From the NCBI GenBank assembly GCA_019120295.1, contig DWVI01000004.1, positions 166,758-230,757 on the forward strand: a DNA stretch of 64,000 nt, read 5' to 3'. A model generated the notes under the pieces. That model had not been told where the DNA came from and ran no database searches. It saw only the letters and a list, made by a program, of their open reading frames with translations. How positions within the stretch are numbered: the first letter of the stretch is position 1; every line of letters begins with the position of its first letter. The DNA is from Candidatus Onthoplasma faecipullorum (GTDB lineage: Bacteria > Bacillota > Clostridia > Christensenellales > UBA1242). Position numbers and translations under genes: made by a program. Shown here in pieces: positions 1-64,000 of this stretch.

Positions 1-359
1 TTCAAGACTTCTTGAAAATGTCTGTATGCGGACTTGGTTCAAATGAAGATTGCGATATATTAACAAACCCGCCTTATAAATATGCAAAGGAATTTATATT
101 AAAAGCACTTGATATAGCAGGCTGGGGACACAAAGTTTATATGTTTCTTAAGCTAACTTTTCTTGAGGGCAAGGCGAGATATAAAGATTTATTCAGCAAA
201 TATCCACCTAAAGTCATCTATGTTTTTAGTGAAAGAGTTATGTGTGCTAAGAATGGAAGATTTGAAGAAATGAAAGCTGGTGGCGGTAGTGCAGTAGCTT
301 ATGCTTGGTTTGTGTGGCAGAAAGGTTGGCAGGGTAAACCTATAATCGAATGGATATAG
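1..359 (+). CDS. DNA amino-methyltransferase (N6-adenine/N4-cytosine type), C-terminal part; the 5' end is outside the window
   Basis: Frame is open from base 3. 'DILTNPPY' matches catalytic motif IV (D/N-PP-Y). Confidence 0.6.
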   Translation, partial: QDFLKMSVCGLGSNEDCDILTNPPYKYAKEFILKALDIAGWGHKVYMFLKLTFLEGKARYKDLFSKYPPKVIYVFSERVMCAKNGRFEEMKAGGGSAVAYAWFVWQKGWQGKPIIEWI

Positions 360-367
360 GAGGGTAT

Positions 368-652
368 ATGAACAAACAAGAACTCGAACAACAGGTAGAG
401 ATTCTGCAAAAATCAAATGACAAAATGTTAAGATTTGTTTTCGATTTGAGAAAATTTATTGACACGAATTTGCAGCCGTTTAGAGATGGTATAGCAGATT
501 ATGAAGACGAAAGGAACAGAGGAATACTTTCAGTCCTAAATTGCTTAGTAGAAAAATTTAATCAACATAGTCGATTAAAAATTGAGCCGCTGCCTCAATA
601 CAAATGTAAAGTTATAAAATTTAGAGTTTACAAAGGAGGGAATGATGAATAG
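368..652 (+). CDS. hypothetical phage protein
   Basis: ATG at 368 preceded by AGGAGGG; start preferred over the track ATG at 350. Confidence 0.6.
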   Translation: MNKQELEQQVEILQKSNDKMLRFVFDLRKFIDTNLQPFRDGIADYEDERNRGILSVLNCLVEKFNQHSRLKIEPLPQYKCKVIKFRVYKGGNDE

Positions 653-1145
653 AGAAGTATTTGTGAACATTAAGGTAAAACTGCCGAAAGAATGTGATGT
701 TGGTTTTTCTGACAATGACCTTGAAGAAATACGAAACTATTATAAAAAAAAGTTTTCAAACTTTGACTGCTTAAACGGGGAATTTGAAGTAAGTTTTGTA
801 GATAAAAGGATTGAGCAAATTAACCAGCTCAAACTACAACTTAAAGAAAAAGGAAAAGAAATTAAAATCAGGAATGATAAATTAGATGAATTAAAAAATC
901 AATTAGCTAATTGCCACAAATCGCTAAAGAGAAAAACACAAAGCAATAGAGACTTGCAGCATCTAAAACATAAAACAAATACACAACTCGCAATTCAAAA
1001 ACTTGAAGAAGTGAACTCTATATTATATGAGAGTCACTACAAAAAGATTGGTAATAAGTATTATGCTGAACTTGAAGATATCGAAAATGTTATTGACCAG
1101 CAAATCAAAAAGTTAAAAGGAGAGAAAGATGACACAGACAAGTAA
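642..1145 (+). CDS. hypothetical coiled-coil phage protein
   Basis: RBS AGGAGGG; K/E/L-rich heptad-like sequence; overlaps both neighbouring genes. Confidence 0.6.
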   Translation: MMNREVFVNIKVKLPKECDVGFSDNDLEEIRNYYKKKFSNFDCLNGEFEVSFVDKRIEQINQLKLQLKEKGKEIKIRNDKLDELKNQLANCHKSLKRKTQSNRDLQHLKHKTNTQLAIQKLEEVNSILYESHYKKIGNKYYAELEDIENVIDQQIKKLKGEKDDTDK

Positions 1146-1386
1146 AAGGTATCATTGTTGTTTGAGTATTGAGGGTGCAATAAAAAACGCAAAAGACCTC
1201 AAAGGCTGTATAACGCTTGATAATGGACAAGTTTTAATGTCCGTAAAAGAAATAAGAGATTTTATGAAAAGTCAACTTGCATTAGGCAGAAGAGTTTTAC
1301 CGTGTGGAGATTGTGATAATTTTGACTATCAAACAGGTTGCAAAGGACACGAGGTGGAAGATGAAAGCAATAATGATAAGCATTAA
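1129..1386 (+). CDS. hypothetical phage protein (Cys-containing)
   Basis: RBS AAAGGAGAG 4 nt upstream of the ATG; 'PCGDCDNF...GC' cysteine pattern. Confidence 0.55.
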   Translation: MTQTSKRYHCCLSIEGAIKNAKDLKGCITLDNGQVLMSVKEIRDFMKSQLALGRRVLPCGDCDNFDYQTGCKGHEVEDESNNDKH

Positions 1387-2047
1387 GCCTGAATGGTGCG
1401 AAAAGATATGTAATTATAAGAAAACTATTGAAATTCGCAAAACAATGCCGAAGTGTGCGTTGCCTATCAAAGTTTATATTTACTGCACAGGAGCAAGAAA
1501 ATACTTCTTCCACAACGGAATTGGAGAAACGCTTGACGACTTATATAGATTGCCAAAAAATGCAGATTATGATGGCGGTAAAATAAAGTTTGGATATAGT
1601 GGCGAACTTATGTGTTGTGGTGCAGAATATGATAAAAATAATTTTCTTAATGGCAAAGTTATTGCAGAATTTATGCTTAAAAAAGTTGATTTTATAAAAA
1701 TGCCTAAAAATATTTCAAAAGAATTTCAACAAAAAACTTGTTTGAAGCCTAATCAAATACTTGATTATTTAGGTGGTAATCTATTTAAAAATTTCTATGC
1801 TTGGCACATAGACGACTTAAAAATCTATGACGAGCCAAAAAATATAAAAATGTTTAAGAAACCTTGTATAAGCCCGCAAATGCCATATTGCCCTAATTGT
1901 AAAGTTGGTTGCGAATGTATAAGTGAAAGCGAACAAGAGTGTTATAGAGCATTTGGCGAATGCAGCACTGAGTGGGTATGCTTAAACTATATGGATAGAC
2001 CGCCACAAAGTTGGTGCTATGTTGAAGAATTAAGGGAGTGGTTATGA
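1361..2047 (+). CDS. ASCH (PUA-like) domain protein with Cys-rich C-terminus
   Basis: ATG at 1361 follows GAGGTGG. The N-terminus 'MKAIMISIKPEWCEKI..KKTIEIRK' resembles the ASCH beta-barrel start. C-terminal CPNC/C-x-C cluster. Confidence 0.5.
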   Translation: MKAIMISIKPEWCEKICNYKKTIEIRKTMPKCALPIKVYIYCTGARKYFFHNGIGETLDDLYRLPKNADYDGGKIKFGYSGELMCCGAEYDKNNFLNGKVIAEFMLKKVDFIKMPKNISKEFQQKTCLKPNQILDYLGGNLFKNFYAWHIDDLKIYDEPKNIKMFKKPCISPQMPYCPNCKVGCECISESEQECYRAFGECSTEWVCLNYMDRPPQSWCYVEELREWL

Positions 2048-2709
2048 AACGAACAAAGATAGATTGGTGCGATTGCACAATAAACCCTGTTGTTGGTTGC
2101 AAGAATGGTTGCCCTTATTGCTATGCAAGAAAAATAAACGACCGCTTCCATTTTATTGAAGATTGGAACAAGCCACAATTCTTTCCTGAAAGACTAAAAC
2201 AGCTAAGCTCTAAAAAACAAAAATCAATATTTATGGATAGTATGAGCGATGTTGGTTTATGGAAGAGTATATGGTTTGATCAAGTCATTCAGGCAATGCA
2301 GAAAAATACTCAACATAGATATATATTTTTATCAAAATGTGCTAATGGTTTTTTAGGGCATAGTAAATTCTTCTTAGGGCTTGAAGATATAGCATTTTTC
2401 GGTTTATCAATTACTAAAGCAAACGATTGGGATAAACTGCAGGGAACAAGTTTTGATTTTATTAGTATTGAGCCTCTATTGGAAGATTTAAACCTGCACA
2501 GATATAAATATTATCCTTTGTCTTTAAAACAAGTGATTATTGGTGCCGAGACAGGTAACAGGAAAGGCAAAGTTATACCAAAGAAAGAATGGGTAGACAG
2601 CATTGTAAATTTTTGCGATGAACATCATTTGAGAGTATTTATGAAATCAAGCCTAAAAGATATTATGGGCGAAGATTTTAGACAAGATAAACTTATTTGG
2701 GAGGTATAA
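2044..2709 (+). CDS. DUF5131 / phage Gp37-Gp68 family protein, radical-SAM-like
   Basis: 'KIDWCDCTINPVVGCKNGCPYCYA' contains CxxxCxxC. This N-terminus is typical of the Gp37/Gp68 family as I recall it. ATGA overlap with the upstream stop. Confidence 0.6.
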   Translation: MKRTKIDWCDCTINPVVGCKNGCPYCYARKINDRFHFIEDWNKPQFFPERLKQLSSKKQKSIFMDSMSDVGLWKSIWFDQVIQAMQKNTQHRYIFLSKCANGFLGHSKFFLGLEDIAFFGLSITKANDWDKLQGTSFDFISIEPLLEDLNLHRYKYYPLSLKQVIIGAETGNRKGKVIPKKEWVDSIVNFCDEHHLRVFMKSSLKDIMGEDFRQDKLIWEV

Positions 2710-2710
2710 A

Positions 2711-3061
2711 GTGGATAAAGAAAAATTTGTTATTGTAAAACATAAAAAGGATAGCATCCACAGTTTTGTCTTTAAGTTTAAGAAAGGCGTCAAGGCAAAG
2801 GTGGGAGATGTTGTTCTTTGTTCTACAAAAAGAGGTTATGATATAGGTTTTGTTTCTGAAATAGTTGAAATTCCTAAAGTAATTGAAAATGATTTTCTTT
2901 ATAGAATGGGAGCTTATAAGCCAGTAAAAGAAATTATCTTTGCTATGCCTGAAGAGATTTACAACAAGCTTATTGATAGCAAACGAATATATTTTACACA
3001 GCTTGAAGATACCCTTAAAAACATAACTCAACAAGTGGAAGAGTTGAAAAATCAACTTTAA
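2711..3061 (+). CDS. hypothetical phage protein
   Basis: GTG start 5 nt after GGAGG; fills the gap between neighbouring genes. Confidence 0.5.
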   Translation: MDKEKFVIVKHKKDSIHSFVFKFKKGVKAKVGDVVLCSTKRGYDIGFVSEIVEIPKVIENDFLYRMGAYKPVKEIIFAMPEEIYNKLIDSKRIYFTQLEDTLKNITQQVEELKNQL

Positions 3062-3073
3062 GGAATGGGATAA

Positions 3074-3877
3074 ATGATACAAACTTTAGACAAAACAAAA
3101 AGATTTATTTGTTGGAGCGGAGGCAAAGATAGCACAGCCAGCATTTGCAAGTGTTATGAGCTTGGGATCAGGGTGGATGGAGTAGTAATAACCGAAGTAA
3201 TGTTTGACTTAAAAAGAAATATAAGCGGGGAAAACCCTAAGCATATAAAATGGGTTTATGACGTTGCAATACCAATCATTAAAAATGTTTTTGGCTATGA
3301 AGTTATTATCTTAAGAGATAAAAGTGATTATATTCAAGAATTTAATCATAGAGTTGGTAAAAAATCAAAAATACCTTCAAGAATAGGAAAAAAACGTGGT
3401 TGGTTTATAGGTGGTATGTGTATAGGAAATGACAGATTAAAAATGCGTCCACTTCGCAAATTTTTCAAGAGCATTGGTAAATGTGAAACTATTGTAGGAA
3501 TTGCAGCAGATGAAACAAAGAGATACAACAAAAAAACAATGCAGGAAGCAGGTAAACGTAGTATATTATTTGAGTTGGGAATAACGGAAAGTATGACTTA
3601 TGATATATGCCGTAAATATAATCTGTTATCTCCGATATACGATAATGTGAGCAGAGGTGGTTGTTGGTTTTGTCCGAATCAAGCAATACCAGAGTTCGCT
3701 GCATTAAAAAAAGAATATCCTGAATTATGGGCTGAATTAAAGTTGTTATCTCAGGACAAAGAGATTGTTAGTCAAGGTTTCAAGTATGGCAAGACTTTTC
3801 AAGAAGTTGAAAAAGAAGTTGACCTTATCAATAATCAGATGACAATACTTGATATTTTGGAGGATAAAAATGATTGA
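3074..3877 (+). CDS. PAPS-reductase-like PP-loop ATP pyrophosphatase family protein
   Basis: 'CWSGGKDSTA' matches the SGGxDS PP-loop; C-terminal 'GGCWFCPNQ' cysteine motif. Confidence 0.6.
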   Translation: MIQTLDKTKRFICWSGGKDSTASICKCYELGIRVDGVVITEVMFDLKRNISGENPKHIKWVYDVAIPIIKNVFGYEVIILRDKSDYIQEFNHRVGKKSKIPSRIGKKRGWFIGGMCIGNDRLKMRPLRKFFKSIGKCETIVGIAADETKRYNKKTMQEAGKRSILFELGITESMTYDICRKYNLLSPIYDNVSRGGCWFCPNQAIPEFAALKKEYPELWAELKLLSQDKEIVSQGFKYGKTFQEVEKEVDLINNQMTILDILEDKND

Positions 3878-4202
3878 TAAATGTAAACATTGCGGAAGCA
3901 AAGAGCTCTATTTAGAGCCACGAGTAAAAGGGCAGGATATTCTGACGGCGGATATGGTTGCCTTAAAGTGTAAAAGCTGCGGGAAATGGCTTAAGTGGTG
4001 TCCTAAAAATGAGAGAGTAAACTACTTAAAAATTGAAAAGCCTGATAAGTGGCAGAAGTTGAAAGAAATACTAAAAAGACAAATTGATACTGACAGCAGA
4101 GAATTTCTTGAGACAGGCTTTACTGTTTTTAAAAATTATATTGCTGCAGAAAATTTGATTTTAGATATTATGCAGGAACTGGAGGCGGAAGATGAAAAAT
4201 GA
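3870..4202 (+). CDS. zinc-ribbon protein
   Basis: ATG at 3870 after TTGGAGG; two CxxC pairs (CKHCGS ... CKSCGK). Confidence 0.55.
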   Translation: MIDKCKHCGSKELYLEPRVKGQDILTADMVALKCKSCGKWLKWCPKNERVNYLKIEKPDKWQKLKEILKRQIDTDSREFLETGFTVFKNYIAAENLILDIMQELEAEDEK

Positions 4203-4389
4203 TAAGCACGAAAGCGAACTATTAAACGGTTACATAGATAAATGGGTTAAAGTTACATTCAAAGACGACACACGGTGTAATGGAGTGCTAAAGAGAGCAG
4301 ATTTTGGCTTTGGATATGTGATAAAAAGACCTGATGGAAATACTGTAAAATTTGCAAAATCTCTCGTAAAGAAGATAGAAAAAATATAG
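4192..4389 (+). CDS. hypothetical phage protein
   Basis: RBS GGAGGCGG; overlaps the upstream gene end. Confidence 0.5.
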   Translation: MKNDKHESELLNGYIDKWVKVTFKDDTRCNGVLKRADFGFGYVIKRPDGNTVKFAKSLVKKIEKI

Positions 4390-4397
4390 GAGATATT

Positions 4398-4547
4398 ATG
4401 TTAATTGCAATTGCTTTAATTATTATTGCTTGGGTTGTGGTTATGCCTTTATGGGTATCAATCACTCTAACAGCTCTTTCCGTGTTGCACTTTGTTATTA
4501 AAATTATTGTAATGCTTATTAGATTTTTCTCAGGAACAATAGATTAG
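4398..4547 (+). CDS. small hydrophobic membrane protein (49 aa, two predicted TM helices); below the ORF-track size cut-off
   Basis: AGGAG 5 nt upstream of the ATG. Translates as MLIAIALIIIAWVVVMPLWVSITLTALSVLHFVIKIIVMLIRFFSGTID. Fills an otherwise empty gap. Confidence 0.5.
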   Translation: MLIAIALIIIAWVVVMPLWVSITLTALSVLHFVIKIIVMLIRFFSGTID

Positions 4548-4555
4548 GAGGGGAT

Positions 4556-4906
4556 ATGAAAAGTAAACTTGATAAGAAATTTTCGGAAGTTACAAAAGAA
4601 ATGAAAGAGCGAGATTACAATACTCTTTACAGTGAATATACGTTAGCAATAAAAGCCAACAGGCAATTATCTGATGCTTTAGACAAAGAAAGGGAAGAAA
4701 ACGATCGGCTGCGAGTTTTAATATTTGCGTTTGTAAGAAATTCTGCTGTTGCTCCGACTGGTTTTATTTTAAAGAAGAGCGAGCAAGAAATTACTGACAA
4801 AACATTTGAGACAATTCAGGAAGCGGAAAAGATGATTGACTTTGATAAGATGAAAGACTTTATGAACTTAGCATCTGCAAAAGAAAATAGATTTGATAAG
4901 GAATAG
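4556..4906 (+). CDS. hypothetical phage protein
   Basis: RBS TAGGAGGGG. Confidence 0.55.
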   Translation: MKSKLDKKFSEVTKEMKERDYNTLYSEYTLAIKANRQLSDALDKEREENDRLRVLIFAFVRNSAVAPTGFILKKSEQEITDKTFETIQEAEKMIDFDKMKDFMNLASAKENRFDKE

Positions 4907-4917
4907 GGAGGCGAATA

Positions 4918-5238
4918 GTGAAAGACGAATATAATTGCAAAGATTGTATAAACAGAGGCACAGAGATTTGTGAAAATTGTGTAACTACAAAATATCCAAG
5001 TGGACGCACTTCAAAACCATCTCATTATCAAACAAAAGAAGAAGCACTTTTAAGAATCAGAGTGCAGACTGTTCCGCCTATAGGAATAATGCCGAGATAT
5101 ATACACGAAGAAAGGCGTGCAGACGAGCTTGCAAAAGCAATTATACGATATGCAAATAGTGGAACTCCAATACCAACAGAATGGGTGGCGGAGCATAACG
5201 AACTTAGGCTGAAAAATAAACCAAAAGGCTGGTTATAG
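4918..5238 (+). CDS. hypothetical Cys-rich phage protein
   Basis: GTG start after GGGAGG; 'CKDCINRGTEICENC' motif. Confidence 0.5.
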   Translation: MKDEYNCKDCINRGTEICENCVTTKYPSGRTSKPSHYQTKEEALLRIRVQTVPPIGIMPRYIHEERRADELAKAIIRYANSGTPIPTEWVAEHNELRLKNKPKGWL

Positions 5239-5250
5239 GCGGAGGTAGAA

Positions 5251-5586
5251 ATGTCAAGACAAAGAATGTATTTTAAGTATGAAATTCCTACGAGTATTGT
5301 TGAGATTGTAAAAGCTGTTTGCTCAGATTATGACAGAAGAGAAAGAGCTATTAAATTCAGCAACCTAACAGGAGATGTTTTGACTAAGTATGTTGAGCTG
5401 AATAACGCCATAGACAAAGCTTTGACAGATGTTGAAGTTGGCATACGCCGTGATATGCTAAACGATATACAAAAGCGAAGAGGATATGATTTTTCACGTG
5501 CTGCATTGATTATATCTAAAAACACGTATTACAGACGAAAACGCAAGCTAATTTATGATATTGCAAAGGAACTTGCATTATTATAA
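5251..5586 (+). CDS. putative late-gene transcriptional activator (RinA/ArpU-like, sigma region-4-like C-terminal HTH)
   Basis: Lies immediately upstream of the packaging module, where Firmicute phages usually place their late activator. The C-terminus 'ISKNTYYRRKRKLIYDIAKEL' looks like a basic HTH. Similarity was judged by eye only. Confidence 0.35.
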   Translation: MSRQRMYFKYEIPTSIVEIVKAVCSDYDRRERAIKFSNLTGDVLTKYVELNNAIDKALTDVEVGIRRDMLNDIQKRRGYDFSRAALIISKNTYYRRKRKLIYDIAKELALL

Positions 5587-5682
5587 TAAATATATATTAT
5601 TATTAAATATTTTTGTTAAGTTATATAATATAAAATAAATATTATATATAAATAAAGCACAATCGCTTACGCTCATAGAATT

Positions 5683-5698
5683 ATAAATAGTGACTAAA
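5683..5698 (+). promoter_or_regulatory. 16-nt motif ATAAATAGTGACTAAA, copy 1 (upstream of terS)
   Basis: An exact second copy lies at 21614-21629. Both sit at module boundaries. Confidence 0.35.
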
Positions 5699-5757
5699 CG
5701 CTGCAAAATGAGTGCTAAGATAAATAATAGATAATGTGCCATATACCCTTTGAGGTT

Positions 5758-5800
5758 AGAGCCCTTTTATTCCAATATGGAGTATCAGGGCTTATTTTGT
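5758..5800 (+). terminator. interrupted hairpin plus T-rich tail in the terS leader (candidate regulated terminator)
   Basis: AGAGCCC (5758-5764) pairs with GGGCTT (5788-5793). An inner TATTCC/GGAGTA stem is present, followed by ATTTTGTTGTT. The 5' arm TAGAGCCCTT is shared with the hairpin at 21864. Confidence 0.3.
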
Positions 5801-5821
5801 TGTTATAAGGAGAGAAACAAA

Positions 5822-6382
5822 ATGAGTCTGAAGAAAGAACCTGAAAAAAAGAGAAAGGCAAACGGACAGTTTGAAAAAGGAAATGAGGTAGGGAAAGAAA
5901 CTCGATTCAAAAAGAATAATTCGGCGGCTTGTAAGTATAAAGACGAATATTGCGATAAGCTTATACAGTTTTTTAATAGACCTAACACAAGAATTGAGTA
6001 TAAAGAGACTTACTATAAAGGCGAGCTTACTTCAAGGACACCTATCCTTTTGCCTGAGGAGTATCCAACGTTTGAATTATTTGCAGCTGAACTTGGCGTA
6101 ACAACTGGAACTTTAAAAAATTGGTGTAAAGAATACCCCCGATTTGCAGACTGTTACGCACGTGCGAAAGAGATTCAACTTGGAAAGCTCACAACAAATG
6201 CAGTAACTGGTTTATATAACCCTGTTTATGCAAAGTTTGAAGCAGTAAACAATCATAATCAGAAAGATAAATCAGAAGTAGATACAAAAGTGTCAGGCAA
6301 TGTTGCAAACATTGATCCAAAAGTTTTAGCCCTTATTGAGAAAGTAAATAAGAGGTTGCAAAATGCAGAAGAAAAGTCGTGA
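5822..6382 (+). CDS. terminase small subunit
   Basis: ATG at 5822 after AAGGAGAG. Basic N-terminus, HTH-like 'GTLKNWCKEYPRFADCYARAKE'. Overlaps and directly precedes the large terminase. Confidence 0.65.
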   Translation: MSLKKEPEKKRKANGQFEKGNEVGKETRFKKNNSAACKYKDEYCDKLIQFFNRPNTRIEYKETYYKGELTSRTPILLPEEYPTFELFAAELGVTTGTLKNWCKEYPRFADCYARAKEIQLGKLTTNAVTGLYNPVYAKFEAVNNHNQKDKSEVDTKVSGNVANIDPKVLALIEKVNKRLQNAEEKS

Positions 6383-7916
6383 TAAAAAGCAAAGCTCCGC
6401 CACCAACTATGGAGAGTATATACAAGAAATACTTAAGGCAGAGTTTGAATATTGCAGGCACAACGTTGTTTATTGGGCTAACAATTATTGTGTTATAGAA
6501 GATAAGGACTCTCCTGAGATTATTGTTCCTTTTCACGCTTGGGATGCACAAAACCAAACCTTAATAGACTTTGAAAAGTATAGACTTAACTTAATTCTTA
6601 AGGCTCGACAAATGGGAATTACTTGGCTTGCATTATATTACTGCACACACGATTTAATATTCAATCTTGGTCATACTGTTGTAGCATTATCAAAGACAGA
6701 AGATGACGCAAAAGAGTTAGTAAGGCGTATGAGTGTCATACTTGACAATATGCCTGAAATATTACAAGGCGGCGGCTTAACATACTCGAAGACGACAACC
6801 TCAATAGCTATCACAAATAGCGGGGGAAAGCTTATATCAACATTTAAAGCGTTCCCGTCATCGCCTGCAGCAGGTCGTTCATTTACTGGCAATATATTAT
6901 TGCTTGATGAGTGGGCGTTTCAGGAGTTTGCTGAAGAGATTTGGACTTCTGCATATCCAACAATCAACCGACCTACAGGAGGTAAAGTGATAGGGCTTTC
7001 TACAATTAAGAAAGGCACGTTATTTGAGCGTCTATGGGTAGAAGACAACGCATTTCATAAGATATTCCTTTCGGTGTTTTCTGATCCTCGCAGAACGCAA
7101 GAATGGTATGAAAGAACAGCAAGAGATTTAGGAGTAATGGTAAAACAAGAATATCCTCGAACAGCTGAAGAAGCTTTAAGCAATCTTGGCGGAAGTTTCT
7201 TTAATGAGTTTGACTATAGCATACACACTTGCGAACCGTTTGTTATTCCTACAGATTGGACTATATATGACTCGATGGACTATGGTCTCGATATGTTTGC
7301 TTATTTAAAGATGGCGATTGATAATGAGAAAAATGTATATGTTTTTTATGAGATTTATGAGAGTGGGCTTATCATTTCAGATGCAGCTGCAAAAGTAAAG
7401 GTGGCGGAACTGAAAGAGAATGATGACGGAACTGTGCAACAGTGGTATAAGCCTCGTGAAAGACTTGCTCCTCCTGATTTATGGAATAGAAGCCAAGAGT
7501 CAGGGAAAAGTAGAGCGTTAGTATTTTCAGAGAATGGACTTGAGCTTACAAAATCAAATAATGATAGGCACGCAGGTTGGCTTGAAATTAAAGAGTTATT
7601 AAAAGTATACGAAACTCCTGACGGGCATAAGACAGCTAAATTAAAGATATTTAGAACCTGTAAAAATCTCATAAGGACATTGCCTCAATTGCTCATTGAT
7701 GAAAAGGACGTGCAAGACTGTGCAAAAGAACCACACGAATTGACACACGCTCCTGATGCATTAAGATACTTTGCAATTTATTGGACGCAACCGCCTCAAC
7801 CAAAACCAGCAAAGAAAGTAAAATATCGCAAAGACCAGCTCGAAGATTATTACAACGCACGAAGTGAGGCGGAAAGACAAGAAATTATAAAAAGATATGG
7901 GGAGCCTGAATTATGA
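6363..7916 (+). CDS. terminase large subunit
   Basis: 517 aa. Walker-A-like 'KARQMGITW' and Walker-B 'ILLLDEWAF'. Nuclease-half acidic motifs 'SMDYGLD' and 'HAPDALRY'. Confidence 0.85.
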   Translation: MQKKSRDKKQSSATNYGEYIQEILKAEFEYCRHNVVYWANNYCVIEDKDSPEIIVPFHAWDAQNQTLIDFEKYRLNLILKARQMGITWLALYYCTHDLIFNLGHTVVALSKTEDDAKELVRRMSVILDNMPEILQGGGLTYSKTTTSIAITNSGGKLISTFKAFPSSPAAGRSFTGNILLLDEWAFQEFAEEIWTSAYPTINRPTGGKVIGLSTIKKGTLFERLWVEDNAFHKIFLSVFSDPRRTQEWYERTARDLGVMVKQEYPRTAEEALSNLGGSFFNEFDYSIHTCEPFVIPTDWTIYDSMDYGLDMFAYLKMAIDNEKNVYVFYEIYESGLIISDAAAKVKVAELKENDDGTVQQWYKPRERLAPPDLWNRSQESGKSRALVFSENGLELTKSNNDRHAGWLEIKELLKVYETPDGHKTAKLKIFRTCKNLIRTLPQLLIDEKDVQDCAKEPHELTHAPDALRYFAIYWTQPPQPKPAKKVKYRKDQLEDYYNARSEAERQEIIKRYGEPEL

Positions 7917-9871
7917 AAATAGATGTAACAGATTCAAATAAATTAGCATTTTTTCAAGACTTGTATAATGAGGCACGAAGTTATTCTGACAAATTATATG
8001 AGAAGCTCAATCAAAACATAGAACAATACAAGGGTAGCAAAAAGATTGACGGCTCTGAAGTAGATGCAAAGCAGGTAAGAAATATAACTTATGAACTTGT
8101 TGAAAGTCAGGTAACAAGTTATTTGCCTACTCCTGCAGTATCTCCAAAGATGTATAATGACAGGAACGAAAGAAATGCTAAGAGTATAGAAACTTTATTG
8201 CGAAACAAAAGGAATGAATTGCCTTTTGAGAAATTAAACGATATAGACGAAAGATTTAATCCTATTTATGGTGGCTCAATATGGCTCATAGAATGGGATA
8301 ACTCTATAACAACACATAACACTGTTGGAGACGTCAAAATAAGCTGTTTAAGTCCTAAAAAATTTACAGGGCAACCAAACATTTATGACGTCAAAGAAAT
8401 GGAATATTGTTTTATTGAGTTTGAAACAACAAAGGAAGATATTGTTCGTAAATATGGAGTAGCTCCTGAGGTGGCGGACGAAACAGAATCTGAAGAGAAC
8501 TCTGATGATAAAACAGCAACTCTATATGTTTGCTACTATAAGAATGATGCAGATAAGGTATGTCAATATATTTGGTCAGCAGATACTGAATTGTCTGATA
8601 TAGAGGACTATTATGCAAGAAAAAGATATGTCTGCAAGAAGTGTGGCAAGCGTAAAGAAATATGTTCCTGCGAGAAAGGAGATTATGAGCTTCAAAATGA
8701 AGGGTATGAAGAACTTGAAGAAGATATTATCTTAACAGACGGCGAAATTTTGCCTGCTATGTCTCCAGTGATTAAAGACGGACAAGTTGTTACAGAGACA
8801 GTAAAACAACAAGCTATTCTTGAAGACGGCTCTGTTGCTTTAGAGGATATAAACGGCGTAAAACTACCAATGATGGTAGATGTTCAAGTGCCTAAAATGG
8901 AGAAGACAAAACTGCCTTTTTACACTCCAAATATACTGCCTATTGTTATTAGAAAAAACACTTCAGAAGAAGACAGTTTGTTAGGACAGTCAGACGTTGA
9001 ATTTATTAGACCTCAGCAACAAGCAATCAATAAAATTGAGAGTAGAATAGTTGAGAAGCTTATGGGAAGTGGTGTATTCCCTATTGTTCCTGAAGAATTT
9101 AATGGAGAGATAGACAATTCTATTTGGAAGAAAGTGTTTAGAGCAAAGCCGTCTACCTTTAATATGTTCGGAAGAGTTGATTTGCAAGTTGATATAACAA
9201 GAGATATTGCACAGTCAGACAGACTTTATGACCAAGCAAAAAGAATATTAGGTATATCTGACTCTTATCAAGGGCAATATGACGCCAGTGCACAGAGTGG
9301 AAAAGCAAAACAAATTCAAGTAAACCAAGCAGCAGGACGTCTTGATAGTAAACGCCAAATGAAAAATGCTGCTTATGCTGAAATAGACCAAATCATCTTT
9401 CAATATTATCTTGCTTACGCTGACGAGCCAAGACCTGCATCATATAAAGACGCTATGGGCAGAACGCAAAATTGTATGTTTAATAGATACGATTTTATTG
9501 AGAGAGATGAAGCTGGCGAATACTATTACAACGACGAATACTTATTCTCCACTGATGCGACAGTTGATGTTGAACGTAACAGAGAAACTCTCTGGCAAGA
9601 GAATAGAATTAACTTTCAGCAAGGAGCATACGGCGATCCAACACAGCTAACAACATTACTTATCTTTTGGCTTAATATGGAAAAAGCTCATTATCCGTGG
9701 GCTCACGATAATGTCGAAAGGATAAAAGAAGAAATTCAAAGACAACAAGAAATTGCTCAATACCAACAACAAATTCAACAATTAGACAATGAAGTGTCAA
9801 ACAGAAAAAATTATGAAGAATATTTAAAATCTCAAATCTCTAACAGGAGGGAAAACAATGGCAACCAATAA
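7913..9871 (+). CDS. portal protein (with inserted CxxC-x7-CxC knuckle)
   Basis: 652 aa; ATGA-overlapped with terL, which is the canonical portal position. No motif-level proof. Confidence 0.65.
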   Translation: MKIDVTDSNKLAFFQDLYNEARSYSDKLYEKLNQNIEQYKGSKKIDGSEVDAKQVRNITYELVESQVTSYLPTPAVSPKMYNDRNERNAKSIETLLRNKRNELPFEKLNDIDERFNPIYGGSIWLIEWDNSITTHNTVGDVKISCLSPKKFTGQPNIYDVKEMEYCFIEFETTKEDIVRKYGVAPEVADETESEENSDDKTATLYVCYYKNDADKVCQYIWSADTELSDIEDYYARKRYVCKKCGKRKEICSCEKGDYELQNEGYEELEEDIILTDGEILPAMSPVIKDGQVVTETVKQQAILEDGSVALEDINGVKLPMMVDVQVPKMEKTKLPFYTPNILPIVIRKNTSEEDSLLGQSDVEFIRPQQQAINKIESRIVEKLMGSGVFPIVPEEFNGEIDNSIWKKVFRAKPSTFNMFGRVDLQVDITRDIAQSDRLYDQAKRILGISDSYQGQYDASAQSGKAKQIQVNQAAGRLDSKRQMKNAAYAEIDQIIFQYYLAYADEPRPASYKDAMGRTQNCMFNRYDFIERDEAGEYYYNDEYLFSTDATVDVERNRETLWQENRINFQQGAYGDPTQLTTLLIFWLNMEKAHYPWAHDNVERIKEEIQRQQEIAQYQQQIQQLDNEVSNRKNYEEYLKSQISNRRENNGNQ

Positions 9872-12026
9872 GAGAAATGAATTAGATACAACGTATGCTA
9901 CCAATTTAAGGAATAATCAAGGTAGTATTCCTACAGCTCAACAAACTGCACAGGGAGCATCTATAAACAACAACCAAAATAGCAATGTAAATATTGATAC
10001 AAGCTATCAAGCAAACTCTGGTGCACTTTATGGCGGGCATACTGCAAGTTGGTGGCAGCAACAATATGGTTCTGCAGATAATGATTCTAAAGAAATGATA
10101 AGAAAGGCAGCAGATTATTATGGCTATCAAATACCTGAAGCTGTAAGTCAATCAGGCACGCCAATTCCAAGCAATAATCAAGTGCCTGCAGCTGCAACAA
10201 ATCTTAATTATTCTGCAAACGTAAGAAGTCTTTCAACACCTGTAGAACAAACTACAACAGGGCAAACAAATACAACTGCAAATCAAGAAACAACAGATAC
10301 TCCAATTGACAGCTATGAAGAGTTCTTGAAGAAGCAAGCAGAGGGTTATCAGGAGACGCTTGATAAAACAAATCAATATATTGACGAGCAAAAACAATCA
10401 ACTATTGAAAGAGCTGAAGCTGAAAGAGAGAGAAACATAGTTGACGCACGTTCAAGTTATGCTCAAAACAGAGCGGGTTATGGAACAAATGCGGAAACGT
10501 TGGCAAGTATGGGTTTAACTGGAAGCGGATATAGCGATTATCTTGATCAACAAGCTTATGCAACTCAAAGGGCAGAAGTCCAAGCAGCAAATGTTCAATC
10601 AGAAAGCACTAAGCTTGAAGCAGAACAGCAAGCAAATGCTGATAGGCTAAACGCACAACTCACTTATGACCAAAATATGGCTCAAAATGAGGCAAATTTA
10701 GCAGAGTATCAATTACAACAGGAAGAGCAAAGGAAATCTGCTTATGCTGAGCTTTTAACTTATGCTAACAACGGAACATATTCTGAGCAACAAATTGAGG
10801 AATTGGGTGCACAATATGGTCTAAACGATGATCAAGTCAAACTACTCACTGATGCAGCAAAAACATTTAAAGAAAATCAACAAAATGCTACGTATTACGA
10901 GTTATTAGGTTCTGTAGATACAAGTGGCTTCGAGTCGCTAAAATCTGCTCTTGATAGTGGCTCAATCACTCAAGCACAATATGAAAGCCTCAGAGAAAAT
11001 TATCAAACATACTATTATGATATGTATACGTCATCAATTAGTTCTGACTTTACAGCAGTAAACACTGAAGATATTGATAACGCAGTAAATAAAGGGTATA
11101 TCACGAAAGTTCAATATGATAACCTTAAACAAAAATATAACGAGAGTCTTGCAAGCTCAATCTCTGCAGCATTTATCTTCTATGCAAATGGCGTTCAATT
11201 GGATGAGCAAACAGCACGTTCTGTTGTAGATGAATTGAAAAATACAGGTTGGTTGACAGATGAAAACAAAAACAAGCTCGATTCGCTTCTTGAATCTACT
11301 TATAAAGAAGACGATGGTGGCGGCTGTTATGCAAAAGGCACTTTAATTACAGTTGCAGACGGCTCTCAGGTTCCAGTAGAAGATTTGAAAGTTGGAGATG
11401 TTGTCAAGGTATTTAACCACAATACGGGCAGGTTAGATAATTCTGCAATATCATACATTTTCTACGATGGCGAAAAAGAATACGATGTTCTTAATCTTAC
11501 ATTTAGCAATAACGCAAGTATTGAAGTTTTATTCGGACACAGTTTCTTTGATGTTGATTCAAGAAAATATGTTTTGATAAACAATAACACTGTTGAGCAA
11601 TATTTAGGACACAACTTCTATTTTGTTTCTAATGAAAATGGAGAGTGTAAAAACGAAATTGTTTCTTTAACGGACTATAAAACTTACAAAAAAGCAACAG
11701 AGTGTTTTGCCGTTCTTACAGCAGAACATATCAATAGCTTTGCTAATGGCTTATTGAATATTACAGACGATGAAAATGTTCCAAGCGAACCACTAAGAGG
11801 CTTTACAAACATCTTTGAGCTTGATTCAGATTATAAATACGACCAAGAAAAAATGGAATCGGATATTAACAAATACGGCTTATTCTCATATAGCGAGTGG
11901 AAAGACTATGTAACTGAAGAGCAATTTAATGCGTTTAACGGTAGTATTCTTAAGGTTGCAATTGGCAAAGAACTTATCTCAATGGAAGAGCTGCAAGATT
12001 ATATAAACAAATTCTTAAAAAATTAA
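9858..12026 (+). CDS. virion-associated protein with Q/N-rich N-terminus, coiled-coil region and C-terminal Hint (Hedgehog/intein-like) autoprocessing domain
   Basis: 'DDGGG|CYAKGTLITVADGSQVPVEDLKVGDVV' is a Gly-Cys Hint start. 'IEVLFGHSFF' is block-B-like and 'LTAEHINSFANGLLN' is a C-terminal block ending in Asn. Confidence 0.6.
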   Translation: MATNKRNELDTTYATNLRNNQGSIPTAQQTAQGASINNNQNSNVNIDTSYQANSGALYGGHTASWWQQQYGSADNDSKEMIRKAADYYGYQIPEAVSQSGTPIPSNNQVPAAATNLNYSANVRSLSTPVEQTTTGQTNTTANQETTDTPIDSYEEFLKKQAEGYQETLDKTNQYIDEQKQSTIERAEAERERNIVDARSSYAQNRAGYGTNAETLASMGLTGSGYSDYLDQQAYATQRAEVQAANVQSESTKLEAEQQANADRLNAQLTYDQNMAQNEANLAEYQLQQEEQRKSAYAELLTYANNGTYSEQQIEELGAQYGLNDDQVKLLTDAAKTFKENQQNATYYELLGSVDTSGFESLKSALDSGSITQAQYESLRENYQTYYYDMYTSSISSDFTAVNTEDIDNAVNKGYITKVQYDNLKQKYNESLASSISAAFIFYANGVQLDEQTARSVVDELKNTGWLTDENKNKLDSLLESTYKEDDGGGCYAKGTLITVADGSQVPVEDLKVGDVVKVFNHNTGRLDNSAISYIFYDGEKEYDVLNLTFSNNASIEVLFGHSFFDVDSRKYVLINNNTVEQYLGHNFYFVSNENGECKNEIVSLTDYKTYKKATECFAVLTAEHINSFANGLLNITDDENVPSEPLRGFTNIFELDSDYKYDQEKMESDINKYGLFSYSEWKDYVTEEQFNAFNGSILKVAIGKELISMEELQDYINKFLKN

Positions 12027-12041
12027 AATAAGGAGTCATAA

Positions 12042-15000
12042 ATGGCAACACTTTCATCAATAAAACAACAGTTTAACACAAGAACAGGAGCTGCATCTTT
12101 ACTAACTGAGAATCAAATTCAAACAGCTGCAACAAGAAGAGAAGAAGAGGAAGAAGCAAAAAAGAATAATGGAGGCTTTTTCGGAGGAATAGGATATGTT
12201 CTTGAGAAAATCGGTTTAGGTTTTTTAAGTGGCATTGAGGGTATTTGGGACTATACTGCTGGAGGACTTGCTAAATTATTTGGTGCTGATGACTGGGCAG
12301 AACAGCAATTTGCAAATGATTGGGTAGATTATAATCACGCAGACGAGTGGTATAATCCGTCAGATGGCTGGAAAGTAGTAGGAGATGTTGCTGGAGGTAT
12401 AGGAACGAGTTTGCCTGCTATAGCTGGAGTTGCTGCTGCAGGTGCTATTACAGTTGCATCAGGAGGCACTTTAAGCCCTGTTGCTGCAGGTCTTATTTCT
12501 GCAAGTGTGGCAGGCTTAGGTGCGGCAGGTAGGGCGACAAAAGAAGCCTACGAACAAACAGGAGAACTTGGAGGAAAGGAATTTGGTTATGGTGCTCTTG
12601 TTGGTATTACAGAGGGAACTGTAGAGGGCTTATCAGCTGGTATTGGTGCAGGAACTGGTGCTGTGATTAAGAATATAACCAAATCATTCGGCAAAGAAGT
12701 AGCAAAATCTACCGCAAGACAAACATTTACAAAAACAATTTTTAAGAGTTTTGTTGGAGAGGCTTTTGAAGAGGGGTTGTCAGAGATGCTTACACCTGTT
12801 TGGAAGCGTCTTACATACGATCCAAATGCAAAAAATGCTACATTTCAAGAGATTGGCTATGCAGCACTTGTAGGGGGCTTGAGTGGTGCAATAATGGGAG
12901 GTTTTGATGTTTCTGTAAGAAATGTTGGAAGTTATACTCGTGGGAACACTATAGTAAATCAATCTAAAGCTGACGGTGTTTTATCAACTGCACAGCAAAT
13001 CAGTGAATATGAGACAAATAACCATACTGGATATGAATCTTTTGAGGCTGTTCAAAGCTTATATAACGAATTGCAAAGCAGTTTGACTAAAACAAATGGG
13101 CAAATATCAACTATGAGACAAAAAATGCTTGTAGGTATGCTTGAAAGAGCAAATACTTCCGCCACCTTTACGCCTTTTGTTGCTCGAAGTGCTGAAAATA
13201 TTGTAAATAATGCAGAACTTATTGCTCAAAGGTTATCAAGTTATGGATATACTGATGCAAACGGGAACCCTATTACATTCACTGCAGAGCAAATAAGGAA
13301 TGGAGTTGATGTAAATAAACGTGGCAGTTTTGCAAATGCACTAAAAAACAATGATATTTTAAGAACGCTTGCAGTTGCAGATGCAACAGGGCAATTAACA
13401 ATGGATACTGCTAAATTTAGAGAAGCAACTCTTATGGGACAAAGATTAAGTTCTCAAGCCGACTTAAATAGATTTATTGAAACAGCAACAGATTCTGAAT
13501 TAAGAGCAGTGTCAGAACGTTTAGGCATTGAAGACTGGCAAACAATAACAAATGAAGAGTTTCAAAATAAAATAACTGAATTTGTTGAAAATGGTGGAGT
13601 TGAAACATATAGACAAGAGAGTTTAATTATAAAAGAAGCTCAAAGTATTTCTCTTGAAAGTGCTCAAAGACTTGGAAGAGTTGTGAGACTTACTCAGGAC
13701 GGCACTTACCGCTTCCGCTCTGCAAATGCTGATATTGCAATTGTAAAAAACGGAGATTCTTATAGAATATTTGACTATGAAAGTGGGAGATTATCAAATG
13801 AATTAACTCGTGCAGAATTAAATAGAGTTATTAGAGAAATAAATAATCAAAATGAGCAAGCCGCTTCCGCCGTCAAAGAACAGTTAGAGCAGAGAGAGCA
13901 ACAAGAGAACAGATATAAGATTCAGGCTCAGGAAATTGACACCTTTGCTCGTGAAAATATCAAAGATTATGCAAAATTAAACGAAAGTAATAAAAGTATG
14001 GTCAGAGCTGTCATAAGGCAGGCAAGAGCTTCAGGTATAGCAGAAGCAGATGTTTTGTCTTATGCAAGAGTATCGGCTCATACTGGCTTAAATATTATCT
14101 TTAGTAAGAGGCTTTGTAAGGTTGGAACAGACTCAAATGGAGATTTGTATGCAGATGGCTATTTTGATACTAATAATAACAGAATTGTTGTAAACCCTGA
14201 GACAAAAAGAACACACGAGCAATTGCTTATTCACGAACTTACACACGTTATTTACAGAACTCAAGACGGAAAGCTAATTTTAGAACGTGGTGTAAGAAAT
14301 ATGTCTGACGCAGAGAAACAATCAATTATTAAACGTTATTCTGAAGCTGGAAGAGGCAAAGCAATTGAGCTAATGGACGAGATAAACGCTCATTATGCAG
14401 AGGGTATGCTTACAAATAAAAATTTAATAGAGAAATTGGTGGCGGATAAACCAACAATAAAAGATAGAATTGTAAACTTTTTTAAACGGTCAACTGAAAC
14501 ATATTCAGAGGATACTAAGCTCACTAAAGCTGCGAAATCTTTATTTAGCAGATATAAAAAACTGTTCGATAGCTTTTCAGCAGTAAACCAACAATCTAAT
14601 TCTGTAGAGGTAAATAATTCTGCATCTAATCGTATGGCACTTGCAAATGACGGCGAAAATGGTTATAATAATCAAAAAGGAGTTAAAAATGGAGAAGAAA
14701 ACGCAGAAACAACAGAAAACCAACAAACAAGCAGACAAACCAACGTTCGGGATAATAGAGAACGGCGAAGTCTTTCCGTTTTTAATGACAACGGAACAGT
14801 TAGACAATTATCTGAAATCATCAAAGACAAACCAAAAGAAGAAAGAATAGGAAATTTATTTACAGAAATTTATACAAAATCTGTAAATGAGACGCAAGAT
14901 AATTTAATTTGGCACGCTAAAAATGAAGATGTGAAAATTTATTTTGCAAAATCAAGAGGTAGTGGAAATGTTTATTATTTTGACGGCGAAAATTTAATTG

Positions 15001-18000
15001 TAAATGAAAATATTACAGAAAAAAATCTTGTTGATATACTAAATATTGAAAAACCTATACAAAGAAATGTTGATACCAACAAAGTGGCTCATATATCTAA
15101 TGAAAGATGGAATAGATTTATAGATTTTGAGCCAAAAACTTATCTTACAAGAATACCAATTCAACAATTTCTTGATATGACAACAGAAAACTATGTTGAA
15201 CAAAGACAATTAAACGCACGTTCTACACAAATGTCAAAGAAAATAGCCGCTTCCGATATAAAGAATACCGCAGGCGAGTTTATGTATCTTAAAATTGACT
15301 TAAAAAACAACAAAGTAGTAGATCACGAGGGTAGACATCGTATGACTGCGTTACTTAATGCTGGCAATGCGTATGCAGATGTGTTTGTTATTCCTGTAAA
15401 TGATGTTGGAGCAGATTATTATGGCAATATAGAAGTAACAGGACAATTTAATTCTAATAAATACAATTTAGGACTTGTAAGAGCTCAAAGTAAAAAATTT
15501 GCAGACTCAATTGAAAGAGTTTTTAGAATAGATGACGGGAATATAAGGTATGCTTTACCTGAGACAGACTCAAATGGCAATGCTTTGACTGATAAGCAAC
15601 GTGAATATTTTTCAAATAGCAAAGTTGTTGATGAAAACGGAAATCTTTTAGTTGTTTATCACGGAACAGGTAACAATGAATTTACTATTTTTGATATTAA
15701 AAAATCGAAAGCCACAGGGATGCTTGGTCAAGGCTTTTATTTTACAAAAAATCAAGAAGAAGCATCAAGCAAGTATGCAAAGAGGAACGGTAGAGTTATA
15801 TCTGCATATTTAAATCTTGAAAAACCTTTATATGTTGACCTTGTTCACAAATCTTCTATTATTAACAAATTAAGAGATGAGTTTGGTGGAAAATTCGATG
15901 TTGATGCTTATCTATATAATGCAAGATATAGAGATAGAGTTGACACAAGCAGGATGCTAAGTTTAATACAGCAACAAGGTTATGATGGAATAATAAATAA
16001 ACAGAAGGGGTATTATGTTGCATTCAATTCTAATCAAATCAAAGAAACAACCAACATTAGACCTACATTAAATAATGATATTAGATACGCTTTAGATAAC
16101 AGCAAAGACGCCAAAGATTTAGTTGCTATTCACAACACAAGTGAAGCAAAACTCTTGCAGTCAATAGAGTTAGGTGGACTTGCTATGCCAAGTATTGCTA
16201 TAGTTAGAAGTGATATAGGACACGAGGGTTTTGGTAACATAAGCCTCATTTTAAAATCTGATGCAATTGACCCACAGAAAAATTATGACAATAAAGTGTA
16301 TTCTGCCGACGCATACTCTCCAAGATTTCCTCAAATTGCATATTCTTTTAACGGAAAAGAATTGAGAGCTCTTGCTGATAAAATGGATACAAGTGTTTCT
16401 ATGCTTGAAGCCAATGATTTCGCAGAGGGAAATACTCGAGAAAGAATGATTGACAATCTTAAAAACAATGAATACTTCATTAAACATTATCTTAAAGAAT
16501 TTGGAATTAAAGCAGAAATTGTCTATAAACCAGCGGAATATTCAAATGCTATATATTTGAAAGAAGACGTTAAAAATTTTTTACTCAAAGATTACTCATT
16601 TGAAGAGTTGATGAATAGTGATAAAGTTCAGCAAGAATTACAAAATGCTGTAGATAAAGCTAAAGAAAAAGAGACACGTGAGTTCAAGAAAAATATACTA
16701 CAACATTCGTATGAGAAACTAATTAGAAGTTTGGATGATGCCCGTAATGAAAAATTTATTTATGATATTTTAGAAAAAGACTATAATAACGACAAACTTA
16801 TTGCTCAAGGGAAAGCAGAACAAGTAGTTAATGCCTACGAAACAGAAAGAAAAACAAAAGAAAAACTTAATGGCGACAAACAATTTAACGATTATGCAAA
16901 AAGTTCTGTAGACAAAGTATTAGATAAGAAATATTTAAGAAACAATAAAGATTACTATACAAATAGTGGTAACCCACGTAGTTTTGAAGCATTACACGAT
17001 GATTATACAGCAGAAAATGCTGTCCGCATTATGAAAGAACAGGGTGGAAAAAACAGCGAGGGCGGTAATGTCTTTGGTTTTGGTATAGGAGAGATAAGAG
17101 CTGCTTTAAGCAAAATATATTATAGCATAGAAGAAATGCATCAAGATGAGTATAGATTACAAACAATAACAGATGAAAGTTCTAAACTATACGAAGAATG
17201 CAACGATGATTTGCATAATATTGCAAGCGGTTTGTCTGAAAGAATAAAAACTGGCAATTTTTTGGAAGAACACGATATTGCTCTTAATGCAATTTTCGAT
17301 GTTATATCAAAAACAAAGACCAATGAACAAGCAAAGAGACTTATAAAAAGAGATTATAGGCTTGATATAACAGATACGGAAATTACTGACATAAGAAAAC
17401 TTGCTGATAAAGTTGCAGAATTGCCAGTAAAATATTTTGAAGCCAAACCAGAGCGAGTAGTAAATTTTAATGAGATTGTTAAGGCGTTTGTTCCCATCAA
17501 TACCAATAAAAGAATTTTGGACTTTTTAAGGGAACAGGGAATAGATGTTCAAATCTATAGCGAAAGCACTCCAACAAGAGCAGAGCTGATAAAAACTTTA
17601 TCTGACGATATACGTTTTGCTTTACAGACCAACGAAAATGAAGATAGTAGGGCGATAGGAGGACTTTCAAGAGGGCAAAGAGCTAAATTTGTTGCAAATA
17701 ATACTCACTTAAAAGTATATTCAAAGGCGGAGGCGGCTGAAGTTATAAATAGTATCATTGACGAAAGGCTTGTTCTTGAAGACAAATATGGCTCTTTAAG
17801 CGGAAAGAGCAAGGCTGAAGTTGTTGATATGTTATTTAGACAATTAAACTCTGCAAAAGAGGGATATAGAAGCTCAGTTGCTCTTAATATTGCAGACTAT
17901 CTCATTGAAAACACCGTCCTTAACGATATGTATGTATATGACAACGCAGATGCTATGAATGATTTAACAGTGTTGCGTAGTTATATGCACAAAGTAGATT

Positions 18001-21000
18001 TAAAAAGTATTTGGGGAGAAATTCAGTATAAATTTGACGACAAACGCAACAGCATAGCCCTTGTTTGGGGTGCAAGAGAGGGCGGAATGGCTCCTGATGT
18101 TATAGCTCAAGAGTTAAATGATAGAGGTATACGTATTGAGGCTATAAATGAGGCAGATTGCTTCTTTGAAATGCTTGAAAAGTATGAATCATTGCGTAAA
18201 GATGTTAATCAAAAAGCCAAGGAAGTTATGCTTAGAGATTATGGTAGTGAAGAACAAATTGAAACATTGAGGCAGCAAATTGCAAAAGATATTCTTTTAG
18301 CATACGACCAGAAAGGGACTCAATCTAAATATGGAAGACTTGTTGAGAAATATACTGCTCAAATAGAAAGTTTGAGACGACAAGTAAAAGAAACACGACA
18401 ACAAAATATTCTTATGAATAATATAGCAGATAGAGCACAAAAGTTGAAAGACTTAAAACTCGGGACTTTCTTAAATGCAACTCAATACAAAAACGATATT
18501 TTTCAAAATTCAATTGAGCGTTTGGCAAATATAAAATATAGAGGGAATTTTAATGCAACGGGCACTCGTAGAATAATGGCTGAATTAAGGCAGTGGTATA
18601 ACAAAGATAACCCTGTTCTTGCAGATAGTTATAGCGAAGATGTTGCGTATATGATTGATACTCTATCGCAAGGCAACAGGAACTATACTACAGAAGAATT
18701 GAGTATGTTGAGAAATGTGATGTCTTATTTTGTAAATTTTGTTGAAAATTATAACAAAGTTTATAGACAAGGTAAATGGATAGATGCAATACCAGAAGCA
18801 GAAAGATATATTGATGTTCTGCATAGAAATAAAGACGTAAAATTAGGAATATTTAATCGTCTTACAAGCAGCACTTATTATCAAACATTTGGCGATCCTA
18901 TGGCGGTTGCAAGACGTATGGATATGTATGAAAATGGTTTTTATACTGAAATGATGTCAGAACTTCGAGATGCGGCAGTAGATGCAGAAATTGCAGAAAT
19001 GGAAGTAAAAACGCCATATAAAAACTTTCTTGACACACACAAGAAATATTTAAGAGAAATTGAAAATACTTTAGTTACTTATCAGGGTGTAGAGATACCA
19101 AAGACACATTTAATCAGTTTATATATGACGCTCAAACGTGAACAAGCACAAGCAGGTTTAGCACAAAATGGTTTTGCTTTTATTGATAATAAGAAAAATA
19201 AAGTTAGAGTGAAAGGTTTTGCTCCTGATGTTGCAAGTGATACCGATTTGCTTACACGTGTTGTTGAAGAACAAGCTAAAATAGACAAGTTACTATCTAA
19301 TACAGATAGAGAATATATTGCTATTTTAGAGTCTGGATATAATCAAGATGCGAAAAAATTAAAAGCCGAAAGAGATATGCAAAGGCTTGGTTTTACAAAT
19401 GCAACCGAAGATTATTATTATCCTATTCGCAGAGGGAATATAGCACGCAATATTGACACATCTGATATTGCTTCAGAGTTAGATAGAGTAAGCAACGCTT
19501 CTTTCAATAAAGATACTGTAAGAGGTGCAAAGCAAGAGCTCTATATAGAGTCTGCAGACGTAGTATATAACAGACATATTAAGGCAGTAACAAAATATGC
19601 TTATCTTTCTCCAGCAATTGAGAACTATAACAGATTGTATAATGTAGACATCTCGGGAAACAGAAATAAGCCAGTAAGTGTGGCAACAGAAAGTGCAAAT
19701 ACTTGGGATAAAGGAAACAAATATTTTAGCAAGCTTATATCCGACATTCAAGGAATACCATCAAGCTCAAGTGAGGGAATGAAATTACTTGGGTTTATCA
19801 GAGGAAGTTATGCAAAGTTTCAATTGGGAGCGAATCCAAAAACTTGGGTAACACAATTATCATCATTATTTGCCTCAACAAGCATCTTAGATACAAATAG
19901 CGTGATTAGAGGCCTAACTATATCAGGAAAAGACGTTGACACGTATTGTTCTCTTGCAAAACTGAGAAATGCTGATAATACTGCAGCAATGGCACAAGGG
20001 TTATTAGATAAAGTTGGCAAGGTTTCAAATGTCTTAATGGCACCTATTGGGAAAATGGATAGATTTGTTATTAGAAAGTTGTTTGGAGCTTGTCAGGTGC
20101 AGGTTGAAAAGAATGGCGGAGCAAAAGTTGGAACAGTCGCAAATAAGACTGAAGCAGGAAAACTATTGCGAAGAGTTATTCTTGAGACGCAACAAAACTC
20201 TATTGTAACTGAGCGTTCTGCAGCTATGAGATCAGGTAATGAAGTTTTAAGAACGGTAACTATGTTCTCTGCCGATAGTATGAAAGCAATGGCAAGGTTG
20301 GTTGATTCCGTTGGAGAATTGACAACTTTAAGAGCAAAATTGAGAGCGACGACTGATGTTGAATTGCAAAACACTTTAAGAAAGCAAATAAAAACTGCTC
20401 AACGTAAACTAAGGAAATCTGCAATGGCAATGGCTTCAACTGCTGCATTTATGGTTGGCGTAGCTCAATTATTTAATTGGCTTTATAATAAAGACAATGA
20501 TGATGAAGAAGATAAGGCTCAAGCATTAGTTGTAGATTTTGTTGGTAACTTATTTGGCGGTTTGCCTTTGATTAGAGATATTTATACAAAATTTACTGAG
20601 GGCTATGATATAGACAGCTATAGTTATTCTGCATTAAACGATTTGCTAAATAGTGCCGTTGATATATTTGACTTAGTAGAAAATTTAGTCTCAGGAAATT
20701 CTTCAAGTCAAGAAATTGCATCAAGTATTAAAAAATTATCATACGCCATTGGTCAAGCTTTTGGCTTCCCTGTAAGAAATATTTATAACGTGCTTTATGG
20801 CTTAACAAAACGTATTAGTCCAGCAACAGCATATAAAATAGACAACACTTTCTATAACAAAAGCTATATTTCTGACTTAAATGCTGCTATAGAAAACGAT
20901 GATGCTGAAATGATTACAACAATTATGAGTATTTTACTAAACGAAAGAATAGGTGGAGAAATTAGCGATAAAGTAATAGAAAGACTTAATCGTCTATATT

Positions 21001-21617
21001 CTTTAGGATATTCTGTTTTGCCTCGCACAGTTGGAACAAGTTTGACTTATAATGGAGAAAGTTTTGCAATAACATCGGCTCAGAGAGAAAGCTTTAAGAA
21101 AATTTATAGTCAGGCAAACAAATATATCGAAAGTATGATCACGGATAGGTCTTTTGGTAAATTGACGGAAGAGCAACAAGCAAAGGCGTTAAAACAGGTT
21201 TATGATGCGTATTATTCAAAAGCTCTTTCTGATACATTGAACGTTGATGCAGAGACAAATCTTTATAAATATTCTCAATTTATCCCTATAAATAAACTAT
21301 CTATTGCATTAACGGGTATTTCAGGGATTGAATCTGATAAAACACTTCAAGGAACGACAATAAGTGGATCTAAAAAGAAAAAAGTGATTACTTATTTATT
21401 AGGACAAAACCTTACAGATGAGCAAAGGTTGCTGATATTATTGCTTCAGGGTTACACAATTCAAGATAGAGAATATAAAAACTATACAGAAGAGCAGGTA
21501 AAGAACAAATTGCTTAAATATATATTAGCTATGAAGATTACACAATCAGAAAAAGAAGATTTATTAAGCAAGATTGGCTATGAGGTTAAAAACGGCAGAG
21601 TGATTATAAACAGATAA
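12042..21617 (+). CDS. giant (3191 aa) multi-domain 'polyvalent' virion protein: Gly/Ala-rich hydrophobic N-terminal region, HExxH zincin, ParB/Srx-like motif, H-Y-E-type ADP-ribosyltransferase-like motifs, C-terminal TM segment
   Basis: A single uninterrupted ORF with RBS AAGGAG. Motifs: 'LLIHELTHVIY' (aa 731-735), 'VDHEGRHRMTALLNAG' (aa ~1094), 'VVYHGTGNN' and 'GQGFYFT' (aa 1206-1235), 'AMASTAAFMVGVAQLF' (aa ~2795). Confidence 0.7.
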   Translation: MATLSSIKQQFNTRTGAASLLTENQIQTAATRREEEEEAKKNNGGFFGGIGYVLEKIGLGFLSGIEGIWDYTAGGLAKLFGADDWAEQQFANDWVDYNHADEWYNPSDGWKVVGDVAGGIGTSLPAIAGVAAAGAITVASGGTLSPVAAGLISASVAGLGAAGRATKEAYEQTGELGGKEFGYGALVGITEGTVEGLSAGIGAGTGAVIKNITKSFGKEVAKSTARQTFTKTIFKSFVGEAFEEGLSEMLTPVWKRLTYDPNAKNATFQEIGYAALVGGLSGAIMGGFDVSVRNVGSYTRGNTIVNQSKADGVLSTAQQISEYETNNHTGYESFEAVQSLYNELQSSLTKTNGQISTMRQKMLVGMLERANTSATFTPFVARSAENIVNNAELIAQRLSSYGYTDANGNPITFTAEQIRNGVDVNKRGSFANALKNNDILRTLAVADATGQLTMDTAKFREATLMGQRLSSQADLNRFIETATDSELRAVSERLGIEDWQTITNEEFQNKITEFVENGGVETYRQESLIIKEAQSISLESAQRLGRVVRLTQDGTYRFRSANADIAIVKNGDSYRIFDYESGRLSNELTRAELNRVIREINNQNEQAASAVKEQLEQREQQENRYKIQAQEIDTFARENIKDYAKLNESNKSMVRAVIRQARASGIAEADVLSYARVSAHTGLNIIFSKRLCKVGTDSNGDLYADGYFDTNNNRIVVNPETKRTHEQLLIHELTHVIYRTQDGKLILERGVRNMSDAEKQSIIKRYSEAGRGKAIELMDEINAHYAEGMLTNKNLIEKLVADKPTIKDRIVNFFKRSTETYSEDTKLTKAAKSLFSRYKKLFDSFSAVNQQSNSVEVNNSASNRMALANDGENGYNNQKGVKNGEENAETTENQQTSRQTNVRDNRERRSLSVFNDNGTVRQLSEIIKDKPKEERIGNLFTEIYTKSVNETQDNLIWHAKNEDVKIYFAKSRGSGNVYYFDGENLIVNENITEKNLVDILNIEKPIQRNVDTNKVAHISNERWNRFIDFEPKTYLTRIPIQQFLDMTTENYVEQRQLNARSTQMSKKIAASDIKNTAGEFMYLKIDLKNNKVVDHEGRHRMTALLNAGNAYADVFVIPVNDVGADYYGNIEVTGQFNSNKYNLGLVRAQSKKFADSIERVFRIDDGNIRYALPETDSNGNALTDKQREYFSNSKVVDENGNLLVVYHGTGNNEFTIFDIKKSKATGMLGQGFYFTKNQEEASSKYAKRNGRVISAYLNLEKPLYVDLVHKSSIINKLRDEFGGKFDVDAYLYNARYRDRVDTSRMLSLIQQQGYDGIINKQKGYYVAFNSNQIKETTNIRPTLNNDIRYALDNSKDAKDLVAIHNTSEAKLLQSIELGGLAMPSIAIVRSDIGHEGFGNISLILKSDAIDPQKNYDNKVYSADAYSPRFPQIAYSFNGKELRALADKMDTSVSMLEANDFAEGNTRERMIDNLKNNEYFIKHYLKEFGIKAEIVYKPAEYSNAIYLKEDVKNFLLKDYSFEELMNSDKVQQELQNAVDKAKEKETREFKKNILQHSYEKLIRSLDDARNEKFIYDILEKDYNNDKLIAQGKAEQVVNAYETERKTKEKLNGDKQFNDYAKSSVDKVLDKKYLRNNKDYYTNSGNPRSFEALHDDYTAENAVRIMKEQGGKNSEGGNVFGFGIGEIRAALSKIYYSIEEMHQDEYRLQTITDESSKLYEECNDDLHNIASGLSERIKTGNFLEEHDIALNAIFDVISKTKTNEQAKRLIKRDYRLDITDTEITDIRKLADKVAELPVKYFEAKPERVVNFNEIVKAFVPINTNKRILDFLREQGIDVQIYSESTPTRAELIKTLSDDIRFALQTNENEDSRAIGGLSRGQRAKFVANNTHLKVYSKAEAAEVINSIIDERLVLEDKYGSLSGKSKAEVVDMLFRQLNSAKEGYRSSVALNIADYLIENTVLNDMYVYDNADAMNDLTVLRSYMHKVDLKSIWGEIQYKFDDKRNSIALVWGAREGGMAPDVIAQELNDRGIRIEAINEADCFFEMLEKYESLRKDVNQKAKEVMLRDYGSEEQIETLRQQIAKDILLAYDQKGTQSKYGRLVEKYTAQIESLRRQVKETRQQNILMNNIADRAQKLKDLKLGTFLNATQYKNDIFQNSIERLANIKYRGNFNATGTRRIMAELRQWYNKDNPVLADSYSEDVAYMIDTLSQGNRNYTTEELSMLRNVMSYFVNFVENYNKVYRQGKWIDAIPEAERYIDVLHRNKDVKLGIFNRLTSSTYYQTFGDPMAVARRMDMYENGFYTEMMSELRDAAVDAEIAEMEVKTPYKNFLDTHKKYLREIENTLVTYQGVEIPKTHLISLYMTLKREQAQAGLAQNGFAFIDNKKNKVRVKGFAPDVASDTDLLTRVVEEQAKIDKLLSNTDREYIAILESGYNQDAKKLKAERDMQRLGFTNATEDYYYPIRRGNIARNIDTSDIASELDRVSNASFNKDTVRGAKQELYIESADVVYNRHIKAVTKYAYLSPAIENYNRLYNVDISGNRNKPVSVATESANTWDKGNKYFSKLISDIQGIPSSSSEGMKLLGFIRGSYAKFQLGANPKTWVTQLSSLFASTSILDTNSVIRGLTISGKDVDTYCSLAKLRNADNTAAMAQGLLDKVGKVSNVLMAPIGKMDRFVIRKLFGACQVQVEKNGGAKVGTVANKTEAGKLLRRVILETQQNSIVTERSAAMRSGNEVLRTVTMFSADSMKAMARLVDSVGELTTLRAKLRATTDVELQNTLRKQIKTAQRKLRKSAMAMASTAAFMVGVAQLFNWLYNKDNDDEEDKAQALVVDFVGNLFGGLPLIRDIYTKFTEGYDIDSYSYSALNDLLNSAVDIFDLVENLVSGNSSSQEIASSIKKLSYAIGQAFGFPVRNIYNVLYGLTKRISPATAYKIDNTFYNKSYISDLNAAIENDDAEMITTIMSILLNERIGGEISDKVIERLNRLYSLGYSVLPRTVGTSLTYNGESFAITSAQRESFKKIYSQANKYIESMITDRSFGKLTEEQQAKALKQVYDAYYSKALSDTLNVDAETNLYKYSQFIPINKLSIALTGISGIESDKTLQGTTISGSKKKKVITYLLGQNLTDEQRLLILLLQGYTIQDREYKNYTEEQVKNKLLKYILAMKITQSEKEDLLSKIGYEVKNGRVIINR

Positions 21618-21629
21618 ATAGTGACTAAA
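21614..21629 (+). promoter_or_regulatory. 16-nt motif ATAAATAGTGACTAAA, copy 2
   Basis: Exact repeat of 5683-5698; overlaps the stop codon of the giant gene. Confidence 0.35.
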
Positions 21630-21672
21630 TGCAGTTTAATCTGTGTTATGATTTATGATAGGAGGAAGAGAG

Positions 21673-21837
21673 ATGCTTTTAATCGCTCCTACAATGGAAT
21701 CTGAAATCACTAAAATCGTTTGTCCTCACTGTAACGAAAAAGTTCCAAGAATAGGCATAAAAAAAGGCAGCAATATTCAAGGTTTGACTTTTAAATGCCG
21801 AAGATGTGGAAAATTATGGGAAGTAACAACTAAATAA
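21673..21837 (+). CDS. small zinc-ribbon protein (Mu Com-like architecture)
   Basis: ATG at 21673 after TAGGAGGAAG; 'CPHCNEK...CRRCGK' two CxxC pairs in 54 aa. Confidence 0.5.
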   Translation: MLLIAPTMESEITKIVCPHCNEKVPRIGIKKGSNIQGLTFKCRRCGKLWEVTTK

Positions 21838-21863
21838 TTACTCGTGCCAGTATCCATAGAGAT

Positions 21864-21910
21864 AGAGCCCTTACACACTTAAAATCAAGTGTTATAGGGC
21901 TCTTTTCTTT
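21864..21910 (+). terminator. rho-independent terminator (long interrupted hairpin plus T-run)
   Basis: AGAGCCC-T-TACACACTT-AAAATC-AAGTGTTA-T-AGGGCTCT followed by TTTCTTT. Confidence 0.7.
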
Positions 21911-21940
21911 ATAAAAAAATCTAAAAAAGGAGGAATTGCT

Positions 21941-22069
21941 ATGAAGTCTAACAAAGCGAACAACTTTGCTACTAACAAAGGCGGAATTATTAAGGCTCCA
22001 AAGCCAGTAAAAGACCAGCCTAAATCAACAGTAGTAAAAGGCAACGACCTTAGAAATGGTAGTAAATAA
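21941..22069 (+). CDS. small basic protein (42 aa); below the ORF-track size cut-off
   Basis: AAAGGAGG 7 nt upstream of the ATG. Translates as MKSNKANNFATNKGGIIKAPKPVKDQPKSTVVKGNDLRNGSK. First ORF after the terminator and ahead of the scaffold gene. Confidence 0.45.
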   Translation: MKSNKANNFATNKGGIIKAPKPVKDQPKSTVVKGNDLRNGSK

Positions 22070-22100
22070 TTTAAGTCTAAAATAGGAGGAGAAGACGATT

Positions 22101-22949
22101 ATGGACGAAAAAGACGAAAACAAACTTAATGAAGAGATAGATGAACCAGTTGAAGAATTGGACGAAAATACTGAATCAGAATCAAATTTTGATGACGAGG
22201 ATGAATTTGAATATGATGAGGACGGGAATATTATCATTCCTGATATTTCAGAAGATGAAGAAGTTGATGATGAGCCAGCTGAAGACGACGCTGAAAAACA
22301 AGATAGCGAGGAATCAAGTGATTCAGAAGAGCCACCAGCTGAAGCTCCTGCAGAAGAAACGCACAATGAGAAAGATGATAGAATTGCAAAGCTTGAGAAA
22401 GAATTAAGTTTGCTTAGGACTCAAGGCAAGGAAACTCTTTCAAAATTGGGGGTTGAGACTGATGATATTTTAGGCGGTTTGGAAAAATTGGCAGCAGAAG
22501 CAGACGATATTCCAGTTGAAGAATATCGGAAAAATAAAGCTGTTGCCGAGAGAGATAATGAAGCAAGAAAACTTTTACAAAAAGTCGAATTTGAAAAGAA
22601 AATGAAAGCAGACTTGCTTGAAGTGCAGGCGGCATATCCTGAGACAAAAAACCTAACTTCAATTGAACAAATTGAAAACTTTCCTAAGTTTGGAATGTTG
22701 AGAGACAAGGGCTTGTCTCCAAAGGAAGCTTATGCTGCAGCAAATGCTGATAGTATAAGAAAAAGTGTTGCAAGTGCAGTAAAACAACAATCTCTTAACG
22801 AGACAAAAAATCATCTAAAATCATCTGTTCCAAAAGGTTCTAAAGATAATTCAATAACAATGCCGAAAAGTGCATTGAAAGAATGGAAAGATTTATTTCC
22901 GCATCTAAGCGACAAAGAAATAGTCGCACTTTACAAAAAAACAATTTAA
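22101..22949 (+). CDS. scaffolding protein (putative)
   Basis: Extremely acidic D/E-rich N-terminus followed by coiled-coil sequence; located just upstream of the capsid genes. Confidence 0.55.
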   Translation: MDEKDENKLNEEIDEPVEELDENTESESNFDDEDEFEYDEDGNIIIPDISEDEEVDDEPAEDDAEKQDSEESSDSEEPPAEAPAEETHNEKDDRIAKLEKELSLLRTQGKETLSKLGVETDDILGGLEKLAAEADDIPVEEYRKNKAVAERDNEARKLLQKVEFEKKMKADLLEVQAAYPETKNLTSIEQIENFPKFGMLRDKGLSPKEAYAAANADSIRKSVASAVKQQSLNETKNHLKSSVPKGSKDNSITMPKSALKEWKDLFPHLSDKEIVALYKKTI

Positions 22950-22964
22950 AAAGGAGAAAAAAAT

Positions 22965-23363
22965 ATGTTTAAGCTTAGTAAAATTGAAAACGCAAGAATG
23001 AACGTGCCTGAGCCTGAATATTTGCCTGTAACAGCTTCTGAAGCTGTGTCAGAGGGCGAAGCTCTTGTTCTTTCTAATGGTGCACTTACAAAGTGCGGAG
23101 CAACTGCTACACCTACTTATATTGCTATGGGAAGCGTTGCAGCAGATGCAGAAGATAGAGAAATTGCTGTTTGCAGAGTCGAAGCAAATCAGGTATATGA
23201 GGTTCCAGTAACCGCAGCTCCAACTACACTTAAGGTTGGCGATAAGGTAACACTTCATACAGACGGTCTTCAAGTAACCGCCACCACAACAAGTGGAGTG
23301 GCAACAGTTGTTGCTCTTAATGGTGCTGCTGCAATTGGAGACTTGATTCAAGTAAGATTTTAA
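22965..23363 (+). CDS. small head protein (decoration or auxiliary capsid protein, putative)
   Basis: 132 aa, Ala/Val/Thr-rich and beta-like; lies between the scaffold and capsid ORFs. Confidence 0.35.
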   Translation: MFKLSKIENARMNVPEPEYLPVTASEAVSEGEALVLSNGALTKCGATATPTYIAMGSVAADAEDREIAVCRVEANQVYEVPVTAAPTTLKVGDKVTLHTDGLQVTATTTSGVATVVALNGAAAIGDLIQVRF

Positions 23364-23382
23364 TTTGGGAGGAAAATAAGAA

Positions 23383-24426
23383 ATGAGTAACTTTATTTAC
23401 AGCAAAATGTCAGGTAAAAACGATCCAATGTTTGGAAAGTTTGAACATCCTATTAAAGCTTTGATTGAAAACGAATCTAATGCTTGTGAAAAAAGAAAAG
23501 GTGTTTTGGACTTCTTGTATAACGTTGAAAAATCAAATAGATATGCTGAAACAATTATCGGCGAATCTGATTTCGATACTTTCCAAAGCGTTAAAGAGGG
23601 ACAAGGTGCCGAAAATGACAACGTTGAAACTACTTTCAAAAAGACAATTGAACATATTACTTTTATGAAAGAGTTTACTATTACAAAAGAAATGGCAGAC
23701 GATGCTAAATTCGGTATGGGAACAAATATGACGAATAAGCCAAAGAAATTTGTTCGTGCATACTACAAAACACGTAATAAGATTGCAGCTTGGGCTCTTA
23801 TTAACGGAACTAAAACAAGTGGCACATTTAACAAGGCTGTTGTTGATCTTGCTTGTCAAGACGGGTTGTCTTTGTTTAACAATGCACATACCTACGCAAC
23901 TGAGAAAATGAAAGGCAAAACTCAAACTAACTACTTCTATGGCGACCTTACAAGCACTGCTGCAAAACTTGAAGAAACAATGGGAGTTCTTGCAAACAAA
24001 CTTAGAAACTTCAAGGATGAAAATGGGGAGACAATGGAATATATTGCAGACGTAATTATTATTCCTTGCAACCGTCCAAAACTTGAAGCTATGGTTAAGA
24101 AAGTTGTTGGTTCTGAAAGGACTGTTGGAAGCGATTATAACGACATCAATACTCAATACGGTAACTGGACTGTTGTTGTTCTCGATGGTTGGGAAACAAC
24201 TGATGATCGCTTTATGATTATGTCTTCAGAGGCAAATGAAAACTTGCTTGGAAATATGTTCTACAACAGGGTTCCTCTTGATATTAGAAATAATATTGAC
24301 GACCATACTCGTAATTTCTATTGGAATGGTTATTGCCGTTTTGGTGTTGGCTTCAACACTTGGAAACATATTTTGCTTGCAGTGAATAGCTCTTCTGCAG
24401 TTACAGGAGCAACTAAAGTCGAATAA
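23383..24426 (+). CDS. major capsid protein (putative)
   Basis: 347 aa, strong RBS, position after the scaffold gene. No motif confirmation. Confidence 0.55.
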   Translation: MSNFIYSKMSGKNDPMFGKFEHPIKALIENESNACEKRKGVLDFLYNVEKSNRYAETIIGESDFDTFQSVKEGQGAENDNVETTFKKTIEHITFMKEFTITKEMADDAKFGMGTNMTNKPKKFVRAYYKTRNKIAAWALINGTKTSGTFNKAVVDLACQDGLSLFNNAHTYATEKMKGKTQTNYFYGDLTSTAAKLEETMGVLANKLRNFKDENGETMEYIADVIIIPCNRPKLEAMVKKVVGSERTVGSDYNDINTQYGNWTVVVLDGWETTDDRFMIMSSEANENLLGNMFYNRVPLDIRNNIDDHTRNFYWNGYCRFGVGFNTWKHILLAVNSSSAVTGATKVE

Positions 24427-24443
24427 ATCTAAAGGAGGATATT

Positions 24444-25358
24444 ATGACTATTTCTGAGCTTTATAAACAAGTCGCTCAGTTAGGGTTTGAAGACTCTTTA
24501 GAGGACGAAGATAGATTTTTCTATGCGGCAAATAGGGCTTTATTGCAGGTCAATAAAATTCGACCTGCAATAAGCTACTATCTTATAAATCATAAACCAA
24601 TAAATAATTTAGTGGAGGAAGACACTTTTACTCCAGTAGAAAAAGAAACAGAATTAACCTTTGAAGCAACTAACGCTAAGTCTTTTTATTTTGAAGCAGA
24701 CGGCAACGGAGTAGTTTATATTGAAAAATTCAATCAAGATTTGAATGAATGGAGCATTATAGGCTCTGTGGAGTTTTCTTCAACAAAGGCGTTTGTTGCT
24801 CATAAAGGTTTTATAAAAGATGGAACAGAATTTGTTGACGGCTTAGTGAGATTAAGATTCTCAGGTCAATACTTATATTCTGTTAAAAATGTTGCTTTAT
24901 ATGAATTTTTATATAGCGACAAAGAAGACGATATTCCAGCTTTGGAAGCATATACAAGATATGATTTAAGCAAATACGTTGAAGATTTTTTATGTTTCAG
25001 CATACCTCCAGTTCTAGAGGGAGAAAAAAATTGTATTCTTAACCAAGACTATGAAATAGAGGGCAATAGCACTATTCTTATTCCGAGAGACAAGAAAGGT
25101 GTTTATAAAATACTTTATGAACGCCGTCCAGAAAAAATTGAAGATGAGCAAGGTGCTGTTGATAGCGAAAAAGAGATTGATCTCGATGAAGAATTAAGCT
25201 CTTTAATGCCTATTTTAGTTGCGGGATATGTGTGGTGTGATGATGAGCCAACCAAAGCAGAATATTATATGAATTTATATAGAGAGCGGGTGGCGGATAT
25301 TGAAAGTCGAACGACATCCAATAAATCAGTAACAATTAAAAGTGTTAATGGGTGGTAA
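24444..25358 (+). CDS. virion structural protein (head-tail connector/adaptor candidate)
   Basis: Position and RBS AAAGGAGG only. Confidence 0.4.
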   Translation: MTISELYKQVAQLGFEDSLEDEDRFFYAANRALLQVNKIRPAISYYLINHKPINNLVEEDTFTPVEKETELTFEATNAKSFYFEADGNGVVYIEKFNQDLNEWSIIGSVEFSSTKAFVAHKGFIKDGTEFVDGLVRLRFSGQYLYSVKNVALYEFLYSDKEDDIPALEAYTRYDLSKYVEDFLCFSIPPVLEGEKNCILNQDYEIEGNSTILIPRDKKGVYKILYERRPEKIEDEQGAVDSEKEIDLDEELSSLMPILVAGYVWCDDEPTKAEYYMNLYRERVADIESRTTSNKSVTIKSVNGW

Positions 25359-25361
25359 AAT

Positions 25362-28031
25362 ATGGCTGCAACATATAAAACAACTAAAGACCTTTTGGAA
25401 AATAGAGATGTGTATAATCGTTATTATGGCAACTTCAGAGGGGTTGACTTTTCAAGCGATCACACACAAGTAAACGAACAAAGGTTAGCTTATGCAGTCA
25501 ATATGTATAGAGATTACCAGTCAGGACAAGGGCAAGCGTTAGAAACAATAGCAGGCTTTAGAAAGCGTGTAGTTTTGCCTGAAGAGGGAAATGTTTACGG
25601 CATTTTTGATTTTTCTCACAAAGACGAAAATAATAATGTTGTAAAAAAAGTTTTGATTCATTCAGGCAATAAATTGTATCTGTGGCATAACTATCCTAAC
25701 TCTATCAATGTTGTATTAAATACCACTATAACCGTGCCAGCTCCTACCTCAACAATTAACGGAACGCATACTTATAAACAAATTTTACCCGAGAATGTTG
25801 CTAAGGTTGTAAGTTTATCTAAGGCAAACGGAGAGGATCTGACTTTACTCTTAAGTTATAACGAAGAGACTCACGAACTAACTTATGCAAGTAGCAATTT
25901 GATTGAGGGAGAATCGCTGCATTTGTATTATAAGGAGGGCGTATTAAGTGTAGAAGACGCTCTATTTGACGAGATGAATACTCGTAAAAGTGCGTCTTTT
26001 ATTTTTAACAATAGACTATACATTATTGATGGAAAAAATTATTTGGTTTATGATGGTTTTAATCTAAAAGACGTGTTAGATAATGCCTATATCCCTACGA
26101 CTTATATAAATATAATTCCTGAGGGAGAAAATGCTGACATTGGAACAGAATACGAGCAAAGGAATATTTTAAGCCCGTATTTCAAAAGCACTTTTATAGC
26201 TGATGGAACAACAACAGAATTTCATTTAAACCAAAATATGCTTGATGATGTTACGGAAGTAAACGTTTATGGCGAAGTAAAGGTAAAAAACACAGATTTT
26301 ACAGTTGATCTTACAAACGGTGTTATAAAATTTACTTCTGCACCACCGAAACCTGAAAGCGTTGTTCAAATTATTGGTGGCGGCGGAGATTCTGACGTTT
26401 ATTATCCCGAAATGTATGCAGGCATAGAAATAACAGCAAAGAAAGCTTTTACAAGTGTGTCAGGTGTTACTGACGAAATGACGGATATATCAAAGCTTAT
26501 AACAAACTGCACAATAGTTGCAATTTATGATAATAGAGTGTTTTTATCAGGAAACCCTGATTATCCAAACCATATATTTTATAGCTCTATGAATACAACA
26601 GGATATGTAGATCCTACTTATTTTGGAGTTTTAAATTATATGCAGGACGGCGTTGGTATTGCTCCTATTACTGGAATGATGACTGTTGCAGATACACTGA
26701 TGGTTCTCAAAAACGATACACAACAAGATGGTTCCACTTACTTTCACACAGCTGTTGATACAGGCAACAATCTTCAACCTAAAGTCTATCCGTCATCTCA
26801 AGGCTTAAGTGGTATTGGTTGTTTAGGTGCTTGTGTAAATTTTCTTGACGATCCTATTTTTGTTTCACGTCTTGGCGTGGAGGCGGTAGGACAACTTTCC
26901 GTGAGATATGAGCGTGCAGTTGAGCATAGGTCAAGTCTTATAGATGCAAAAATTGTAAATATGGACTTAAGTTCTGCAGTTGTTGAAGAGTGGAACGGCT
27001 ATTTGCTCGTTTTAGTTGACGGGTGTATATTTTTAGCCGATAGTAGACAGAGATACACACACTCGATTGGTGTAAATCAGTATGAATGGTATTACTTGGA
27101 GAATATTGGAATTTATAAAAATCAATATTTGGAATACAGATATGCATCAAATATAGCTGAAGAGTTAGAAAATGCAAAAATACATTATTGTAGAAAGTGC
27201 AAAAAAGGACAAAACGAGTGTTCTTGTGGAGATGACGCTGAGATAGTTGAAGTTCCTATTACACTGGCTAAAGAAGTTTATTATATGGACGTCAACGAAA
27301 CAAGAGACCTTACAGGAGAAATTGTAAACGCTCCTGATGACAACGGGAAAGAATCTGCTAGAGTATTTAATGAGGGTGTAAATGTTGAGATAAATGGTCA
27401 GACATATACGCTTGGTGTTTACTACACAATTCACGAAGTTTACGATAAACTTACTGGAGAATTTGTAAAATATGAAGCTTATCTTTGTGAGGGAAAAGGC
27501 AACTATACAGGCGGACAGTTTAATAAGGCAATTGTTTTAAAAAATCTTTCTGATAACATATTTTTTGGAACAGAAAACGGAATAGTTTGCTCATTCAATT
27601 TTGACAAAAGAGATTCTTCAGGAGAAATTGGCTCGCAATGGTATACATTTGACGAGAGGACAATCTATTGTGGATGTGCAACAAAAATGGACTGTTGTGA
27701 TGTTCCTCATCTAACAAAAAACACGATTAAAAGGTCTACCGTAATAAAAACAAAATCTTTTAGAAATTCTGCAGTAAAGATTAAGGTTCGCACAAATAAA
27801 AACCCTTATAAGCAAATTGCAAGAATAAATAACGCACTATTCTCTTTTGAAGATATGGACTTCACTGACTTCACTTTTAACACAACGGAACAAAGCTTGT
27901 TTGCTGTCAAAGAAAAAGAAAAACAATGGGTAGAGAAACAATATTACATCTATTCAGATGAATATATGAAACCTTTTGCTTTATATTACGTTTCATTCAG
28001 ATACCAAATTATTGGGCGATTGAAAAATTAA
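25362..28031 (+). CDS. large tail structural protein (889 aa) with CxxC-x7-CxC knuckle
   Basis: Position. 'YCRKCKKGQNECSCG' resembles the portal insertion. Confidence 0.45.
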   Translation: MAATYKTTKDLLENRDVYNRYYGNFRGVDFSSDHTQVNEQRLAYAVNMYRDYQSGQGQALETIAGFRKRVVLPEEGNVYGIFDFSHKDENNNVVKKVLIHSGNKLYLWHNYPNSINVVLNTTITVPAPTSTINGTHTYKQILPENVAKVVSLSKANGEDLTLLLSYNEETHELTYASSNLIEGESLHLYYKEGVLSVEDALFDEMNTRKSASFIFNNRLYIIDGKNYLVYDGFNLKDVLDNAYIPTTYINIIPEGENADIGTEYEQRNILSPYFKSTFIADGTTTEFHLNQNMLDDVTEVNVYGEVKVKNTDFTVDLTNGVIKFTSAPPKPESVVQIIGGGGDSDVYYPEMYAGIEITAKKAFTSVSGVTDEMTDISKLITNCTIVAIYDNRVFLSGNPDYPNHIFYSSMNTTGYVDPTYFGVLNYMQDGVGIAPITGMMTVADTLMVLKNDTQQDGSTYFHTAVDTGNNLQPKVYPSSQGLSGIGCLGACVNFLDDPIFVSRLGVEAVGQLSVRYERAVEHRSSLIDAKIVNMDLSSAVVEEWNGYLLVLVDGCIFLADSRQRYTHSIGVNQYEWYYLENIGIYKNQYLEYRYASNIAEELENAKIHYCRKCKKGQNECSCGDDAEIVEVPITLAKEVYYMDVNETRDLTGEIVNAPDDNGKESARVFNEGVNVEINGQTYTLGVYYTIHEVYDKLTGEFVKYEAYLCEGKGNYTGGQFNKAIVLKNLSDNIFFGTENGIVCSFNFDKRDSSGEIGSQWYTFDERTIYCGCATKMDCCDVPHLTKNTIKRSTVIKTKSFRNSAVKIKVRTNKNPYKQIARINNALFSFEDMDFTDFTFNTTEQSLFAVKEKEKQWVEKQYYIYSDEYMKPFALYYVSFRYQIIGRLKN

Positions 28032-28046
28032 CTATAGGAGGATATT

Positions 28047-30422
28047 ATGTCATTAAAAAAGTTAGTAAACATAACGCCAGCAGAACTTAAGGCTAAGGGT
28101 GTTGTTTCTCTTGCAGATAGACCAAATGTTACGGCATCTTACGGAACAGGGGGGCTATCTCCAACACAACTTAAACTTTGGTTTGACCAACTGGCAACAT
28201 TTTTAGCTAAAAAGCTTAATATGATACAAGATACTTTAAGCGGGGAAGATGCAGCAAGTTATTTAAAACTTGATTTAAGTGGGTTGTATCCCGAGCTTGA
28301 GGGAGAAAATTTTAGTTATTCTTTACAAGATCTATGCAATTCTTTTATAGATGGGAAATTTGCAAGTTTTCTAAAATTATATGAATCTGCATCTGCAAGC
28401 GATTTAAAAAATCTGCAAACTATTATAAACGGAATTGCTCAAAATATAAGCGACGAGAATGAAGCGTTGCAAGAATTTAAAGCGTTACTTTCAAGCAAAA
28501 ATGGTGCGGCAAATATCGGCTTGCCAGATATTTACGATACCGAAACAGGTAAAAAACTGTCAGATTTTATTAGTGATATATTCAATTGTAATCTTGCAGC
28601 AAAAATTGTAATAGAAACTTACGGTTTTGCAACTTCTAACAAGACCGCTAAAGTAAACAAAACGCTCCAAACATATATCAACGAAGTTACTTCCGCTCTG
28701 CAGGCTCAAAATAGCTCTGTGCTGCTTGAAATGATAAATGATAGATATACTAAAGCTGAGACTGATACAAATATTTCACAGTCAATAACCACTGCAGTAA
28801 ATAACCATAACACAAACTCGTCAGCTCATAGTGCAATTATGGCTGAAAAATTTGACAAAGCAAACGTTATGCCTGAATTTGTTGGCGAAGATGTGAATAA
28901 TTCGGCTAAAGTAGCTTCAGCCGCCGCCTTAAAGCAAGTGATAGATGATATAAATGCAAGTATAGAATCTGTTGATGGAAAAGCAGATGTATCTCTTAAA
29001 AACGTAACTTATAACTCTACAACGGGTGTTATTATCTTCACGAAAACAAACGGGGAGACTATAACCTATGACTTGCCAAGTGAAAAAATATTAAAAAGTG
29101 GTGCAAGTTACTATGAGAGTTCAACAAAGAAGTTGCACTTAGTTTTAATGGACGATAGCGAAATTGTAATTGACGTTTCTAATCTTGTTGACGAATATTT
29201 TGGAGACGATGTTACAATAGAGTCTTATTCTGAAAATGGGCAAAAACATTTCCGTATAAAAACAACATATAAAAACACGCTTGACGGCTATGGAACAACC
29301 CTTGAAGACCACGCAGAAGAACTTGACAGGTTAGAGACAGCAAAAATAAACAAAACTGATATTGTTGATAACCTTACTTCAGACGTGTCTGATAAGCCAG
29401 TTTCTGCAAAACAGGCAAAGATATTAAAAGACGAAATAAGTTCTATAGATGGCGTGCTTAATGGAGCGTTTTGTGGAGCTGAATATAATCAAACTACAGG
29501 CAGTCTTATTCTGCACAAAACTGATGGTTCTACCACAACAATCAATTTTCCTCTTGAAAGCTTTGTTCAAGACGCCTCATTTAACACAGAAACAAATGTT
29601 GTTACACTTGTTGTAAAAAATGGGCAATCAGTATCTTTTGACTTATCAGCCTTAATTGACTATTACTATGGAGACGGTTCCACAATTGAAGTATATGACG
29701 ATCCTGAGGATAACTACAAACACAAAATAAGAGTAAAATCAGACTTTTTAAATCAAGTCAATACGGATATTTCTGCACTTGAAACAAGAATGGATGCTGC
29801 AGAAGAAGCAATAAGTTATCTTGAGAAAATTGATGAGTATGGCTCAATAGGTATTGCAGATGGCGAAACTATTACAATGGATATGGAAACAGGCGACTTA
29901 AGTGCTCGCAAATTGAAAATGCCTGATGGAACTATTGTTAGTATTCTTCCAATAAGTAAAACTAGTTATGATGCACTTACTACAAAAGATGCTAACACTT
30001 TATATATTATTGATGATAGTGGAAGGTTTGTTCTTGCATTTGGAAGTAAAACCTTGTTTGCAGGCGGTGTCAATGACACGGAAACAAGCGAATCAATTAC
30101 ATTTAGATTTATTACTCAGTCAGCATACGAGGGACTTGCAACCAAAGATAGCTCAAAATTATACATCATAAATAAAAATGGAAGCCTTGCATTTGCTTTT
30201 GGTAGTTTGTATCTTGATACCAATAGCGAGCTTATTACAGAAATGCAGACGAGTATAGACGAACTTGAAGCTGCAGTAGAGAAAAATAATAACTATATAG
30301 CATTATCTCATAGCACATTATCAGGCGAATCTAAAGTTATTTTATTTAGTAGTCTTTCCGCAACAGGACTTACTTTAACAAGTGGAACATTGCTATCGTC
30401 AGAGAGGTGCTTGCAGTGTTAA
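28047..30422 (+). CDS. tail fibre/spike protein with internally duplicated modules
   Basis: Two ~95-aa paralogous modules ('YNSTTGVIIFTKTNGETITYDLP...' and 'YNQTTGSLILHKTDGSTTTINFP...'). Two 'S.Y..L.TKD...LYII' fibre-type motifs. Confidence 0.6.
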   Translation: MSLKKLVNITPAELKAKGVVSLADRPNVTASYGTGGLSPTQLKLWFDQLATFLAKKLNMIQDTLSGEDAASYLKLDLSGLYPELEGENFSYSLQDLCNSFIDGKFASFLKLYESASASDLKNLQTIINGIAQNISDENEALQEFKALLSSKNGAANIGLPDIYDTETGKKLSDFISDIFNCNLAAKIVIETYGFATSNKTAKVNKTLQTYINEVTSALQAQNSSVLLEMINDRYTKAETDTNISQSITTAVNNHNTNSSAHSAIMAEKFDKANVMPEFVGEDVNNSAKVASAAALKQVIDDINASIESVDGKADVSLKNVTYNSTTGVIIFTKTNGETITYDLPSEKILKSGASYYESSTKKLHLVLMDDSEIVIDVSNLVDEYFGDDVTIESYSENGQKHFRIKTTYKNTLDGYGTTLEDHAEELDRLETAKINKTDIVDNLTSDVSDKPVSAKQAKILKDEISSIDGVLNGAFCGAEYNQTTGSLILHKTDGSTTTINFPLESFVQDASFNTETNVVTLVVKNGQSVSFDLSALIDYYYGDGSTIEVYDDPEDNYKHKIRVKSDFLNQVNTDISALETRMDAAEEAISYLEKIDEYGSIGIADGETITMDMETGDLSARKLKMPDGTIVSILPISKTSYDALTTKDANTLYIIDDSGRFVLAFGSKTLFAGGVNDTETSESITFRFITQSAYEGLATKDSSKLYIINKNGSLAFAFGSLYLDTNSELITEMQTSIDELEAAVEKNNNYIALSHSTLSGESKVILFSSLSATGLTLTSGTLLSSERCLQC

Positions 30423-30448
30423 AATATAATGAGCGTTCTCCAAAAGAG

Positions 30449-30817
30449 ATGATGGTTATAACAAAAGCAAAAGATTTGTTGGAACATAGCTTCAATATGA
30501 CGGCGAACACTGAAAGATTTCCTAAAAAATACAGATTTTCAATCGGTACAAGAATAGAAAATATATCAATAGAGATTTATGAAAATCTTGTAAGGGCAAA
30601 TGAGTATAATCTTACAGATCCAACAGAAAAAGCAAAACGTCTACAGTGCCAACAACAAAGTATTGTGTTGTGTAAATTACTAAATACTCTTATAGAGCTT
30701 GCTTATAAAATAAAATCAATAAAAATTTCTTCAAAGTCAGTTGAATATTGGTGTGGACTTGTTGTTGAAGTAAAACGAATGTCTGCAGCTTGGAGAAATA
30801 ACGATAAAAAACAATAA
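30449..30817 (+). CDS. avd: DGR accessory variability determinant (Avd, four-helix-bundle family)
   Basis: ~122 aa from the ATG at 30449. 'FPKKYRFSIGTRIENISIEIYENLVRAN' is typical of the Avd / 23S-IVS four-helix-bundle family. Sits directly upstream of TR and RT. Confidence 0.7.
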   Translation: MMVITKAKDLLEHSFNMTANTERFPKKYRFSIGTRIENISIEIYENLVRANEYNLTDPTEKAKRLQCQQQSIVLCKLLNTLIELAYKIKSIKISSKSVEYWCGLVVEVKRMSAAWRNNDKKQ

Positions 30818-30839
30818 GAATTTAGGGTATGTTCTGCTC

Positions 30840-30942
30840 CTCCTAACTCGTCGAACTCTCACAACGTTCGCAATGTCAACTCGAACGGTAACCTGAACAA
30901 CAACAATGCGTATAACGGTAACAACGGCGTGCGTCCGCTTTG
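30840..30942 (+). repeat. DGR template repeat (TR), 103 nt
   Basis: Non-coding. Has 30 adenines and is AAC/AAT-rich when read in the VR frame. Aligns without gaps to VR1 and VR2, with differences almost exclusively at TR adenines. Confidence 0.9.
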
Positions 30943-31094
30943 GTGGGTTATAGTCAGACCGAGTAGCGTAAAGCGAAAGCAGCACTCCACCAACAAAGGA
31001 GGACATATCCTTTCCGTAAGGATAAATACAAGATTACCGACACAAGCACATTATTTTATAAGGTGTAAGTTATTAGCGGTAAGGAGTCGAATAT
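30840..31094 (+). ncRNA. DGR template RNA (TR plus spacer up to the RT start)
   Basis: By analogy with the Bordetella BPP-1 DGR, where TR and the downstream spacer form the RT template/primer RNA. A local hairpin TATCCTT/AAGGATA lies at 31006-31024. Confidence 0.45.
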
Positions 31095-32150
31095 ATGCAG
31101 GAATATGAAAAAATTTATAATTTTGTGAGTTTATATAAAGCTTATAAAAAGGCTCGTTGTGGAAAACGCTGGAAAGAAGCAGCTATAAAATTTGAAATAA
31201 ACTTAATGGAAGCATTATTGCTTTTAAGTGAGCAATTAAAAAATAAAACCTATAGATTGTCTGAATATAATGTTTTCAAAGTTTATGAGCCTAAAGAAAG
31301 AATTGTTATGAGCAATAGTTATAAAGATAAGGTTGTGCAACATTCAATATGCGATAATGTTTTAGAGCCAATATTAACAAAAAGTTTTATTTATGATAAC
31401 TATGCTTCACAGGTTGGAAAGGGCACAGACTTAGGCTTGAATAGACTAAAAGAGTTTATGCGAAAATACTATTCAATCAATAAGTCAGCTGACGGCTGGG
31501 TGCTTAAGTGTGATATTAGCAAGTATTTTTACAACATTGACCACAACATTTTGAAAAAATTATTGAGAAAACATATATCCTGTCAAGATACATTATGGCT
31601 GTTAGATATGATAATAGACAGCACAGAGGGTGTTGGGATACCAATAGGAAATCAATCTTCTCAATTATTTGCTTTACTTTATTTAAACGGACTTGATCAT
31701 TATATAAAAGAGAAATTGCAGATAAAGTTTTACGGAAGATATATGGATGATTTTTATTTAATACATAAAGATAAAAATTATTTAAAATATTGCCTCCAAA
31801 AAATTAAAGAAAAAGTTGAAGAACTTGGACTTACATTAAATTCTAAAACATCTATTTCTCCTCTTAAAAATGGAATTGATTTTCTTGGTTTTCACACTTA
31901 TTTAACAGAAAGCGGAAAGGTTATAAGAAAACTTAGACGCTCTTCAAAGACAAATATGCGTAGACGGCTTAAAAAGTATAAAAGTCTGAATACGCAAGGG
32001 AGATTGCCAATGAAACGTATTGAGTGCTCCTATAACAGTTGGAAAGGACACGCAAAACGTGGAAATTGCTATCATTTAATACAAAAAATGGATAGCTTAT
32101 ATAATAGTCTTTTCAAAAAGGAGGAAAATAAAAAATGTCTCAAACGTTAG
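31095..32150 (+). CDS. DGR reverse transcriptase
   Basis: 'IGNQSSQLFALLYLN' matches the DGR-RT signature (I/L)GxxxSQ. 'GRYMDDF' matches the YxDD catalytic box. 351 aa; adjacent to TR. Confidence 0.9.
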   Translation: MQEYEKIYNFVSLYKAYKKARCGKRWKEAAIKFEINLMEALLLLSEQLKNKTYRLSEYNVFKVYEPKERIVMSNSYKDKVVQHSICDNVLEPILTKSFIYDNYASQVGKGTDLGLNRLKEFMRKYYSINKSADGWVLKCDISKYFYNIDHNILKKLLRKHISCQDTLWLLDMIIDSTEGVGIPIGNQSSQLFALLYLNGLDHYIKEKLQIKFYGRYMDDFYLIHKDKNYLKYCLQKIKEKVEELGLTLNSKTSISPLKNGIDFLGFHTYLTESGKVIRKLRRSSKTNMRRRLKKYKSLNTQGRLPMKRIECSYNSWKGHAKRGNCYHLIQKMDSLYNSLFKKEENKKCLKR

Positions 32151-33892
32151 GAAGTTTGCCTATAGGAGCAAAAGTAAAAGACGCAAACACAAAATTCTTA
32201 GGCGAACCTATTGTTTGGCTTAAGGCGGATAAAGATCATACAGATTATCCTACAAATAGCACAACTCTTATCACAGAGAAGATTATAGCTCTAAGAGCTT
32301 TTGATGCTAAAGAGCCTAACAATACAGATTCAAATAGACAAAGTTATGGAAATAACAAATATTCAGTTTCAAATATTGACCAATGGTTAAACTCTGATGC
32401 AGCAGCAGGGCAATGGTATACTGCAAAACACGAAGCTGATCAGGCTCCAACTACTGTAAGCACTCACGTATCCGCAAACACATACACAGAAGATGCAGGC
32501 TTTTTAAACGGTTTTTCAAGTTATTTCAAATCTCAGTTGTTAGAAACAACACTAAAGGTTGCTCTTAATACTGTAACAGATGGCGGAGATTACGAATCTA
32601 TAACTCGTAAAGTATTCTTAGCTTCACGTGCAGAAACTTTTGGTGCTGCAGAAAATAGCGTTATGGAGGGAAGTTTACTATCAATCTTCTCAGAGAACAC
32701 AAATGCCTGTAGAATTGCTTATGTAACGCAAGCGTGCGTGGATGATAGTGATTATTCTTCTGACCCTGCCGCTGGTGCAGCGTGGTATTGGTGGTTAAGA
32801 ACTCCTAACTCGTCGATCTCTCGCTACGTTCGCTATGTCTTCTCGGGCGGTTACCTGTTCTACAGCTATGCGTTTAACGGTTTCTACGGCGTGCGTCCGC
32901 TTTGTAACCTGTCATCTGATATTCTGGTGTCTGATACTGTTGACGAAGACGGTTGCTATGTTATTCAATTGCCGCCTGAGGCTCCTGATACAATAAATGT
33001 AAAAACGCCTATATATTGCGATCCTGATTATAACACAGGAGGAATAGAGGGAGGTAAGGCAGAAGTGTCTTGGAGTGCTGGTTCAAATTGTAAAACATAC
33101 AAATTGGAACGCTCTATAAACGGCGGAGAATTTTACGAAATTTATGTCGGAGACAACTTAGCTTACGAAGACGTCATTACAGACAACATAAATACGGTTC
33201 AGTATAGGGTTGCTGGCTTGTCAGGAACGACTTCAACAAGCTATACGACTTCAAGTGTTGTTGTGGTGCAGGACAATTATCCACCATTTATTTCAGGAGA
33301 TAACACTGCATTTGGAGATGTCGCAACAAGAATTAAATATAATTACACAGTGTATGATGGCGATGATGTAAATGTAACAGTTAAAGAATATGTGAATACT
33401 ACTTTAATCAAAACATATACAGCGACAGGTTCTGCAAATAACGTATTTGAAATTGACCTTGAAACGTGGAACGGACTTAGCACAGGAGATAATTATATAA
33501 AAATTGAAGTTGAAGATGATGACGGCTCAACTGCCACTCAGACAAAGCACTTTAATAAAATTGGCGGAGTTATTGAATTTGTCTATGAGCCTTTTGGTTC
33601 GTCAATATCAGCAGTTCCTAAGGCAATAAATGTTAAATTAGATTTAAAAATGCCTTTAGATGCATCAATTGAAGTCTTAGCAACTAATAATGCAAATGAT
33701 ACTCAACCTGTATGGGATGATATTACTACTGCTGCATTAAGCGGAACAAATCACGTATTTTCAAATACTGCAAAACAACAAGGTGTAACTTATTATAATG
33801 TAAAAATTAAAGTAAAAATCAATAGGAACGGTGCAGACGGCGAAATCAAGTTATATGGTATGAAATGTCAACTTGACTGCAGTTTGACTTAA
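32135..33892 (+). CDS. DGR target protein (receptor-binding candidate): N-terminal domain, CLec-like VR-bearing segment, then FN3/Ig-like C-terminal domains
   Basis: Contains VR1. 'AWYWWLRTP....YGVRPL' is a C-type-lectin-fold-like VR scaffold. 'KAEVSWSAGSNCKTYKLERSINGGEFYEIY...VQYRVAG' is FN3-like. The start overlaps the RT stop. Confidence 0.8.
   Translation: MSQTLGSLPIGAKVKDANTKFLGEPIVWLKADKDHTDYPTNSTTLITEKIIALRAFDAKEPNNTDSNRQSYGNNKYSVSNIDQWLNSDAAAGQWYTAKHEADQAPTTVSTHVSANTYTEDAGFLNGFSSYFKSQLLETTLKVALNTVTDGGDYESITRKVFLASRAETFGAAENSVMEGSLLSIFSENTNACRIAYVTQACVDDSDYSSDPAAGAAWYWWLRTPNSSISRYVRYVFSGGYLFYSYAFNGFYGVRPLCNLSSDILVSDTVDEDGCYVIQLPPEAPDTINVKTPIYCDPDYNTGGIEGGKAEVSWSAGSNCKTYKLERSINGGEFYEIYVGDNLAYEDVITDNINTVQYRVAGLSGTTSTSYTTSSVVVVQDNYPPFISGDNTAFGDVATRIKYNYTVYDGDDVNVTVKEYVNTTLIKTYTATGSANNVFEIDLETWNGLSTGDNYIKIEVEDDDGSTATQTKHFNKIGGVIEFVYEPFGSSISAVPKAINVKLDLKMPLDASIEVLATNNANDTQPVWDDITTAALSGTNHVFSNTAKQQGVTYYNVKIKVKINRNGADGEIKLYGMKCQLDCSLT
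32802..32904 (+). repeat. DGR variable repeat VR1
   Basis: 18 differences from TR over 103 nt, all at TR adenines. A 23-nt A-free 3' end is identical to TR (IMH-like). Confidence 0.9.
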
Positions 33893-33903
33893 GGGGAGGC
33901 GAT

Positions 33904-34359
33904 ATGAAAATGGAAATCAAGTTATTAAATAACAAAAAAGGTTTTATTTTAACTCGTCAACCTGAAGTAGTGGAAGATAAACTTTATATAACATTCGCAA
34001 ATGCTCCTAAAAATGCAACAGCAATTTTTGAAAACGCAAACGATTCACTATATAGGTTATTACAAGATAATTGTTGCGAAATTCCTGAAAATTTTTTGAT
34101 AGGGGAAATTAAAATAACCGTTGCAATTTTAAATGGCGAAATAAACTCTCCAAAATGGGAGTGTGAGGGCATTAAGGCGTCAAAAACAAAAGATGGAAAT
34201 ATTCTTATTGCTCCAAATGATATGAATTTGCCTGAGAAAATGGTAGAAATTCAACTTGAAATGCAAGAGATACAAAACAATTTAAGCATACTATCGAAAA
34301 ACTATTCGGAGCTTGAAACTAAATTGACCAAGCTGCTTGAGGGATACGACATAACATAA
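33904..34359 (+). CDS. hypothetical phage protein
   Basis: RBS GGGGAGG; C-terminal coiled coil. Confidence 0.55.
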   Translation: MKMEIKLLNNKKGFILTRQPEVVEDKLYITFANAPKNATAIFENANDSLYRLLQDNCCEIPENFLIGEIKITVAILNGEINSPKWECEGIKASKTKDGNILIAPNDMNLPEKMVEIQLEMQEIQNNLSILSKNYSELETKLTKLLEGYDIT

Positions 34360-34374
34360 GGAGGTAAATAAGTT

Positions 34375-35058
34375 ATGAAGAAAAAAGTATCTTTAAGTAT
34401 CTTGGCTTGCTTTGCAATCATTTTATGCTTTGGAGTGTTTTTGGGAACTTCTGCTCTAAATTCACAAACAAGCATATTAACTGTATCTGCAGAGACAGTT
34501 GTTTCAACAAGCGAAAACATAGATGAAGAGCAAGAAATTATTCCTGAAGAGACAGAAGTGGAAAATAATACTTTTTTTGGTAGAGTTTGGGAATGGGTTG
34601 TCGCTAATAAAACTGAACTTATTTCTGCTCTTGGAAATATTATTCTTGCAGTTTTATTTTTAATAAACTATATCAATTCAAAAAAGAAGCTTACCAAGAT
34701 AACAAGTGGGGTTTTGACCACCTCAAGTTCTCAAGCAGATGTTGTAAACGTTGTAAATAAACTTATTGACGGATATAATAAACTTGAAGATATTACAACT
34801 AAATATGCTAACACTGAAGATGAAAAATATAAGGCGGTAGCAAAGTCTATTGTGCAAACAAAAGCTATTCTTGAAATTTTGATTACTGTATACGCTAACT
34901 CTAAAAATATTCCACAAGGCGTAAAAGATTTAATCAACTTAAAATATGCAGACGCCTTGAAGCTGATAGGAAATGACGAACAACTAAAACAAACTTTAGA
35001 TAACGAAATGGAAAAAGAAAACGCTGAGGAACAATCAGGCACGCAAACGGAGGAATAA
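34375..35058 (+). CDS. membrane/secreted protein (N-terminal signal or TM helix plus an internal TM helix)
   Basis: 'MKKKVSLSILACFAIILCFGVFLG' and 'ISALGNIILAVLFLINYI'; RBS AAGGAGG. Confidence 0.55.
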   Translation: MKKKVSLSILACFAIILCFGVFLGTSALNSQTSILTVSAETVVSTSENIDEEQEIIPEETEVENNTFFGRVWEWVVANKTELISALGNIILAVLFLINYINSKKKLTKITSGVLTTSSSQADVVNVVNKLIDGYNKLEDITTKYANTEDEKYKAVAKSIVQTKAILEILITVYANSKNIPQGVKDLINLKYADALKLIGNDEQLKQTLDNEMEKENAEEQSGTQTEE

Positions 35059-35059
35059 A

Positions 35060-35464
35060 ATGAAAAATTCCACCAAAGGAAAGATTTGCAAAATTTCTGC
35101 ACTTTGTATAGACGTAGCGGCTCCTTTAGCAGCAACAATCTCTCAATTCCCTGTATGGGTTGATAGAAGCTCTTCTGCAACAATCTCGGGTTTATTCTTA
35201 GTATTTGCCTTTTTGTCTGCTATTCCATTTATGAAACAAATTAAAGCATATTTAAAATCGCCGTCAGCTTGGTCTATGTGGTGCATCTTATTTGTTCTTT
35301 TAATAGCTCTCAGAAACATTATAGACGAAATGGTTATTATTTGTTTGGTTGGTCTTATAGCAAATGCTTGCGGTGCAGGGCTTCATAAAATTGGGGAAAA
35401 TATTGAAAGTAAGCCCGATCCTGAAACTCCTGAAGACTCTGAAAATAATGGAAGTGAGGTGTGA
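35060..35464 (+). CDS. multi-pass small membrane protein (holin candidate)
   Basis: 134 aa with ~4 hydrophobic helices and a charged acidic C-terminus; located in the late-operon tail. Confidence 0.35.
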   Translation: MKNSTKGKICKISALCIDVAAPLAATISQFPVWVDRSSSATISGLFLVFAFLSAIPFMKQIKAYLKSPSAWSMWCILFVLLIALRNIIDEMVIICLVGLIANACGAGLHKIGENIESKPDPETPEDSENNGSEV

Positions 35465-35467
35465 TAA

Positions 35468-36550
35468 ATGGAACCTATAAAAAATGATAACAGAAAAGAT
35501 GATCCTGTAGAAAGACTTGGTAAAACACAAAAGAGAGTGGTAAAGTCGTTATTTAATAATATGGCTTTAATAATTGGTATGTTTATCATTATTGTTGTCA
35601 TAGTTGTCTTTACAACTGATGTTAAAATATCAAGTGCTTTACATTGGGCTGAAATTGGTCTCACGTTCTTTATTCTTCTGTTTTGCTCGTATTCTATGTA
35701 TGTGAATTTTGTTGGAAGTGGAACTCGTGCAGGAAGGGCAACTAAAATATATATAGAAACTCTTGAAAAATATGAGACTATCAAGAAAAAAATAATTGAT
35801 AACAAGCATCAAAACAGAATTGGAGAATTTTGCAGATATTATATATCGGAAGAGCTGAAAAATACTAAAAATTCAATTCTGTCAGAGGTTGGAATAGATT
35901 TTGAAGATTATACAGAAAAATATATTGGAAAAGACGAGGAAACTTTGCGGACAGACGAAAGCTTGTCTAAAGCACAAATTGCGGCTATTTGCAAAGCAAA
36001 CTCTATTCAGCCAGTAAAATTAACTCCTGAAATGATTTTTAAAAGGGGTAGAGGCAACCACAGAAGAAGTCCGTTGGGAATCAAGCCTGAAACACGCAAA
36101 AATATTGCCTATGGAACAAAATTTATCTATACCTGTGTAACCTCACTACTTACAGGCGTAATTTTATTTGATGTTATTATCGATCCATCTTGGGCGACCT
36201 TTGCTGCTTGTTGCCTGAAAGTCTTATTGGTTGTTTTAAACGGTTTCTTTGGCTATAAAATGGGCTATGAGAATATAACAGTGCATACTGTTGATTATAT
36301 GAGCGACCAAATAGACTTAATGCAGCAATTAGAACAATATGTCGAAGCTCATCCTCAAATTGTTAAAATCGAAGATAGTGTAGCGGTTGAGGCTTCAACT
36401 GAAGAAACGCCAGCTCGAGAAGAACAAGAGATTTTAGTGGAAGAAGTTCCACAGGATAAAACAACTAAAGAGGAAGAAGAAAAACCAAGTGAAGCGGTAA
36501 AAGAAAATACAAAATTAGAATTGTTAGAAATAAAAAATATTGAAGAATAA
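35468..36550 (+). CDS. membrane protein (about 4 TM helices) with acidic C-terminal tail
   Basis: Hydrophobic segments 'MALIIGMFIIIVVIVVF', 'IGLTFFILLFCSYSMYV', 'TSLLTGVILFDVII' and 'CCLKVLLVVLNGFF'. Confidence 0.55.
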   Translation: MEPIKNDNRKDDPVERLGKTQKRVVKSLFNNMALIIGMFIIIVVIVVFTTDVKISSALHWAEIGLTFFILLFCSYSMYVNFVGSGTRAGRATKIYIETLEKYETIKKKIIDNKHQNRIGEFCRYYISEELKNTKNSILSEVGIDFEDYTEKYIGKDEETLRTDESLSKAQIAAICKANSIQPVKLTPEMIFKRGRGNHRRSPLGIKPETRKNIAYGTKFIYTCVTSLLTGVILFDVIIDPSWATFAACCLKVLLVVLNGFFGYKMGYENITVHTVDYMSDQIDLMQQLEQYVEAHPQIVKIEDSVAVEASTEETPAREEQEILVEEVPQDKTTKEEEEKPSEAVKENTKLELLEIKNIEE

Positions 36551-36551
36551 T

Positions 36552-36585
36552 AAAAAATAAGGTGCACTAAACACCTTATTTTTTT
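36552..36585. terminator. bidirectional rho-independent terminator
   Basis: AATAAGGTG (36556-36564) pairs with CACCTTATT (36572-36580). It is flanked by an A-run on one side and a T-run on the other. Confidence 0.7.
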
Positions 36586-36586
36586 G

Positions 36587-36810
36587 AGGTTACAAAGCGG
36601 ACGCACGCCGTAGCGACCGTAAAATGCATAGTTGCTGCTCAGGCTACCGTTCGAGTAGACAAGGCGAACGATGCGAGAGGTCGACGAGCTAGGAGTTCTT
36701 AACCACCAATACCACGCTGCACCAGCGGCAGGGTCAGAAGAATAATCACTATCATCCACGCACGCTTGCGTTACATAAGCAATTCTACAGGCATTTGTGT
36801 TCTCTGAGAA
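36587..36810 (-). pseudogene. truncated inverted duplicate of the DGR target gene (115 bp upstream flank, VR2, 6 bp downstream)
   Basis: 36696-36810 is the exact reverse complement of 32687-32801. An in-frame TAA lies immediately upstream. There is no ATG and no RBS, only an internal GTG. Past the duplicate, the frame runs antisense into the 35468-36550 gene. Confidence 0.7.
36593..36695 (-). repeat. DGR variable repeat VR2 (second, remote, inverted)
   Basis: The reverse complement aligns without gaps to TR. There are 16 differences at TR adenines plus one G-to-A. It differs from VR1 at many adenine-templated positions. Confidence 0.85.
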
Positions 36811-36812
36811 AA

Positions 36813-37238
36813 TTAACTGTTATTTTTGTCTTGTTTTTGATTATCTTCAGCTATTTGAGTGCCTATATATGCTCTCATTTTTGCGTCTTGAAGCTGTTTT
36901 TCTTTATTTTCCTGCATAATTTTGTGTAAAACTTGCATTTGTTCAGGAGATGTTTCCTCTTTAACTATTGATTTGCCTGTTTTTTCTAAATATTTTTGCT
37001 CAATCTTATCAGGGTCTGCATATTTAATTATTAGTATTTCAGCAATTATACTTAAAATTGTCATTACAGCGAACACGATTCCAACAACTCCACCAGTAAC
37101 GCCGCAGGCTAAAACAATAAACGACGGAATATTAAAAGCTATCCAAGTGAAAATAAAACCAACGATTCCACTCTTCATTAGGGAAGTAAACGTCGCAAGT
37201 TTGCTCTCATATCTGTTAAATTCTATTCTTAAACGCAT
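36813..37238 (-). CDS. small membrane protein (two TM helices plus charged coiled C-terminal tail); moron-like gene opposite to the phage late genes
   Basis: AAGGAG 6 nt upstream of the ATG. Hydrophobic segments 'GIVGFIFTWIAFNIPSFIVLACGVTGGVVGIVFAVMTILSIIAEILII'. The stop codon is 2 nt from the VR2-bearing duplicate. Confidence 0.65.
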   Translation of the reverse strand: MRLRIEFNRYESKLATFTSLMKSGIVGFIFTWIAFNIPSFIVLACGVTGGVVGIVFAVMTILSIIAEILIIKYADPDKIEQKYLEKTGKSIVKEETSPEQMQVLHKIMQENKEKQLQDAKMRAYIGTQIAEDNQKQDKNNS

Positions 37239-37274
37239 AAATAACTCCTTTTACAGACACAGTTATTTTATGCG

Positions 37275-37309
37275 AATATAAAATAAAAGTGCCCTCCAAT
37301 GGAAGGCAC
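37275..37309 (-). terminator. leader terminator/attenuator hairpin upstream of the 36813-37238 gene
   Basis: 21-nt near-perfect palindrome GTGCCCTCCAATGGAAGGCAC (37289-37309), followed on the minus strand by TTTTATTTTATATT. Confidence 0.5.
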
Positions 37310-37434
37310 AGTCCTATACTAAACAAACCTTCCATTGTTGCGGCACAATTTTCCTTATGTAAGGTGGAAGTGTTTGTAGATAGGCAAAAAGCCACTCCTC
37401 ACATAAGGAAATTATTTAATTGTGTCGCATTAAA

Positions 37435-37463
37435 AGGATAACACAATTATCAAAAAATGTCAA
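37435..37463 (-). promoter_or_regulatory. sigma-70/sigA-type promoter for the structured leader
   Basis: On the minus strand, TTGACA (37463-37458), a 17-nt spacer, then TATCCT (37440-37435). The predicted start is at the base of the 37339-37429 hairpin. Confidence 0.4.
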
Positions 37464-37543
37464 ACAATTTAAAAAATTCAAAAACAAAGGGTATTGAAAT
37501 TTTGAAAATTATTTTATATAATTCAAGTGTGAGGTATCAAAAG

Positions 37544-38599
37544 ATGAAAGGAATGAGATATACAGCAAGACAAAAACGGAAAGCTTTACAGCTGTGGCAA
37601 GATGAAAATGAAGATATTTTCAAGGTGTGCAGCAGGTTCAAGTGCACAGAACGTTCTCTTTGGAGGTGGAAAGCATTATATGACGGAACTTTAGAGAGTT
37701 TAGAAAATAAATCGTCAAGACCTTTAACTCCGCATCCAAATTCCCATACAATTGAGGAAAAGACGGCTATTATAAATCTTTTTAAGAAAAAGCCTGATAT
37801 TTCATATAATGAGGCTTTTGGTATTTTGCGAGCCAAAAATGCGTATAAAAGGAGTTATGGAGGGTTTTATAACTTTATTTTAAAAAACAATATCCGACCG
37901 CATAAGTTAGTGGAAAAGTATATTCCTCAGCCTTATGAAACGCCTGAAATGCTTGGTGTAAAATGGCAAATGGACGTTAAATATGTTCCTGTAGTGTGCT
38001 ATAAAGGTGTAATGATACATTATGACGATAATAAATATTATCAATACACAATGATAGACGAAGCAACAAGAGAAAGATTTTTATATCCATACAAAGAGCA
38101 TAACATACAATCTACGTTAGATTTTGTTAAACGAGCAATTGCGTATTTTGGTTATGCTCCAGCTATTATTCAAACAGACAACGGCTCTGAATTTACCAAT
38201 ATTAAAAAACCAAACCAAAAAGAGCCTAAGATTCACGCCTTAGATATATTATTAAATAAATTAAATATAAGACATCAACTAATAAGAGCATATACTCCAA
38301 GACAAAACGGCAAAGTAGAACGCTCTCATAGAAGCGATCAGGAAAGTTTTTATAATCATTTAAAATTTAAAACTTATAATGAACTGAAAAAGAAAATGAT
38401 GGCGTGGAACATTACATACAACAATCGTCCGCACAGCTCGTTAAGAAATAGAGAGGGTAAACGAGTATGGTGGTCGCCACTGGAGAAAAGGGCAGACTTA
38501 CTCAATCTTCTTGAAGAGAAGAAAGAAGAATTTGACAAAGTTAGATTTTTAAAGAAAGAAAAATGTAAAACTATTCGGCAAATTTATAAAGTTGCGTAG
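37544..38599 (+). CDS. DDE transposase, integrase-core (rve) family with N-terminal HTH
   Basis: 'WQMDVKYV', 'IQTDNGSEFT' and 'YTPRQNGKVERSHRS' form the D, D, E triad context. ATG at 37544 follows GAGGT. Confidence 0.8.
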   Translation: MKGMRYTARQKRKALQLWQDENEDIFKVCSRFKCTERSLWRWKALYDGTLESLENKSSRPLTPHPNSHTIEEKTAIINLFKKKPDISYNEAFGILRAKNAYKRSYGGFYNFILKNNIRPHKLVEKYIPQPYETPEMLGVKWQMDVKYVPVVCYKGVMIHYDDNKYYQYTMIDEATRERFLYPYKEHNIQSTLDFVKRAIAYFGYAPAIIQTDNGSEFTNIKKPNQKEPKIHALDILLNKLNIRHQLIRAYTPRQNGKVERSHRSDQESFYNHLKFKTYNELKKKMMAWNITYNNRPHSSLRNREGKRVWWSPLEKRADLLNLLEEKKEEFDKVRFLKKEKCKTIRQIYKVA

Positions 38600-38622
38600 A
38601 TTTTATAAGATTGAGGGCGAAA

Positions 38623-38650
38623 TTCCCCCTGCAGGGGGAATAGGTTTTTT
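38623..38650 (+). terminator. rho-independent terminator
   Basis: TTCCCCCTGCAGGGGGAA palindrome followed by TAGGTTTTTT. Confidence 0.7.
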
Positions 38651-38839
38651 ATTGTCTAAGCATAAAAATTATTCAGTTTTCTTTGACTTTACTTTAATAA
38701 ATTAGTAAAATATATCAATAAATTCCTGTGTTTTTAGGTGTTTTTAGCCTCAAAAACAACTTTTCTCAAAAAAAATAAAATTTTTTCAAAAAAATACTGA
38801 AAAATGTTTGACAAATCTCAAAATAATCGTAATTTATTA

Positions 38840-38868
38840 TTGACAAATTGATTTCACTGTTATATAAT
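38840..38868 (+). promoter_or_regulatory. consensus sigA promoter TTGACA-17-TATAAT abutting the ATG at 38876 (leaderless candidate)
   Basis: -35 at 38840-38845 and -10 at 38863-38868. The ATG is 8 nt after the -10 and has no SD sequence. Confidence 0.6.
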
Positions 38869-38875
38869 TACGCGT

Positions 38876-39316
38876 ATGACAAATGAAATTATAGAACAAT
38901 ATAGATTAAAATTAATTGAAAAGTTTGGAGATCCAACACCGCGCGAAGTTGATGGCAAAACATACCGCTTTATAAATGAAAATTTAGATGAATTTAATGA
39001 AATAGTAGCGCAACTAAATGAAATTGAAGTTTTATTAAACAAACCTATTTCAGATGATGTGCTTGAATTAATTTGTATTTATTGTATGAAAGCAGACACT
39101 GCGAGAATTAAAAACATAAGAAAAAGTTTGCAAACATTAAAGAAAGGTTTTTCATACAATTATTATGCAAAAAAGAATGCCTGCGAATTATTTAAAGACC
39201 TTGAAAAAGATAAGGAAATAATAAAAGTTAACATTTTAAAACTAATCAATTATTTCCATGCACATATAAATACTTCCTTGGATAGTTATTCAAAACAACA
39301 TCATCCAATTTTTTAG
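38876..39316 (+). CDS. hypothetical protein (146 aa)
   Basis: ORF directly after a consensus promoter; terminator hairpin downstream at 39357-39392. Confidence 0.6.
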   Translation: MTNEIIEQYRLKLIEKFGDPTPREVDGKTYRFINENLDEFNEIVAQLNEIEVLLNKPISDDVLELICIYCMKADTARIKNIRKSLQTLKKGFSYNYYAKKNACELFKDLEKDKEIIKVNILKLINYFHAHINTSLDSYSKQHHPIF

Positions 39317-39356
39317 AAAAAACTTATAAAATTAAGTTGTTATTAAAATTTATAAA

Positions 39357-39392
39357 AAGAATGAGAAACTTTAAAGTCATTCTTTTTTTTAT
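39357..39392 (+). terminator. rho-independent terminator
   Basis: AAGAATGA (39357-39364) pairs with TCATTCTT (39377-39384), followed by a T-run. Confidence 0.65.
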
Positions 39393-39471
39393 TTTTGTTG
39401 ATATGACGTATAAGATTATTCTTGACACATCTTCACGCATTTTGTTACTATAAAATTCAAGGGGAATAAAA

Positions 39472-40158
39472 ATGGATAAAAAATATTATGAAGCGTATGA
39501 AGACCGCTACATTCAAGTGCACCAATCACAAAATAAACCTTGGGCCGGGGACAAGCCAAGCCCCACAATCGAAAAATTGCTTAAAAAATATGGCGTTAAC
39601 TCTAATTCGTCTATTTTAGAGATTGGTTGCGGTGAAGGACAAAATGCCATAAATTTACTTAAAAAGCAATATAACCTTGAAGCGAGTGACGTTTCCAATG
39701 AAGCAATTCGTTGGTGCAAAGAACAGGCAAGGCTTGCCGGGGTGGACGAAAATAGATTTTTTGTTATGGACATTCTTAACAATAAATTAGATAAAAAATA
39801 CGATTTCATTTTTTCAGTTGCAGTTTTACATATGCTTGTGGACGACAATGATAGGCATGAATTTTTTAACTTTGTAAGAAATCATTTGAAAGACGAAGGA
39901 AAAGCATTTATCATTGTAATGGGCGACGGTAAAATGACGCGTAAAACGGACACAACAAAAGCGTTTGACCTTGCAGATAGACCTTTTGAAGATAAAACAA
40001 TTCAAGTGGCAACAACGTCGTGCCGTATGGTCACTTGGGACACATATCTCAAAGAATTTAAAGAAGCAAAATTAAAAGTTATAGACCATTTTCTAGATAA
40101 AACCATTTCAGGTTTTGACGTTTCAATGGTTGCAGTTGCAGAAAAAGAAAGCACTTAA
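39472..40158 (+). CDS. class I SAM-dependent methyltransferase
   Basis: 'ILEIGCGEGQNAINL' is motif I (E/DxGxGxG); 'DFIFSVAVLHML' is motif II/III-like. Confidence 0.75.
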   Translation: MDKKYYEAYEDRYIQVHQSQNKPWAGDKPSPTIEKLLKKYGVNSNSSILEIGCGEGQNAINLLKKQYNLEASDVSNEAIRWCKEQARLAGVDENRFFVMDILNNKLDKKYDFIFSVAVLHMLVDDNDRHEFFNFVRNHLKDEGKAFIIVMGDGKMTRKTDTTKAFDLADRPFEDKTIQVATTSCRMVTWDTYLKEFKEAKLKVIDHFLDKTISGFDVSMVAVAEKEST

Positions 40159-40186
40159 AAAAGCATCAATTTGATGCTTTTTTTCT
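40157..40186. terminator. bidirectional terminator between convergent genes
   Basis: AAAAGCATCAA/TTGATGCTTTT hairpin with a T-run. Confidence 0.6.
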
Positions 40187-40237
40187 TTTATGATTTATAG
40201 TAATTTTTTATATGATTGATAGCAAATTATTTAAAAT

Positions 40238-41710
40238 TTATCTAATTGTAACTTTTCCTTCAATCCACGAAGAAAAGAAACTTTTTAGTTCAACACCGCA
40301 CTCACTTTCAAAAGCCGAGATTAAATTATCTGGTGTTGCATTTTTATATTTATTCTCTTCAAAATATTTTTTAATAGATGCCACAAACTTTTTTTCACCT
40401 ACCACTTGGTAAAGGCTATCATACATCAACACTCCTTTAACATATGTGCAGTAGGTGTATTCAGGTTCGGTGTCGTATAAATTTATGGCGCGCATGCTTG
40501 TGTCAATCGTGCCTAAAACATCTTCATATACGGTTATAAAAAGTGAATAATTATCTTTGCAGGCGCTAACCATTTCAGCGTGGGTGAAATTGTAGCCGTC
40601 GTTGTAATCATAGAATAGAATTGACGAGTATTCGGTTAGCGCTTCGTCTAGCCAAGGGTATAAAAATTCGTCATTTCCAACCATTCCGTACCACCATTGA
40701 TGCGCGGTCTCATGCACTATAACATTTTTGTAATCGTCTGGGTCGCTAACATCGGCACTTATCATTATAAGATTTGGATATTCCATACCGCCATACACAA
40801 AATCGGTTTTTACAATCGAAAAAGTGCTATAAGGATAGTCGCTAAACAAATCTGAGAAAGTTTTTATTGCGTCGACTCCTGCTTTTAAGTTGGAACTAGC
40901 ATTTTCGTCGTAAAAATAATAGTAGTAAATATTTGTGTTGTTCACTTTTTCTTCAATCACTGAAAATTTATCGCTTAAAACAAGTGCAAAATCGCGAACA
41001 GCACTCGCGCTAAAACTTGTGCTCGTTTGTGAATTTGACACATTTTCATCAACTTTTTCACCCGTTCCAGCAACAACTAAATCGCTATCCGCCGTGATTG
41101 TAACGTGGTAATTGCTCATTTCGCTATAAAATGGGTCGCCATTAGAATTGTAAGGGGAAACATTAAACTCGCCATTTTCATACACGCATGCAATAGGATA
41201 AAAATTTGCGATGTTGATTGTGTTTTTACCATATCCAAACCTGTGTTCACAATTTGGAAGAGTAAAAGAATAATCTATAATTATCTGTGTGCGTTCATTT
41301 GGCATTAGTGTTTTATTTAATTTAACATCTAGTATGTTATTAAATTCTTCGCTATACACAACAGAACAGTCCACATTTTCAACTTGCACGCGCGTAACTT
41401 CAAATTCTGAATAACTCATTCCGTTTGGATACGCTTCATTTAACTTAGTGCGAGAAACCACACTATCCGTTGCACCTTCTTTAAAAAACTGTGGATACAG
41501 GTGGAATTTTATCTCGGTTAAAGCATCTTGAGATGAATTTATGTAATCGAGTTGGACCTTTGCAGTGGCGGACATATCGTCATTTAAATCAACTGTTATG
41601 GTGTAATTGGATAAATTGCTTGCAATCTCACCTAAATCGTCCTTACTTTTGCAGGCAGTGCAAGAAAATATTAAAACTAGCGAAAATAAACACACAAAAA
41701 ATTTTCTCAT
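40238..41710 (-). CDS. M1-family zinc metallopeptidase, probable lipoprotein
   Basis: 'VHETAHQWWYGMVGNDE...WLDEALTEY' matches HExxH-x18-E (gluzincin M1). N-terminal 'LVLIFSCTAC' is signal/lipobox-like. Confidence 0.8.
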   Translation of the reverse strand: MRKFFVCLFSLVLIFSCTACKSKDDLGEIASNLSNYTITVDLNDDMSATAKVQLDYINSSQDALTEIKFHLYPQFFKEGATDSVVSRTKLNEAYPNGMSYSEFEVTRVQVENVDCSVVYSEEFNNILDVKLNKTLMPNERTQIIIDYSFTLPNCEHRFGYGKNTINIANFYPIACVYENGEFNVSPYNSNGDPFYSEMSNYHVTITADSDLVVAGTGEKVDENVSNSQTSTSFSASAVRDFALVLSDKFSVIEEKVNNTNIYYYYFYDENASSNLKAGVDAIKTFSDLFSDYPYSTFSIVKTDFVYGGMEYPNLIMISADVSDPDDYKNVIVHETAHQWWYGMVGNDEFLYPWLDEALTEYSSILFYDYNDGYNFTHAEMVSACKDNYSLFITVYEDVLGTIDTSMRAINLYDTEPEYTYCTYVKGVLMYDSLYQVVGEKKFVASIKKYFEENKYKNATPDNLISAFESECGVELKSFFSSWIEGKVTIR

Positions 41711-41906
41711 ACAAATAAATATGAAAAATATGTAAAAAAAATAACAAAATAATTAGTTTTTTATGTAATTGTCGTTTAGTGAACAAACTTTTCAATAAAT
41801 TTTTGTCATTAAATGTTATAAAATTTGGTAAATTTAGGCATGGAAAAACAATAAAGAAATTTTTAGTTTAATAGACAAATTTGTAAAATTGTGTTATTAT
41901 GTTGAC

Positions 41907-43340
41907 ATGTCATTTTGTAAGTTTAGTCCAAGTTTCACAACAAAAGCACAAACAATGGTAGATAACGCTTTTATACTAGACTATTTGCCAAAAGCACCCG
42001 ATTTATGTGTTAAAGCATATTTGTTAGGGTTACTTAAATGCAATAGTGGAGATAGCGAAGATAACACCATTGAGTTTTTTTCAAAAACCTTAAAGGTATG
42101 CGCCGATGATGTTATTTCACTTTTTAAATACTGGGAAGAAGAAGGTTTGGTGCAAGTTTTGTCAACCGACCCTGTGGAAGTTAGATACCTTCCTATCCAA
42201 ACTTCTGCGTCTATTAAGAAATTTAAAGTGGACAAATATAATGATTTCAACATTCAGGTTCAAGAATTGTTTGGTAAACGCATGATTATGCCAAACGAAT
42301 TTGCTGAATTTTACTTTTTGATTGAAACTAAACATATGGAAGAGCGTGCACTTCTTCAAATTATAAAGTATTGTGTAGAATATAAAGGCTTTAATTTGAG
42401 CCCTAATTATGTGTTAACTGTGGCGCGCGATTGGGAGCGCCAAGGAATTCACAGTTTAAAGCAAGTAACAGAAAAGATAAGCGAACTTGGTGAAGTGGAT
42501 GATAATATGACTTTGATACTCGACGCTATGGGAAGCAAGCGCAAAGTTCAACTTGAAGATAAGGAACTATTAAACAAGTGGCTAACTGGTTTTGGCTTTG
42601 AAATGAATGTTATAATTTATGTGGTTAAACTTATAAAAAATAAAAAACGTAGGCTAGATGTTAATGTGTTGGACGAATATTTGTCCAGATACTTTGAAAT
42701 GAAACTAATGTCTATTCAAGAAATTGAAGGATACGAAAAAGAAAAAGAAAATATGTATTTTATTGCCATGGCTGTGAATAAAGAACTCGGCATTTTCTAT
42801 GAAGACCTAACCAAAGAGATTGACACATACGTCGTTGCATGGATAAATATGGGTTTCGATATTGACACATTAAAACTTGTTGCGGACAACTGCTTTAAAT
42901 CAAGCATACGAACGCTCGACGGTTTTAATAACATCATTGTAAAATTATTTAAACTTGGCATAACAAACACCAACTCATACTTAAAATATATGAGTGACAA
43001 CATTGCAACGGATAATAGAATTAAAGCGGTTTTAGTGGCACTTGGACTAAACAGAAATGTAAACAATATGGATAGAAATTTCTTCAAAATTTGGTCGTCC
43101 GATTGGGGATTTAGCGACGAAATTATAATGTATGGCGCAACGTTAAGTGCAAACAAGGCAAACGCAATACAATATTTGAATAAAATTTTATCCAACTGGA
43201 ATAGTGAAGGGCTCAAAACTATTGATAAAGTGAAACTTGATAGTGTAAAACCAGAAGAAAAGCAAGAATTTATTCACAACAATTACACAAAAACTGAAAT
43301 CGCAAGTTTCTTAACTAATCTAGACGAAGTGGAGGTGTAG
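41907..43340 (+). CDS. replication initiation/membrane attachment protein (Firmicute DnaB/DnaD-domain family)
   Basis: Sits immediately upstream of dnaI, overlapping it by 1-2 nt. The size and the repeated DnaD-like C-terminal region 'ARDWERQGI...' / 'LSNWNSEGL' fit this family. Start chosen at the ATG at 41907 (the track TTG is at 41889). Confidence 0.55.
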   Translation: MSFCKFSPSFTTKAQTMVDNAFILDYLPKAPDLCVKAYLLGLLKCNSGDSEDNTIEFFSKTLKVCADDVISLFKYWEEEGLVQVLSTDPVEVRYLPIQTSASIKKFKVDKYNDFNIQVQELFGKRMIMPNEFAEFYFLIETKHMEERALLQIIKYCVEYKGFNLSPNYVLTVARDWERQGIHSLKQVTEKISELGEVDDNMTLILDAMGSKRKVQLEDKELLNKWLTGFGFEMNVIIYVVKLIKNKKRRLDVNVLDEYLSRYFEMKLMSIQEIEGYEKEKENMYFIAMAVNKELGIFYEDLTKEIDTYVVAWINMGFDIDTLKLVADNCFKSSIRTLDGFNNIIVKLFKLGITNTNSYLKYMSDNIATDNRIKAVLVALGLNRNVNNMDRNFFKIWSSDWGFSDEIIMYGATLSANKANAIQYLNKILSNWNSEGLKTIDKVKLDSVKPEEKQEFIHNNYTKTEIASFLTNLDEVEV

Positions 43341-43341
43341 T

Positions 43342-44262
43342 ATGGACAAACGTCAACTTATCTCAAACATAAAACAAAATTTCATGTTAAAACGTGTGCG
43401 CGCACAAGAAGAGTGCGAAGATTACATAAACACGTTGAGAAAAAATGAAGAATTTGACAAATTATACACTGAATATTCGCATGCAAAATTTGAATACTTA
43501 AAAACTTCATATGATGAAGAAAATATTGCGCTTAAACACGACATGCAAGACCTTCAAGAAAAAATCAACAAGTATTTAGACGCCCACGGCTATGATAAAA
43601 ACAAATTAACACCGCAATATGAATGTAAAATCTGTAACGACACAGGTGTTGCAGGTGGGCGAATTTGCTCGTGCCTTATGAAAGAATTAAATAAAACACT
43701 TAGCATTAAATCAAGTTCAATTTCTAAATTTAAATCCTTTAAAGATGTGGACACTTCAATCATGAGCGAAGCGGACACAAAAGCACTTGAAATTTTAAAA
43801 TCATGGTGTGATAAATACCCAAATGTCACAAAATTAAATATTAACATAATGGGTGCGTCAGGGAGTGGAAAAACTTTTCTTATGGAGTGTATGGCAAATG
43901 AACTTGTAACTAGTGGGCGCGTGGTAACCTTTAAAACCGCATTTGAACTAAATGAGTTGGCACGTTTATATCACATGGGAAAATCATACGAGTTTGCCGA
44001 TTTATTAAAAACAGATGTTTTGTTTATTGATGACCTTGGCACTGAACCAATTATAAAAAATGTAACCAAAGAATATTTATATAATTTAATAAATGTAAGG
44101 CAGATGAACAATCTTCCAACAATAATCAGCACAAACCTATCTGATAAGGATATTTTGTCACGCTATGACGAGCGAATTTTTAGTCGCCTTGCAAATAAAA
44201 ACTTATCTATCAATGTGATGTTAACATCTGGGGATAAACGTTTAATAAAAAAAACTAGATAA
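43342..44262 (+). CDS. dnaI: primosomal helicase loader DnaI
   Basis: N-terminal zinc motif 'CKICNDTG...RICSC'; Walker A 'GASGSGKTFL'; Walker B 'VLFIDDLG'. Confidence 0.8.
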   Translation: MDKRQLISNIKQNFMLKRVRAQEECEDYINTLRKNEEFDKLYTEYSHAKFEYLKTSYDEENIALKHDMQDLQEKINKYLDAHGYDKNKLTPQYECKICNDTGVAGGRICSCLMKELNKTLSIKSSSISKFKSFKDVDTSIMSEADTKALEILKSWCDKYPNVTKLNINIMGASGSGKTFLMECMANELVTSGRVVTFKTAFELNELARLYHMGKSYEFADLLKTDVLFIDDLGTEPIIKNVTKEYLYNLINVRQMNNLPTIISTNLSDKDILSRYDERIFSRLANKNLSINVMLTSGDKRLIKKTR

Positions 44263-44420
44263 AATCAAAAATTTCAAAAATTTCAAAAAAATCAAAAGTT
44301 GAAAATTATAAAAATATTGAAAAATTGAATAAAAAAATAAAAATTTTTGTATTTTTTAAGTTTAATCATATAAAATTTTAAAAGTAGAATAAAAAATTCA
44401 AATAATAAATAAAATAAGAT

Positions 44421-44882
44421 ATGAATTATAACGATTTTCCAATTTTAAGTGACGATGCCTACGATTTTCTACGGGACAAGTATAAAAACGAAATGACCTT
44501 TGATAGAGAAACGTCTATCAACAAGGTTTGTTATTATTTAAATGAGTGTGTGGGAAGTTGTAAGTCGCTAAAAAGTAAATTGAATTTGAAACTGCGTCAA
44601 GCAGTTGAATTTGCGGACGCCCAAATAAATAAAACATTAAGTTCACTCAATGAAACATTTGATATTCGCGTTAGTTCAAATTCAATTAAAGAATTTAATT
44701 TATTCACTTTTTTAAAATATTTAACTAATTCTATTGAAATGCTTATAAACCTAGGATATAAAGAAGAAAAGGAATATTATAAAAAAGTTTACAACATTTG
44801 TTTAAACTCACTCATTGAAAGTGTTAAGAAAATTGTTGAAGCACTTGAAACTAGCAATATTGGGCTTTATAAATTTATGTAA
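44421..44882 (+). CDS. hypothetical protein (153 aa)
   Basis: Isolated ORF between long AT-rich spacers; no SD sequence. Confidence 0.45.
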   Translation: MNYNDFPILSDDAYDFLRDKYKNEMTFDRETSINKVCYYLNECVGSCKSLKSKLNLKLRQAVEFADAQINKTLSSLNETFDIRVSSNSIKEFNLFTFLKYLTNSIEMLINLGYKEEKEYYKKVYNICLNSLIESVKKIVEALETSNIGLYKFM

Positions 44883-45067
44883 TGTTTACTTTACGTTGCA
44901 ATTAAAAATTTAAAAATTATCTTAAAAATTAACAAAATAAAAATTTTAAATAATTGCCAAAATAAAAATAATTAAATTAAAAAATAATTAAAAATGCATA
45001 AAATAATCAAAAAAATAAGGAATTTCTCCTTATTTTTTATAATTTTAAGTTATTTTCATAAAATTTT

Positions 45068-46453
45068 TTATTTTTTTATAATTTCATATTCATTTTTTGG
45101 TTTGTCTAAAATTGTGTAACCAAGAGATGCTAGTTTATCTCTAAGTTCGTCACTTGTTGCGTAGTCTTTATTCATACGCGCTTGTTTTCGCTTTTCTGCA
45201 ATCTCAATTATATCAGATGGAATTTCAGATTTTGTTTCTTCAATCTCGTTTAACCTTAAACCTAAAAATCTATCAAAATTTAAAACTAAATTGTATATAT
45301 CCACACTTTCAGGGTTATTTTTAAGTGCGTCCCACATAACAGATAGAGCAAGTGGAGAGTTTACGTCATCAGCCACATACTTTTCAAATTTCAATTTGTA
45401 ATCGTCTAAAACGCTTTTTTCTATTTTGTTTGTGCCATTTTTATGTTTTAAAATTAACTTTTTAAGATTGTTGTAACTATCGCGTGCGTTATCTAGTGCG
45501 TCAAATGTGAAGTTTTGCGGTTTAGAGTAGTGCGCAGATAAGTAAAACAATCTTAAATCCATAGGTGAATAACCTTTTTCGATTAAATTGTTTAAAGTGT
45601 AAATTCCGCCAGTTGATTTGCTCATTTTTCCGCCGTTGAACATAAGGTGTTCTAGGTGGAACCAAATATCCACAACTTCATGACCCGTGCAAGCAAAATT
45701 TTGTGCAATTTCATTTTCGTGGTGAACTGTTTTATGTTCAACTCCACCGCCGTGCAAACTGATGTGTTCACCTAAAAATTTATTACCGATTGCGCTACAT
45801 TCAATGTGCCAACCAGGGTAGCCCACTCCCCAAGGAGAAGGCCATTTTTGAATATGATTATCTTTGGCGATTACCCATAAAACAAAGTCGGCTGGGTTGC
45901 GTTTTTCGTCGTCAACACTAATACGAGCGCCAAACTTTTTATCGTTTTGGTTCATTCCGCCAAGTTTTCCATAATGCACATATTTACTTGTGTCAAAATA
46001 CACACCGTTTTTTGTGATATAACCATAACCATTGTCTAAAATCTTTTGAACAAAAGCAATAATTTCGTCTATAACGCTGGTTGCTGGGCAAATGTGCTCA
46101 GGCATTTCAATGTTTAGTGCTTGCATATCTTTTAAACACAAATCCCAATAAAATTTTGCAATTTCTTCTGGCGACTTATTTTCACGTTTACTTGCAACGT
46201 CCATTTTATCGTCCCCTTCGTCCGCGTCACTTGTCAAATGACCAACATCGGTTATATTCATAACATGGTTTATATCATAACCTAAATATTTCACTGCACG
46301 GCGCACACTATCCATCACAAAAAAAGCACGCATGTTGCCAATGTGTTGAAACCAATAAACAGTAGGTCCACAAAAATAATATGTAACTTTTCCGTTATGC
46401 ACAGTAACTGCTTCTTTTTTCTTTGTAAGTGAATTATAAATTTTTAATTCCAT
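45068..46453 (-). CDS. cysS: cysteine--tRNA ligase
   Basis: 'CGPTVYWFQHIGNMR' is the HIGH-type motif and 'KMSKSTG' is the KMSKS motif; 461 aa. Confidence 0.9.
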   Translation of the reverse strand: MELKIYNSLTKKKEAVTVHNGKVTYYFCGPTVYWFQHIGNMRAFFVMDSVRRAVKYLGYDINHVMNITDVGHLTSDADEGDDKMDVASKRENKSPEEIAKFYWDLCLKDMQALNIEMPEHICPATSVIDEIIAFVQKILDNGYGYITKNGVYFDTSKYVHYGKLGGMNQNDKKFGARISVDDEKRNPADFVLWVIAKDNHIQKWPSPWGVGYPGWHIECSAIGNKFLGEHISLHGGGVEHKTVHHENEIAQNFACTGHEVVDIWFHLEHLMFNGGKMSKSTGGIYTLNNLIEKGYSPMDLRLFYLSAHYSKPQNFTFDALDNARDSYNNLKKLILKHKNGTNKIEKSVLDDYKLKFEKYVADDVNSPLALSVMWDALKNNPESVDIYNLVLNFDRFLGLRLNEIEETKSEIPSDIIEIAEKRKQARMNKDYATSDELRDKLASLGYTILDKPKNEYEIIKK

Positions 46454-46757
46454 AATGTTCCTTTTTATATTTATATATGTTTTTGATTATAGAATGTTTT
46501 TTATGTTTTGTCAAGGAAATAATATTTTAAAATTTTTAAAGTAAAAAATTAAATTAAAAATAAATTTTCGAAAAATCTAAAAAATATGAAAAAATCACTA
46601 AAAAATTCAAAAAAATTAAAAATTTTTGCATATTTTTATAAATTTTTAAAAATTTTTTGCGCTTTGAAATAGATTTTTAATAAAAAATTAAAATTTAATC
46701 TCATATTTTTAAAAAATAAAAAAATGTAGAATTATTGTGAAATTTGTAATTTTTTAT

Positions 46758-46786
46758 TTGATAAAAATGAGATAATGTGTTAAAAT
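46758..46786 (+). promoter_or_regulatory. sigA-type promoter with extended -10 for the giant lipoprotein operon
   Basis: TTGATA (46758-63), 17-nt spacer, TGtTAAAAT (46778-86). SD AAAAGGGG lies before the ATG at 46824. Confidence 0.4.
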
Positions 46787-46823
46787 ACTATTAGTTATAT
46801 TAAGACATTAAAAAGGGGTTAAC

Positions 46824-49800
46824 ATGTCTAGCACAAAAGTAAAACGTTTTTCAATATTTTTATTATTGTTGATTTGTTCAATATTTTTGTTTGCATGTGA
46901 AACTCGCACCCCAGTTGAAGATATTCATTTTGCAGACGAAAGTATAGTCCTTTTAGTTGGTGACACATATTCACCAAATGTTAGCATCACCCCTAGTTAT
47001 GCCACCAATAGAAGTTACACAATCACGAGTGAAAATCCATCTGTTGTTACGGTTAGAGATAATGTGTTAACCGCAACGCAAGAAGGTGAAGCAGTTATTC
47101 GTGTGGTGAGTTTAGATAACCCTATGCGTGAAGATGTTATGACGGTGAGCGTTAGAAGAAACGTTACAACTTTGGAGACCCCACGTGTTAGTTACAATTC
47201 AACAAATCAAACTATTAATTTTGATATGATAGCGAATGCGTCTTCATATACACTTCGCATAAACGGCACAGATATAAACCTAGGTAACAGCACAAGTTAT
47301 AGTTTGAGTGATTATGAAAATTTAACAGGTTCTGCATTCGACCAAATGTTAACAATTAGCGTTCGTGCGAATGCACTAACTTACAGCCATGCATTTAACA
47401 ATTCAAGTTTTTCAACAAGTTTAAAAGTTTATCAAGCTAAGAGCGTTGCAAATGCTCGCATTGTTGGGGGAATTTTAAATTTTGATAAAACGAGTGCTAC
47501 AAATTATCAAATTTCGTTAGACGGTAGTGAAATTTCAACCACGTCTGCAAACCGTATTGATTTAACCAATGTGAATGCCAACCTTTCTGGTTATCTCGAT
47601 TTAACTGTTGTTAGTTTGGTGGACGACGCCTTAAAAACAGACGCGACCGCAACATATTACAATTCATTGCCTGTTACTTTGCGAGTTAAAGTTATGGACG
47701 CTGTGAACGCTAGAATGATTGAAAACACAATAAATTGGCAAAGTAACGCAGAAGCGGAAAGTTACAATGTTTATGTTGATAATATTTTAAAAGCAAACAC
47801 AACGAACAACTATTTCGATTTGTCCACGCTGGAAGATTTTGAAGATATTGTTTACATATCTTCTGGGCACACTTTACGCGTTGAACCAGTTATAAATAGT
47901 GCTAGCGTAAATGTTATTAAGGTTGTTTCTTCTTCTGCAAACCTTGATTTTAATAGGCTTCAAACTCCAAGTTTAACTGTGTCAAACAACCTTATCAGTT
48001 GGGATGCAATTGCTGGGGCTTCAAGTTATGTTGTGAGCGTTAGTTACGGTGAAATTTCAACAAGTATAATCACACAAAACAATAGTTTTTCATTAGATAA
48101 CTATCCATCTAACCAAAACTATACGGTTAGCGTTCAAGCAATTTCGTCTTATAACGAAAATTATTTGTCTTCATTCGTTGATAGTGTAAACATTAAAAAG
48201 AGAGCAGAAGTTGAATTAAACATTGACAATTACATTCTTAGTTTCAACACAACCAATTCTGATAGTTATTTAGTTGAATTTTTAACGATTGACGACACTT
48301 ATTCAAACACCATAGTTGCAGATAGTGATAATTACACATTAGATTTGTCAACATTCAATTTTAACGTTGGTGAAAATTCAGTTTATGTAACACATCTAGG
48401 CAACAATGGCGAGATATTTGATAGCGCTACAACTAGCATTAAATTTGTGCAATTAACAGACGAAGAAGATATTTCAATGTCTAACGGCGTGGTTAGTGTT
48501 GAAAGAGATGCAATAAATGAAAATGCTACATATAGATTTAGAATAACTGGTGGAGATGTTGATTTCACAGTTGATAGCACGAGTTATGAGTTCAACACAA
48601 CTAGCGAAGAGTTGGAAAATTTCTTGCCTGCTGGAAATTATAGTATATCATTATATATTTTAGGTGATGGTAAAAACACATTCTCCATTGCTAATGACGG
48701 GCTATCCGCCTTATCTTATGAATTTGAAGTGTTAGGTGCACCTATTTTGAGTGTTCCAAATAAGGCTGAACAAATTTTATCAATATCAGAAATTGCAAAT
48801 GCTGAAAATTATGTGATTTATCACAAAGTTGCTGATAATTTTGAAACTTTTGCAACAATATCAAACAACACATGTGAATTTGATATTGAAGAAAACGAAT
48901 TGATTTTCCGCGCTCAAAGTATAGGCAATGGAAGCACAACTTTAAATTCCTGCTATTCTGACGAAATCACCGTTCAAAAATTGTCAACACCAACTTTAAC
49001 TTACGATAGAAGTTCAGATGTTATCAGTATTGTAGATAACAATAATTCAGGCATAGTGAATGGTTATGTGTTGACCGTAAACGGTGCACCAACTGATTAT
49101 GATTTTACTTCTACTTACGAAAATTTTGTTGTTGGTGATAACGAATTTACAGTCTACATTGAAGCGGTGGACGCATCGAATAATATATTCTATTTAAATT
49201 CAGATAGTTTCACATTAAATATAAATAAGGTAGACGGCGAAGCGGTGTTTAATATCAATGGTCAAGGTCAACTTATCATTGAACCATTAAACCAAGATAC
49301 TGAAAATGATTTAGTGTTATCAATTACTATTGGTGATAGCGAAATGTTGTTTGAAACGGACGGCACGTCACTTGTCTATAATGATTATTCACTTGATTAT
49401 GTATATAATGAAGGTCAATATATAATTAACCTATTAAATGATGCGTATGAACCTATCATATCTGAACTCGATAGTGCAACAAACTTCACTGTGAAAGTTA
49501 AATTCGTGCCACAAGGCGAAACGAGTGTGGATAGTTCGTATAGCACTGAACAAATTGTGCAAATAGAAAATGAAAGTTTAATAGGAAGAAATGGTCAAAA
49601 TTTAACAATTCGCTTAGCCGAACTTACTCACAATTATCAAAACTACTCATTGCTTATAAATGATACTGTTGTGATTGATTTAGATAGCAGCGCGGTTGTT
49701 GATAGCGAAGCAGGATATGTCCTGGTTGATGTTGCTTATGTATATTCGTTCCTTGAAGATAACTATTCGCAGTTTGAAGTGAGCGCTATCACAAAAAATA

Positions 49801-52800
49801 TAAACTCAACAAGTGAAAACTTGCGTCTTCCTAAAAAGAGTGACAGCACATTTGTTGCACGTGCAGACCAATTGGTGTTAACACAATCAAAAGATAATAA
49901 CGTAGCCAACAATTCAGTTGTAATATCATTTAATATAGACCAAGGCGAGTTTGATAAAACATATCAACTTAGCGTGTTTAATTTAATTGATGGTGTTAAG
50001 GCAAATGAATACACAAAGATTTATTCAAATTCAGATGCAGATAGCGGAATTATCTCATTTAACCTTGACGAAGTAAGTTTAACCGGCACATTATACATTA
50101 CAGTTACCACACTCACAACAGGTGATAAACTAGTGGATGGCAACACAGTTTTGATGTTCAATTCGCTTGAAAGTGAACGAATTGAAATTAGTAAACTTGA
50201 TGCAGTTATGAATGTGTATGTAAGCGATGGAATTTTGCATTTCGACGCAGTTGAAAATGCGGTGGGTTATGAAATTTACAATGTAACTGGTTCGGTGCAA
50301 CAAAAATTAAATAATGGAATATTGCAAGACACCACTTATGGGCTAACAAACCTTACTGGTGAAGCATATATTGCAGTTAAAGCAATAGCAGATTTAACTG
50401 GTTCAAATTCAAATTTGAGCGAGAGCATTCATGTTAACAAGTTGGCAACACCAACACTAAATATTGTTAATGGTGAGATAAATTTAACATTATCTAGCGT
50501 TGCAATCGGTTTATTACAAAATGAAAGTGTAGATATTAAAATTCAAGCAGGCAATGGCTTAACTTCATTTGATTATGAACTTGTTAGCGATGGAATTAGT
50601 GTTGAAAATAACACGGTTCAAATTCTTTCAGACGCATTAAACGCAAGCGGAGTAATGAACTTTGGTTTAAACTCACCACTTAATGAAAATTTAACATTCA
50701 AGTTAGTTGTGAACTACACAAGCACAGATACAGACGAAGAAATATATTACATCAATTCAAATTCGGCAAGTATAAGTGTTTATGGTTTGTTGCAAGTAAC
50801 TAATTTAAGAAAAAATTCAACAGAAAATGATTACGACGAATATGTTGAAACAATTTCCTTTGATGCAAACGCAAACAATGTTTTAAATGCTAATAATTTA
50901 GTTAATGGTTACACATTTAGAGTGGTTACAAATGACGCAACTTACTACTCAACTGACACAAGACTAAAATACAGGCAAATTGCATCAATTAGCGATGTGG
51001 ACGGAACAATTGAATATGAATATTTATCATATTCTGAATTGTTAACCAGCACAAATTTCGTTTTCCCATACGGTTATGACGAAAATGAAGACGGCTTAAT
51101 TACTGACGACGAAGTGTTTAGAGATGGCACATTTGCTATAAGTGTTAAAGCAGTTGCCAATGTGATATCAGGATACAATTTAATCAACAGCACATATTCG
51201 CAAGCAATAGAATTTTCTATTCTTGCAACACCAAATTTAAATATTATAAATGGAACACTAAATTGGGACGGCGGAGAAGATTATTCTTACATTGTTAGAG
51301 TGTATGATAGCGTTAATGAAGATAAGGCATTGTTAGAGATTGATAATGTTAGTGAAAATTATTTCGATTTTTCAAATTCAATATTTAATCATTATATTGG
51401 TCTTTACGGCGTAAGTGTTCAAGCGATTAGCAATAATCCATTAGTTGTAAACAGCCGTGAGAGTGATGCAAAACTTGTGTTAAGGTTACCAGAAGTTGTT
51501 GATGCGAAGGTGGACGACGGTTATTTGGTGTTAACTGCAAATAGTTATTTCAGTTTAGCAGAAATTACGTTTGTGGACACAATCGACCCAACCCGCACTC
51601 AAATAATAACCTATTCACGTGCAATGCAAGCAAGTGAGTTATTAGACGAACTTGAAATAGAAACATGGGAAGATTACAACGCTGAAAATGTTTCTTCACT
51701 ATTTACAAGTTCAAACTTTATAGCACTAAATTATGATAGTTTAATTATGAGCGTTATGCCTAATAGAAGTTACACTGTGAACGTGCGCTTGATTGGTAAC
51801 TCAGATAACAATAGACCGATAGTTAGTTCAAAAAGCACTATAAATGCCGGAATGTTAAACGCAACTAAACTATCAAGCACCACAACCGAAGTTGAAAAGG
51901 GTGTGTTTAAATTCGATACGATTGACGAGTATAAAAATTTAAACATCAACTATAACTTTAACAATGCTATAGTAGCGCAAGAAAACACTATTTGGAACAA
52001 TATGCGTGTGTATAAAGTGGAAATCACAGCGTCAAATATAGCGCATGAAATATACGCATTAGATTATTATGCTTTTGAAACGGCAATTTCAACAGGAATA
52101 ATAAGTGCACAAGATTACGAAATTGTGGAAAACAGAGAAAACTTATATGCAATTTATAAATATTCAACTGATGAAACAAATTATTTGTATTTCAATGTTT
52201 TCGAAAATAACACAATAAACTTACGCGATTATGATTATATATATTATTATCAAATTACAAATGAAGTTACCGATTCAGAATCAACATTCACAGGTTCAAC
52301 CACAATTTCAAGTGTAAACTTATCTGCTGGTGGAGCGTTTGTTGTAAGCATTTCGCTTCTTGGTGGTGATAGTATAATTGTGGAAAACACAACTAGAACG
52401 TCAAATATTGCATACTTAAATGCAGATGTCACCGATTTAAACACCTTTATAAGATATGGTAATAACAGCATTTCAACACAAAATGGTCAAGTGTTAATTC
52501 AAAACATGCAGATTGTGGTGGAAGAGCAAGTTGTTGACTATCCAATCTATAAATTACGTGTAAATTTACTTAATGATGCAGAAAATGTAACAAACATTTA
52601 TCTATATCATTCAGATGTTATGACGCTGGAACAAGCCCAGACTATTACAGGGGACAGTGATGGAATATACTCTGAAATCGTGTTCTCAGATACACAACAA
52701 ATTTTATTTGATTTTGCAGAGTATTTTACATATGGTTCATATCAAATAGATGTGCAAACCTTGGCTGGTTTATCTTCTGATAGTGAGCAGGCGGACTATT

Positions 52801-55616
52801 TGTTAAATTCACGAGTTCCAACTACCAAATACAATTTAAGAAAGATATCTTCAACTCAGTTTGTGGCAAACAGTGGAGATTTACAATTTGATTTAGCATA
52901 CATCACTGGTGCAGGTGGAGAAACAACATATATTTATAATTATGAAATCACTCTCCACGACCAAACAATCGACCAAGAATATGTGTATAATATAACGAGC
53001 ACAAGCGAAGGCGTAACAGTTCAAAACAACCGAATTGTGTATACACTTCCTAGTGAAATAACCACCACATTAGGCGAAGAAGTTACCATTGATAATGACC
53101 ATAGTTTCACAATAAAACTAAGAGCATTAGCATTGAATGAACAATATGTTATAAACGGAAGTTATTTAGAAACGGACGGAACAGATTATACAATGCAATT
53201 TGTGCGTTCTAGCGGAGTAAGCAATGTTAGAATTGAAGACGGCGAATTAAGATGGACAGTTGAAGAAGATAAATTCAACACTCAAGTTAGAATTGATTTA
53301 GCGTTCTTAGATGCAAATTCTCAAACTCAACATATCACATTTGCAACATTGGGAACACAAGTAAATGACGAACACGGAAATTACCTATATCATTCATATG
53401 CCTTTACTGACGGTTTATATAACATAACTTCCACGGGTGGACAAACCTATATCAATTCGTCGGTTGACTACACTGTTTCAATATGTGTAATTGGCACGTC
53501 TGGTTCAAACAATGCAATAATTAGCAGTGCGTACTCAGAAGGTATCTTAATGAACAGATTATCAGCGGTTAATAGTTCAAGCATAACAGCAGTGAATGGT
53601 GTGTTAACATGGAGCGCAGTTCCTGACGCGATAAGTTATGTTGTAACAATGTCGGTCGGTGGTAACGAATACAATTTCAATGTTGAAACTAATAGTATAG
53701 ATTTCAGTGAAATTAGAGATGTTTCAAATAATCTTCTTTCTGCTGGTCAATATAATGTGTATGTTCGTGCGATTGGAGATAATCAAATAACCGCTATGCG
53801 AACGAATGCAAGTTCAACGTTTACAAAGTTATCAACAGTCACAGGAATTGCAATAGACACAACTGATAGCAACTACATATCATGGAACGCTGTAAGTGGA
53901 GCAGAAGGATATTTTGTAACCTTTACATATGGTGATAACCTAGTTGAAACAACTATGATTGAAGATGGCTCAACAACCCGTGTGTTAGTTCCTGAAAACA
54001 TTGTTGGCCAATTTGAAGTTAGCGTTAGCGCTCGTGGTGTTGGTATTAGTAGAACCTTAAACGGCGAAGCAGGAATATTTGTAAGTTCAACTTCACGCCC
54101 AAGCGCAGTAAATGCAATTAACTTTGACACAGAAAATCAAAGATATTATTGGTCAGTTGCAGACGACTTCCTACCTAGTGACACATTAAGAGTAAGTTAT
54201 AACTTATACGAATATGTTTCAGAACCTTCTTCGCCAACAGGTTCAACATTAAGTTCAAGTTCGTCACAACAAGTTGTCACAATAAATGCCAATGATGCAA
54301 ATTCGTACTATGAAGAAAACAATGTTAGATACTATTTCTTCAAGCCAACAGTTATGGGAATGTACACTAACTTTGTGGTGCAAGTAACGCGTGCAAACAG
54401 CAACAATTCTCCAACAAGGGGATATGAAAACGTTGATTTGAACTTGTATTCATACGGTGCTGGAACAAGCGAAAATCCTTATAGAATTAAGAATTCAACG
54501 CACCTAATGAATATAACATATAACGAAAGCGCAAACTATGAATTGATAGAGTCTGTAAACTTGAGTGATGTTAACATTGCAAGTAGAATTAGCGAATTTG
54601 GAGCAATTATATCTTCTAATTTCTCAGGTACTTTGAATGGTAACAATTCGGTTATCTACGGCTTTAATAACTTAGTGCTTACAAGCGCGAATAGTTTTGC
54701 CTTATTTAGCACTTTAAACAATGCAACAATTTATGATTTGTCAATAGGACTTACAGATAGTGACACAAATATCTCAAATTCGTTTGCAAATAACTATTCA
54801 GATGTGGTAAACTTATCAGTGTTAGGAATAAACGCTAACAATTCAACTATTGAGAATGTGGATGTAAATAGATTTGTGTTCATATTATCAGGCAATGGAA
54901 CACTTTCTGGAAACGTAAATGCTTCTGGACTAGTTGCAAATCTAACAAATTCTCAAATAGTTGATAGCAATGCAACAGTAACGTTCAACTTCAACTTAAC
55001 ATTCACTTCCCAAGTTAATGTTGGTGGTATGGTTGCGGTTAGCGCGTCATCTAGCCTAACTTCAACTAGCGGAACATTCAATTCAACACTGACATTAACA
55101 CAATCAAATTCAAACAACTCATTCAACTATGTTGGTGGTGTTGTGGCGCAATTTGTGGGTGAAGATACTAGAATAAGCGAGATTTCTAACGCAGAGTCAA
55201 ATGTCAACCTAACAAATGTATATGCAAATTACATGGGTGGCATAGCAGGTCTTGTGCAACTTGCTAGAATTACTGATAGCGTTGCAACAGGTAACATCAC
55301 CAATCAAGCGATAAATAAAAACACATTTATGGGTGGTGTTGCAGGTGTAATTCAAAGTTCTATAATAGATAGCGCAGGAACAGAAATATCATTTACTTTA
55401 AGAGTAACTAACAATTCAACAACGTCAATCTATATTGGTGCTTTGGCTGGTAATATAACAACTATTTCAAATATTAGTAACACAATAAATAATTGTTACT
55501 CATACTACGAAGTGGTTGAAGGTCAAACAACAATTTCAGGTGGTGTTGTAACAATGGGTATTTATGGCAGAAATGTTAATAACACACCTATCAATAACTG
55601 GACTATAACGGGGTAA
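46824..55616 (+). CDS. giant surface lipoprotein/adhesin (2930 aa): lipobox, Big_2-like domain, long array of FN3/Ig-like modules, C-terminal GLUG-motif region
   Basis: 'LLLICSIFLFAC' is a signal peptide with lipobox. 'LLVGDTYSPNVSITP...VVTVRDNVLTATQEGEAVIRV' is Big_2-like. Recurrent 'NG.L.W.AV..A..Y.V' modules. C-terminal repeats VGGMVAV, VGGVVAQ, MGGIAGL, MGGVAGV and IGALAGN. Confidence 0.75.
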   Translation: MSSTKVKRFSIFLLLLICSIFLFACETRTPVEDIHFADESIVLLVGDTYSPNVSITPSYATNRSYTITSENPSVVTVRDNVLTATQEGEAVIRVVSLDNPMREDVMTVSVRRNVTTLETPRVSYNSTNQTINFDMIANASSYTLRINGTDINLGNSTSYSLSDYENLTGSAFDQMLTISVRANALTYSHAFNNSSFSTSLKVYQAKSVANARIVGGILNFDKTSATNYQISLDGSEISTTSANRIDLTNVNANLSGYLDLTVVSLVDDALKTDATATYYNSLPVTLRVKVMDAVNARMIENTINWQSNAEAESYNVYVDNILKANTTNNYFDLSTLEDFEDIVYISSGHTLRVEPVINSASVNVIKVVSSSANLDFNRLQTPSLTVSNNLISWDAIAGASSYVVSVSYGEISTSIITQNNSFSLDNYPSNQNYTVSVQAISSYNENYLSSFVDSVNIKKRAEVELNIDNYILSFNTTNSDSYLVEFLTIDDTYSNTIVADSDNYTLDLSTFNFNVGENSVYVTHLGNNGEIFDSATTSIKFVQLTDEEDISMSNGVVSVERDAINENATYRFRITGGDVDFTVDSTSYEFNTTSEELENFLPAGNYSISLYILGDGKNTFSIANDGLSALSYEFEVLGAPILSVPNKAEQILSISEIANAENYVIYHKVADNFETFATISNNTCEFDIEENELIFRAQSIGNGSTTLNSCYSDEITVQKLSTPTLTYDRSSDVISIVDNNNSGIVNGYVLTVNGAPTDYDFTSTYENFVVGDNEFTVYIEAVDASNNIFYLNSDSFTLNINKVDGEAVFNINGQGQLIIEPLNQDTENDLVLSITIGDSEMLFETDGTSLVYNDYSLDYVYNEGQYIINLLNDAYEPIISELDSATNFTVKVKFVPQGETSVDSSYSTEQIVQIENESLIGRNGQNLTIRLAELTHNYQNYSLLINDTVVIDLDSSAVVDSEAGYVLVDVAYVYSFLEDNYSQFEVSAITKNINSTSENLRLPKKSDSTFVARADQLVLTQSKDNNVANNSVVISFNIDQGEFDKTYQLSVFNLIDGVKANEYTKIYSNSDADSGIISFNLDEVSLTGTLYITVTTLTTGDKLVDGNTVLMFNSLESERIEISKLDAVMNVYVSDGILHFDAVENAVGYEIYNVTGSVQQKLNNGILQDTTYGLTNLTGEAYIAVKAIADLTGSNSNLSESIHVNKLATPTLNIVNGEINLTLSSVAIGLLQNESVDIKIQAGNGLTSFDYELVSDGISVENNTVQILSDALNASGVMNFGLNSPLNENLTFKLVVNYTSTDTDEEIYYINSNSASISVYGLLQVTNLRKNSTENDYDEYVETISFDANANNVLNANNLVNGYTFRVVTNDATYYSTDTRLKYRQIASISDVDGTIEYEYLSYSELLTSTNFVFPYGYDENEDGLITDDEVFRDGTFAISVKAVANVISGYNLINSTYSQAIEFSILATPNLNIINGTLNWDGGEDYSYIVRVYDSVNEDKALLEIDNVSENYFDFSNSIFNHYIGLYGVSVQAISNNPLVVNSRESDAKLVLRLPEVVDAKVDDGYLVLTANSYFSLAEITFVDTIDPTRTQIITYSRAMQASELLDELEIETWEDYNAENVSSLFTSSNFIALNYDSLIMSVMPNRSYTVNVRLIGNSDNNRPIVSSKSTINAGMLNATKLSSTTTEVEKGVFKFDTIDEYKNLNINYNFNNAIVAQENTIWNNMRVYKVEITASNIAHEIYALDYYAFETAISTGIISAQDYEIVENRENLYAIYKYSTDETNYLYFNVFENNTINLRDYDYIYYYQITNEVTDSESTFTGSTTISSVNLSAGGAFVVSISLLGGDSIIVENTTRTSNIAYLNADVTDLNTFIRYGNNSISTQNGQVLIQNMQIVVEEQVVDYPIYKLRVNLLNDAENVTNIYLYHSDVMTLEQAQTITGDSDGIYSEIVFSDTQQILFDFAEYFTYGSYQIDVQTLAGLSSDSEQADYLLNSRVPTTKYNLRKISSTQFVANSGDLQFDLAYITGAGGETTYIYNYEITLHDQTIDQEYVYNITSTSEGVTVQNNRIVYTLPSEITTTLGEEVTIDNDHSFTIKLRALALNEQYVINGSYLETDGTDYTMQFVRSSGVSNVRIEDGELRWTVEEDKFNTQVRIDLAFLDANSQTQHITFATLGTQVNDEHGNYLYHSYAFTDGLYNITSTGGQTYINSSVDYTVSICVIGTSGSNNAIISSAYSEGILMNRLSAVNSSSITAVNGVLTWSAVPDAISYVVTMSVGGNEYNFNVETNSIDFSEIRDVSNNLLSAGQYNVYVRAIGDNQITAMRTNASSTFTKLSTVTGIAIDTTDSNYISWNAVSGAEGYFVTFTYGDNLVETTMIEDGSTTRVLVPENIVGQFEVSVSARGVGISRTLNGEAGIFVSSTSRPSAVNAINFDTENQRYYWSVADDFLPSDTLRVSYNLYEYVSEPSSPTGSTLSSSSSQQVVTINANDANSYYEENNVRYYFFKPTVMGMYTNFVVQVTRANSNNSPTRGYENVDLNLYSYGAGTSENPYRIKNSTHLMNITYNESANYELIESVNLSDVNIASRISEFGAIISSNFSGTLNGNNSVIYGFNNLVLTSANSFALFSTLNNATIYDLSIGLTDSDTNISNSFANNYSDVVNLSVLGINANNSTIENVDVNRFVFILSGNGTLSGNVNASGLVANLTNSQIVDSNATVTFNFNLTFTSQVNVGGMVAVSASSSLTSTSGTFNSTLTLTQSNSNNSFNYVGGVVAQFVGEDTRISEISNAESNVNLTNVYANYMGGIAGLVQLARITDSVATGNITNQAINKNTFMGGVAGVIQSSIIDSAGTEISFTLRVTNNSTTSIYIGALAGNITTISNISNTINNCYSYYEVVEGQTTISGGVVTMGIYGRNVNNTPINNWTITG

Positions 55617-55618
55617 AT

Positions 55619-56254
55619 ATGAATTATAATGACGAAATCTTAGAGAATAAAGCATTCAACATCTTTAAACAAGTTTTGTTTGATATTGTTTTGGCTATAT
55701 GTATAATGCTTGCTATCGCTTTAATACTTGTGTATGGTTTTAGGTTTAGACCATACGAAGTGTTAAGCGATAGTATGTACCCTGTGTTTAAAACTGGAGA
55801 TATGGTTATTGTGAAAGCGCAAGATGATTACGAAGTGGGTGATATAATAAAATATAATTTAGGTTCTGTCGCTGTAACCCACAGGCTAATTGCAGTAAAA
55901 GAACACAACGGAGTGAAATACTATATAACACATGGTGATAATGTTCAAAGCCCAAACACTGAAAATGGTTCAACCACAGTTGATTGGGAATTAGATGCGG
56001 CATTCTTTGAAGATAAGGAATACACAGATATTGTGGTAAACGGAACTAAGCAATATCCAAATATAGACGTTTTAGAAATTTCAGACATTGAAGGTAGAGT
56101 TGTAACAAGCATTGCCAACTATGGCACATATATAAATTTTATAGCCGACCACAAATTGTTGGTAATTGCTATGATTATTGCAATATGGTGCGTGTGTGCA
56201 ACAGTGCAAAATGAAATCGAAATGAGAAAAACAAGGAGAATTTGGATTGCATAA
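55619..56254 (+). CDS. sipW: signal peptidase I, SipW (ER/archaeal S26B) type
   Basis: 'SDSMYPVFKTGDMVIV' (catalytic Ser box), 'THRLIAV' and 'THGDNVQSPN'. TM helices at both the N- and C-terminus. Starts 2 nt after the giant gene stop. Confidence 0.75.
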   Translation: MNYNDEILENKAFNIFKQVLFDIVLAICIMLAIALILVYGFRFRPYEVLSDSMYPVFKTGDMVIVKAQDDYEVGDIIKYNLGSVAVTHRLIAVKEHNGVKYYITHGDNVQSPNTENGSTTVDWELDAAFFEDKEYTDIVVNGTKQYPNIDVLEISDIEGRVVTSIANYGTYINFIADHKLLVIAMIIAIWCVCATVQNEIEMRKTRRIWIA

Positions 56255-58640
56255 ATTTAGAGCAAAAACTAATAAATTAATAATTATTTTAAGCGTCATA
56301 ATTGGCGCGGTTTTTGCTATTACAATAGGTGCAACTTATTCAAGTTTAACATTGTCGTTAAACGTTGGGTCAAATCCAAATTCAACCACAACATATTTAG
56401 CAAAGCAAGAGTATCAAGTTATAAATGATAGCGTGATTTCACCAATTCCGTTTGGAGATGGCGCAAAACTTAGTGAAGTTGCAATAGAATATTCATATTC
56501 TTATGATATAGATGTCAGAATTCAGTATTCTCTTAGTTGGTCTAATGGAGCAGACGCAAGTAATGTAATACTCACAATGCCTAATAGAGATAACTTTATT
56601 GTTGATGATGAATACATATTTGTCCGAGATGCAATTAGTGCAGGCACTGGAAAGTTAACAGTCATTTCAGCAGTCAATTTTGTTGACACGTCGGACGAAA
56701 CATATCAAGGCGCAAGTTTAACAATAAACATAGTTGATGTTGACGTCTATATTGCGAGTGATAGTGCTTCAGATTACACTTCAAATCACGCACTTGTTCA
56801 AGGTTTAAACAGCGTTGCTGCAACTGCTTGGTTAAAATATAAAAATCAAGAAACGGACACATCGAATGTGGCAAACGCATATGTAATTGCTTACAATTAT
56901 AGAAGCGATTATGAGCATGGTATTTATCACCCTAATTTGCAAACCGCATATTATTACGACACAACAAATAGTCAATATGTTGCACAATATGGAAATCGCT
57001 ATTATGCAGGGTTATCATTGTACGTTGTAACAGGGTCAAGCCCTATCAGACTTACTGTGAGAGCAGTAGGTTTATGGAGAACACCGAGCAACACAAACGC
57101 AAGTTCTGATGCTTTGGTGTTTGAAAATAACATTCGCTTTAACTATGATAGCGATTGGGTATATCAAAGCACATTGGACATCTTTGATTATATGTACTAT
57201 TCATATGTCATTCCAGCAAATACTGCAATTTATATAGATGTGCTTGATAGTATTGAAATAACAAGTATTACCAATCTTGCAAACACAGATTATGGCAACA
57301 ACAAAATGATTACACAATTAACAATAAATAGTGTGTCATTCACAGACTTTACAAATGGTATTGCATCAGGAAGAATTGCAACAGTAGATAATGGTGCAAC
57401 AACAACTTATGTTAAGCAAACTCTTGATATAGAAAATAGCGGAGAATATAACCCATATCTATACAACTTAACATCAGCAAGCCAAACAACGGATATTCCA
57501 ACAAGTATATTGGTAACAAACAACACGAGTTCTAGAAAAAATATATCTTTAACATTAACATTAAATGCGGTTATAAGCAATGGTAGAACACGTAAAGGTG
57601 AAGGCGATATCGATTTTAGCGATACACAATACTGGGCAAGATTAGAGTTCAACTCTAATAATTATGTGGCAACGCAAAAATCTTTTGGCACATACATAGC
57701 GCCTTATTCAACTGTTGACTTGTTTGATTACTATGCAATAGGTGCAAATTTCTATAATGATTTAGTAACAGCTTCAAATGGTTCATTTGATGCTTGGGTA
57801 TATCTTGAAGTTAGTGTTACAGAAACAACAGTTTCAAATTCAACAACAAATTCAAATTTAGATATAATTGCAACAGTTAACAATTCAACTGACAGTTCTA
57901 CTGTTGAAGTGTATGTAAAAAATAACACTGCAAATGTGGTTTCTAATATAACAGCAAACGTTAATTTAACTAGAGATGTAACAACATACTCACAATTATC
58001 AACTCAGCCTAGTGATTGGCAACACTTGTATTGGCGATATTATTATAATGATGGTTCAGGTTATCAATTAAACACAAATCCGAACTTTAACACGCAAACC
58101 TATTATGTAAGAAATGTAAACGTTTCACCAATAACAATATCAGGAAACTACGTTGCATCTAATGGGTTTACACTTTCTAGTGGCACAACATTTACATCTT
58201 CAACATTGAGATTGCTTCCAGGCGAGAGCGCAAAGGTTGTTGAAATCACGTTATCAAATACTGTTGACGGTTTAAGTTTAAGTTCTGCAACAGCAAGCGG
58301 AGCGTCTGCATCAGTGTCAACAACTGTTGAAATAGTAAATGAAGGAACGTCTAGTGCGTTTATTGTAAACAATTCAACCAATTCATATTACATAAGATTT
58401 GCAGGCACTTTAGCAACAACTGATAGTAAAATTCAATCAACTGGTGGCTATAATTATTACATTGGAATAGTAAGACCAGGTCAAGTGATTAGTCTAAGTA
58501 TGAGCGCAGGAAATAACCTAGCAGTTGATAGTATACTTGCAACAAACAAGTATGATGACACAACGAACCAAACTATTACAACTAGTTGGGGAGCAAACAT
58601 AGCAGAGTTATATTCAAACTATTTTAGTTTAAATAATTAA
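56247..58640 (+). CDS. large secreted protein (797 aa) with N-terminal TM/signal helix; SipW-substrate candidate
   Basis: TTG start 9 nt after AAGGAG, overlapping the sipW end. N-terminus 'LIIILSVIIGAVFAITIGATYSS'. N/S/T-rich, beta-rich sequence. Confidence 0.6.
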   Translation: MHKFRAKTNKLIIILSVIIGAVFAITIGATYSSLTLSLNVGSNPNSTTTYLAKQEYQVINDSVISPIPFGDGAKLSEVAIEYSYSYDIDVRIQYSLSWSNGADASNVILTMPNRDNFIVDDEYIFVRDAISAGTGKLTVISAVNFVDTSDETYQGASLTINIVDVDVYIASDSASDYTSNHALVQGLNSVAATAWLKYKNQETDTSNVANAYVIAYNYRSDYEHGIYHPNLQTAYYYDTTNSQYVAQYGNRYYAGLSLYVVTGSSPIRLTVRAVGLWRTPSNTNASSDALVFENNIRFNYDSDWVYQSTLDIFDYMYYSYVIPANTAIYIDVLDSIEITSITNLANTDYGNNKMITQLTINSVSFTDFTNGIASGRIATVDNGATTTYVKQTLDIENSGEYNPYLYNLTSASQTTDIPTSILVTNNTSSRKNISLTLTLNAVISNGRTRKGEGDIDFSDTQYWARLEFNSNNYVATQKSFGTYIAPYSTVDLFDYYAIGANFYNDLVTASNGSFDAWVYLEVSVTETTVSNSTTNSNLDIIATVNNSTDSSTVEVYVKNNTANVVSNITANVNLTRDVTTYSQLSTQPSDWQHLYWRYYYNDGSGYQLNTNPNFNTQTYYVRNVNVSPITISGNYVASNGFTLSSGTTFTSSTLRLLPGESAKVVEITLSNTVDGLSLSSATASGASASVSTTVEIVNEGTSSAFIVNNSTNSYYIRFAGTLATTDSKIQSTGGYNYYIGIVRPGQVISLSMSAGNNLAVDSILATNKYDDTTNQTITTSWGANIAELYSNYFSLNN

Positions 58641-58660
58641 TAAAAAATAAAGGGAGCAAA

Positions 58661-59323
58661 ATGAAGTTAAAAAGCAAAAAGATTAGCATAATTGGAGTAA
58701 TCGTGATTATCGCGCTAGTCTTTTTGTGCACTTTTAACATCACATATGCTTACTTTACGTCGGTTGCTAACATTGAAGGCAATTTAAATTTTGGTTCCCT
58801 TGATGTGCGATTTGCCTATTATAGTGGTGGAGTTACCACCCTAGAAAGTGGTGAAACAACTATGAGTGTTATCCCTGCGTCTAATTCTTCAATTTCACGT
58901 GGTTCAACATTCACATTTCAAACTCCAGAAGGTCAAGCAATCACATATTTAGGTTTTAATTCAAATTCAAGTTGCACAAGTTATGTAGCATTAAAAGTAA
59001 ATGCTTATAAACTTGTTGACGGAGTGGCGGATACAACCACAAATTACGGTGAATATTTTACTCTAAATTCGGCAAACAACCGTATTGTTTTAGGTAATGG
59101 CACTGGTTCTCAACGTGACGATGTCTACTATTACACAACAGCAATCACAGCAAATGGTTTCGTGGAATTTGCAGAGAGTATGACACTTAGCAACGATGCA
59201 CCAGTTGACTTATTAAATTCAAGTATAGAAATAACAATAACATTTAAAGCAGTTCAACAACCAAACCAAGCATATTTGTACGAGTTTGGTAGCGAATGGG
59301 GATATTTGGAGAGTTGGAGTTAA
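58661..59323 (+). CDS. TasA/camelysin-like secreted protein with SipW-cognate signal peptide
   Basis: 'IIGVIVIIALVFLCTFNITYAYFTSVANIEGNLNFGSLDV' matches the (A/T)YFT(D/S)...N.F..G.L pattern of SipW-dependent signal peptides, as I recall it. Confidence 0.6.
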   Translation: MKLKSKKISIIGVIVIIALVFLCTFNITYAYFTSVANIEGNLNFGSLDVRFAYYSGGVTTLESGETTMSVIPASNSSISRGSTFTFQTPEGQAITYLGFNSNSSCTSYVALKVNAYKLVDGVADTTTNYGEYFTLNSANNRIVLGNGTGSQRDDVYYYTTAITANGFVEFAESMTLSNDAPVDLLNSSIEITITFKAVQQPNQAYLYEFGSEWGYLESWS

Positions 59324-59982
59324 TGAAAAAGGCATTAAATAGGTCAATATATTGGGGATTTTCAGTTTGTATAATACTGATATGTCTTTTAATGCCAATT
59401 TTGACCACTAACGCTTGGTTCACAGCAGGTGAAAACCAACAAATTCAAATAATTGTCAATATTGAAAATATAAATTTGAATGTTTATCAAAGAGTAAATG
59501 GAGACACTGGCGATGGCGTACTTATTAAAACCTTTGACGAAAATGATAGTTCAACAGAAAAATCATATATTGATTTAACAGACGGAAGTGGCACAGGTGT
59601 TCGTGAAATTCTTCCAAATCAAAGTTATTCATTAAATTTAACGTTAAGAAATGCGGATACCGGTGCGGCATCTGTGTATGTAAGATATAAAATTGAAATG
59701 TATGTGAACGGTTTAACAGACACTGCAATTCAATTGAATATCTCAGGTCAAACCGCACCAAATGGAACAACGGCTGGTTTTGAATTAGATTCTGATGGTT
59801 ACTACTATTATCGCAACTCGGCGGGCAACCAACAATATCCATCACAAGCAAATTTGAACATGCTAACATCATTTAGTATTCCTTACAGTGAATTTGTAAA
59901 CAATGACATTAATGCGGACACTGTTAAATTAGTGGTGACAGTTGAAGCGTTCGACCTAGACCCAAGTTTGGGCACAACATAA
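59323..59982 (+). CDS. second TasA-like secreted protein
   Basis: TAATG overlap with the upstream gene; RBS TTGGAG. N-terminus 'ILICLLMPILTTNAWFTAGENQQIQI'. Confidence 0.55.
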   Translation: MKKALNRSIYWGFSVCIILICLLMPILTTNAWFTAGENQQIQIIVNIENINLNVYQRVNGDTGDGVLIKTFDENDSSTEKSYIDLTDGSGTGVREILPNQSYSLNLTLRNADTGAASVYVRYKIEMYVNGLTDTAIQLNISGQTAPNGTTAGFELDSDGYYYYRNSAGNQQYPSQANLNMLTSFSIPYSEFVNNDINADTVKLVVTVEAFDLDPSLGTT

Positions 59983-60020
59983 GACTTATAAAAATTAAAT
60001 TATAAAAGGGGGAACTAGTT

Positions 60021-60755
60021 ATGGATAATGAAAATAAATCAGTTTTAACGGATAGTTCTCTTTCAAATCAAAATTCAACTAAACCAAATCAAAATGTGCC
60101 AAAAAACACAAATAATGAAGGTTTAAATACTAAACCTGATTTAGATAATAAGAAAGCAGGTAAAAAAGAAAAATCATTACGTACAACCTTAAAATCTGAT
60201 TCTATCGACTTGGTAGAACTGGAGCAATTGAATGAACAAAATTTAAGAAATTTTAGAGCACGTTCTAAACGTAACAGAGCGATTATCATAGTTTTAACTG
60301 TTTTGTTAGTTGCAGTTATTGTCACAATCGGAATTTTATTAGGAATAGCAAAAGTAACAAATAATTGCTTCTTGTATGTTAGTGGAGATGGAACGGCTGT
60401 CCACGTTGTTGACGGTAATGAATTGTCTAGATTTAGAACGCCTGGTGAAATAACAGGCAATAGGCTTTTAGAAATTGACTTAGATTTAAAGATTGAATCG
60501 TCTGGCTCATACAATGTGCGTTTTACAATTCAAGTTTTCCAAGACGACCAAGAACTTGAAAACACAATTATATACGAACCAAATCGCACACTATTCTCAG
60601 CAGGAAATGATGGTTATTATTATAGTAAATCTCCAATTTCTGGTGAGCAAACAATAAATTTATGTCAGGGAGTGTTAATAGATTACCACTACGAAAACAC
60701 TCTTAACATTAATAATTTTAGAATGGAAGTGCACACATATTTAGAAAGCGCGTAG
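60021..60755 (+). CDS. single-pass membrane protein (disordered N-terminus, TM helix, extracytoplasmic beta-rich domain)
   Basis: RBS AAAGGGGG; TM helix 'AIIIVLTVLLVAVIVTIGILLGI'; last gene before the terminator. Confidence 0.6.
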   Translation: MDNENKSVLTDSSLSNQNSTKPNQNVPKNTNNEGLNTKPDLDNKKAGKKEKSLRTTLKSDSIDLVELEQLNEQNLRNFRARSKRNRAIIIVLTVLLVAVIVTIGILLGIAKVTNNCFLYVSGDGTAVHVVDGNELSRFRTPGEITGNRLLEIDLDLKIESSGSYNVRFTIQVFQDDQELENTIIYEPNRTLFSAGNDGYYYSKSPISGEQTINLCQGVLIDYHYENTLNINNFRMEVHTYLESA

Positions 60756-60760
60756 TTATA

Positions 60761-60787
60761 AAAATTCACCATATGGTGAATTTTTTT
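60761..60787 (+). terminator. rho-independent terminator
   Basis: AATTCACCATATGGTGAATT palindrome followed by TTTTTTT. Confidence 0.75.
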
Positions 60788-60796
60788 CATTTTATT

Positions 60797-60825
60797 TTGA
60801 CATATTAAAAATTTTGTTGTATATT
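60797..60825 (+). promoter_or_regulatory. sigA promoter TTGACA-17-TATATT, 9 nt before the rel ATG
   Basis: -35 at 60797-60802 and -10 at 60820-60825. No SD sequence before the ATG at 60835. Confidence 0.5.
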
Positions 60826-60834
60826 TAAATTGAA

Positions 60835-62919
60835 ATGAAAGAAGAATTAATTAAAAAAATTAAAGATAACTTTACTTTAAACGAAAAAGAACAAAAAATA
60901 ATTGAAGAATATATAATAGACGACATGAATTTACAGCGTTTATCTTTTGTGATAGACACAATGATAACATACCACATTCAGTCTGATTTTTTAGTTGTTT
61001 ATATTGTTTACACACACGGCAAAATCAACGAAGAAAAAGCAGAAGTTCAATTTAAAAAGTTTAATAAAGAAGAAAAAAGATTATATGAGTCTTTTAAACT
61101 TTTGCGTGATGTAACAACTCTAAACCGCGGAGCAGAAGCGGAAGATATTAGGCATTTGTTTTTAGCAATTTGCCAAGATATGCGAATGGTAATTGTAAAA
61201 TTTGCGTCCCTTTTATATGATTTAAAACAAATAAAACTCCCAATGACCCAACAAGATAGAGAATTTGTTAAAATGGTGAAAGAAATTTTTGCACCGCTTG
61301 CTGAGCGTTTAGGTCTAAATAGATTTAAAAATGATTTTGAAGATATCACATTCGAATTACTAGAACCAGATGCTTATAACCGCTTAAAGAATGAAGCGTT
61401 ACTAAAAACGAGTGTAAATCAAAAGCAGATTGAACTAACAACCAAAAAATTAAGAAAAATATTGCACGAACTAAATATTGAAGGTGAAATTCAATCTCGT
61501 CAAAAGCACTTTTATAGCGTTTATAAAAAACTTACCACAAAAAATATACCACTTGGTAAAGTTTATGACCTAGTTGCAATGCGTGTGATTGTAAATACGG
61601 TTGAAGATTGCTATGCAGTGCTTGGTAAAATTCATGCAATTTATAAACCAATTCCAGGAAGGGTGAAAGATTATATAGCAAACCCAAAACCAAATGGCTA
61701 TCAAAGTTTGCACACAACAATAGTTGCAGACAACACTCGTCCACTTGAAATTCAAATAAGAACACATGAAATGCACCGCTTGTCTGAATACGGTGTGGCT
61801 GCACACTGGATATATAAAGAAAAAAGAACTCAAACAAAAGCAGATAAAAAATTTGTTTGGTTCAGGCAAATGCTCGAAAATTCAAAGGACCTAGACAATG
61901 AGGAATTTTTGCAAACATTGAAATCAGACCTTTACGGTGAAGCAATAGTTGTTCAAACACCAAAAGGCAAAGTGTTAGAATTTCCACTTGGTTCAACAAT
62001 ACTTGATTTTGCATACGCGATTCACTCTGAGATTGGCAATAAGTGTGTTGGCGCTAGAATAAATGGTAAAATGGTGCCAATCACAACAAAACTAAAAAAT
62101 GCTGATGTGGTTGAAATAATCACCAACCCAAACAGCAAAGGTCCTTCACGTGACTGGTTAAAATATGTTAAAACCACATCTGCAAGGAGTAAAATTCGTG
62201 CGTTCTTTAAAAGCGAACATAAGGACGAAAACATAAAAACAGGTAAAACTATTTTAGACCAAAATTTAAAAGCGAAAAGTATAACACTATCAAAGGAAGA
62301 AAGAGAAGAGTTCTTAACTAAAATTGCATCAGGTTTAATGATAGACTCAATCGATGGGCTTCTAGCAGAAATTGGTGCGGGTTCAATTTCTATTTCAAGT
62401 GTGGTAAATAAAATTGCGGGATTTATTTCAAAAGAGAGATTGGAGAGCATAACTAACAAAAATGTGCTAACCATAAAACGAAATAAAGATGGTATTTTAG
62501 TGGACGGTGACGGTGGGTTACTCATTCGTTACGCAGGGTGTTGCACGCCTGTTGTTGGCGACGATATTATAGGTTACATTTCGCGTGGTCGTGGGGTCAC
62601 AATTCATAGAAGGGAGTGCATAAATGTTAAAAATTTAGAGCCAGAAAGATTGATAAAAGTTGAATGGCAAAAAGATTTGGTTTCTGATTTTATCACAACC
62701 ATAAAAGTTGAAACAGAAAACAACCCTAAAATGATAAAAGTGTTAACCGATTACACTCGTGAGTTGAAAGGTAAACTGAAAGGCTTTGGCTACATGCAAG
62801 TTCAGGATAAACTGCAATTTCAAATTGTTGTTCAAATTAAAAATAAAAGCGAACTTGATAGTATAATTAAAAATATTAAGTCTATAAAAAATGTTCAAAC
62901 AGTTTATAGAAGTGAATAA
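60835..62919 (+). CDS. rel: long RelA/SpoT-homologue (p)ppGpp synthetase with degenerate N-terminal hydrolase domain, plus TGS and ACT domains
   Basis: Synthetase motifs 'HFYSVYKKL', 'DLVAMRVIV', 'DYIANPKPNGYQSLHTT', 'EIQIRTHEMH' and 'GVAAHWIYKE'. TGS 'VVQTPKGKVLEFPLGSTILDFAYAIHSEIG'. C-terminal 'CCTPVVGDDIIGYISRGRGVTIHR'. No 'HP...LHD..ED' HD motif in the first ~100 aa. Confidence 0.85.
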   Translation: MKEELIKKIKDNFTLNEKEQKIIEEYIIDDMNLQRLSFVIDTMITYHIQSDFLVVYIVYTHGKINEEKAEVQFKKFNKEEKRLYESFKLLRDVTTLNRGAEAEDIRHLFLAICQDMRMVIVKFASLLYDLKQIKLPMTQQDREFVKMVKEIFAPLAERLGLNRFKNDFEDITFELLEPDAYNRLKNEALLKTSVNQKQIELTTKKLRKILHELNIEGEIQSRQKHFYSVYKKLTTKNIPLGKVYDLVAMRVIVNTVEDCYAVLGKIHAIYKPIPGRVKDYIANPKPNGYQSLHTTIVADNTRPLEIQIRTHEMHRLSEYGVAAHWIYKEKRTQTKADKKFVWFRQMLENSKDLDNEEFLQTLKSDLYGEAIVVQTPKGKVLEFPLGSTILDFAYAIHSEIGNKCVGARINGKMVPITTKLKNADVVEIITNPNSKGPSRDWLKYVKTTSARSKIRAFFKSEHKDENIKTGKTILDQNLKAKSITLSKEEREEFLTKIASGLMIDSIDGLLAEIGAGSISISSVVNKIAGFISKERLESITNKNVLTIKRNKDGILVDGDGGLLIRYAGCCTPVVGDDIIGYISRGRGVTIHRRECINVKNLEPERLIKVEWQKDLVSDFITTIKVETENNPKMIKVLTDYTRELKGKLKGFGYMQVQDKLQFQIVVQIKNKSELDSIIKNIKSIKNVQTVYRSE

Positions 62920-63016
62920 ATAAAAAATTTTAAATAAAAATTAAATTTAAATAAAAAAAATAATAAATATACTAAAAAATAGGTAAAATTTATAAAAATT
63001 AAATAATTTTTTTAAA

Positions 63017-63050
63017 AATAAAAATCATGTGTTAAACATGATTTTTATTT
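63017..63050. terminator. bidirectional terminator between convergent rel and the M23 peptidase gene
   Basis: AAAATCATGT (63021-30) pairs with ACATGATTTT (63036-45), flanked by A- and T-runs. Confidence 0.65.
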
Positions 63051-63051
63051 T

Positions 63052-63645
63052 TTATTTTTCACCAAGTGATAGATAATCGTTTGGGTCAACTTTAACACCG
63101 TTTAAAGTCATTTCAAAGTGAAGGTGTGCGTTTGTGTTTAACTCTTGCGCCATTGATGTGCTAACTGTGCCGATTTGTGTTCCAGCAGTTACAGCATCAC
63201 CAACTTTAACTAACACATCGCTATCAAGTGACTTATATATTGAAACAAGTCCGTTATCATGGCTAATTTCAACAACTGTACCTTCTAAGTAGTTAGTGTA
63301 AACGTTGGTTACTGTGCCATTTGCGATTGCATAGACGGCTGGGTTATCAGTTGGAACAAAGTCAATGGCTTTGTGTATTTCCCATTGTTTTAATGTATCA
63401 TTGTATTGAAGTTTAGCACCAGAATAGTCTTTAACAATGGTCGCATTTTGCATAGGTAACACATAACTTACAGCGGATACAGGCAAATCGTCGGTTCCGC
63501 CAACATCACCAGTAGGGCGATTATTATTTCTATTGTTTACAACAGCGATTGTGATAGCGCATGCCATAACGAGCAAAGCAACGATTGTTGCGTATATTAC
63601 ACTTGTGATAACCTTCTTCTTTTGACTAGAATTTGTATTGTTCAT
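63052..63645 (-). CDS. M23 (LytM-type) metallopeptidase with N-terminal TM anchor
   Basis: 'HKAIDF', 'GTQIGTV' and 'HLHFEM' match the HxxxD ... HxH pattern. Start moved to the ATG at 63645, 5 nt after AAGGAGG (the track start is 63693). Confidence 0.75.
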   Translation of the reverse strand: MNNTNSSQKKKVITSVIYATIVALLVMACAITIAVVNNRNNNRPTGDVGGTDDLPVSAVSYVLPMQNATIVKDYSGAKLQYNDTLKQWEIHKAIDFVPTDNPAVYAIANGTVTNVYTNYLEGTVVEISHDNGLVSIYKSLDSDVLVKVGDAVTAGTQIGTVSTSMAQELNTNAHLHFEMTLNGVKVDPNDYLSLGEK

Positions 63646-64000
63646 CATTTCCTCCTTGCAGAGATGATAGACAATTTTTTTTCTTTTAAACAAATTTTTA
63701 AAAATTTTTTAAAATTTTAATTATTTTCATTTATTGGACTGTTTATTTTGCACATTTTGTATTTATAAATATGAAATTTCTTTAATTTGCAATAATCATT
63801 TTTTTAATATGCAAATTATTTTAAATTGTAATAAATTTTCAACTAATTTATATATTAAAATATTTTTATATAAATTTTAATAACTACCTAATATTAGTGG
63901 CCAACCAATAATAGAGTAGTTAGGATAAATTGCAATTTGAATATTTACTTTTTGATTTTCAATAGTAACATTTTTGTTTATTTTATCTGTGTAGGCGTAT

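Follow-up and report, generated by a model that had tools for sequence, protein, structure and literature searches.

A giant prophage gene of gut Clostridia that probably encodes a phage-type polyvalent protein with several predicted effector domains

What kind of protein is encoded by a single 9.6-kb open reading frame (ORF) lying among the head genes of a gut Clostridia prophage? In the window, the whole 64,000-nt stretch of DNA analysed here, positions 12042–21617 of the + strand form one unbroken ORF of 3191 aa (~350 kDa) with an ATG start, the sequence AAGGAG 8 nt 5′ of this ATG and an in-frame stop at 12039, as the first-pass annotation of this DNA had described it. We consider it probable that the gene encodes a phage-type polyvalent multi-effector protein that would be packaged and injected. 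It extends the known polyvalent class and is not a new kind of system. To our knowledge, almost no polyvalent proteins have been studied experimentally, and none from gut Clostridia; such proteins are predicted to act in the infected cell ahead of all other phage proteins. The locus offers a cleanly delimited example, with two confidently assigned enzymes, a protease candidate, a domain marked by the motif HEGRHR and a large core. The gene and its neighbours are as follows.

7913–9871, + strand: portal gene (phrog_156, E = 2e-33; weak SU10_portal match)
9858–12026, + strand: 722-aa gene (p722) with a predicted Hint/BIL self-processing domain at aa 488–633 (nt 11319–11756)
12042–21617, + strand: giant, probably polyvalent, protein gene, 3191 aa, a single ORF with a ribosome-binding site
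22101–25358, + strand: head genes, namely a 282-aa gene (putative scaffold), decoration, major capsid and adaptor

The terminase genes TerS (5750–6382) and TerL (6363–7916) precede the portal gene, p722 and the giant gene; on the 3′ side, the 282-aa gene is followed by a decoration/cement-like gene (22965–23363), the major capsid gene (23383–24426, assigned by phrog_371 at E = 4e-7) and an SU10-adaptor-like gene (24444–25358). In this order the giant gene forms part of the late head operon, separated from the gene upstream by 15 nt; from about 37.4 kb onwards, the genes flanking the prophage are those of the host. This bears out the earlier placement of the gene between portal-proximal and capsid genes; the scaffold label of the 282-aa gene stays putative. 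The same head-gene order recurs in 21–23 related loci. Among 80 related prophage loci, the giant gene lies between portal/p722 and capsid genes in 23, and 57 have no recognisable window-type head genes at E ≤ 1e-5; in other lineages its neighbours differ, or it is located at the end of the prophage (for example, L002). A polyvalent protein of the conjugative-element type was also considered and was rejected, because T4SS and relaxase genes are absent and the phage head-gene context is clear.

The identical 3191-aa protein occurs on 14 public contigs, one of them a 506-kb chromosomal contig, and a 3191-aa representative (P0108) is 97% identical to it; no near-identical DNA was found among 50,697 phage records. 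Homologue searches (a 5.8-billion-protein set; tblastn) were run with the protein in segments. Searches with the whole protein gave no match among PDB sequences and nothing meaningful in NCBIfam or PADLOC, and Pfam matches to COesterase, RecX_HTH2 and SET_assoc, all below cut-off, were judged spurious. Within the protein we distinguish the following parts.

12162–13028, + strand: conserved Gly/Ala-rich, partly hydrophobic N-terminal module, aa 41–329 (from composition and family conservation)
13029–13850, + strand: two lineage-conserved modules, aa 330–459 and 462–603, no Pfam match
13920–14609, + strand: probable zincin-like metallopeptidase module, aa 627–856, with HELTH and, at aa 779–787, DEINAHYAE
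14631–14642, + strand: junction motif 1, R864-M-A-L
14685–15065, + strand: alpha/beta module, aa 882–1008, travelling with the HEGRHR domain, no Pfam match
15072–15524, + strand: HEGRHR domain, aa 1011–1161, conserved, without a Pfam model, candidate ParB/Srx-like fold
15546–15557, + strand: junction motif 2, R1169-Y-A-L
15630–16061, + strand: predicted ART-PolyVal ADP-ribosyltransferase (PF18760), aa 1197–1340, with H1207, Y1233 and D1315
from 16083, + strand: junction motif 3, R1348-Y-A-L, at the start of the PBECR5 entry
16083–16703, + strand: PBECR5 (PF18814), predicted barnase/EndoU/colicin-E5/RelE-like nuclease domain, aa 1348–1554
16815–17600, + strand: companion module, aa 1592–1853, always with PBECR5
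17613–17624, + strand: junction motif 4, R1858-F-A-L, directly before the core
17622–21584, + strand: conserved all-alpha core, aa 1861–3181, with a conserved hydrophobic helix pair at aa 2793–2844

Two domains carry the assignment. First, ART-PolyVal matches at E = 9.8e-26 and 91.6 bits, against a cut-off of 31.2, over model positions 1–137 of 140. The first-pass annotation had noticed VVYHGTGNN and GQGFYFT at nt ~15651–15750 and had proposed a search with this profile; both motifs are present (aa 1204–1212, nt 15651–15677, and aa 1229–1235, nt 15726–15746), and the profile match lies above its curated threshold. The predicted active site comprises H1207 (in YHGT), Y1233 (in GFYFT) and D1315 (in GYDGI), and the H, Y and GYDG columns are conserved across 38 paralogous or orthologous ART copies. 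Of the earlier reading as a diphtheria-type H-Y-E enzyme, the ADP-ribosyltransferase part stands (PF18760, E about 1e-25) and the triad is probably a different one, the family being published as H-Y-D enzymes of the Tox-ART-HYD2 clade (PMC5512222); from that description we infer that D1315 is the active-site D of strand 5. The position before YVAF, which is Glu in many ART paralogues, is Tyr1324 here. A PDB sequence search gave no diphtheria toxin or PARP match for the giant protein, and one relative gave a weak PARP match (E = 8e-5). The likeness of the domain to diphtheria toxin goes no further than membership of the H-Y-[EDQ] division.

Second, PBECR5 matches at E = 3.9e-37 and 128.8 bits, against a cut-off of 25, over model positions 3–221 of 239, identifying an RNase-like domain and predicted nuclease. 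Its relatives found by tblastn include sequences from Bacteroides phage BF1-TP2, Acinetobacter phage Ab9 and Cobetia phage Carin1. The companion module is covered by phrog_22978 and by phage tblastn matches over aa 1358–1865, and the PBECR5+M1560 pair recurs in L014, L017, L018, L020, L034, L046 and L064. The PBECR5 domain had been overlooked in the first reading.

ART-PolyVal and PBECR5, both above curated thresholds, occur together in one ORF; we therefore read the gene as encoding a polyvalent protein of the phage type defined by Iyer et al. 2017 (J Bacteriol; PMC5512222), which, with its position among head genes, upholds the earlier identification as a phage polyvalent protein. As in the proteins described there, a single giant polypeptide joins unrelated conflict domains of the same domain network, the setting is that of portal-terminase head genes and domain content varies between orthologues. 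For such proteins, head packaging and injection were predicted, and the MPTase was proposed to process them (PMC5512222). The protein differs from them in its conserved frame: about 60% of its length, made up of the N-terminal block and the helical core, is without a Pfam or LPD model.

This frame emerges from comparison with relatives. The family comprises proteins of 2200–4700 aa that share the N-terminus and the C-terminal core and differ in a large middle region of 600–1900 aa; as judged from the sequences, an N-terminal block, the zincin module and a helical core of ~1300–1330 aa form a frame around a swappable middle. In the giant protein, this middle holds the HEGRHR domain, one predicted H-Y-D ART and PBECR5 with its companion module. 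Relatives carry 0–4 ART copies, and a Pfam census of 41 variable regions counted ART-PolyVal in 25, LPD3 in 8, PBECR3 in 8, PBECR5 in 6, LPD23 in 5, MuF_C in 3 and GNAT in 1. The modules also recur, reshuffled, elsewhere, in some proteins fused to MuF_C, PBECR3 or LPD3. The first-pass annotation had suggested that more than 2000 aa might hold unknown effectors; most of this length proves to be the conserved, non-variable scaffold of N-terminal block and core.

At the N-terminal end of the frame, the Gly/Ala-rich, membrane-like character noted earlier is confirmed: Gly and Ala make up 40% of aa 101–200, two segments (aa 120–138 and 144–162) exceed a Kyte–Doolittle 19-mer mean of 1.5, and zipper-like motifs of the form [GA]xxx[GA]xxx[GA] number 17 in the module, compared with 9 over the other 2860 aa. 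This module heads most complete family members and is present in the split relative L002 as well; the two modules that follow it (aa 330–459 and 462–603) always occur with it and the zincin module in ~20 related loci.

At the other end, the core has 94 homologues at 36–66% identity and occurs at 111 loci, a lower bound, in species-representative genomes of gut Clostridia; it has no Pfam match. Its AF2 model (pLDDT 74, pTM 0.61) is almost wholly helical. A fold search of the PDB with aa 2000–3191 gave no match (best E = 0.17), and a search of BFVD gave 66 matches (E ≤ 1e-3), in which the core pairs with the C-terminal parts of giant viral proteins that bear names such as PolyVal-ART, MuF-C, LPD or 'nuclease'. 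The core therefore extends to over 100 gut species and, by structure, to many uncultured phages. A C-terminal transmembrane helix, claimed earlier, is not established: the segment concerned (aa 2793–2811) is only moderately hydrophobic (Kyte–Doolittle 1.48), as the first of two such segments (the second at 2826–2844), and lies in a low-confidence part of the model. A weak BFVD match was to a 'structural protein' of Tenacibaculum phage Gundel_1, for which a literature look-up returned nothing useful.

An organisational parallel to this layout is coliphage N4 gp50, which has an N-terminal injection region, a middle cargo, a ~1400-aa C-terminal encapsidation region and a zincin (PMC5512222). The likeness to its tripartite organisation is one of organisation: homology of the core to the gp50 C-terminus was tried and rejected (hhalign against aa 2100–3500, 1401 aa, probability 0.2%), and, unlike the N4 virion RNA polymerase, the giant protein has no RNAP family match in Pfam. 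By analogy, the core may be an encapsidation or ejection module; this role draws on analogy and conservation because the core has no similarity to the gp50 C-terminus or to a solved structure.

Might the protein be foremost a structural one? It could be an ejection or 'pilot' protein that builds a DNA conduit, in the manner of T7 gp14–16, the P22 ejection proteins or a tape measure, with the enzymatic domains as minor passengers. Its best-conserved parts are indeed the non-enzymatic N-terminal block and helical core, and some relatives (for example, L044, L049, L051 and L055) have middles without a recognisable effector domain. In addition, the window contains no recognisable gene for a tape measure, tail tube or sheath, and weak matches of SU10 (podovirus) type were obtained for the portal and adaptor. 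Against this, the protein shows no similarity to solved ejectosome, tape-measure or lytic-transglycosylase structures or families (Pfam, PHROG and NCBIfam gave no tape-measure or lytic transglycosylase match), and the middle is kept at 600–1900 aa, with conflict-type domains in most members. We regard a foremost structural role as unlikely; it overlaps with the polyvalent explanation and does not exclude it.

Another possibility is that the gene is a prophage-borne polymorphic toxin or lysogenic-conversion factor, which the lysogen would export or release against competitors, unpackaged. Modules are shuffled between relatives, ARTs and BECR-fold nucleases are typical of polymorphic toxins, and the neighbouring p722 has a Hint domain, as in many polymorphic toxins: its aa 488–633 match the intein-like domain of PDB 6y75/6tmm (E = 1e-3, 146 residues from GGC), with sub-threshold Pfam matches to Hint_2 and Hint, in a gene that is syntenic yet variable in 21 loci. 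In the giant protein itself, however, no secretion-system marker (LXG, Rhs, PT-HINT or signal peptide) was found; the effector domains, being internal to one ORF, are not followed by a small gene of immunity type; and the gene belongs to the late head operon, close behind its upstream neighbour. We give this possibility very little weight.

Returning to the polyvalent reading, the two remaining candidate enzymes are supported by motif conservation and predicted structure. HELTH is located exactly where the first-pass annotation had put it (nt 14232–14246; aa 731–735). In the module around it, H731-E-L-T-H735 lies on a predicted helix (aa 725–738) that follows a beta-sheet, in an AF2 model with pLDDT above 80–90; the downstream DEINAHYAE (E780/E787) is conserved, and HExxH, together with a Glu further downstream, shows no exception among 41/41 family members and 18/18 aligned modules. 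The profile evidence is fainter. In the giant protein the module stays below every curated Pfam cut-off, with sub-threshold matches to Peptidase_M78 (15.1 bits against a cut-off of 22, E = 0.02) and DUF6782 that recur in 7/10 homologues; homologous modules in relatives match DUF6782 and M78 at up to E = 4e-6, and M91 and SprT-like families too. Unlike the polyvalents of Iyer et al. 2017, the protein has no match to MPTase-PolyVal (PF18818) in Pfam. A PDB sequence search with a zincin-containing alignment gave no match, and Foldseek of the aa 620–1180 model against the PDB gave no significant match, a result for which the three-domain query may cost sensitivity; the best zincin match was PprI/IrrE, at a weak E of 0.31. 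Thus, of the earlier zincin claim, the invariant motif and fitting predicted fold hold and the family-level match does not, and aa 627–856 are, on sequence and model, probably a zincin.

The HEGRHR domain is less readily placed. A ParB/Srx-like motif had been reported at 15321–15341; the motif is present as VDHEGRHRMTALLNAG (aa 1093–1108), with a true span of 15318–15365 and hence a minor offset. H1095-E-G-R-H-R1100 is invariant in 80/80 aligned members of a domain found in at least 1209 proteins at E ≤ 1e-3, mostly solo and about 200 aa long. It co-occurs with the alpha/beta module of aa 882–1008 (AF2 pLDDT about 90) in P0001, P0002, P0109–P0113 and L014. The domain is modelled with pLDDT > 90 as a strand-strand-helix-strand core with GRHR at the strand/helix junction: strands at 1082–1086 and 1091–1096, G1097, a helix at 1098–1106 and a strand at 1109–1118. 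HEGRH was considered as a second zincin site and rejected, since in the model the motif spans a strand-loop-helix junction and not one helix.

Several comparisons lean towards ParB. By hhalign, the HEGRHR core falls in register with Spo0J GERRFRA (E = 0.05) and Srx GGCHR (E = 0.34), neither significant, and on ParB Box II (P = 0.0057, probability 6.4%) with a ParB profile of 5 sequences; widening this profile from viral contigs gave 5 loci. Two of 80 members match a PHROG 'ParB-like partition protein' (E = 5e-3), and noise-level NCBIfam matches are to SbnI and SerK, which we take to be ParB/Srx-fold kinases. On the other side, none of 30 members has a Pfam match at E ≤ 1, PDB sequence searches with 30- and 80-sequence profiles gave no match, no NCBIfam family rises above noise and ParB is not in the Foldseek top 50 for the three-domain aa 620–1180 model. 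The ParB-related signals converge weakly and none is significant, so that the earlier ParB/Srx assignment is not sustained as such; sequence and model suggest a ParB/Srx fold, and the domain is possibly a ParB/Srx-like nuclease or NTPase. Homology to P1 DdrB was rejected (hhalign probability 0.6%). The sole PDB sequence matches in the profile and alignment searches, Vip1 and RPN1, are noise.

A view in which ART and PBECR5 alone are functional, and the zincin and ParB-like motifs either arose by chance or are remnants without catalysis, would accord with the lack of a curated-threshold match for either motif region and of a significant Foldseek match in the PDB for the aa 620–1180 model, and seems highly improbable given that both motifs are invariant (in all 41 and all 80 members, respectively), that both sit in confidently predicted compact domains and that two HExxH motifs (HELTH and HEGRH) compare with 0.016 expected from shuffles (P(≥2) = 0.0002).

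Under the polyvalent reading, the boundaries between modules become of interest. R[YFM]AL occurs four times in the giant protein against 0.13 expected, every copy at a module boundary. Across 49 giants, D-I-R-[YF]-[AS]-L occurs 74 times against 0.06 expected, and 35 of 58 relatives, where 2.7 would be expected, have a junction-type motif no more than 55 aa before the start of the core. Part of this excess arises because homologous ART modules carrying the motif at their ends have been duplicated. This junction was not found in PMC5512222, as judged by the absence there of the term 'linker'.

These elements suggest a course of events whose steps, from packaging and injection to cleavage, are predicted, as is each enzymatic activity with its target. 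The protein would be made late, along with the head genes, and its conserved frame would load it into the capsid beside the portal. Expelled with the DNA at infection, it might cross the envelope with the aid of two hydrophobic elements, the N-terminal block and helices in the core. A protease, either its own zincin or a separate one, may then cut at the junctions, and the freed enzymes would ADP-ribosylate host targets, cut RNA and possibly nick DNA, so blunting the defences of the host during the opening minutes of infection. The architecture makes it directly testable which part is responsible for loading a protein of 350 kDa into a capsid, and whether the junctions are processing sites.

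More tentatively, and with the odds against it, the frame could be an undescribed and widespread phage 'effector-delivery chassis', in which core and N-terminus would serve loading and envelope crossing, cassettes would sit between zincin-cleaved junctions and the HEGRHR domain would be a new ParB/Srx-like enzyme family. If true, this would provide a general rule by which giant phage proteins could be read and re-loaded, and the HEGRHR family would be deployed both solo and inside carriers.

Other head-associated effectors share parts of this plan. P1 DdrB and DarB are head-internal anti-restriction proteins injected with the DNA, and DdrB has a ParB-like domain and a zincin and is proteolytically processed (PMC5512222); the giant protein is unlike them in size and in its remaining domains. 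T4 Alt, an ADP-ribosyltransferase of the R-S-E clade, is a single-domain effector that is likewise head-packaged and injected with DNA (PMC5512222), whereas the ART here belongs to the H-Y-D clade and forms one part of a 350-kDa polypeptide. In being a portal-proximal head gene with attached effector domains, the gene resembles MuF (SPP1 gp7/Mu gp30) effector fusions, and modules homologous to aa 624–1174 are fused to MuF_C in one relative (P0001); unlike in MuF fusions, neither the giant protein nor p722 has a Phage_Mu_F or MuF_C domain.

Finally, giant hypothetical ORFs with polyvalent-type domains also appear in other gut-bacterial phages and prophages. In prophages phi1 and phi4 of Clostridium clostridioforme LM41, ORFs of unusual size (8 kb) lie at the 3′ end of the prophage (PMC11318856), the position seen in relative L002; the likeness is one of size and position. 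The 3633-aa gp68 of Bacteroides phage BF1-TP2 aligns to aa 1193–1859 at 25% identity, covering ART, PBECR5 and the companion module.

The product of the giant gene is best explained by the model of the polyvalent proteins, multi-effector phage proteins delimited by Iyer et al. in 2017 (PMC5512222), and is a well-delimited addition to that known class; what lies beyond domain identity, architecture and synteny we infer. An identical protein is encoded by 14 public contigs, including one of 506 kb. The four motifs quoted in the first-pass annotation are all present, at or a few bases from where it had placed them, and appear below with the domains recognised by Pfam.

Giant gene, 12042-21617, + strand: single unbroken ORF, ATG start, AAGGAG upstream, 3191 aa
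aa 731-735: HELTH
aa 1093-1108: VDHEGRHRMTALLNAG
aa 1197-1340: ART-PolyVal (Pfam, 91.6 bits, cut-off 31.2, E 1e-25)
aa 1204-1212: VVYHGTGNN
aa 1229-1235: GQGFYFT
aa 1348-1554: PBECR5 (Pfam, 128.8 bits, cut-off 25, E 4e-37)

At the level of sequence, the identities of ART-PolyVal and PBECR5, both families defined in the 2017 study (PMC5512222), are certain. The Pfam search thus bears out the ADP-ribosyltransferase (ART) that had been proposed from motifs, with a score well above the cut-off, and adds PBECR5, which had gone unnoticed. The motifs had been likened to the H-Y-E type of diphtheria toxin, but the family is published as H-Y-D (PMC5512222); H1207, Y1233 and D1315 (within GYDGI) are present in the giant protein and conserved in 38 aligned ART copies. 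PBECR5 is followed by a 260-aa companion module (aa 1592-1853), its constant partner in relatives; phages including Bacteroides phage BF1-TP2 (gp68, 3633 aa) and Acinetobacter phage Ab9 encode the pair in giant ORFs as well.

The module around HELTH (aa 627-856) probably adopts the zincin fold that had been claimed for it, although membership of a curated family did not follow: in the giant protein the motif is covered in Pfam by Peptidase_M78 only, below threshold (E 0.02), and MPTase-PolyVal gave no match. HExxH is found twice in the protein (HELTH and HEGRH), where shuffled sequences predict 0.016 occurrences. Several observations favour the fold. The module is kept in many relatives, and 7 of 10 homologues have sub-threshold M78 or DUF6782 matches at the same site; remoter members match DUF6782 and M78 at up to E 4e-6 and also touch M91 and SprT-like families, all of which are zincins. 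HExxH and a downstream Glu are invariant in 41 of 41 aligned family members. An AlphaFold2 model (38-row alignment, mean pLDDT 81.7) places a beta-sheet before the HELTH-bearing helix, and the zincin PprI/IrrE is its second-best Foldseek match in the PDB (E 0.31).

The third motif, HEGRHR, belongs to a genuine domain (aa 1011-1161, pLDDT >90), found by exhaustive HMMER search in dozens of proteins of 2300-4700 aa and in small solo proteins. At E<=1e-3 a profile search returned at least 1209 proteins, the majority solo proteins of ~200 aa lacking Pfam annotation, and H-E-G-R-H-R is invariant among 80 aligned members. The ParB/sulfiredoxin (Srx) fold read from this motif is not established: members matched no Pfam family at E<=1, profiles matched no PDB sequence, ParB was absent from the best 50 Foldseek matches, and no similarity was seen to P1 DdrB, the prototype ParB domain of polyvalent proteins (PMC5512222). 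Weak signals still agree on such a fold. In the model, G-R-H-R sits where strand meets helix within a strand-strand-helix-strand core, the position occupied by GERR in ParB and GCHR in sulfiredoxin. The single best local hhalign alignments fall on the motif for Bacillus subtilis Spo0J (E 0.05) and human sulfiredoxin (E 0.34), as does that against a ParB profile of five sequences, four from phages plus a Spo0J fragment (P 0.0057, probability 6.4%, 43 columns in register). The only PHROG matched by more than one of the 80 members, ‘ParB-like partition protein’, is hit by two (E 5e-3). We lean modestly towards a ParB/Srx-like fold as the candidate.

The first-pass annotation had allowed that more than 2000 aa might hold further effector domains; most of this length instead belongs to a conserved frame, a constant N-terminal block and an all-helical C-terminal core flanking a variable middle. 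The Gly/Ala richness that it described for the first ~300 aa is borne out (40% G+A at aa 101-200; two segments with KD >1.5), and the zincin and two modules without assigned function count as part of the N-terminal block in this lineage. The last 791 aa share 36-66% identity with 94 homologues and contain no Pfam domain, with homology spanning ~aa 1860 to 3188. Scanning species-representative genomes yielded at least 111 loci, of which all but a few come from gut Clostridia MAGs (Christensenellaceae, Oscillospiraceae, Eubacteriales, Acutalibacteraceae, Ruminococcus); their complete ORFs measure 2200-3470 aa. The variable middle carries 0-4 ART copies, PBECR3 or PBECR5, LPD3, LPD23, MuF_C, GNAT and long unassigned stretches. 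The core (aa 2000-3191) is modelled as nearly all helical (pLDDT 74, pTM 0.61), with no PDB match (best E 0.17). Its fold matches C-terminal pieces of 66 predicted viral proteins named for PolyVal-ART, MuF-C, LPD or nuclease parts (E down to 1e-74; 1e-10 to 1e-24 at 12-18% identity), so the core is a deep, common part of phage polyvalent proteins. A C-terminal transmembrane helix had also been proposed; a conserved helix pair does exist at aa 2793-2844, but its hydrophobicity is only moderate (KD 1.48), and the model has low confidence there. In one related prophage (locus L002, 5361-13909) the gene reads as two ORFs overlapping by 4 nt, of 1547 aa (Gly/Ala-rich N-terminus) and 1302 aa (core), at the extreme prophage end after the reverse transcriptase of a diversity-generating retroelement and beside host sigma-factor genes.

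Modules meet at a short motif. The giant protein has four copies of R[YFM]AL (aa 864, 1169, 1348 and 1858; 0.13 expected), every one at a module boundary set independently by shuffled homologues. In 49 giant relatives the stricter D[IV]R[YF][SA][LI] is seen 74 times (0.06 expected), an excess owed partly to repeated homologous ART modules; the motif also terminates zincin, HEGRHR and PBECR units, and in 35 of 58 members a junction-type motif precedes the core by no more than 55 aa (2.7 expected). It may serve as a cleavage site. Giant ORFs of this kind have been noted, without analysis, in gut Clostridia prophages (PMC11318856). Set against the Pfam LPD families and the main text of the 2017 study, the conserved frame, the junction motif and the HEGRHR family, which has no Pfam model, may each go beyond published descriptions.

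Under the polyvalent model, the giant protein would be expressed late along with the head genes, loaded into the capsid and ejected together with the DNA; its processing would most simply fall to the invariant zincin, cutting at the junctions. It would then act on host targets through its ADP-ribosyltransferase, its RNase-like nuclease and perhaps a DNA-directed enzyme. The main rival reading, a chiefly structural ejection protein, fits the same data and is compatible with, rather than exclusive of, the polyvalent reading. The tripartite layout of N4 gp50 offers a parallel in organisation only, and the core showed no similarity to the gp50 encapsidation region.

The gene order (TerS, TerL, portal, 722-aa gene, giant gene, 282-aa gene, decoration, major capsid, adaptor) is that of a prophage head module, with weak SU10-type matches for portal and adaptor; the window yielded no recognisable gene for a tape measure, tube or sheath. 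The 722-aa gene (9858-12026), syntenic in 21 related prophages at only 30-54% identity over parts, encodes a Q/N-rich, coiled-coil-like N-terminal half, a Hint/bacterial-intein-like (BIL) domain (aa 488-633, ~11319-11756; PDB 6y75/6tmm, E 1e-3) running from GGC to FANGLL, and a tail of ~85 aa, which suggests a self-cleaving head protein. Between the giant and 282-aa genes lies a 484-nt gap (21617-22101), in which public annotation of the identical contigs predicts two very short ORFs (42 aa; 54-60 aa) without family matches.

No phage integrase was identified within the window, and the left end of the prophage may lie outside it. Close to where the phage genes end on the right stands an IS-type transposase (rve integrase core, HTH_Tnp_1; 37457-38599). 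The element is integrated in a low-GC Firmicute, since host genes occupy the window from ~37.4 kb: after the IS come M1 peptidase, the replication-initiation/membrane-attachment protein DnaB_2, CysS and a long RelA/SpoT (40238-46453 and 60835-62919). These genes and a GC content of 31-35% point to a Firmicute host, in agreement with the gut Clostridia MAGs bearing the closest relatives. Among them lies a second giant ORF (46824-55616, 2930 aa); its N-terminal Big_2 Ig-like domain and weak GH85_C match make it a probable cell-surface protein with no link to the prophage.

The prophage tail region also carries a diversity-generating retroelement (30840-33892):

30840-30942: template repeat, 103 nt
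31095-32150: reverse transcriptase (RVT_1, E 5e-17)
32802-32904: variable repeat, inside the DUF6273 protein gene (32135-33892)

All mismatches between the repeats fall at adenines of the template copy, and the variable repeat sits downstream of the reverse transcriptase, midway along the target gene rather than at its 3′ end.

Follow-up and report, generated by a model that had tools for sequence, protein, structure and literature searches.

Does the locus described here, in a prophage of the gut bacterium Candidatus Onthoplasma faecipullorum, carry a complete and working diversity-generating retroelement (DGR), and what is the second, inverted copy of its variable repeat (VR) that lies downstream? 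The stretch of DNA analyzed, referred to below as the window, spans 64,000 nucleotides of a genome with 34% GC, and the nearest relatives of its reverse transcriptase (RT) are found in gut Clostridia. An initial annotation had proposed a complete DGR. All defining parts were found, namely an RT, Avd, a TR/VR pair and a target gene, which supports that interpretation. In our assessment, the locus is very probably a functional DGR of the avd–TR–RT type that also contains a silent inverted repeat copy, VR2, and a segment found in both orientations. Its core comprises the following features.

30416–30817, + strand: avd (accessory variability determinant); PHROG 3206 match, Pfam and NCBIfam matches below cutoff
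30840–30942, + strand: TR; 30 adenines, 14 AAY codons
30943–31094, + strand: predicted structured spacer of the DGR RNA, from TR to RT; covariation, sub-threshold Rfam RT-2 match
31095–32150, + strand: predicted DGR reverse transcriptase, 351 aa; PDB, Pfam RVT_1 and PHROG 1423 matches
32135–33892, + strand: target gene, a 585-aa tentaclin; DUF6273 and three Ig/Fn3 domains
32802–32904, + strand: VR1, the apparently actively diversified variable repeat; encodes aa 224–256 (33 residues)
32887–32910, + strand: IMH-like 3' end; adenine-free GC-rich 18 nt in common with TR, then TAACCT

Components of the retroelement

Pairwise alignment confirmed that TR and VR1 form a gap-free direct repeat of 103 nt. 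A per-base tally reproduced the 18 differences reported earlier, all 18 at TR adenines (14 A>T and 4 A>G). With 30 adenines in the 103 nt of TR, the hypergeometric probability of this outcome is 1.6e-12. Translated in the target frame, TR reads PNSSNSHNVRNVNSNGNLNNNNAYNGNNGVRPL. The proposed stop-proof design also held: TR contains 14 AAC/AAT codons, and because each of its adenines occupies codon position 1 or 2, a stop codon cannot arise in the VR. One figure required correction. The adenine-free identical end had been given as 23 nt and is actually 18 nt (CGGCGTGCGTCCGCTTTG), since an end of 23 nt would take in AACAAC, in which VR1 has three differences. Downstream of these 18 nt, the VRs continue with TAACCT and TR with GTGGGT. 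In DGRs, homing takes its direction from an IMH at the VR 3' end that is distinct from IMH* at the TR. By analogy with Bordetella phage BPP-1, the 3' end of VR1 may function in an IMH-like manner; no hairpin of the BPP-1 type was found 3' of VR1, a difference from that phage. The only other VR copy in the window is VR2, on the minus strand at 36593–36695.

The RT carries both motifs previously noted, IGNQSSQ (aa 184–190) and YMDD (aa 216–219). The former aligns to IGSLTSQ of the BPP-1 enzyme bRT and fits the DGR motif-4 signature [I/V]GxxxSQ. Its best PDB sequence match is bRT itself (8ub7, E 1.1e-42, residues 6–336), followed by a group II intron RT (E 3.4e-10) and retron-type RTs (1e-8); it also matches PHROG 1423 (447 bits) and Pfam RVT_1. 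By E value, then, the enzyme lies nearest to bRT rather than to group II intron or retron RTs, and both nearest match and motifs place it, at the level of sequence, in the DGR clade.

Ahead of TR, the Avd-like protein described in the initial annotation was recovered as an ORF ending at 30817 that matches PHROG 3206, "Avd protein of DGR" (E 8.7e-25). Its only Pfam and NCBIfam matches are Avd models, both below cutoff: Pfam bAvd PF22296 at 36.7 bits (cutoff 40) and NCBIfam DivGenRetAVD at 37.7 bits (cutoff 80). Its start is ambiguous between GTG 30416, preceded by a GAGAGG Shine-Dalgarno sequence, and ATG 30449; gene callers chose the 133-aa form on identical contigs.

Between TR and RT lies a spacer whose predicted structure is supported by covariation. 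A P1 duplex pairs 30940–30947 with 30986–30993 and is followed by a conserved CAAAGGAGG at 30994–31002. Further helices comprise 30998–31000/31008–31010, 31013–31015/31020–31022, 31034–31039/31077–31082 and 31047–31052/31060–31065. Among 16 relatives, pairing was retained in 92% of cells vs 33–47% with slid partners, and compensatory changes occurred at 17 of 24 pairs. The covariation score was 0.49 vs at most 0.12 in slid controls, and none of 500 shuffles reached the observed values. Rfam RT-2 matches 30949–31065 below its gathering score (34.5 vs 40 bits, E 2e-6). P1 itself covaries among relatives (GGTGG/CCACC, GATGG/CCATC, GATAG/CTATC), so that a covarying 7–8-bp duplex joins the TR 3' end to the spacer. 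By analogy alone, this duplex resembles BPP-1's template-primer duplex, TR:Sp (bioRxiv 10.1101/2023.10.23.563531). The BPP-1 model further includes a stem-loop bound by Avd. An upstream/downstream duplex of the cPRT-stop type was also tested and was not significant.

Diversity of VR1 and the tentaclin target

Diversification was read from consensus contigs of different samples, assembly against assembly. TR is identical across all contigs that carry an identical RT, and 15 VR1 DNA alleles occur in public assemblies whose RT and TR are 100% identical. Over these alleles, 232 of 235 substitutions fall at adenines, all 30 TR adenines are affected, and no stop codon is present. In one contig (L006), comparison with the window over 3461 nt revealed 20 differences, all of them inside VR1 and none outside. 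Because 15 VR1 alleles share one RT/TR background and their substitutions lie almost entirely at adenines, the DGR appears to be active in nature, with VR1 diversifying at adenine-templated positions.

VR1 lies in a gene whose ATG (32135), preceded by AGGAGG, overlaps the RT ORF by 16 nt, in agreement with the translational overlap proposed earlier. The DUF6273 domain covers aa 41–260 (nt 32255–32914; Pfam E 1.6e-32), and the VR, at aa 224–256, lies at the end of this N-terminal lectin-like domain. Three Ig/Fn3 beta-sandwiches follow at aa ~305–585 in an AF2 model, with tandem FnIII matches in the C-terminal part. In a Foldseek search of the PDB, the variable domain had only one significant match, to DUF6273 in 9qa6 (E 1e-12, TMq 0.66); a C-type lectin fold was not recovered by this search, its lectin matches (3par, 1bv4, 8umo) reaching just E 1.4–3 (model pLDDT 73). 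Tentaclins have been defined by an N-terminal lectin-like DUF6273 domain with a VR hairpin and one to four Ig-like domains behind it; a C-type lectin fold of the variable domain and a consensus of seven residues in the C-terminal Ig domain are further traits given for the class (PMC10743442). The target has this architecture, an N-terminal DUF6273 carrying the VR and then three Ig-like domains, and thus belongs to the published class. It also matches PHROG 10993, "Hoc-like head decoration", at 450 bits; that label was inherited from Faecalibacterium phage annotation, and T4 Hoc has been noted to have a different topology (PMC10743442). The initial annotation placed the element in a tail-fibre region; the target lies directly downstream of the tail-fibre gene and is itself a tentaclin or "Hoc-like" protein and not a tail fibre proper.

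The closest published parallels are the cassettes of nd4 and nd12, human-gut phages that are small myoviruses with tentaclin-type DGRs (Baykov et al. 2023, PMC10743442). The target shares 39–41% identity with their target 1 over 97% of its length (41% for nd12). Both phages show the same order of avd, TR, a 351-aa RT and a target that shares 16 nt with it, targets of 569–585 aa with an N-terminal VR-bearing DUF6273 and three Ig-like domains, and TRs rich in AAC/AAT. The order avd–TR–RT–target, previously regarded as unusual, is therefore found in nd4 and nd12 and is also the rule in ~35 related Clostridia loci, in which TR, RT and target are accompanied by one downstream VR. The phage backbone differs: no sheath or tape-measure gene was recognized in this prophage within the window, unlike in the myoviruses nd4 and nd12. 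Also unlike in those phages, a silent inverted fragment of target 1 lies downstream here, together with an invertible segment.

The invertible segment and the silent repeat

The downstream region contains the following features.

32683–32910, + strand: IR-L, left arm of a 228-nt inverted repeat; 119 nt of the target gene, VR1 and 6 nt
32911–36586, no strand: invertible 3.7-kb segment; tentaclin Ig/Fn3 part and four ORFs, both orientations in contigs
33904–34359, 34375–35058, 35060–35464 and 35468–36550: the four ORFs within the segment
36552–36584, no strand: bidirectional terminator-like hairpin between a 360-aa ORF and VR2
36587–36814, − strand: IR-R, right-hand arm of the repeat; matches IR-L at all but one base outside the VR
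36593–36695, − strand: VR2, silent (fossil) variable repeat inside the 228-nt inverted target-gene copy
36813–37238, − strand: 141-aa membrane-protein ORF reading into IR-R
37457–38599, + strand: rve-type DDE transposase (Pfam rve and rve_3, PHROG transposase); prophage right end

The two VR-containing copies would serve as inverted repeats around the segment, an arrangement that went unseen in the initial annotation. The four ORFs have no Pfam or PHROG matches, and in 12 of 13 assemblies the segment forms a separate contig of ~4 kb. In orientation A, that of the window, the tentaclin gene is intact. In orientation B it is split: the lectin-like domain is joined to a short out-of-context tail, and the Ig part is placed behind the 141-aa ORF. 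Both reciprocal junctions of orientation B are represented, by contigs L118, L119 and L120 on the left and by L112, L115, L116 and L117 on the right. The target gene thus appears, from these contigs, to straddle a 3.7-kb segment that exists in both orientations in nature.

Such inversion might represent a programmed switch from a tentaclin on its stalk to a lectin-like protein standing alone (or to an OFF state) and back, with the silent VR as an archived allele that could be transferred to the expression site. In phages Mu (G/Gin) and P1 (C/Cin), an inverted-repeat-flanked segment lies in a virion-protein gene, and flipping it alters the protein's C-terminal part; the Mu G segment provides alternative C-termini to a constant N-terminal part. 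The present design resembles this one, with a segment inside a virion-protein gene, between inverted repeats and found in both orientations. Moreover, the RT-proximal product of orientation B would consist of DUF6273 alone, the VR being placed at the 3' end, as in target 2 of nd4 and nd12, and the orientation-B lineage L115–L117 has an ATG at the repeat boundary. A further point concerns L112, which matches the two L113 arms at 100% and 99.8% identity but lies in the opposite orientation; the allele beside its Ig domains is precisely the one linked to the terminator in L113. From this arrangement the crossover maps to the IMH-like end, within the final 29 nt of the repeat, rather than to the 134 identical nt upstream, although the mapping depends on this one contig.

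Several differences nevertheless make a programmed switch unlikely. Mu, P1 and invertons have short recombinase sites, an adjoining invertase gene and functional proteins encoded by both orientations; the arms here measure 228 nt, a length usual for RecA substrates rather than invertase sites, and orientation B has the look of a disrupted gene. Intragenic invertons (PMC10028968) are among the nearest known systems to this segment. No invertase or recombinase family match was obtained among the scanned ORFs of the window, which excludes the left end of the prophage, and the rve DDE transposase is the sole recombination enzyme found there. In addition, the tail gained in orientation B varies among lineages and lies antisense to another gene, and the 228-nt inverted repeat is absent from 41 related loci.

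It is quite improbable that assembly across the repeat produced chimeric orientation-B contigs and that the phage has orientation A only. The data on orientation come solely from short-read assemblies, orientation B being known from those that span a repeat; many contigs break at the 228-nt repeat, and two (L028 and L114) have chimeric-looking ends. Against this, the reciprocal junctions derive from seven contigs, seven samples and different assemblers; L116 was assembled with k=141, which exceeds the 119-nt identical stretch, and L118, at 34.8 kb, holds the entire inverted segment. A single VR allele is common to all three left-junction contigs, and a different one to three of the four on the right, consistent with real lineages.

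The name VR1 had implied a second target, and a two-target DGR, as in nd4 and nd12, would make VR2 its second functional target. VR2 differs from TR at 17 positions, 16 of them at adenines and one a synonymous G>A, and has the IMH-like end in common with it; gene callers place a 134-aa ORF with a DUF6273 match there; and two-target cassettes are known in related phages. This reading is nonetheless very unlikely. The genuine second target of nd4 and nd12 is a DUF6273-only gene upstream of avd, and no such gene is present here. The VR2 ORF spans just profile positions 127–171 of DUF6273, the last 45 of 172. Neither an ATG nor a Shine-Dalgarno sequence was found for the fragment, an in-frame stop lies four codons upstream of the repeat, and with no stop ahead of the terminator (hairpin 36552–36584; DNA fold −13.1 kcal/mol, z −4.3) the frame passes through it into the antisense strand of another gene. 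Because its flanks are nearly identical to target 1, differing by at most one base, VR2 represents an incomplete duplicate rather than a second target that has diverged. Across 11 assemblies it is represented by a single allele, although VR1 varies.

Lacking a usable start codon and being the same in 11 assemblies, VR2 is a silent, non-coding relic of an earlier VR allele that is not being rewritten, a fragment and not a gene. Its silence most likely reflects the mere 6 nt of VR-specific sequence downstream of the TR homology, and the absence of rewriting is consistent with homing needing more VR-type downstream sequence than this; the opposite orientation may perhaps contribute. In L118–L120, the terminator-linked VR departs from its own TR at six non-adenine positions.

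Certain Ig-linked VR alleles are similar to the silent one, as in L113, whose VR1 and own VR2 differ at just four adenine sites; simple repeated retrohoming does not explain this resemblance.

Finally, an RT from a group II intron, retron or defence (DRT/Abi) system beside an ordinary duplication can practically be dismissed: NCBIfam has no DGR RT model and returns a group II intron maturase (104 bits) and Drt3a (63 bits) as best sub-threshold matches, but these fall far under cut-offs of 200–550 bits, the bRT match surpasses the group II one by 30 orders of magnitude, and three features seen here, adenine-only mismatches, Avd and adenine mutagenesis at the population level, are peculiar to DGRs.

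Relation to known systems and biological meaning

The resemblance to BPP-1 (bRT, Avd, TR, Mtd) extends to an RT homologous over its full length (E 1e-42), the presence of Avd, adenine-specific mutagenesis, a GC-rich adenine-free TR/VR 3' end, and a predicted structured spacer RNA 3' of TR, with a duplex between it and the TR 3' end. The target is located downstream of the RT here and upstream in BPP-1; the VR lies mid-protein here and C-terminally in BPP-1; and the variable domain is DUF6273 in place of the Mtd lectin fold.

In silent-cassette antigenic variation, exemplified by Neisseria pilE/pilS, a non-expressed partial copy holds an alternative variable region. The present locus similarly combines a silent partial copy with a hint of exchange with the expressed VR. 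Unlike in Neisseria, there is a single silent copy, the exchange is suggested by one contig pair, and the main source of variation would be reverse transcription, not recombination.

DGRs of Faecalibacterium phages have "Hoc-like" or DUF6273 targets (Cornuault 2018, PMC5883640; PMC11792537). These are likewise prophages of gut Clostridia, their Ig-repeat targets are annotated as Hoc-like, and their VRs are also located at the C-terminal end of DUF6273. Matches to the C-terminal part of the present target came from FP_Brigit and FP_Mushu, with an identity of just 28–32% between the Faecalibacterium phage targets and this one, and neither an inverted VR copy nor an inversion has been reported for them. 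Mushu is a transposable phage, and the prophage described here appears to be one as well; its rve transposase adjoins different host genes in different samples.

At its core the locus is an unexceptional representative of a known DGR class; the VR-bearing inverted repeat and the inversion appear to be undescribed. By homology to BPP-1, TR and its structured spacer would be transcribed as the DGR RNA, with the proposed priming duplex, and the RT together with Avd would copy TR into cDNA, misincorporating opposite adenines. The cDNA would then replace VR1 in the gene immediately 3' of the RT. The tentaclin probably acts as an adhesin, with VR1 encoding its binding tip, and its three Ig/Fn3 domains presumably keep this variable tip away from the virion. 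The outcome would be a phage population with differing ligand-binding tips.

A tentaclin-type DGR in a probably transposable prophage

The diversity-generating retroelement (DGR) and the features considered with it occupy the following positions:

12042–21617, plus strand: polyvalent protein, 3191 aa, with ART-PolyVal (ADP-ribosyltransferase) and PBECR5 nuclease domains
30840–30942: template repeat (TR)
31095–32150: reverse transcriptase (RT), 351 aa
32135–33892: target ORF ("tentaclin", 585 aa), with a 16-nt overlap with the RT gene
32802–32904: variable repeat in the target (VR1)
32683–32910 and 36587–36814: left and right arms of a 228-nt inverted repeat
36593–36695, minus strand: second variable repeat (VR2), inside the right arm
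37457–38900: rve DDE transposase, forming the prophage right end together with a 141-aa ORF

TR and VR1 form a direct repeat detected by the repeat finder, 103 nt long, free of gaps and 83% identical. The per-base tally agrees with the initial annotation in placing all 18 differences at TR adenines (14 A>T and 4 A>G); with 30 adenines per 103 nt in TR, the chance of all-adenine differences is 1.6e-12. Translated in the frame of the target ORF, TR reads PNSSNSHNVRNVNSNGNLNNNNAYNGNNGVRPL; the codon string described earlier was recovered, comprising 14 AAC/AAT codons, and adenine occupies no third codon position. The adenine-free identical tail, previously put at 23 nt, measures 18 nt.

The RT matches Pfam RVT_1, and among all PDB sequences its nearest relative is the Bordetella phage DGR RT (8ub7; E 1.1e-42, residues 6–336), followed by group II intron RTs (3e-10) and retron-type RTs (1e-8), so that it sides with DGR RTs. 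Both motifs noted initially are present in the alignment to the Bordetella RT, with IGNQSSQ opposite IGSLTSQ, and YMDD. NCBIfam contains no DGR RT model and returned only far sub-threshold group II and defence RT matches. The ORF preceding TR, which ends at 30817 and had been read as Avd-like, matches PHROG 3206 ("Avd protein of DGR") at E 9e-25; the Pfam and NCBIfam Avd models also match it, under both cut-offs.

In the target protein, DUF6273 spans aa 41–260 and the VR aa 224–256, while aa ~305–585 form three beta-sandwiches matching FnIII tandems in the AlphaFold model. When the N-terminal domain was modelled alone (pLDDT 73, pTM 0.80), its sole significant match was the DUF6273 domain of a Thomasclavelia ramosa IgA peptidase, and C-type lectins matched this model in Foldseek only at E>1. 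A sequence match (E 1e-10) and a fold match (TMq 0.66) of the DUF6273 domain (32255–32914) hint at an ability to bind host glycoproteins or immunoglobulin.

One genome per species was scanned, yielding 453 related RT loci. Among the best 80 of these, approximately 35 (RT identity 55–81%, all in Clostridia-type genomes) share the layout of the window, with TR 150–350 nt before RT and a single adenine-biased VR 660–770 nt beyond the RT stop; more distant loci (~50% RT identity) carry one or two VRs upstream. Among GTDB species representatives, the nearest RT loci reach 81% identity and belong to uncultured Clostridia, Anaerocaecibacter muris and Christensenella MAGs. The best matches among GenBank phages, nd12 and nd4, are the type examples of tentaclins (PMC10743442); they share the gene order, and their targets are 39–41% identical to that of the window. 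Like the window target, DGR targets of Faecalibacterium phages combine a "Hoc-like" label with DUF6273, and matches to the target at E<1e-10 came from over 1800 protein clusters. The placement of the target after RT, initially described as less usual, is therefore standard for this class, and comparison with the ~35 loci and with nd12 and nd4 identifies the DGR core as an ordinary, new member of the published tentaclin-type DGRs.

Upstream of the DGR are genes for both terminase subunits (small and large), a portal and head proteins, together with an 889-aa ORF and a gene for a 791-aa tail-fibre protein bearing a Phage_tail_C domain; the polyvalent protein is encoded next to the portal gene and a 722-aa ORF. 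In the structural module, neither a sheath nor a tube or tape-measure gene was recognised, and no endolysin was recognised in the window. A DUF5131/radical-SAM-like ORF (2038–2709, plus strand) belongs to the early part of the prophage. The GC content is 34%. Past the transposase, host genes encode a methyltransferase, an M1 peptidase, DnaB_2/DnaI-like proteins, CysS and RelA/SpoT. Across samples (public contigs L012–L021), the transposase end adjoins the methyltransferase/M1 peptidase, NusG-SecE-L33, a radical-SAM gene or small ORFs, and these differing host neighbours suggest a Mu-like, transposable prophage. Elsewhere in the host region, a 2930-aa ORF (46824–55616, plus strand) that has a Big_2 domain at its N-terminus is followed by an S26/S24-type signal-peptidase-like ORF (55619–56254), together probably a giant surface protein locus.

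The structured spacer and a proposed mechanism

The 152-nt spacer between TR and RT matched Rfam RT-2 below threshold (34.5 bits versus 40, E 2e-6); RT-2 is one of the "RT motifs" that occur near bacterial RT genes (PMC5737381); at the gathering threshold, no RT-family match was obtained in 11 related loci. Alignment of the corresponding region from 16 related loci revealed a conserved structure, in which 92% of cells pair, versus 33–47% with partners slid, and compensatory changes occur in 17 of the 24 pairs. Covariation scored 0.49, against at most 0.12 in the slid controls, and none of 500 shuffles reached the observed values. Folded as a whole, TR plus spacer was no more stable than shuffles (z -0.68), so the support for this structure comes only from covariation.

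The 3' bases of TR and the next five, TTGGTGGG (30940–30947), can pair with TCCACCAA (30986–30993), which sits immediately 5' of a near-invariant CAAAGGAGG. This duplex covaries among relatives (GGTGG/CCACC, GATGG/CCATC and GATAG/CTATC). In BPP-1, the priming adenosine is positioned by a 7-bp duplex that joins the TR 3' end to the spacer (bioRxiv 10.1101/2023.10.23.563531); by analogy, the window pairing is likely a template-primer duplex. A counterpart of the BPP-1 "cPRT stop" duplex, formed by sequence upstream of TR and the spacer end, was considered but is not supported (-18.3 kcal/mol and z -1.95 in the window; mean z -0.18 over 30 loci).

By analogy with BPP-1 biochemistry, the TR-spacer RNA would be bound by RT and Avd, and cDNA synthesis would be primed in cis close to the TR 3' end, with adenines presumably miscopied during synthesis. 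The cDNA would then replace the VR, steered by VR-specific 3' sequence. Judging from the protein family, the variable hairpin may constitute the ligand-binding face of a lectin-like domain on an Ig stalk, with the bacterial surface or host mucus and immune components as putative ligands.

Rewriting of VR1 and silence of VR2

Exact-sequence look-ups found the identical RT protein in 20 contigs, and further contigs carry neighbouring genes; TR is unchanged in every contig with the identical RT. The VR adjoining the Ig-domain coding part occurs as 15 DNA alleles, in which 232 of 235 substitutions relative to TR fall at adenines (117 A>G, 93 A>T and 22 A>C). All 30 TR adenines are substituted at least once, and no allele contains a stop codon. 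Over 3461 nt, contig L006 and the window differ only within VR1, at 20 positions. Additional VR variants are present at the protein level in the 90% cluster. One VR therefore undergoes adenine-only, stop-free diversification in nature, with clean flanks. Variation confined to adenines was thus borne out by comparison between assemblies, not within reads, and the DGR proposed as complete has all its parts and a core visibly at work in public assemblies. Matches to the phage came exclusively from the ENA/Logan/NCBI set; neither the junction patterns run against IMG/VR nor the VR 3' end run against IMG/VR and the JGI metagenomes returned any. The pattern for the left junction of the inverted arrangement missed even contigs L118–L120, because the anchor sequence has diverged there.

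Other alleles were observed alongside these. Contig L003 (ERZ1478590 scaffold_23) has a 28-nt deletion over the VR1 5' edge (equivalent to 32786–32813), which breaks the target into 277- and 307-aa ORFs, and a 43-nt deletion where the 141-aa ORF meets the right repeat arm (~36815–36857); both lie at repeat edges and are either real or assembly errors. A second TR allele, at 6706–6808 of L118 (a ~96% identical phage), differs from window TR 30840–30942 by eight changes, with H>N, N>T and Y>R among the altered codons. This type is the template for the VRs of P0001 and P0160, two targets of full length ("GTL...AR" signature).

The repeat finder also detected the inverted repeat whose right arm contains VR2. 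VR2 differs from TR at 17 positions, 16 at adenines and one a synonymous G>A, and beyond the VR the arms differ by one base. The VR2-bearing copy begins directly after the stop codon of the 141-aa membrane-protein ORF, in a different frame, has an in-frame stop four codons upstream, and shows neither an ATG nor a Shine-Dalgarno sequence. It stops 6 nt beyond TR homology, where a strong terminator-like hairpin (-13.1 kcal/mol, z -4.3) shared with a convergent 360-aa ORF follows, and it spans only the last 45 of 172 DUF6273 positions. For these reasons the copy is not a second target gene. Nor is it the remnant of an upstream target 2 of the nd12 type, its flanks being identical to target 1.

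The VR2 sequence is constant in 11 samples whose Ig-linked VR differs. In the related strain L113, the VR2 allele is two transitions apart, one at a non-adenine site, and the terminator-linked VR of L118–L120 has six non-adenine mismatches to its own, slightly different TR. Since retrohoming resets non-adenine positions to TR, such mismatches indicate a long period without rewriting: VR2 is a fossil of an earlier VR allele.

Its silence probably reflects an incomplete IMH, the sequence that would direct VR replacement, as only 6 nt of VR-specific downstream sequence are present. Opposite orientation may be a further cause, considering that editing by the BPP-1 DGR reconstituted in E. coli was 7.6- to 44-fold lower on targets anti-directional to replication (PMC12875486). 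Missing selection may contribute too. Want of a hairpin was dropped as an explanation because VR2 is the hairpin-bearing copy; no stable hairpin follows VR1 (z +0.7 to -1.2).

Several alleles approach the silent one. In L113, VR1 (6668–6770) and the minus-strand VR2 differ at four sites, all adenines, and L011 matches L010 except at two 5' positions, both of which carry the VR2 base. One round of retrohoming is insufficient to account for expressed alleles so near the silent allele, which suggests gene conversion, inversion-mediated exchange or recombination between phages. The terminator-linked VRs of L118 and L114 fit the "wrong" TR type, implying recombination between lineages or VR swapping. 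In L028, the 5' half of the terminator-linked minus-strand VR equals the VR1 allele of L027, from another sample.

VR2 serves as a natural control: it shares 119 nt upstream, the GC-rich end and six more bases, yet it is not rewritten. It bears on what, beyond TR homology, makes DNA a DGR target, candidate marks being what lies 3' of the VR and how the site is oriented relative to replication.

Both orientations of the 3.7-kb segment

The window carries the segment between the repeat arms (32911–36586) in the orientation with an intact tentaclin gene (orientation A). The opposite arrangement (orientation B), in which the gene is split, was found through truncated members of the target protein cluster. 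[quoted passage not shown] Terminator-side sequence comes next, after which the opposite strand encodes 361-, 134-, 227- and 149-aa ORFs followed by the Ig portion of the target. The product encoded nearest the RT is 315 aa long (P0154). Right-junction contigs (L112, L115, L116, L117) contain the transposase, 141-aa ORF, repeat with VR, Ig part, and 151/149-aa and 227-aa ORFs. These junctions are the reciprocal pair expected from inversion of 32911–36586.

The seven junction contigs come from seven samples and several assemblers, and L116 is a k=141 contig, with k exceeding the 119-nt identical stretch. L112 and L113 are 100% identical over the transposase, 141-aa ORF and repeat, and 99.8% from the repeat to the Ig part, where the four differences are exactly those between VR1 and VR2 of L113; this pattern assigns L112 and L113 to one strain in opposite orientations, the crossover having fallen within the final 29 nt of the repeat. 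The segment was assembled as a ~4-kb contig of its own, bounded by the repeats, in 12 of 13 assemblies. We regard the inversion as very probably real. L114 shows orientation A, yet it opens with 38 nt from the end of the 141-aa ORF; the mixed ends of L028 and L114 would stem either from misassembly at the repeat or from populations in which A and B coexist.

The repeat was not found in 41 related species-level loci, and among the ORFs scanned in the window no recombinase, including any invertase, was recognised besides the rve transposase. That the inversion is programmed appears improbable. A reading with two diversifiers stacked on one adhesin gene is just as doubtful; here the DGR would rewrite the tip, and inversion between VR repeats, crossing over at the IMH-like end (the adenine-free, GC-rich VR 3' end), would toggle between a stalked tentaclin and a truncated or OFF form, leaving the silent VR as an archived, swappable allele. 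On this reading the silent copy may itself be a product of target mRNA reverse-transcribed from the IMH region, and its end 6 nt past TR homology would then be accounted for. Of the segment ORFs (33904–36550; 151, 227, 134 and 360 aa), several appear membrane-protein-like by eye from their hydrophobic stretches, and neither these four nor the 141-aa ORF matched a family in Pfam or PHROG. When inverted, the segment ORFs come under control of the 141-aa ORF's strand.

A full-text literature search combining "diversity-generating retroelement" and "invertible" returned no title or abstract on a VR-bearing inverted repeat or an inversion polymorphism of a target gene. Inversion between VR copies explains the fragmentation of such loci in metagenome assemblies, and it shows that VR duplication can render a DGR target structurally unstable or switchable. 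If the switch were programmed, Mu-type inversion and BPP-1-type retrohoming, both classic host-range diversifiers, would be joined in one gene.

Follow-up and report, generated by a model that had tools for sequence, protein, structure and literature searches.

The window, by which we mean the whole stretch of 64,000 nucleotides that was analysed, is best explained as carrying a DGR-bearing temperate phage of about 44 kb, integrated in a genome similar to a Gastranaerophilales MAG; within the phage a second, silent VR (VR2) lies inverted relative to the expressed one (VR1). In our opinion it is probable, though well short of certain, that VR2 is a cassette which the DGR does not rewrite and which exchanges sequence with VR1 by general homologous recombination, including inversion of the block (S) between them. 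A preliminary description of this DNA had recognised one functional VR and one promoterless inverted copy beside one DGR, and this our analysis supports. It had also held that both copies underwent separate mutagenic homing, and with that we disagree.

The phage and its DGR

The portal and adaptor of the phage give podovirus-like (SU10-type) matches, and its early region contains RecT and YqaJ genes. The features on which the argument depends are as follows.

30407-30817, plus strand: avd, DGR accessory gene, 136 aa (phrog_3206 'Avd protein of DGR', E=9e-25)
30840-30942, plus strand: TR, the template repeat, version 'A', with 30 adenines (direct repeat with VR1, inverted with VR2)
31095-32150, plus strand: DGR reverse transcriptase (RT), 351 aa (phrog_1423, E=4e-133; Pfam RVT_1, E=5.5e-17)
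32135-33892, plus strand: target gene, 585 aa (Pfam DUF6273, E=1.6e-32; phrog_10993, E=2e-134)
37457-38599, plus strand: IS481-like DDE (rve) transposase (Pfam rve, E=1.8e-19; NCBIfam IS481, 174 bits, under its cut-off)
38805-38820, plus strand: prophage right end (...TGTTTGACAAATCTCA), where homology to L016, L017, L018, L021 and L023 ends

A DGR-type RT, an Avd-type gene, adenine-specific TR/VR differences and a population-variable VR in a lectin-like protein are all found at the locus. The avd product also matches Pfam bAvd and NCBIfam DivGenRetAVD, under their cut-offs. The target matches phrog_10993 ('Hoc-like head decoration') over the full length; the DUF6273 domain, which is C-type-lectin-like, occupies aa 41-260 with VR1 at its C-terminal end, and about 325 aa of 'Hoc-like' C-terminal domains lie beyond it. 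Nearly all of the 2097 homologues of this protein are about 580 aa long, and among 10 cluster members variation is concentrated in the VR residues. VR1 differs from TR at 18 of 103 nt, and all 18 mismatches fall on TR adenines; VR1 alleles in relatives likewise depart from TR at adenines, non-adenine changes being rare. TR is the same in every close relative, with a variant, TR-B, in L039. The same phage has a second DUF6273 target, a stand-alone protein of 219 aa with its own VR3 (seen in L017, L018 and L035).

From 38821 on the DNA is host or other sequence, and this flank differs in each of the five relatives whose homology ends there. The rve transposase is the sole recombinase among the phage ORFs of the window and is probably the phage's integrase. 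We considered whether this gene and its small neighbour ORF141 form an ordinary IS beside VR2, and rejected this: the window has no inverted copy of the 38805-38820 terminus, and the unit runs on into the arm of the repeat in all five flanking contexts. The unit is the phage end.

Anatomy of the inverted repeat

The inverted duplicate of the VR region is real. A repeat search gives two arms (32683-32910 and 36587-36814) of 228 nt, 91% complementary and 3676 nt apart; their 115-nt part, U, is identical, the arm differences are confined to the 103-nt VR, and TAACCT stands directly 3' of both VR1 and VR2. Independent assemblies (L004, L015 and L048) reproduce the layout, hence the earlier concern about an assembly artefact of the window falls away.

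32683-32910, plus strand: left arm, with U 32687-32801, VR1 32802-32904 and TAACCT 32905-32910 (repeat search and alignment)
32911-36586, no strand assigned: invertible block S, 3676 nt (flipped with respect to unchanged flanks in L039-L045 and L047)
33904-34359: S gene, 151 aa, soluble, without predicted TM (transmembrane scan)
34375-35058: S gene, 227 aa, membrane protein (transmembrane scan)
35060-35464: S gene, 134 aa, membrane protein (transmembrane scan)
35468-36550: S gene, 360 aa, membrane protein (transmembrane scan)
36552-36584, no strand assigned: bidirectional terminator hairpin on the right edge of S (DNA fold -13.1 kcal/mol, z = -4.3; terminator scan)
36587-36814, minus strand: right, silent arm, with TAACCT 36587-36592, VR2 36593-36695 and U 36696-36810 (repeat search)
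36813-37238, minus strand: ORF141, a small two-TM protein (ORF list, transmembrane scan)

Read on the minus strand, VR2 has 17 mismatches to TR, namely the 16 at adenines already described plus a G>A at TR position 71. Between VR1 and VR2 there are 20 differences. Inspection of the reading frames of the window found for the right arm no start codon, no SD and no fusion to ORF141, the first start in the VR frame being a GTG at 36759. An in-frame TAA (36822-36820) stands four codons ahead of the arm, and the frame continues antisense into the 360-aa gene up to 36355, all of which agrees with the preliminary description. Judged from the sequence, VR2 does not lie in expressed coding sequence. The stop of ORF141 (36815-36813) is in a frame other than that of VR2, and the ORF141 transcript is predicted to pass through the silent arm. 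Two routes to VR2 expression were rejected: readthrough of ORF141 meets a stop after 13 codons, and the sole window for a -1 frameshift, between two TAAs, is without a slippery sequence. Only one silent copy occurs, in the window as in relatives, and no repertoire of several cassettes.

Block S comprises the 3' part of the target (981 nt, aa 259-585) and four genes, which had been described as encoding membrane proteins. This is correct for three of them; the 151-aa product has no TM, and the target part had been overlooked. Profile searches of Pfam, PHROG and NCBIfam gave no family match for any of the four.

VR2 apparently does not follow the template

Population contigs were drawn from ENA, NCBI and Logan through exact-protein look-ups, and the population evidence comes from these sources only because exact-pattern scans (with the whole arm, and with the VR 3' end plus TAACCT) gave no match in JGI metagenomes or IMG/VR. 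In these consensus contigs, where, as they are not reads, low-level homing into VR2 or rapid within-sample flipping would be invisible, the right-arm (S-right) allele a02 is the same in 12 near-identical public assemblies, and the S-left VR1 has at least 13 alleles there. The exceptions to this invariance are recombination chimeras or a 2-nt variant. At the level of consensus contigs, adenine-site hypervariation of VR2 is not seen among closely related genomes.

The backbone of the silent copies points the same way. The number of non-adenine mismatches between VR2 and the resident TR is one in the window, three in L037 and six in L039; the copies at the VR2 position in L037, L039 and L046 have 3-6 such mismatches (in L046, to the S-left-type TR) and fit another TR version instead. 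In L039, which carries TR-B, the S-left VR has no non-adenine mismatch to TR-B, whereas the S-right VR has six to TR-B and none to TR-A. The S-right VR of L037 is a mosaic of B-type and A-type sequence, and the two arms of L046 are of different TR types. Further, VR1 of L048 is identical to its own VR2 at 99 of 103 nt (4 nt differ), so that the adenine pattern of VR2 is explained by copying from a VR1 allele. The invariance in 12 genomes, the backbone of another TR and the near-identity in L048 speak against separate homing of both copies. VR2 is best read, from these comparisons, as a silent, frozen snapshot of a past VR1 allele, and is apparently not a retrohoming target.

VR1 and VR2 have a GC-rich 3' end and TAACCT in common, and the sequence past TAACCT differs. 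Since VR2 does possess the 3' end of VR1 and TAACCT, the missing cis requirement would probably lie within the next 10-20 nt. Downstream of the active VR1 and VR3 there is a common CTG..ATCTGA.AT, a stretch that is also coding homology. Neither a DGR-style hairpin nor another clear cis element was found downstream of VR1 (fold z = -1.5); folding of the VR1 flank is not significant, whereas the VR2 flank has the strong terminator hairpin of 36552-36584, a few nt downstream of VR2.

Exchange and inversion between the arms

The chimeras of VR1 and VR2, and the two orientations of S, for which the preliminary description had suggested a search, were both found. Over nt 1-57 the S-right copy of L009 equals VR1 of L008, and from nt 47 onwards it equals VR2, a transfer from the expressed to the silent copy; that of L045 equals VR1 of L011 in nt 1-33 and VR2 in the remainder, beginning at nt 34. 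The patterns in L048 and L033 are compatible with transfer from the silent to the expressed copy, although they do not by themselves establish the direction. The arms also evolve in concert, as both arms of L037 have three derived nt in common relative to both window arms. The inferred crossovers have no fixed site: they fall in U, at VR nt 33/34, within VR nt 47-57 and close to the 3' end. The phage ORFs in the window include no serine or tyrosine recombinase (the early region beyond it was partly seen). The varying crossover points, the lack of an invertase gene among these ORFs and the RecT and YqaJ genes of the early region speak for homologous recombination rather than a site-specific switch.

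Inverted junctions occur in 9 samples and standard ones in about 12 of the public assemblies, a tally in which some short or low-coverage contigs crossing the 115-nt repeat could be mis-joins. The inverted left junction (RT-targetN-U-VR-S-right, then the S genes in minus orientation) is present in L039, L040, L041 and L045, and the 34.8-kb scaffold of L039 spans all of S in reverse. The inverted right junction (rve-ORF141-U-VR-S-left) is present in L042-L044, in L047 and at the end of L046. In L046, ORF141-type flanks with two different alleles stand on both sides of S, and this locus may be a strain mixture or a palindromic inter-molecular recombinant.

Inversion cuts the 585-aa target short after the lectin-like domain, leaving 315-335 aa with a nonsense tail. 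The DUF6273 domain is complete in this shortened form; the alternative C-terminus is the antisense of another gene, and the length is 335 aa in one lineage versus 315 aa in another. The inverted state predicts a 335-aa fusion, and the protein P0123 is exactly this; it was found among the members of a 90% cluster, not by a search with the hypothetical protein. After inversion, ORF141 precedes the 3' part of the target and the four S genes and shares their strand. Inverted junctions are found in at least three lineages and the inverted genomes otherwise look intact (as judged by the gene lengths of L039), which a purely deleterious accident would not lead one to expect.

Proposed mechanism and alternatives

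We explain the two orientations and hybrid VRs of wild relatives by recombination of the silent copy with the active one. The DGR (avd, TR and RT) rewrites VR1 at the DUF6273 end of a 'Hoc-like' virion protein of 585 aa. A 228-bp piece of the target (the 115 nt, the VR and TAACCT) would have been duplicated in inverted orientation in a recent ancestor of the clade and placed just beyond the terminator behind the last late-operon gene, where VR2 is untranslated and its adenine substitutions would be those of a frozen former VR1 allele. The arms recombine by general homology, probably through host RecA or the phage's RecT/YqaJ system. Non-reciprocal events would keep the 115-nt part identical and shift VR tracts between the arms; reciprocal crossovers would flip the 3.7-kb block, turning the target into a lectin-domain protein of 315-335 aa and putting its C-terminal part and the four genes downstream of ORF141. 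The duplicate may also, as proposed earlier, be a relic of recombination with a related phage.

The earlier suggestion of an archive or inversion switch is borne out as to recombination between the arms; a selected function of the silent arm is possible, and what the evidence speaks for is recombination, not selection for it. Suppose that VR2 archives a successful VR allele, to be returned by conversion or double inversion, and that inversion toggles a 585-aa receptor-binding or decoration protein against a short lectin-only form and takes the four S genes out of the late operon and into the ORF141 (lysogen-side) unit. Both orientations do recur in at least three lineages, and all S genes become sense-oriented behind ORF141 once inverted; in the lineage of L042-L044, a TTG start overlaps the stop of ORF139. 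The short form retains a complete DUF6273, and the phage also has a 219-aa DUF6273 target that stands alone. L048 has a full-length target whose VR is 4 nt off the silent copy, and VR1 of L033 differs from that of L032 only at two 5' sites, both matching VR2. However, there is only one cassette, its arm is limited to a clade at least 95% identical and is absent in all other relatives, the alternative C-terminus is antisense whose length changes by lineage, a dedicated recombinase is lacking and crossover points vary, and the L048 pattern fits transfer in either direction. Hence we consider such a selected device unlikely. A slightly greater doubt attaches to its fullest form, a DGR coupled to a recombinational memory and switch, in which the silent VR stores an earlier successful variant for return to the expressed gene while the same inversion toggles a virion-anchored against a free lectin form and brings the four genes (called membrane-protein genes), otherwise in the late operon, under a lysogen-side promoter.

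A further rival reading, very improbable in our view, is that the DGR uses VR2 as a genuine second site of retrohoming and diversifies it independently of VR1, perhaps at a lower rate. It would account for 16 of the 17 TR-VR2 differences being at adenines and for the kept GC-rich 3' end and TAACCT with a hairpin a few nt downstream. Moreover, the VR2-family alleles (a02, a15, L045 and P0130) and VR1 of L048 differ mutually only at TR-adenine sites (a02 and a15 at a single one), which could also reflect occasional partial homing. But VR2 is identical in 12 samples despite the turnover of VR1, the silent copies of L037 and L039 have non-adenine mismatches to their resident TR, the changes that can be traced are recombination tracts of known VR1 alleles with their non-adenine substitutions included (L009), and VR1 of L048 is nearly identical to its VR2. 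We give marginally less credence still to VR2 as a dead relic, with at most rare gene conversion, and 'inverted' contigs produced by assembler mis-joins through the 115-nt repeat. The repeat is longer than k in most assemblies, many contigs break within U, and several inverted contigs are short or of low coverage (L040, L041 and L043-L045; L042 has coverage 3.4). Yet inverted junctions come from 9 samples and four assembler types (SPAdes-style scaffolds, MEGAHIT k87, MEGAHIT k141 and Logan), both junction types are recovered, and orientation is uniform per lineage, all three P0127 contigs being inverted and all window-type long contigs standard. L039 crosses all of S in reverse, and the chimeric VRs of L045 and L009 hold junction k-mers that must exist in reads.

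Distribution

The duplicate is restricted to a clade at least 95% identical: the arm is absent from relatives at 72% nucleotide identity or less, or at 53-72% amino acid identity, and it was not seen in nd12, L002, L035/L036 or eight IMG/VR loci, two of these contigs stopping before the arm position. A megablast of 28000-40000 against 50,697 phage records gave no match, and a scan of genome contigs returned one 3-kb contig of a Gastranaerophilales MAG, which stops short of the arms. The silent arm would, on this distribution, be of recent origin.

Relation to known systems

In phage Mu (G/Gin), phage P1 (C/Cin) and plasmid shufflons, a dedicated serine or tyrosine invertase acts at short fixed sites and there are two coding alternatives. 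As in those systems, inverted repeats in a host-recognition gene here flip a multi-gene block and swap the C-terminal part on a constant N-terminal part; unlike them, the window locus has no invertase that we found, its crossovers vary over a 228-bp arm, and its alternative C-terminus is antisense. Neisseria pilE/pilS and Borrelia vlsE, the latter with inverted silent cassettes, achieve antigenic variation by gene conversion from silent cassettes. An expressed locus with a promoterless partial copy, and segmental mosaic transfer by homology, are common to the pilin system (PMC3547852), vlsE and the window. However, the window locus has a single cassette, itself a DGR product, and the transfers documented run mainly from the expressed copy into the silent one (L009); we found no evidence at this locus of a dedicated mechanism of initiation. 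Plastid IRs and herpesvirus segments undergo flip-flop isomerisation between long inverted repeats by general recombination. There too both segment orientations coexist between long, concertedly evolving inverted repeats, whereas in the window inversion breaks a gene and the repeats hold a hypermutated tract.

Gut prophage DGRs with DUF6273 targets have been described in the Faecalibacterium phages Lelie, CP11, Roos and Pioen (PMC11792537). They resemble the window DGR in the avd/TR/RT arrangement, in adenine-specific TR-VR differences and in the position of VR at the C-terminal end of DUF6273, and in both one TR serves a 'large' and a 'small' DUF6273 target (here the 585-aa protein with VR1 and the 219-aa protein with VR3). 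The text of that report, as searched, makes no mention of a silent inverted partial copy, an inversion of downstream genes or VR chimeras. In its Hoc-like C-terminal region the window target is akin to proteins of FP_Mushu and FP_Brigit. Target fragments that bear a VR and are truncated or 'suspicious' are known from DGR loci of Treponema denticola (PMC4891356); like VR2 they are too short for a normal target and stand beside intact targets of the same TR, but they are dispersed annotation oddities, with no inverted pairing, inversion or exchange reported.

Implications

The two arms are a natural control for what defines a DGR target, as they have the same 115 upstream nucleotides, 3' end and TAACCT and only one copy is rewritten; the contrast points to the next few nucleotides, or to local context, as the target-site determinant. 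Ordinary recombination with a silent copy can also reshuffle DGR diversity, giving chimeric VRs and possibly the re-use of an old allele, a layer not described in the DGR surveys searched. If the reading as memory and switch were true, recall would be added to an otherwise memoryless hypermutation system. Silent copies are, further, fossils of earlier TR versions and offer a view of TR evolution and VR turnover in wild gut phages. On the practical side, the 115-nt perfect inverted repeat breaks short-read assemblies, and loci of this kind would be mis-scored where DGR activity is estimated from VRs with each TR-like repeat taken for a target.

Arrangement of the DGR and the inverted arms

The argument depends on the following features of the window.

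30407-30817: avd, matching phrog_3206 'Avd protein of DGR'
30840-30942: TR, the template repeat
31095-32150: RT, matching phrog_1423 (E=4e-133)
32135-33892: target of 585 aa; DUF6273 covers aa 41-260, and phrog_10993 'Hoc-like head decoration' matches over the whole length
32802-32904: VR1, the variable repeat of the target, differing from TR at 18 positions (18/18 TR adenines)
36593-36695, minus strand: VR2, the inverted copy, with 17 differences to TR (16 adenines and one G>A)
36813-37238, minus strand: ORF141, a small gene beyond the right arm, its stop in a different frame from VR2
37457-38599: IS481-like DDE transposase (rve), past the minus-strand ORF141

The description of the sequence that preceded this analysis is borne out, and a repeat search found the inverted repeat again: the arms (32683-32910 and 36587-36814) are 228 nt long and 91% complementary, with a spacing of 3676 nt. 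Each is made up of a 115-nt stretch, U (32687-32801; 36696-36810), which is the same in both, then a 103-nt VR, then TAACCT; the block between them, 32911-36586, is called S here and its two ends S-left and S-right, so that the S-left VR and the S-right VR are those at the VR1 and VR2 positions. VR1 and VR2 differ from each other at 20 positions. A TAA lies in the VR2 frame four codons 5' of the arm; the frame is open to 36355, antisense to a 360-aa gene, and a strong bidirectional terminator hairpin (36552-36584) lies after VR2. The ORF141 leader contains another hairpin, terminator-like and GC-rich with a T-run (37289-37309, minus strand). It separates a promoter-like site (37463-37435) from the start codon and might act as an attenuator of the gene's transcription.

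VRs are C-terminal in most DGR targets. VR1 corresponds to aa 223-256, at the C-terminal end of the lectin-like domain and in the middle of the protein, so a cis element located 3' of the VR has to be coding sequence; this internal architecture is kept across about 2000 homologues. The four genes downstream of the target gave no family matches, and their earlier designation as membrane-protein genes is correct for three of the four, not for the 151-aa product. Upstream of the DGR lie terminase, portal, a giant 3191-aa ORF (12042-21617, within the phage structural region), major head, adaptor and tail genes. A second giant ORF (46824-55616, 2930 aa) is within host DNA, and a phage DUF5131/radical-SAM-like protein is encoded at 2038-2709, in the early-to-middle region.

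Inversion and exchange between the arms

The preliminary description offered inversion of S and gene conversion between the VRs as possible roles of the arms. Inversion and VR1/VR2 chimeras do exist in public contigs. Standard junctions of S occur in about 12 samples and inverted ones in 9 samples, from at least three lineages and four assembler types. The inverted contigs come from ERZ28614392, ERR4096266, ERZ28614724, ERZ21549413, ERZ8903503, ERZ27234689, SRR9113706, ERZ28614620 and ERZ24773470; ERZ4883056 and ERZ24773341 are among the sources of standard ones. In four related contigs (L039, a 34.8-kb scaffold, L040, L041 and L045) the order is RT, target N-terminus, U, VR, S-right, with all S genes on the opposite strand. 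In L042-L044 and L047 it is rve, ORF141 (or a 139-aa allele), U, VR, S-left, past which the C-terminal part of the target and the next gene lie on the strand of ORF141. The flipped target would be a protein of 315-335 aa with a complete DUF6273, carrying whichever VR sits in the arm and a predicted antisense-derived tail of 57-77 residues; the 335-aa fusion protein predicted for this state is exactly the database protein P0123, a member of the 90% cluster to which the VR2 ORF belongs. In the same state the 'Hoc-like' C-terminal part (after U and VR) and the four S genes would lie in sense orientation downstream of ORF141.

The chimeras are S-right VRs. That of L009 is identical to the VR1 of L008 up to nt 57, a stretch with two non-adenine substitutions that both have, and to VR2 from nt 47 onward; that of L045 equals the VR1 of L011 through nt 33 and VR2 from nt 34 on. 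Both arms of L037 carry three derived nucleotides relative to both arms of the window, which is concerted evolution. Crossover positions vary from event to event, a search of the window for an invertase gene gave none, and the phage encodes RecT and YqaJ; in our opinion, general homologous recombination is hence the likely mechanism.

In one 6.2-kb contig, L046, ORF141-type sequence adjoins S at either end (1-266 and 3943-4594) and represents two different alleles; the contig is either a strain mixture or a palindromic recombinant of two phage genomes.

Source of the VR2 sequence

Near-identical phages were reached in many independent assemblies by look-ups of exact proteins. Short-read contigs usually end within U, which leaves contigs of roughly 4 kb with S and both VRs. 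The S-left VR (TAACCT-GTCATC...) has at least 13 alleles differing at TR adenines, counted per sample, and the S-right VR (TAACCT-CAAAAA...) has one allele across 12 samples; TR is invariant among these phages. Among 10 aligned family members, variation of the target protein clusters in the VR residues.

Related lineages have a variant template, TR-B (L039, 8706-8808), which differs from the window version, TR-A, at 8 positions in phages otherwise 95-97% identical. In L039, where TR-B is resident, non-adenine mismatches to TR-B number 0 in the S-left VR and 6 in the S-right VR; against TR-A the S-right VR shows 0. In L037, which has TR-A, the 5' part of the S-right VR is B-type and the 3' part A-type, and one arm of L046 differs in TR type from the other. 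In L048 (a 40.9-kb contig, 98.6% identical, in standard orientation) its own VR1 and VR2 differ at 4/103 positions. These patterns indicate that VR2 is not written by the resident TR, that its adenine pattern was inherited from a VR1 allele and that the silent copy has not been re-templated since. The separate mutagenic homing into VR2 put forward earlier is neither supported nor required, and independent diversification of VR2 does not hold. Silent VR copies that keep a non-resident TR backbone serve as a fossil record, either of how TR evolved or of recombination between lineages.

Role of the arms

We regard it as reasonably probable that VR2 is a silent snapshot copy, which inverts and converts with the active VR by homologous recombination. 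One may instead suppose a selected role of the arms, as an archive or a switch. Their behaviour resembles inversion of the Mu G segment, but no invertase was found, there is no fixed site and the alternative is non-coding; it also resembles silent-cassette gene conversion, but here there is a single cassette. Phages of the window clade, at 95% nt identity or higher (window, L037/L038, L039, L042, L046, L048), carry the arm. It is absent from L035/L036 (72% nt identity), which have an AT-rich spacer instead, from nd12 and L002 (about 40% aa identity) and from 8 IMG/VR relatives (53-72% aa identity). It follows that the arm is a recent, lineage-specific duplication, which argues against an old conserved function, while a newly useful one stays compatible. 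A selected role seems rather unlikely to us, and we keep to the silent snapshot copy. Truncated VR-bearing fragments are listed for Treponema denticola (PMC4891356), and text searches showed that two large DGR surveys (PMC8144416; bioRxiv 10.1101/2024.11.15.621889) do not mention VR copies undergoing inversion or gene conversion with each other.

Prophage end and integration

Homology to related contigs (L016, L017, L018, L021 and L023 were compared) ends sharply at 38820 (terminus 38805-38820, ...TGTTTGACAAATCTCA), and beyond it there are five distinct flanks: a host methyltransferase, an L33/SecE/NusG operon, a radical-SAM gene, another host site and phage early genes. The sharp stop and the different flank in each contig make 38820 the prophage end, with several integration sites. 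The five flanks and the IS481-like DDE transposase adjoining this end suggest low-specificity, transposase-mediated integration, possibly via a circular junction such as is seen in L017 and L018. Host genes to the right of 38820 are DnaD/DnaI-like, CysS and RelA. A Gastranaerophilales MAG contig has 96% nt identity to part of the block.

Other targets and disrupted targets

A further repeat, VR3, aligns with the part of TR from about nt 26 to its end in L017 (2912-3010, minus strand), L018 and L035 (18091-18193). It is near the C-terminus of a small DUF6273 protein of 218-219 aa, in the phage early region just past rve. The window does not include it; its expected place is to the left of the first base. 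The L017 and L018 copies differ at adenine sites, which indicates that VR3 is active. With its large and small DUF6273 targets, the window DGR is like those of Faecalibacterium prophages (PMC11792537).

In one assembly (L005/L025, about 7335, equal to window 32774-32815) a 28-nt deletion over the U/VR1 boundary splits the target into ORFs of 277 and 307 aa; the target is pseudogenised and the prophage otherwise identical. On a 46,226-nt ENA contig the target is broken up into two ORFs (P0122 and P0132), an N-terminal one of 153 aa and one of 409 aa, which is a second, independent target disruption.
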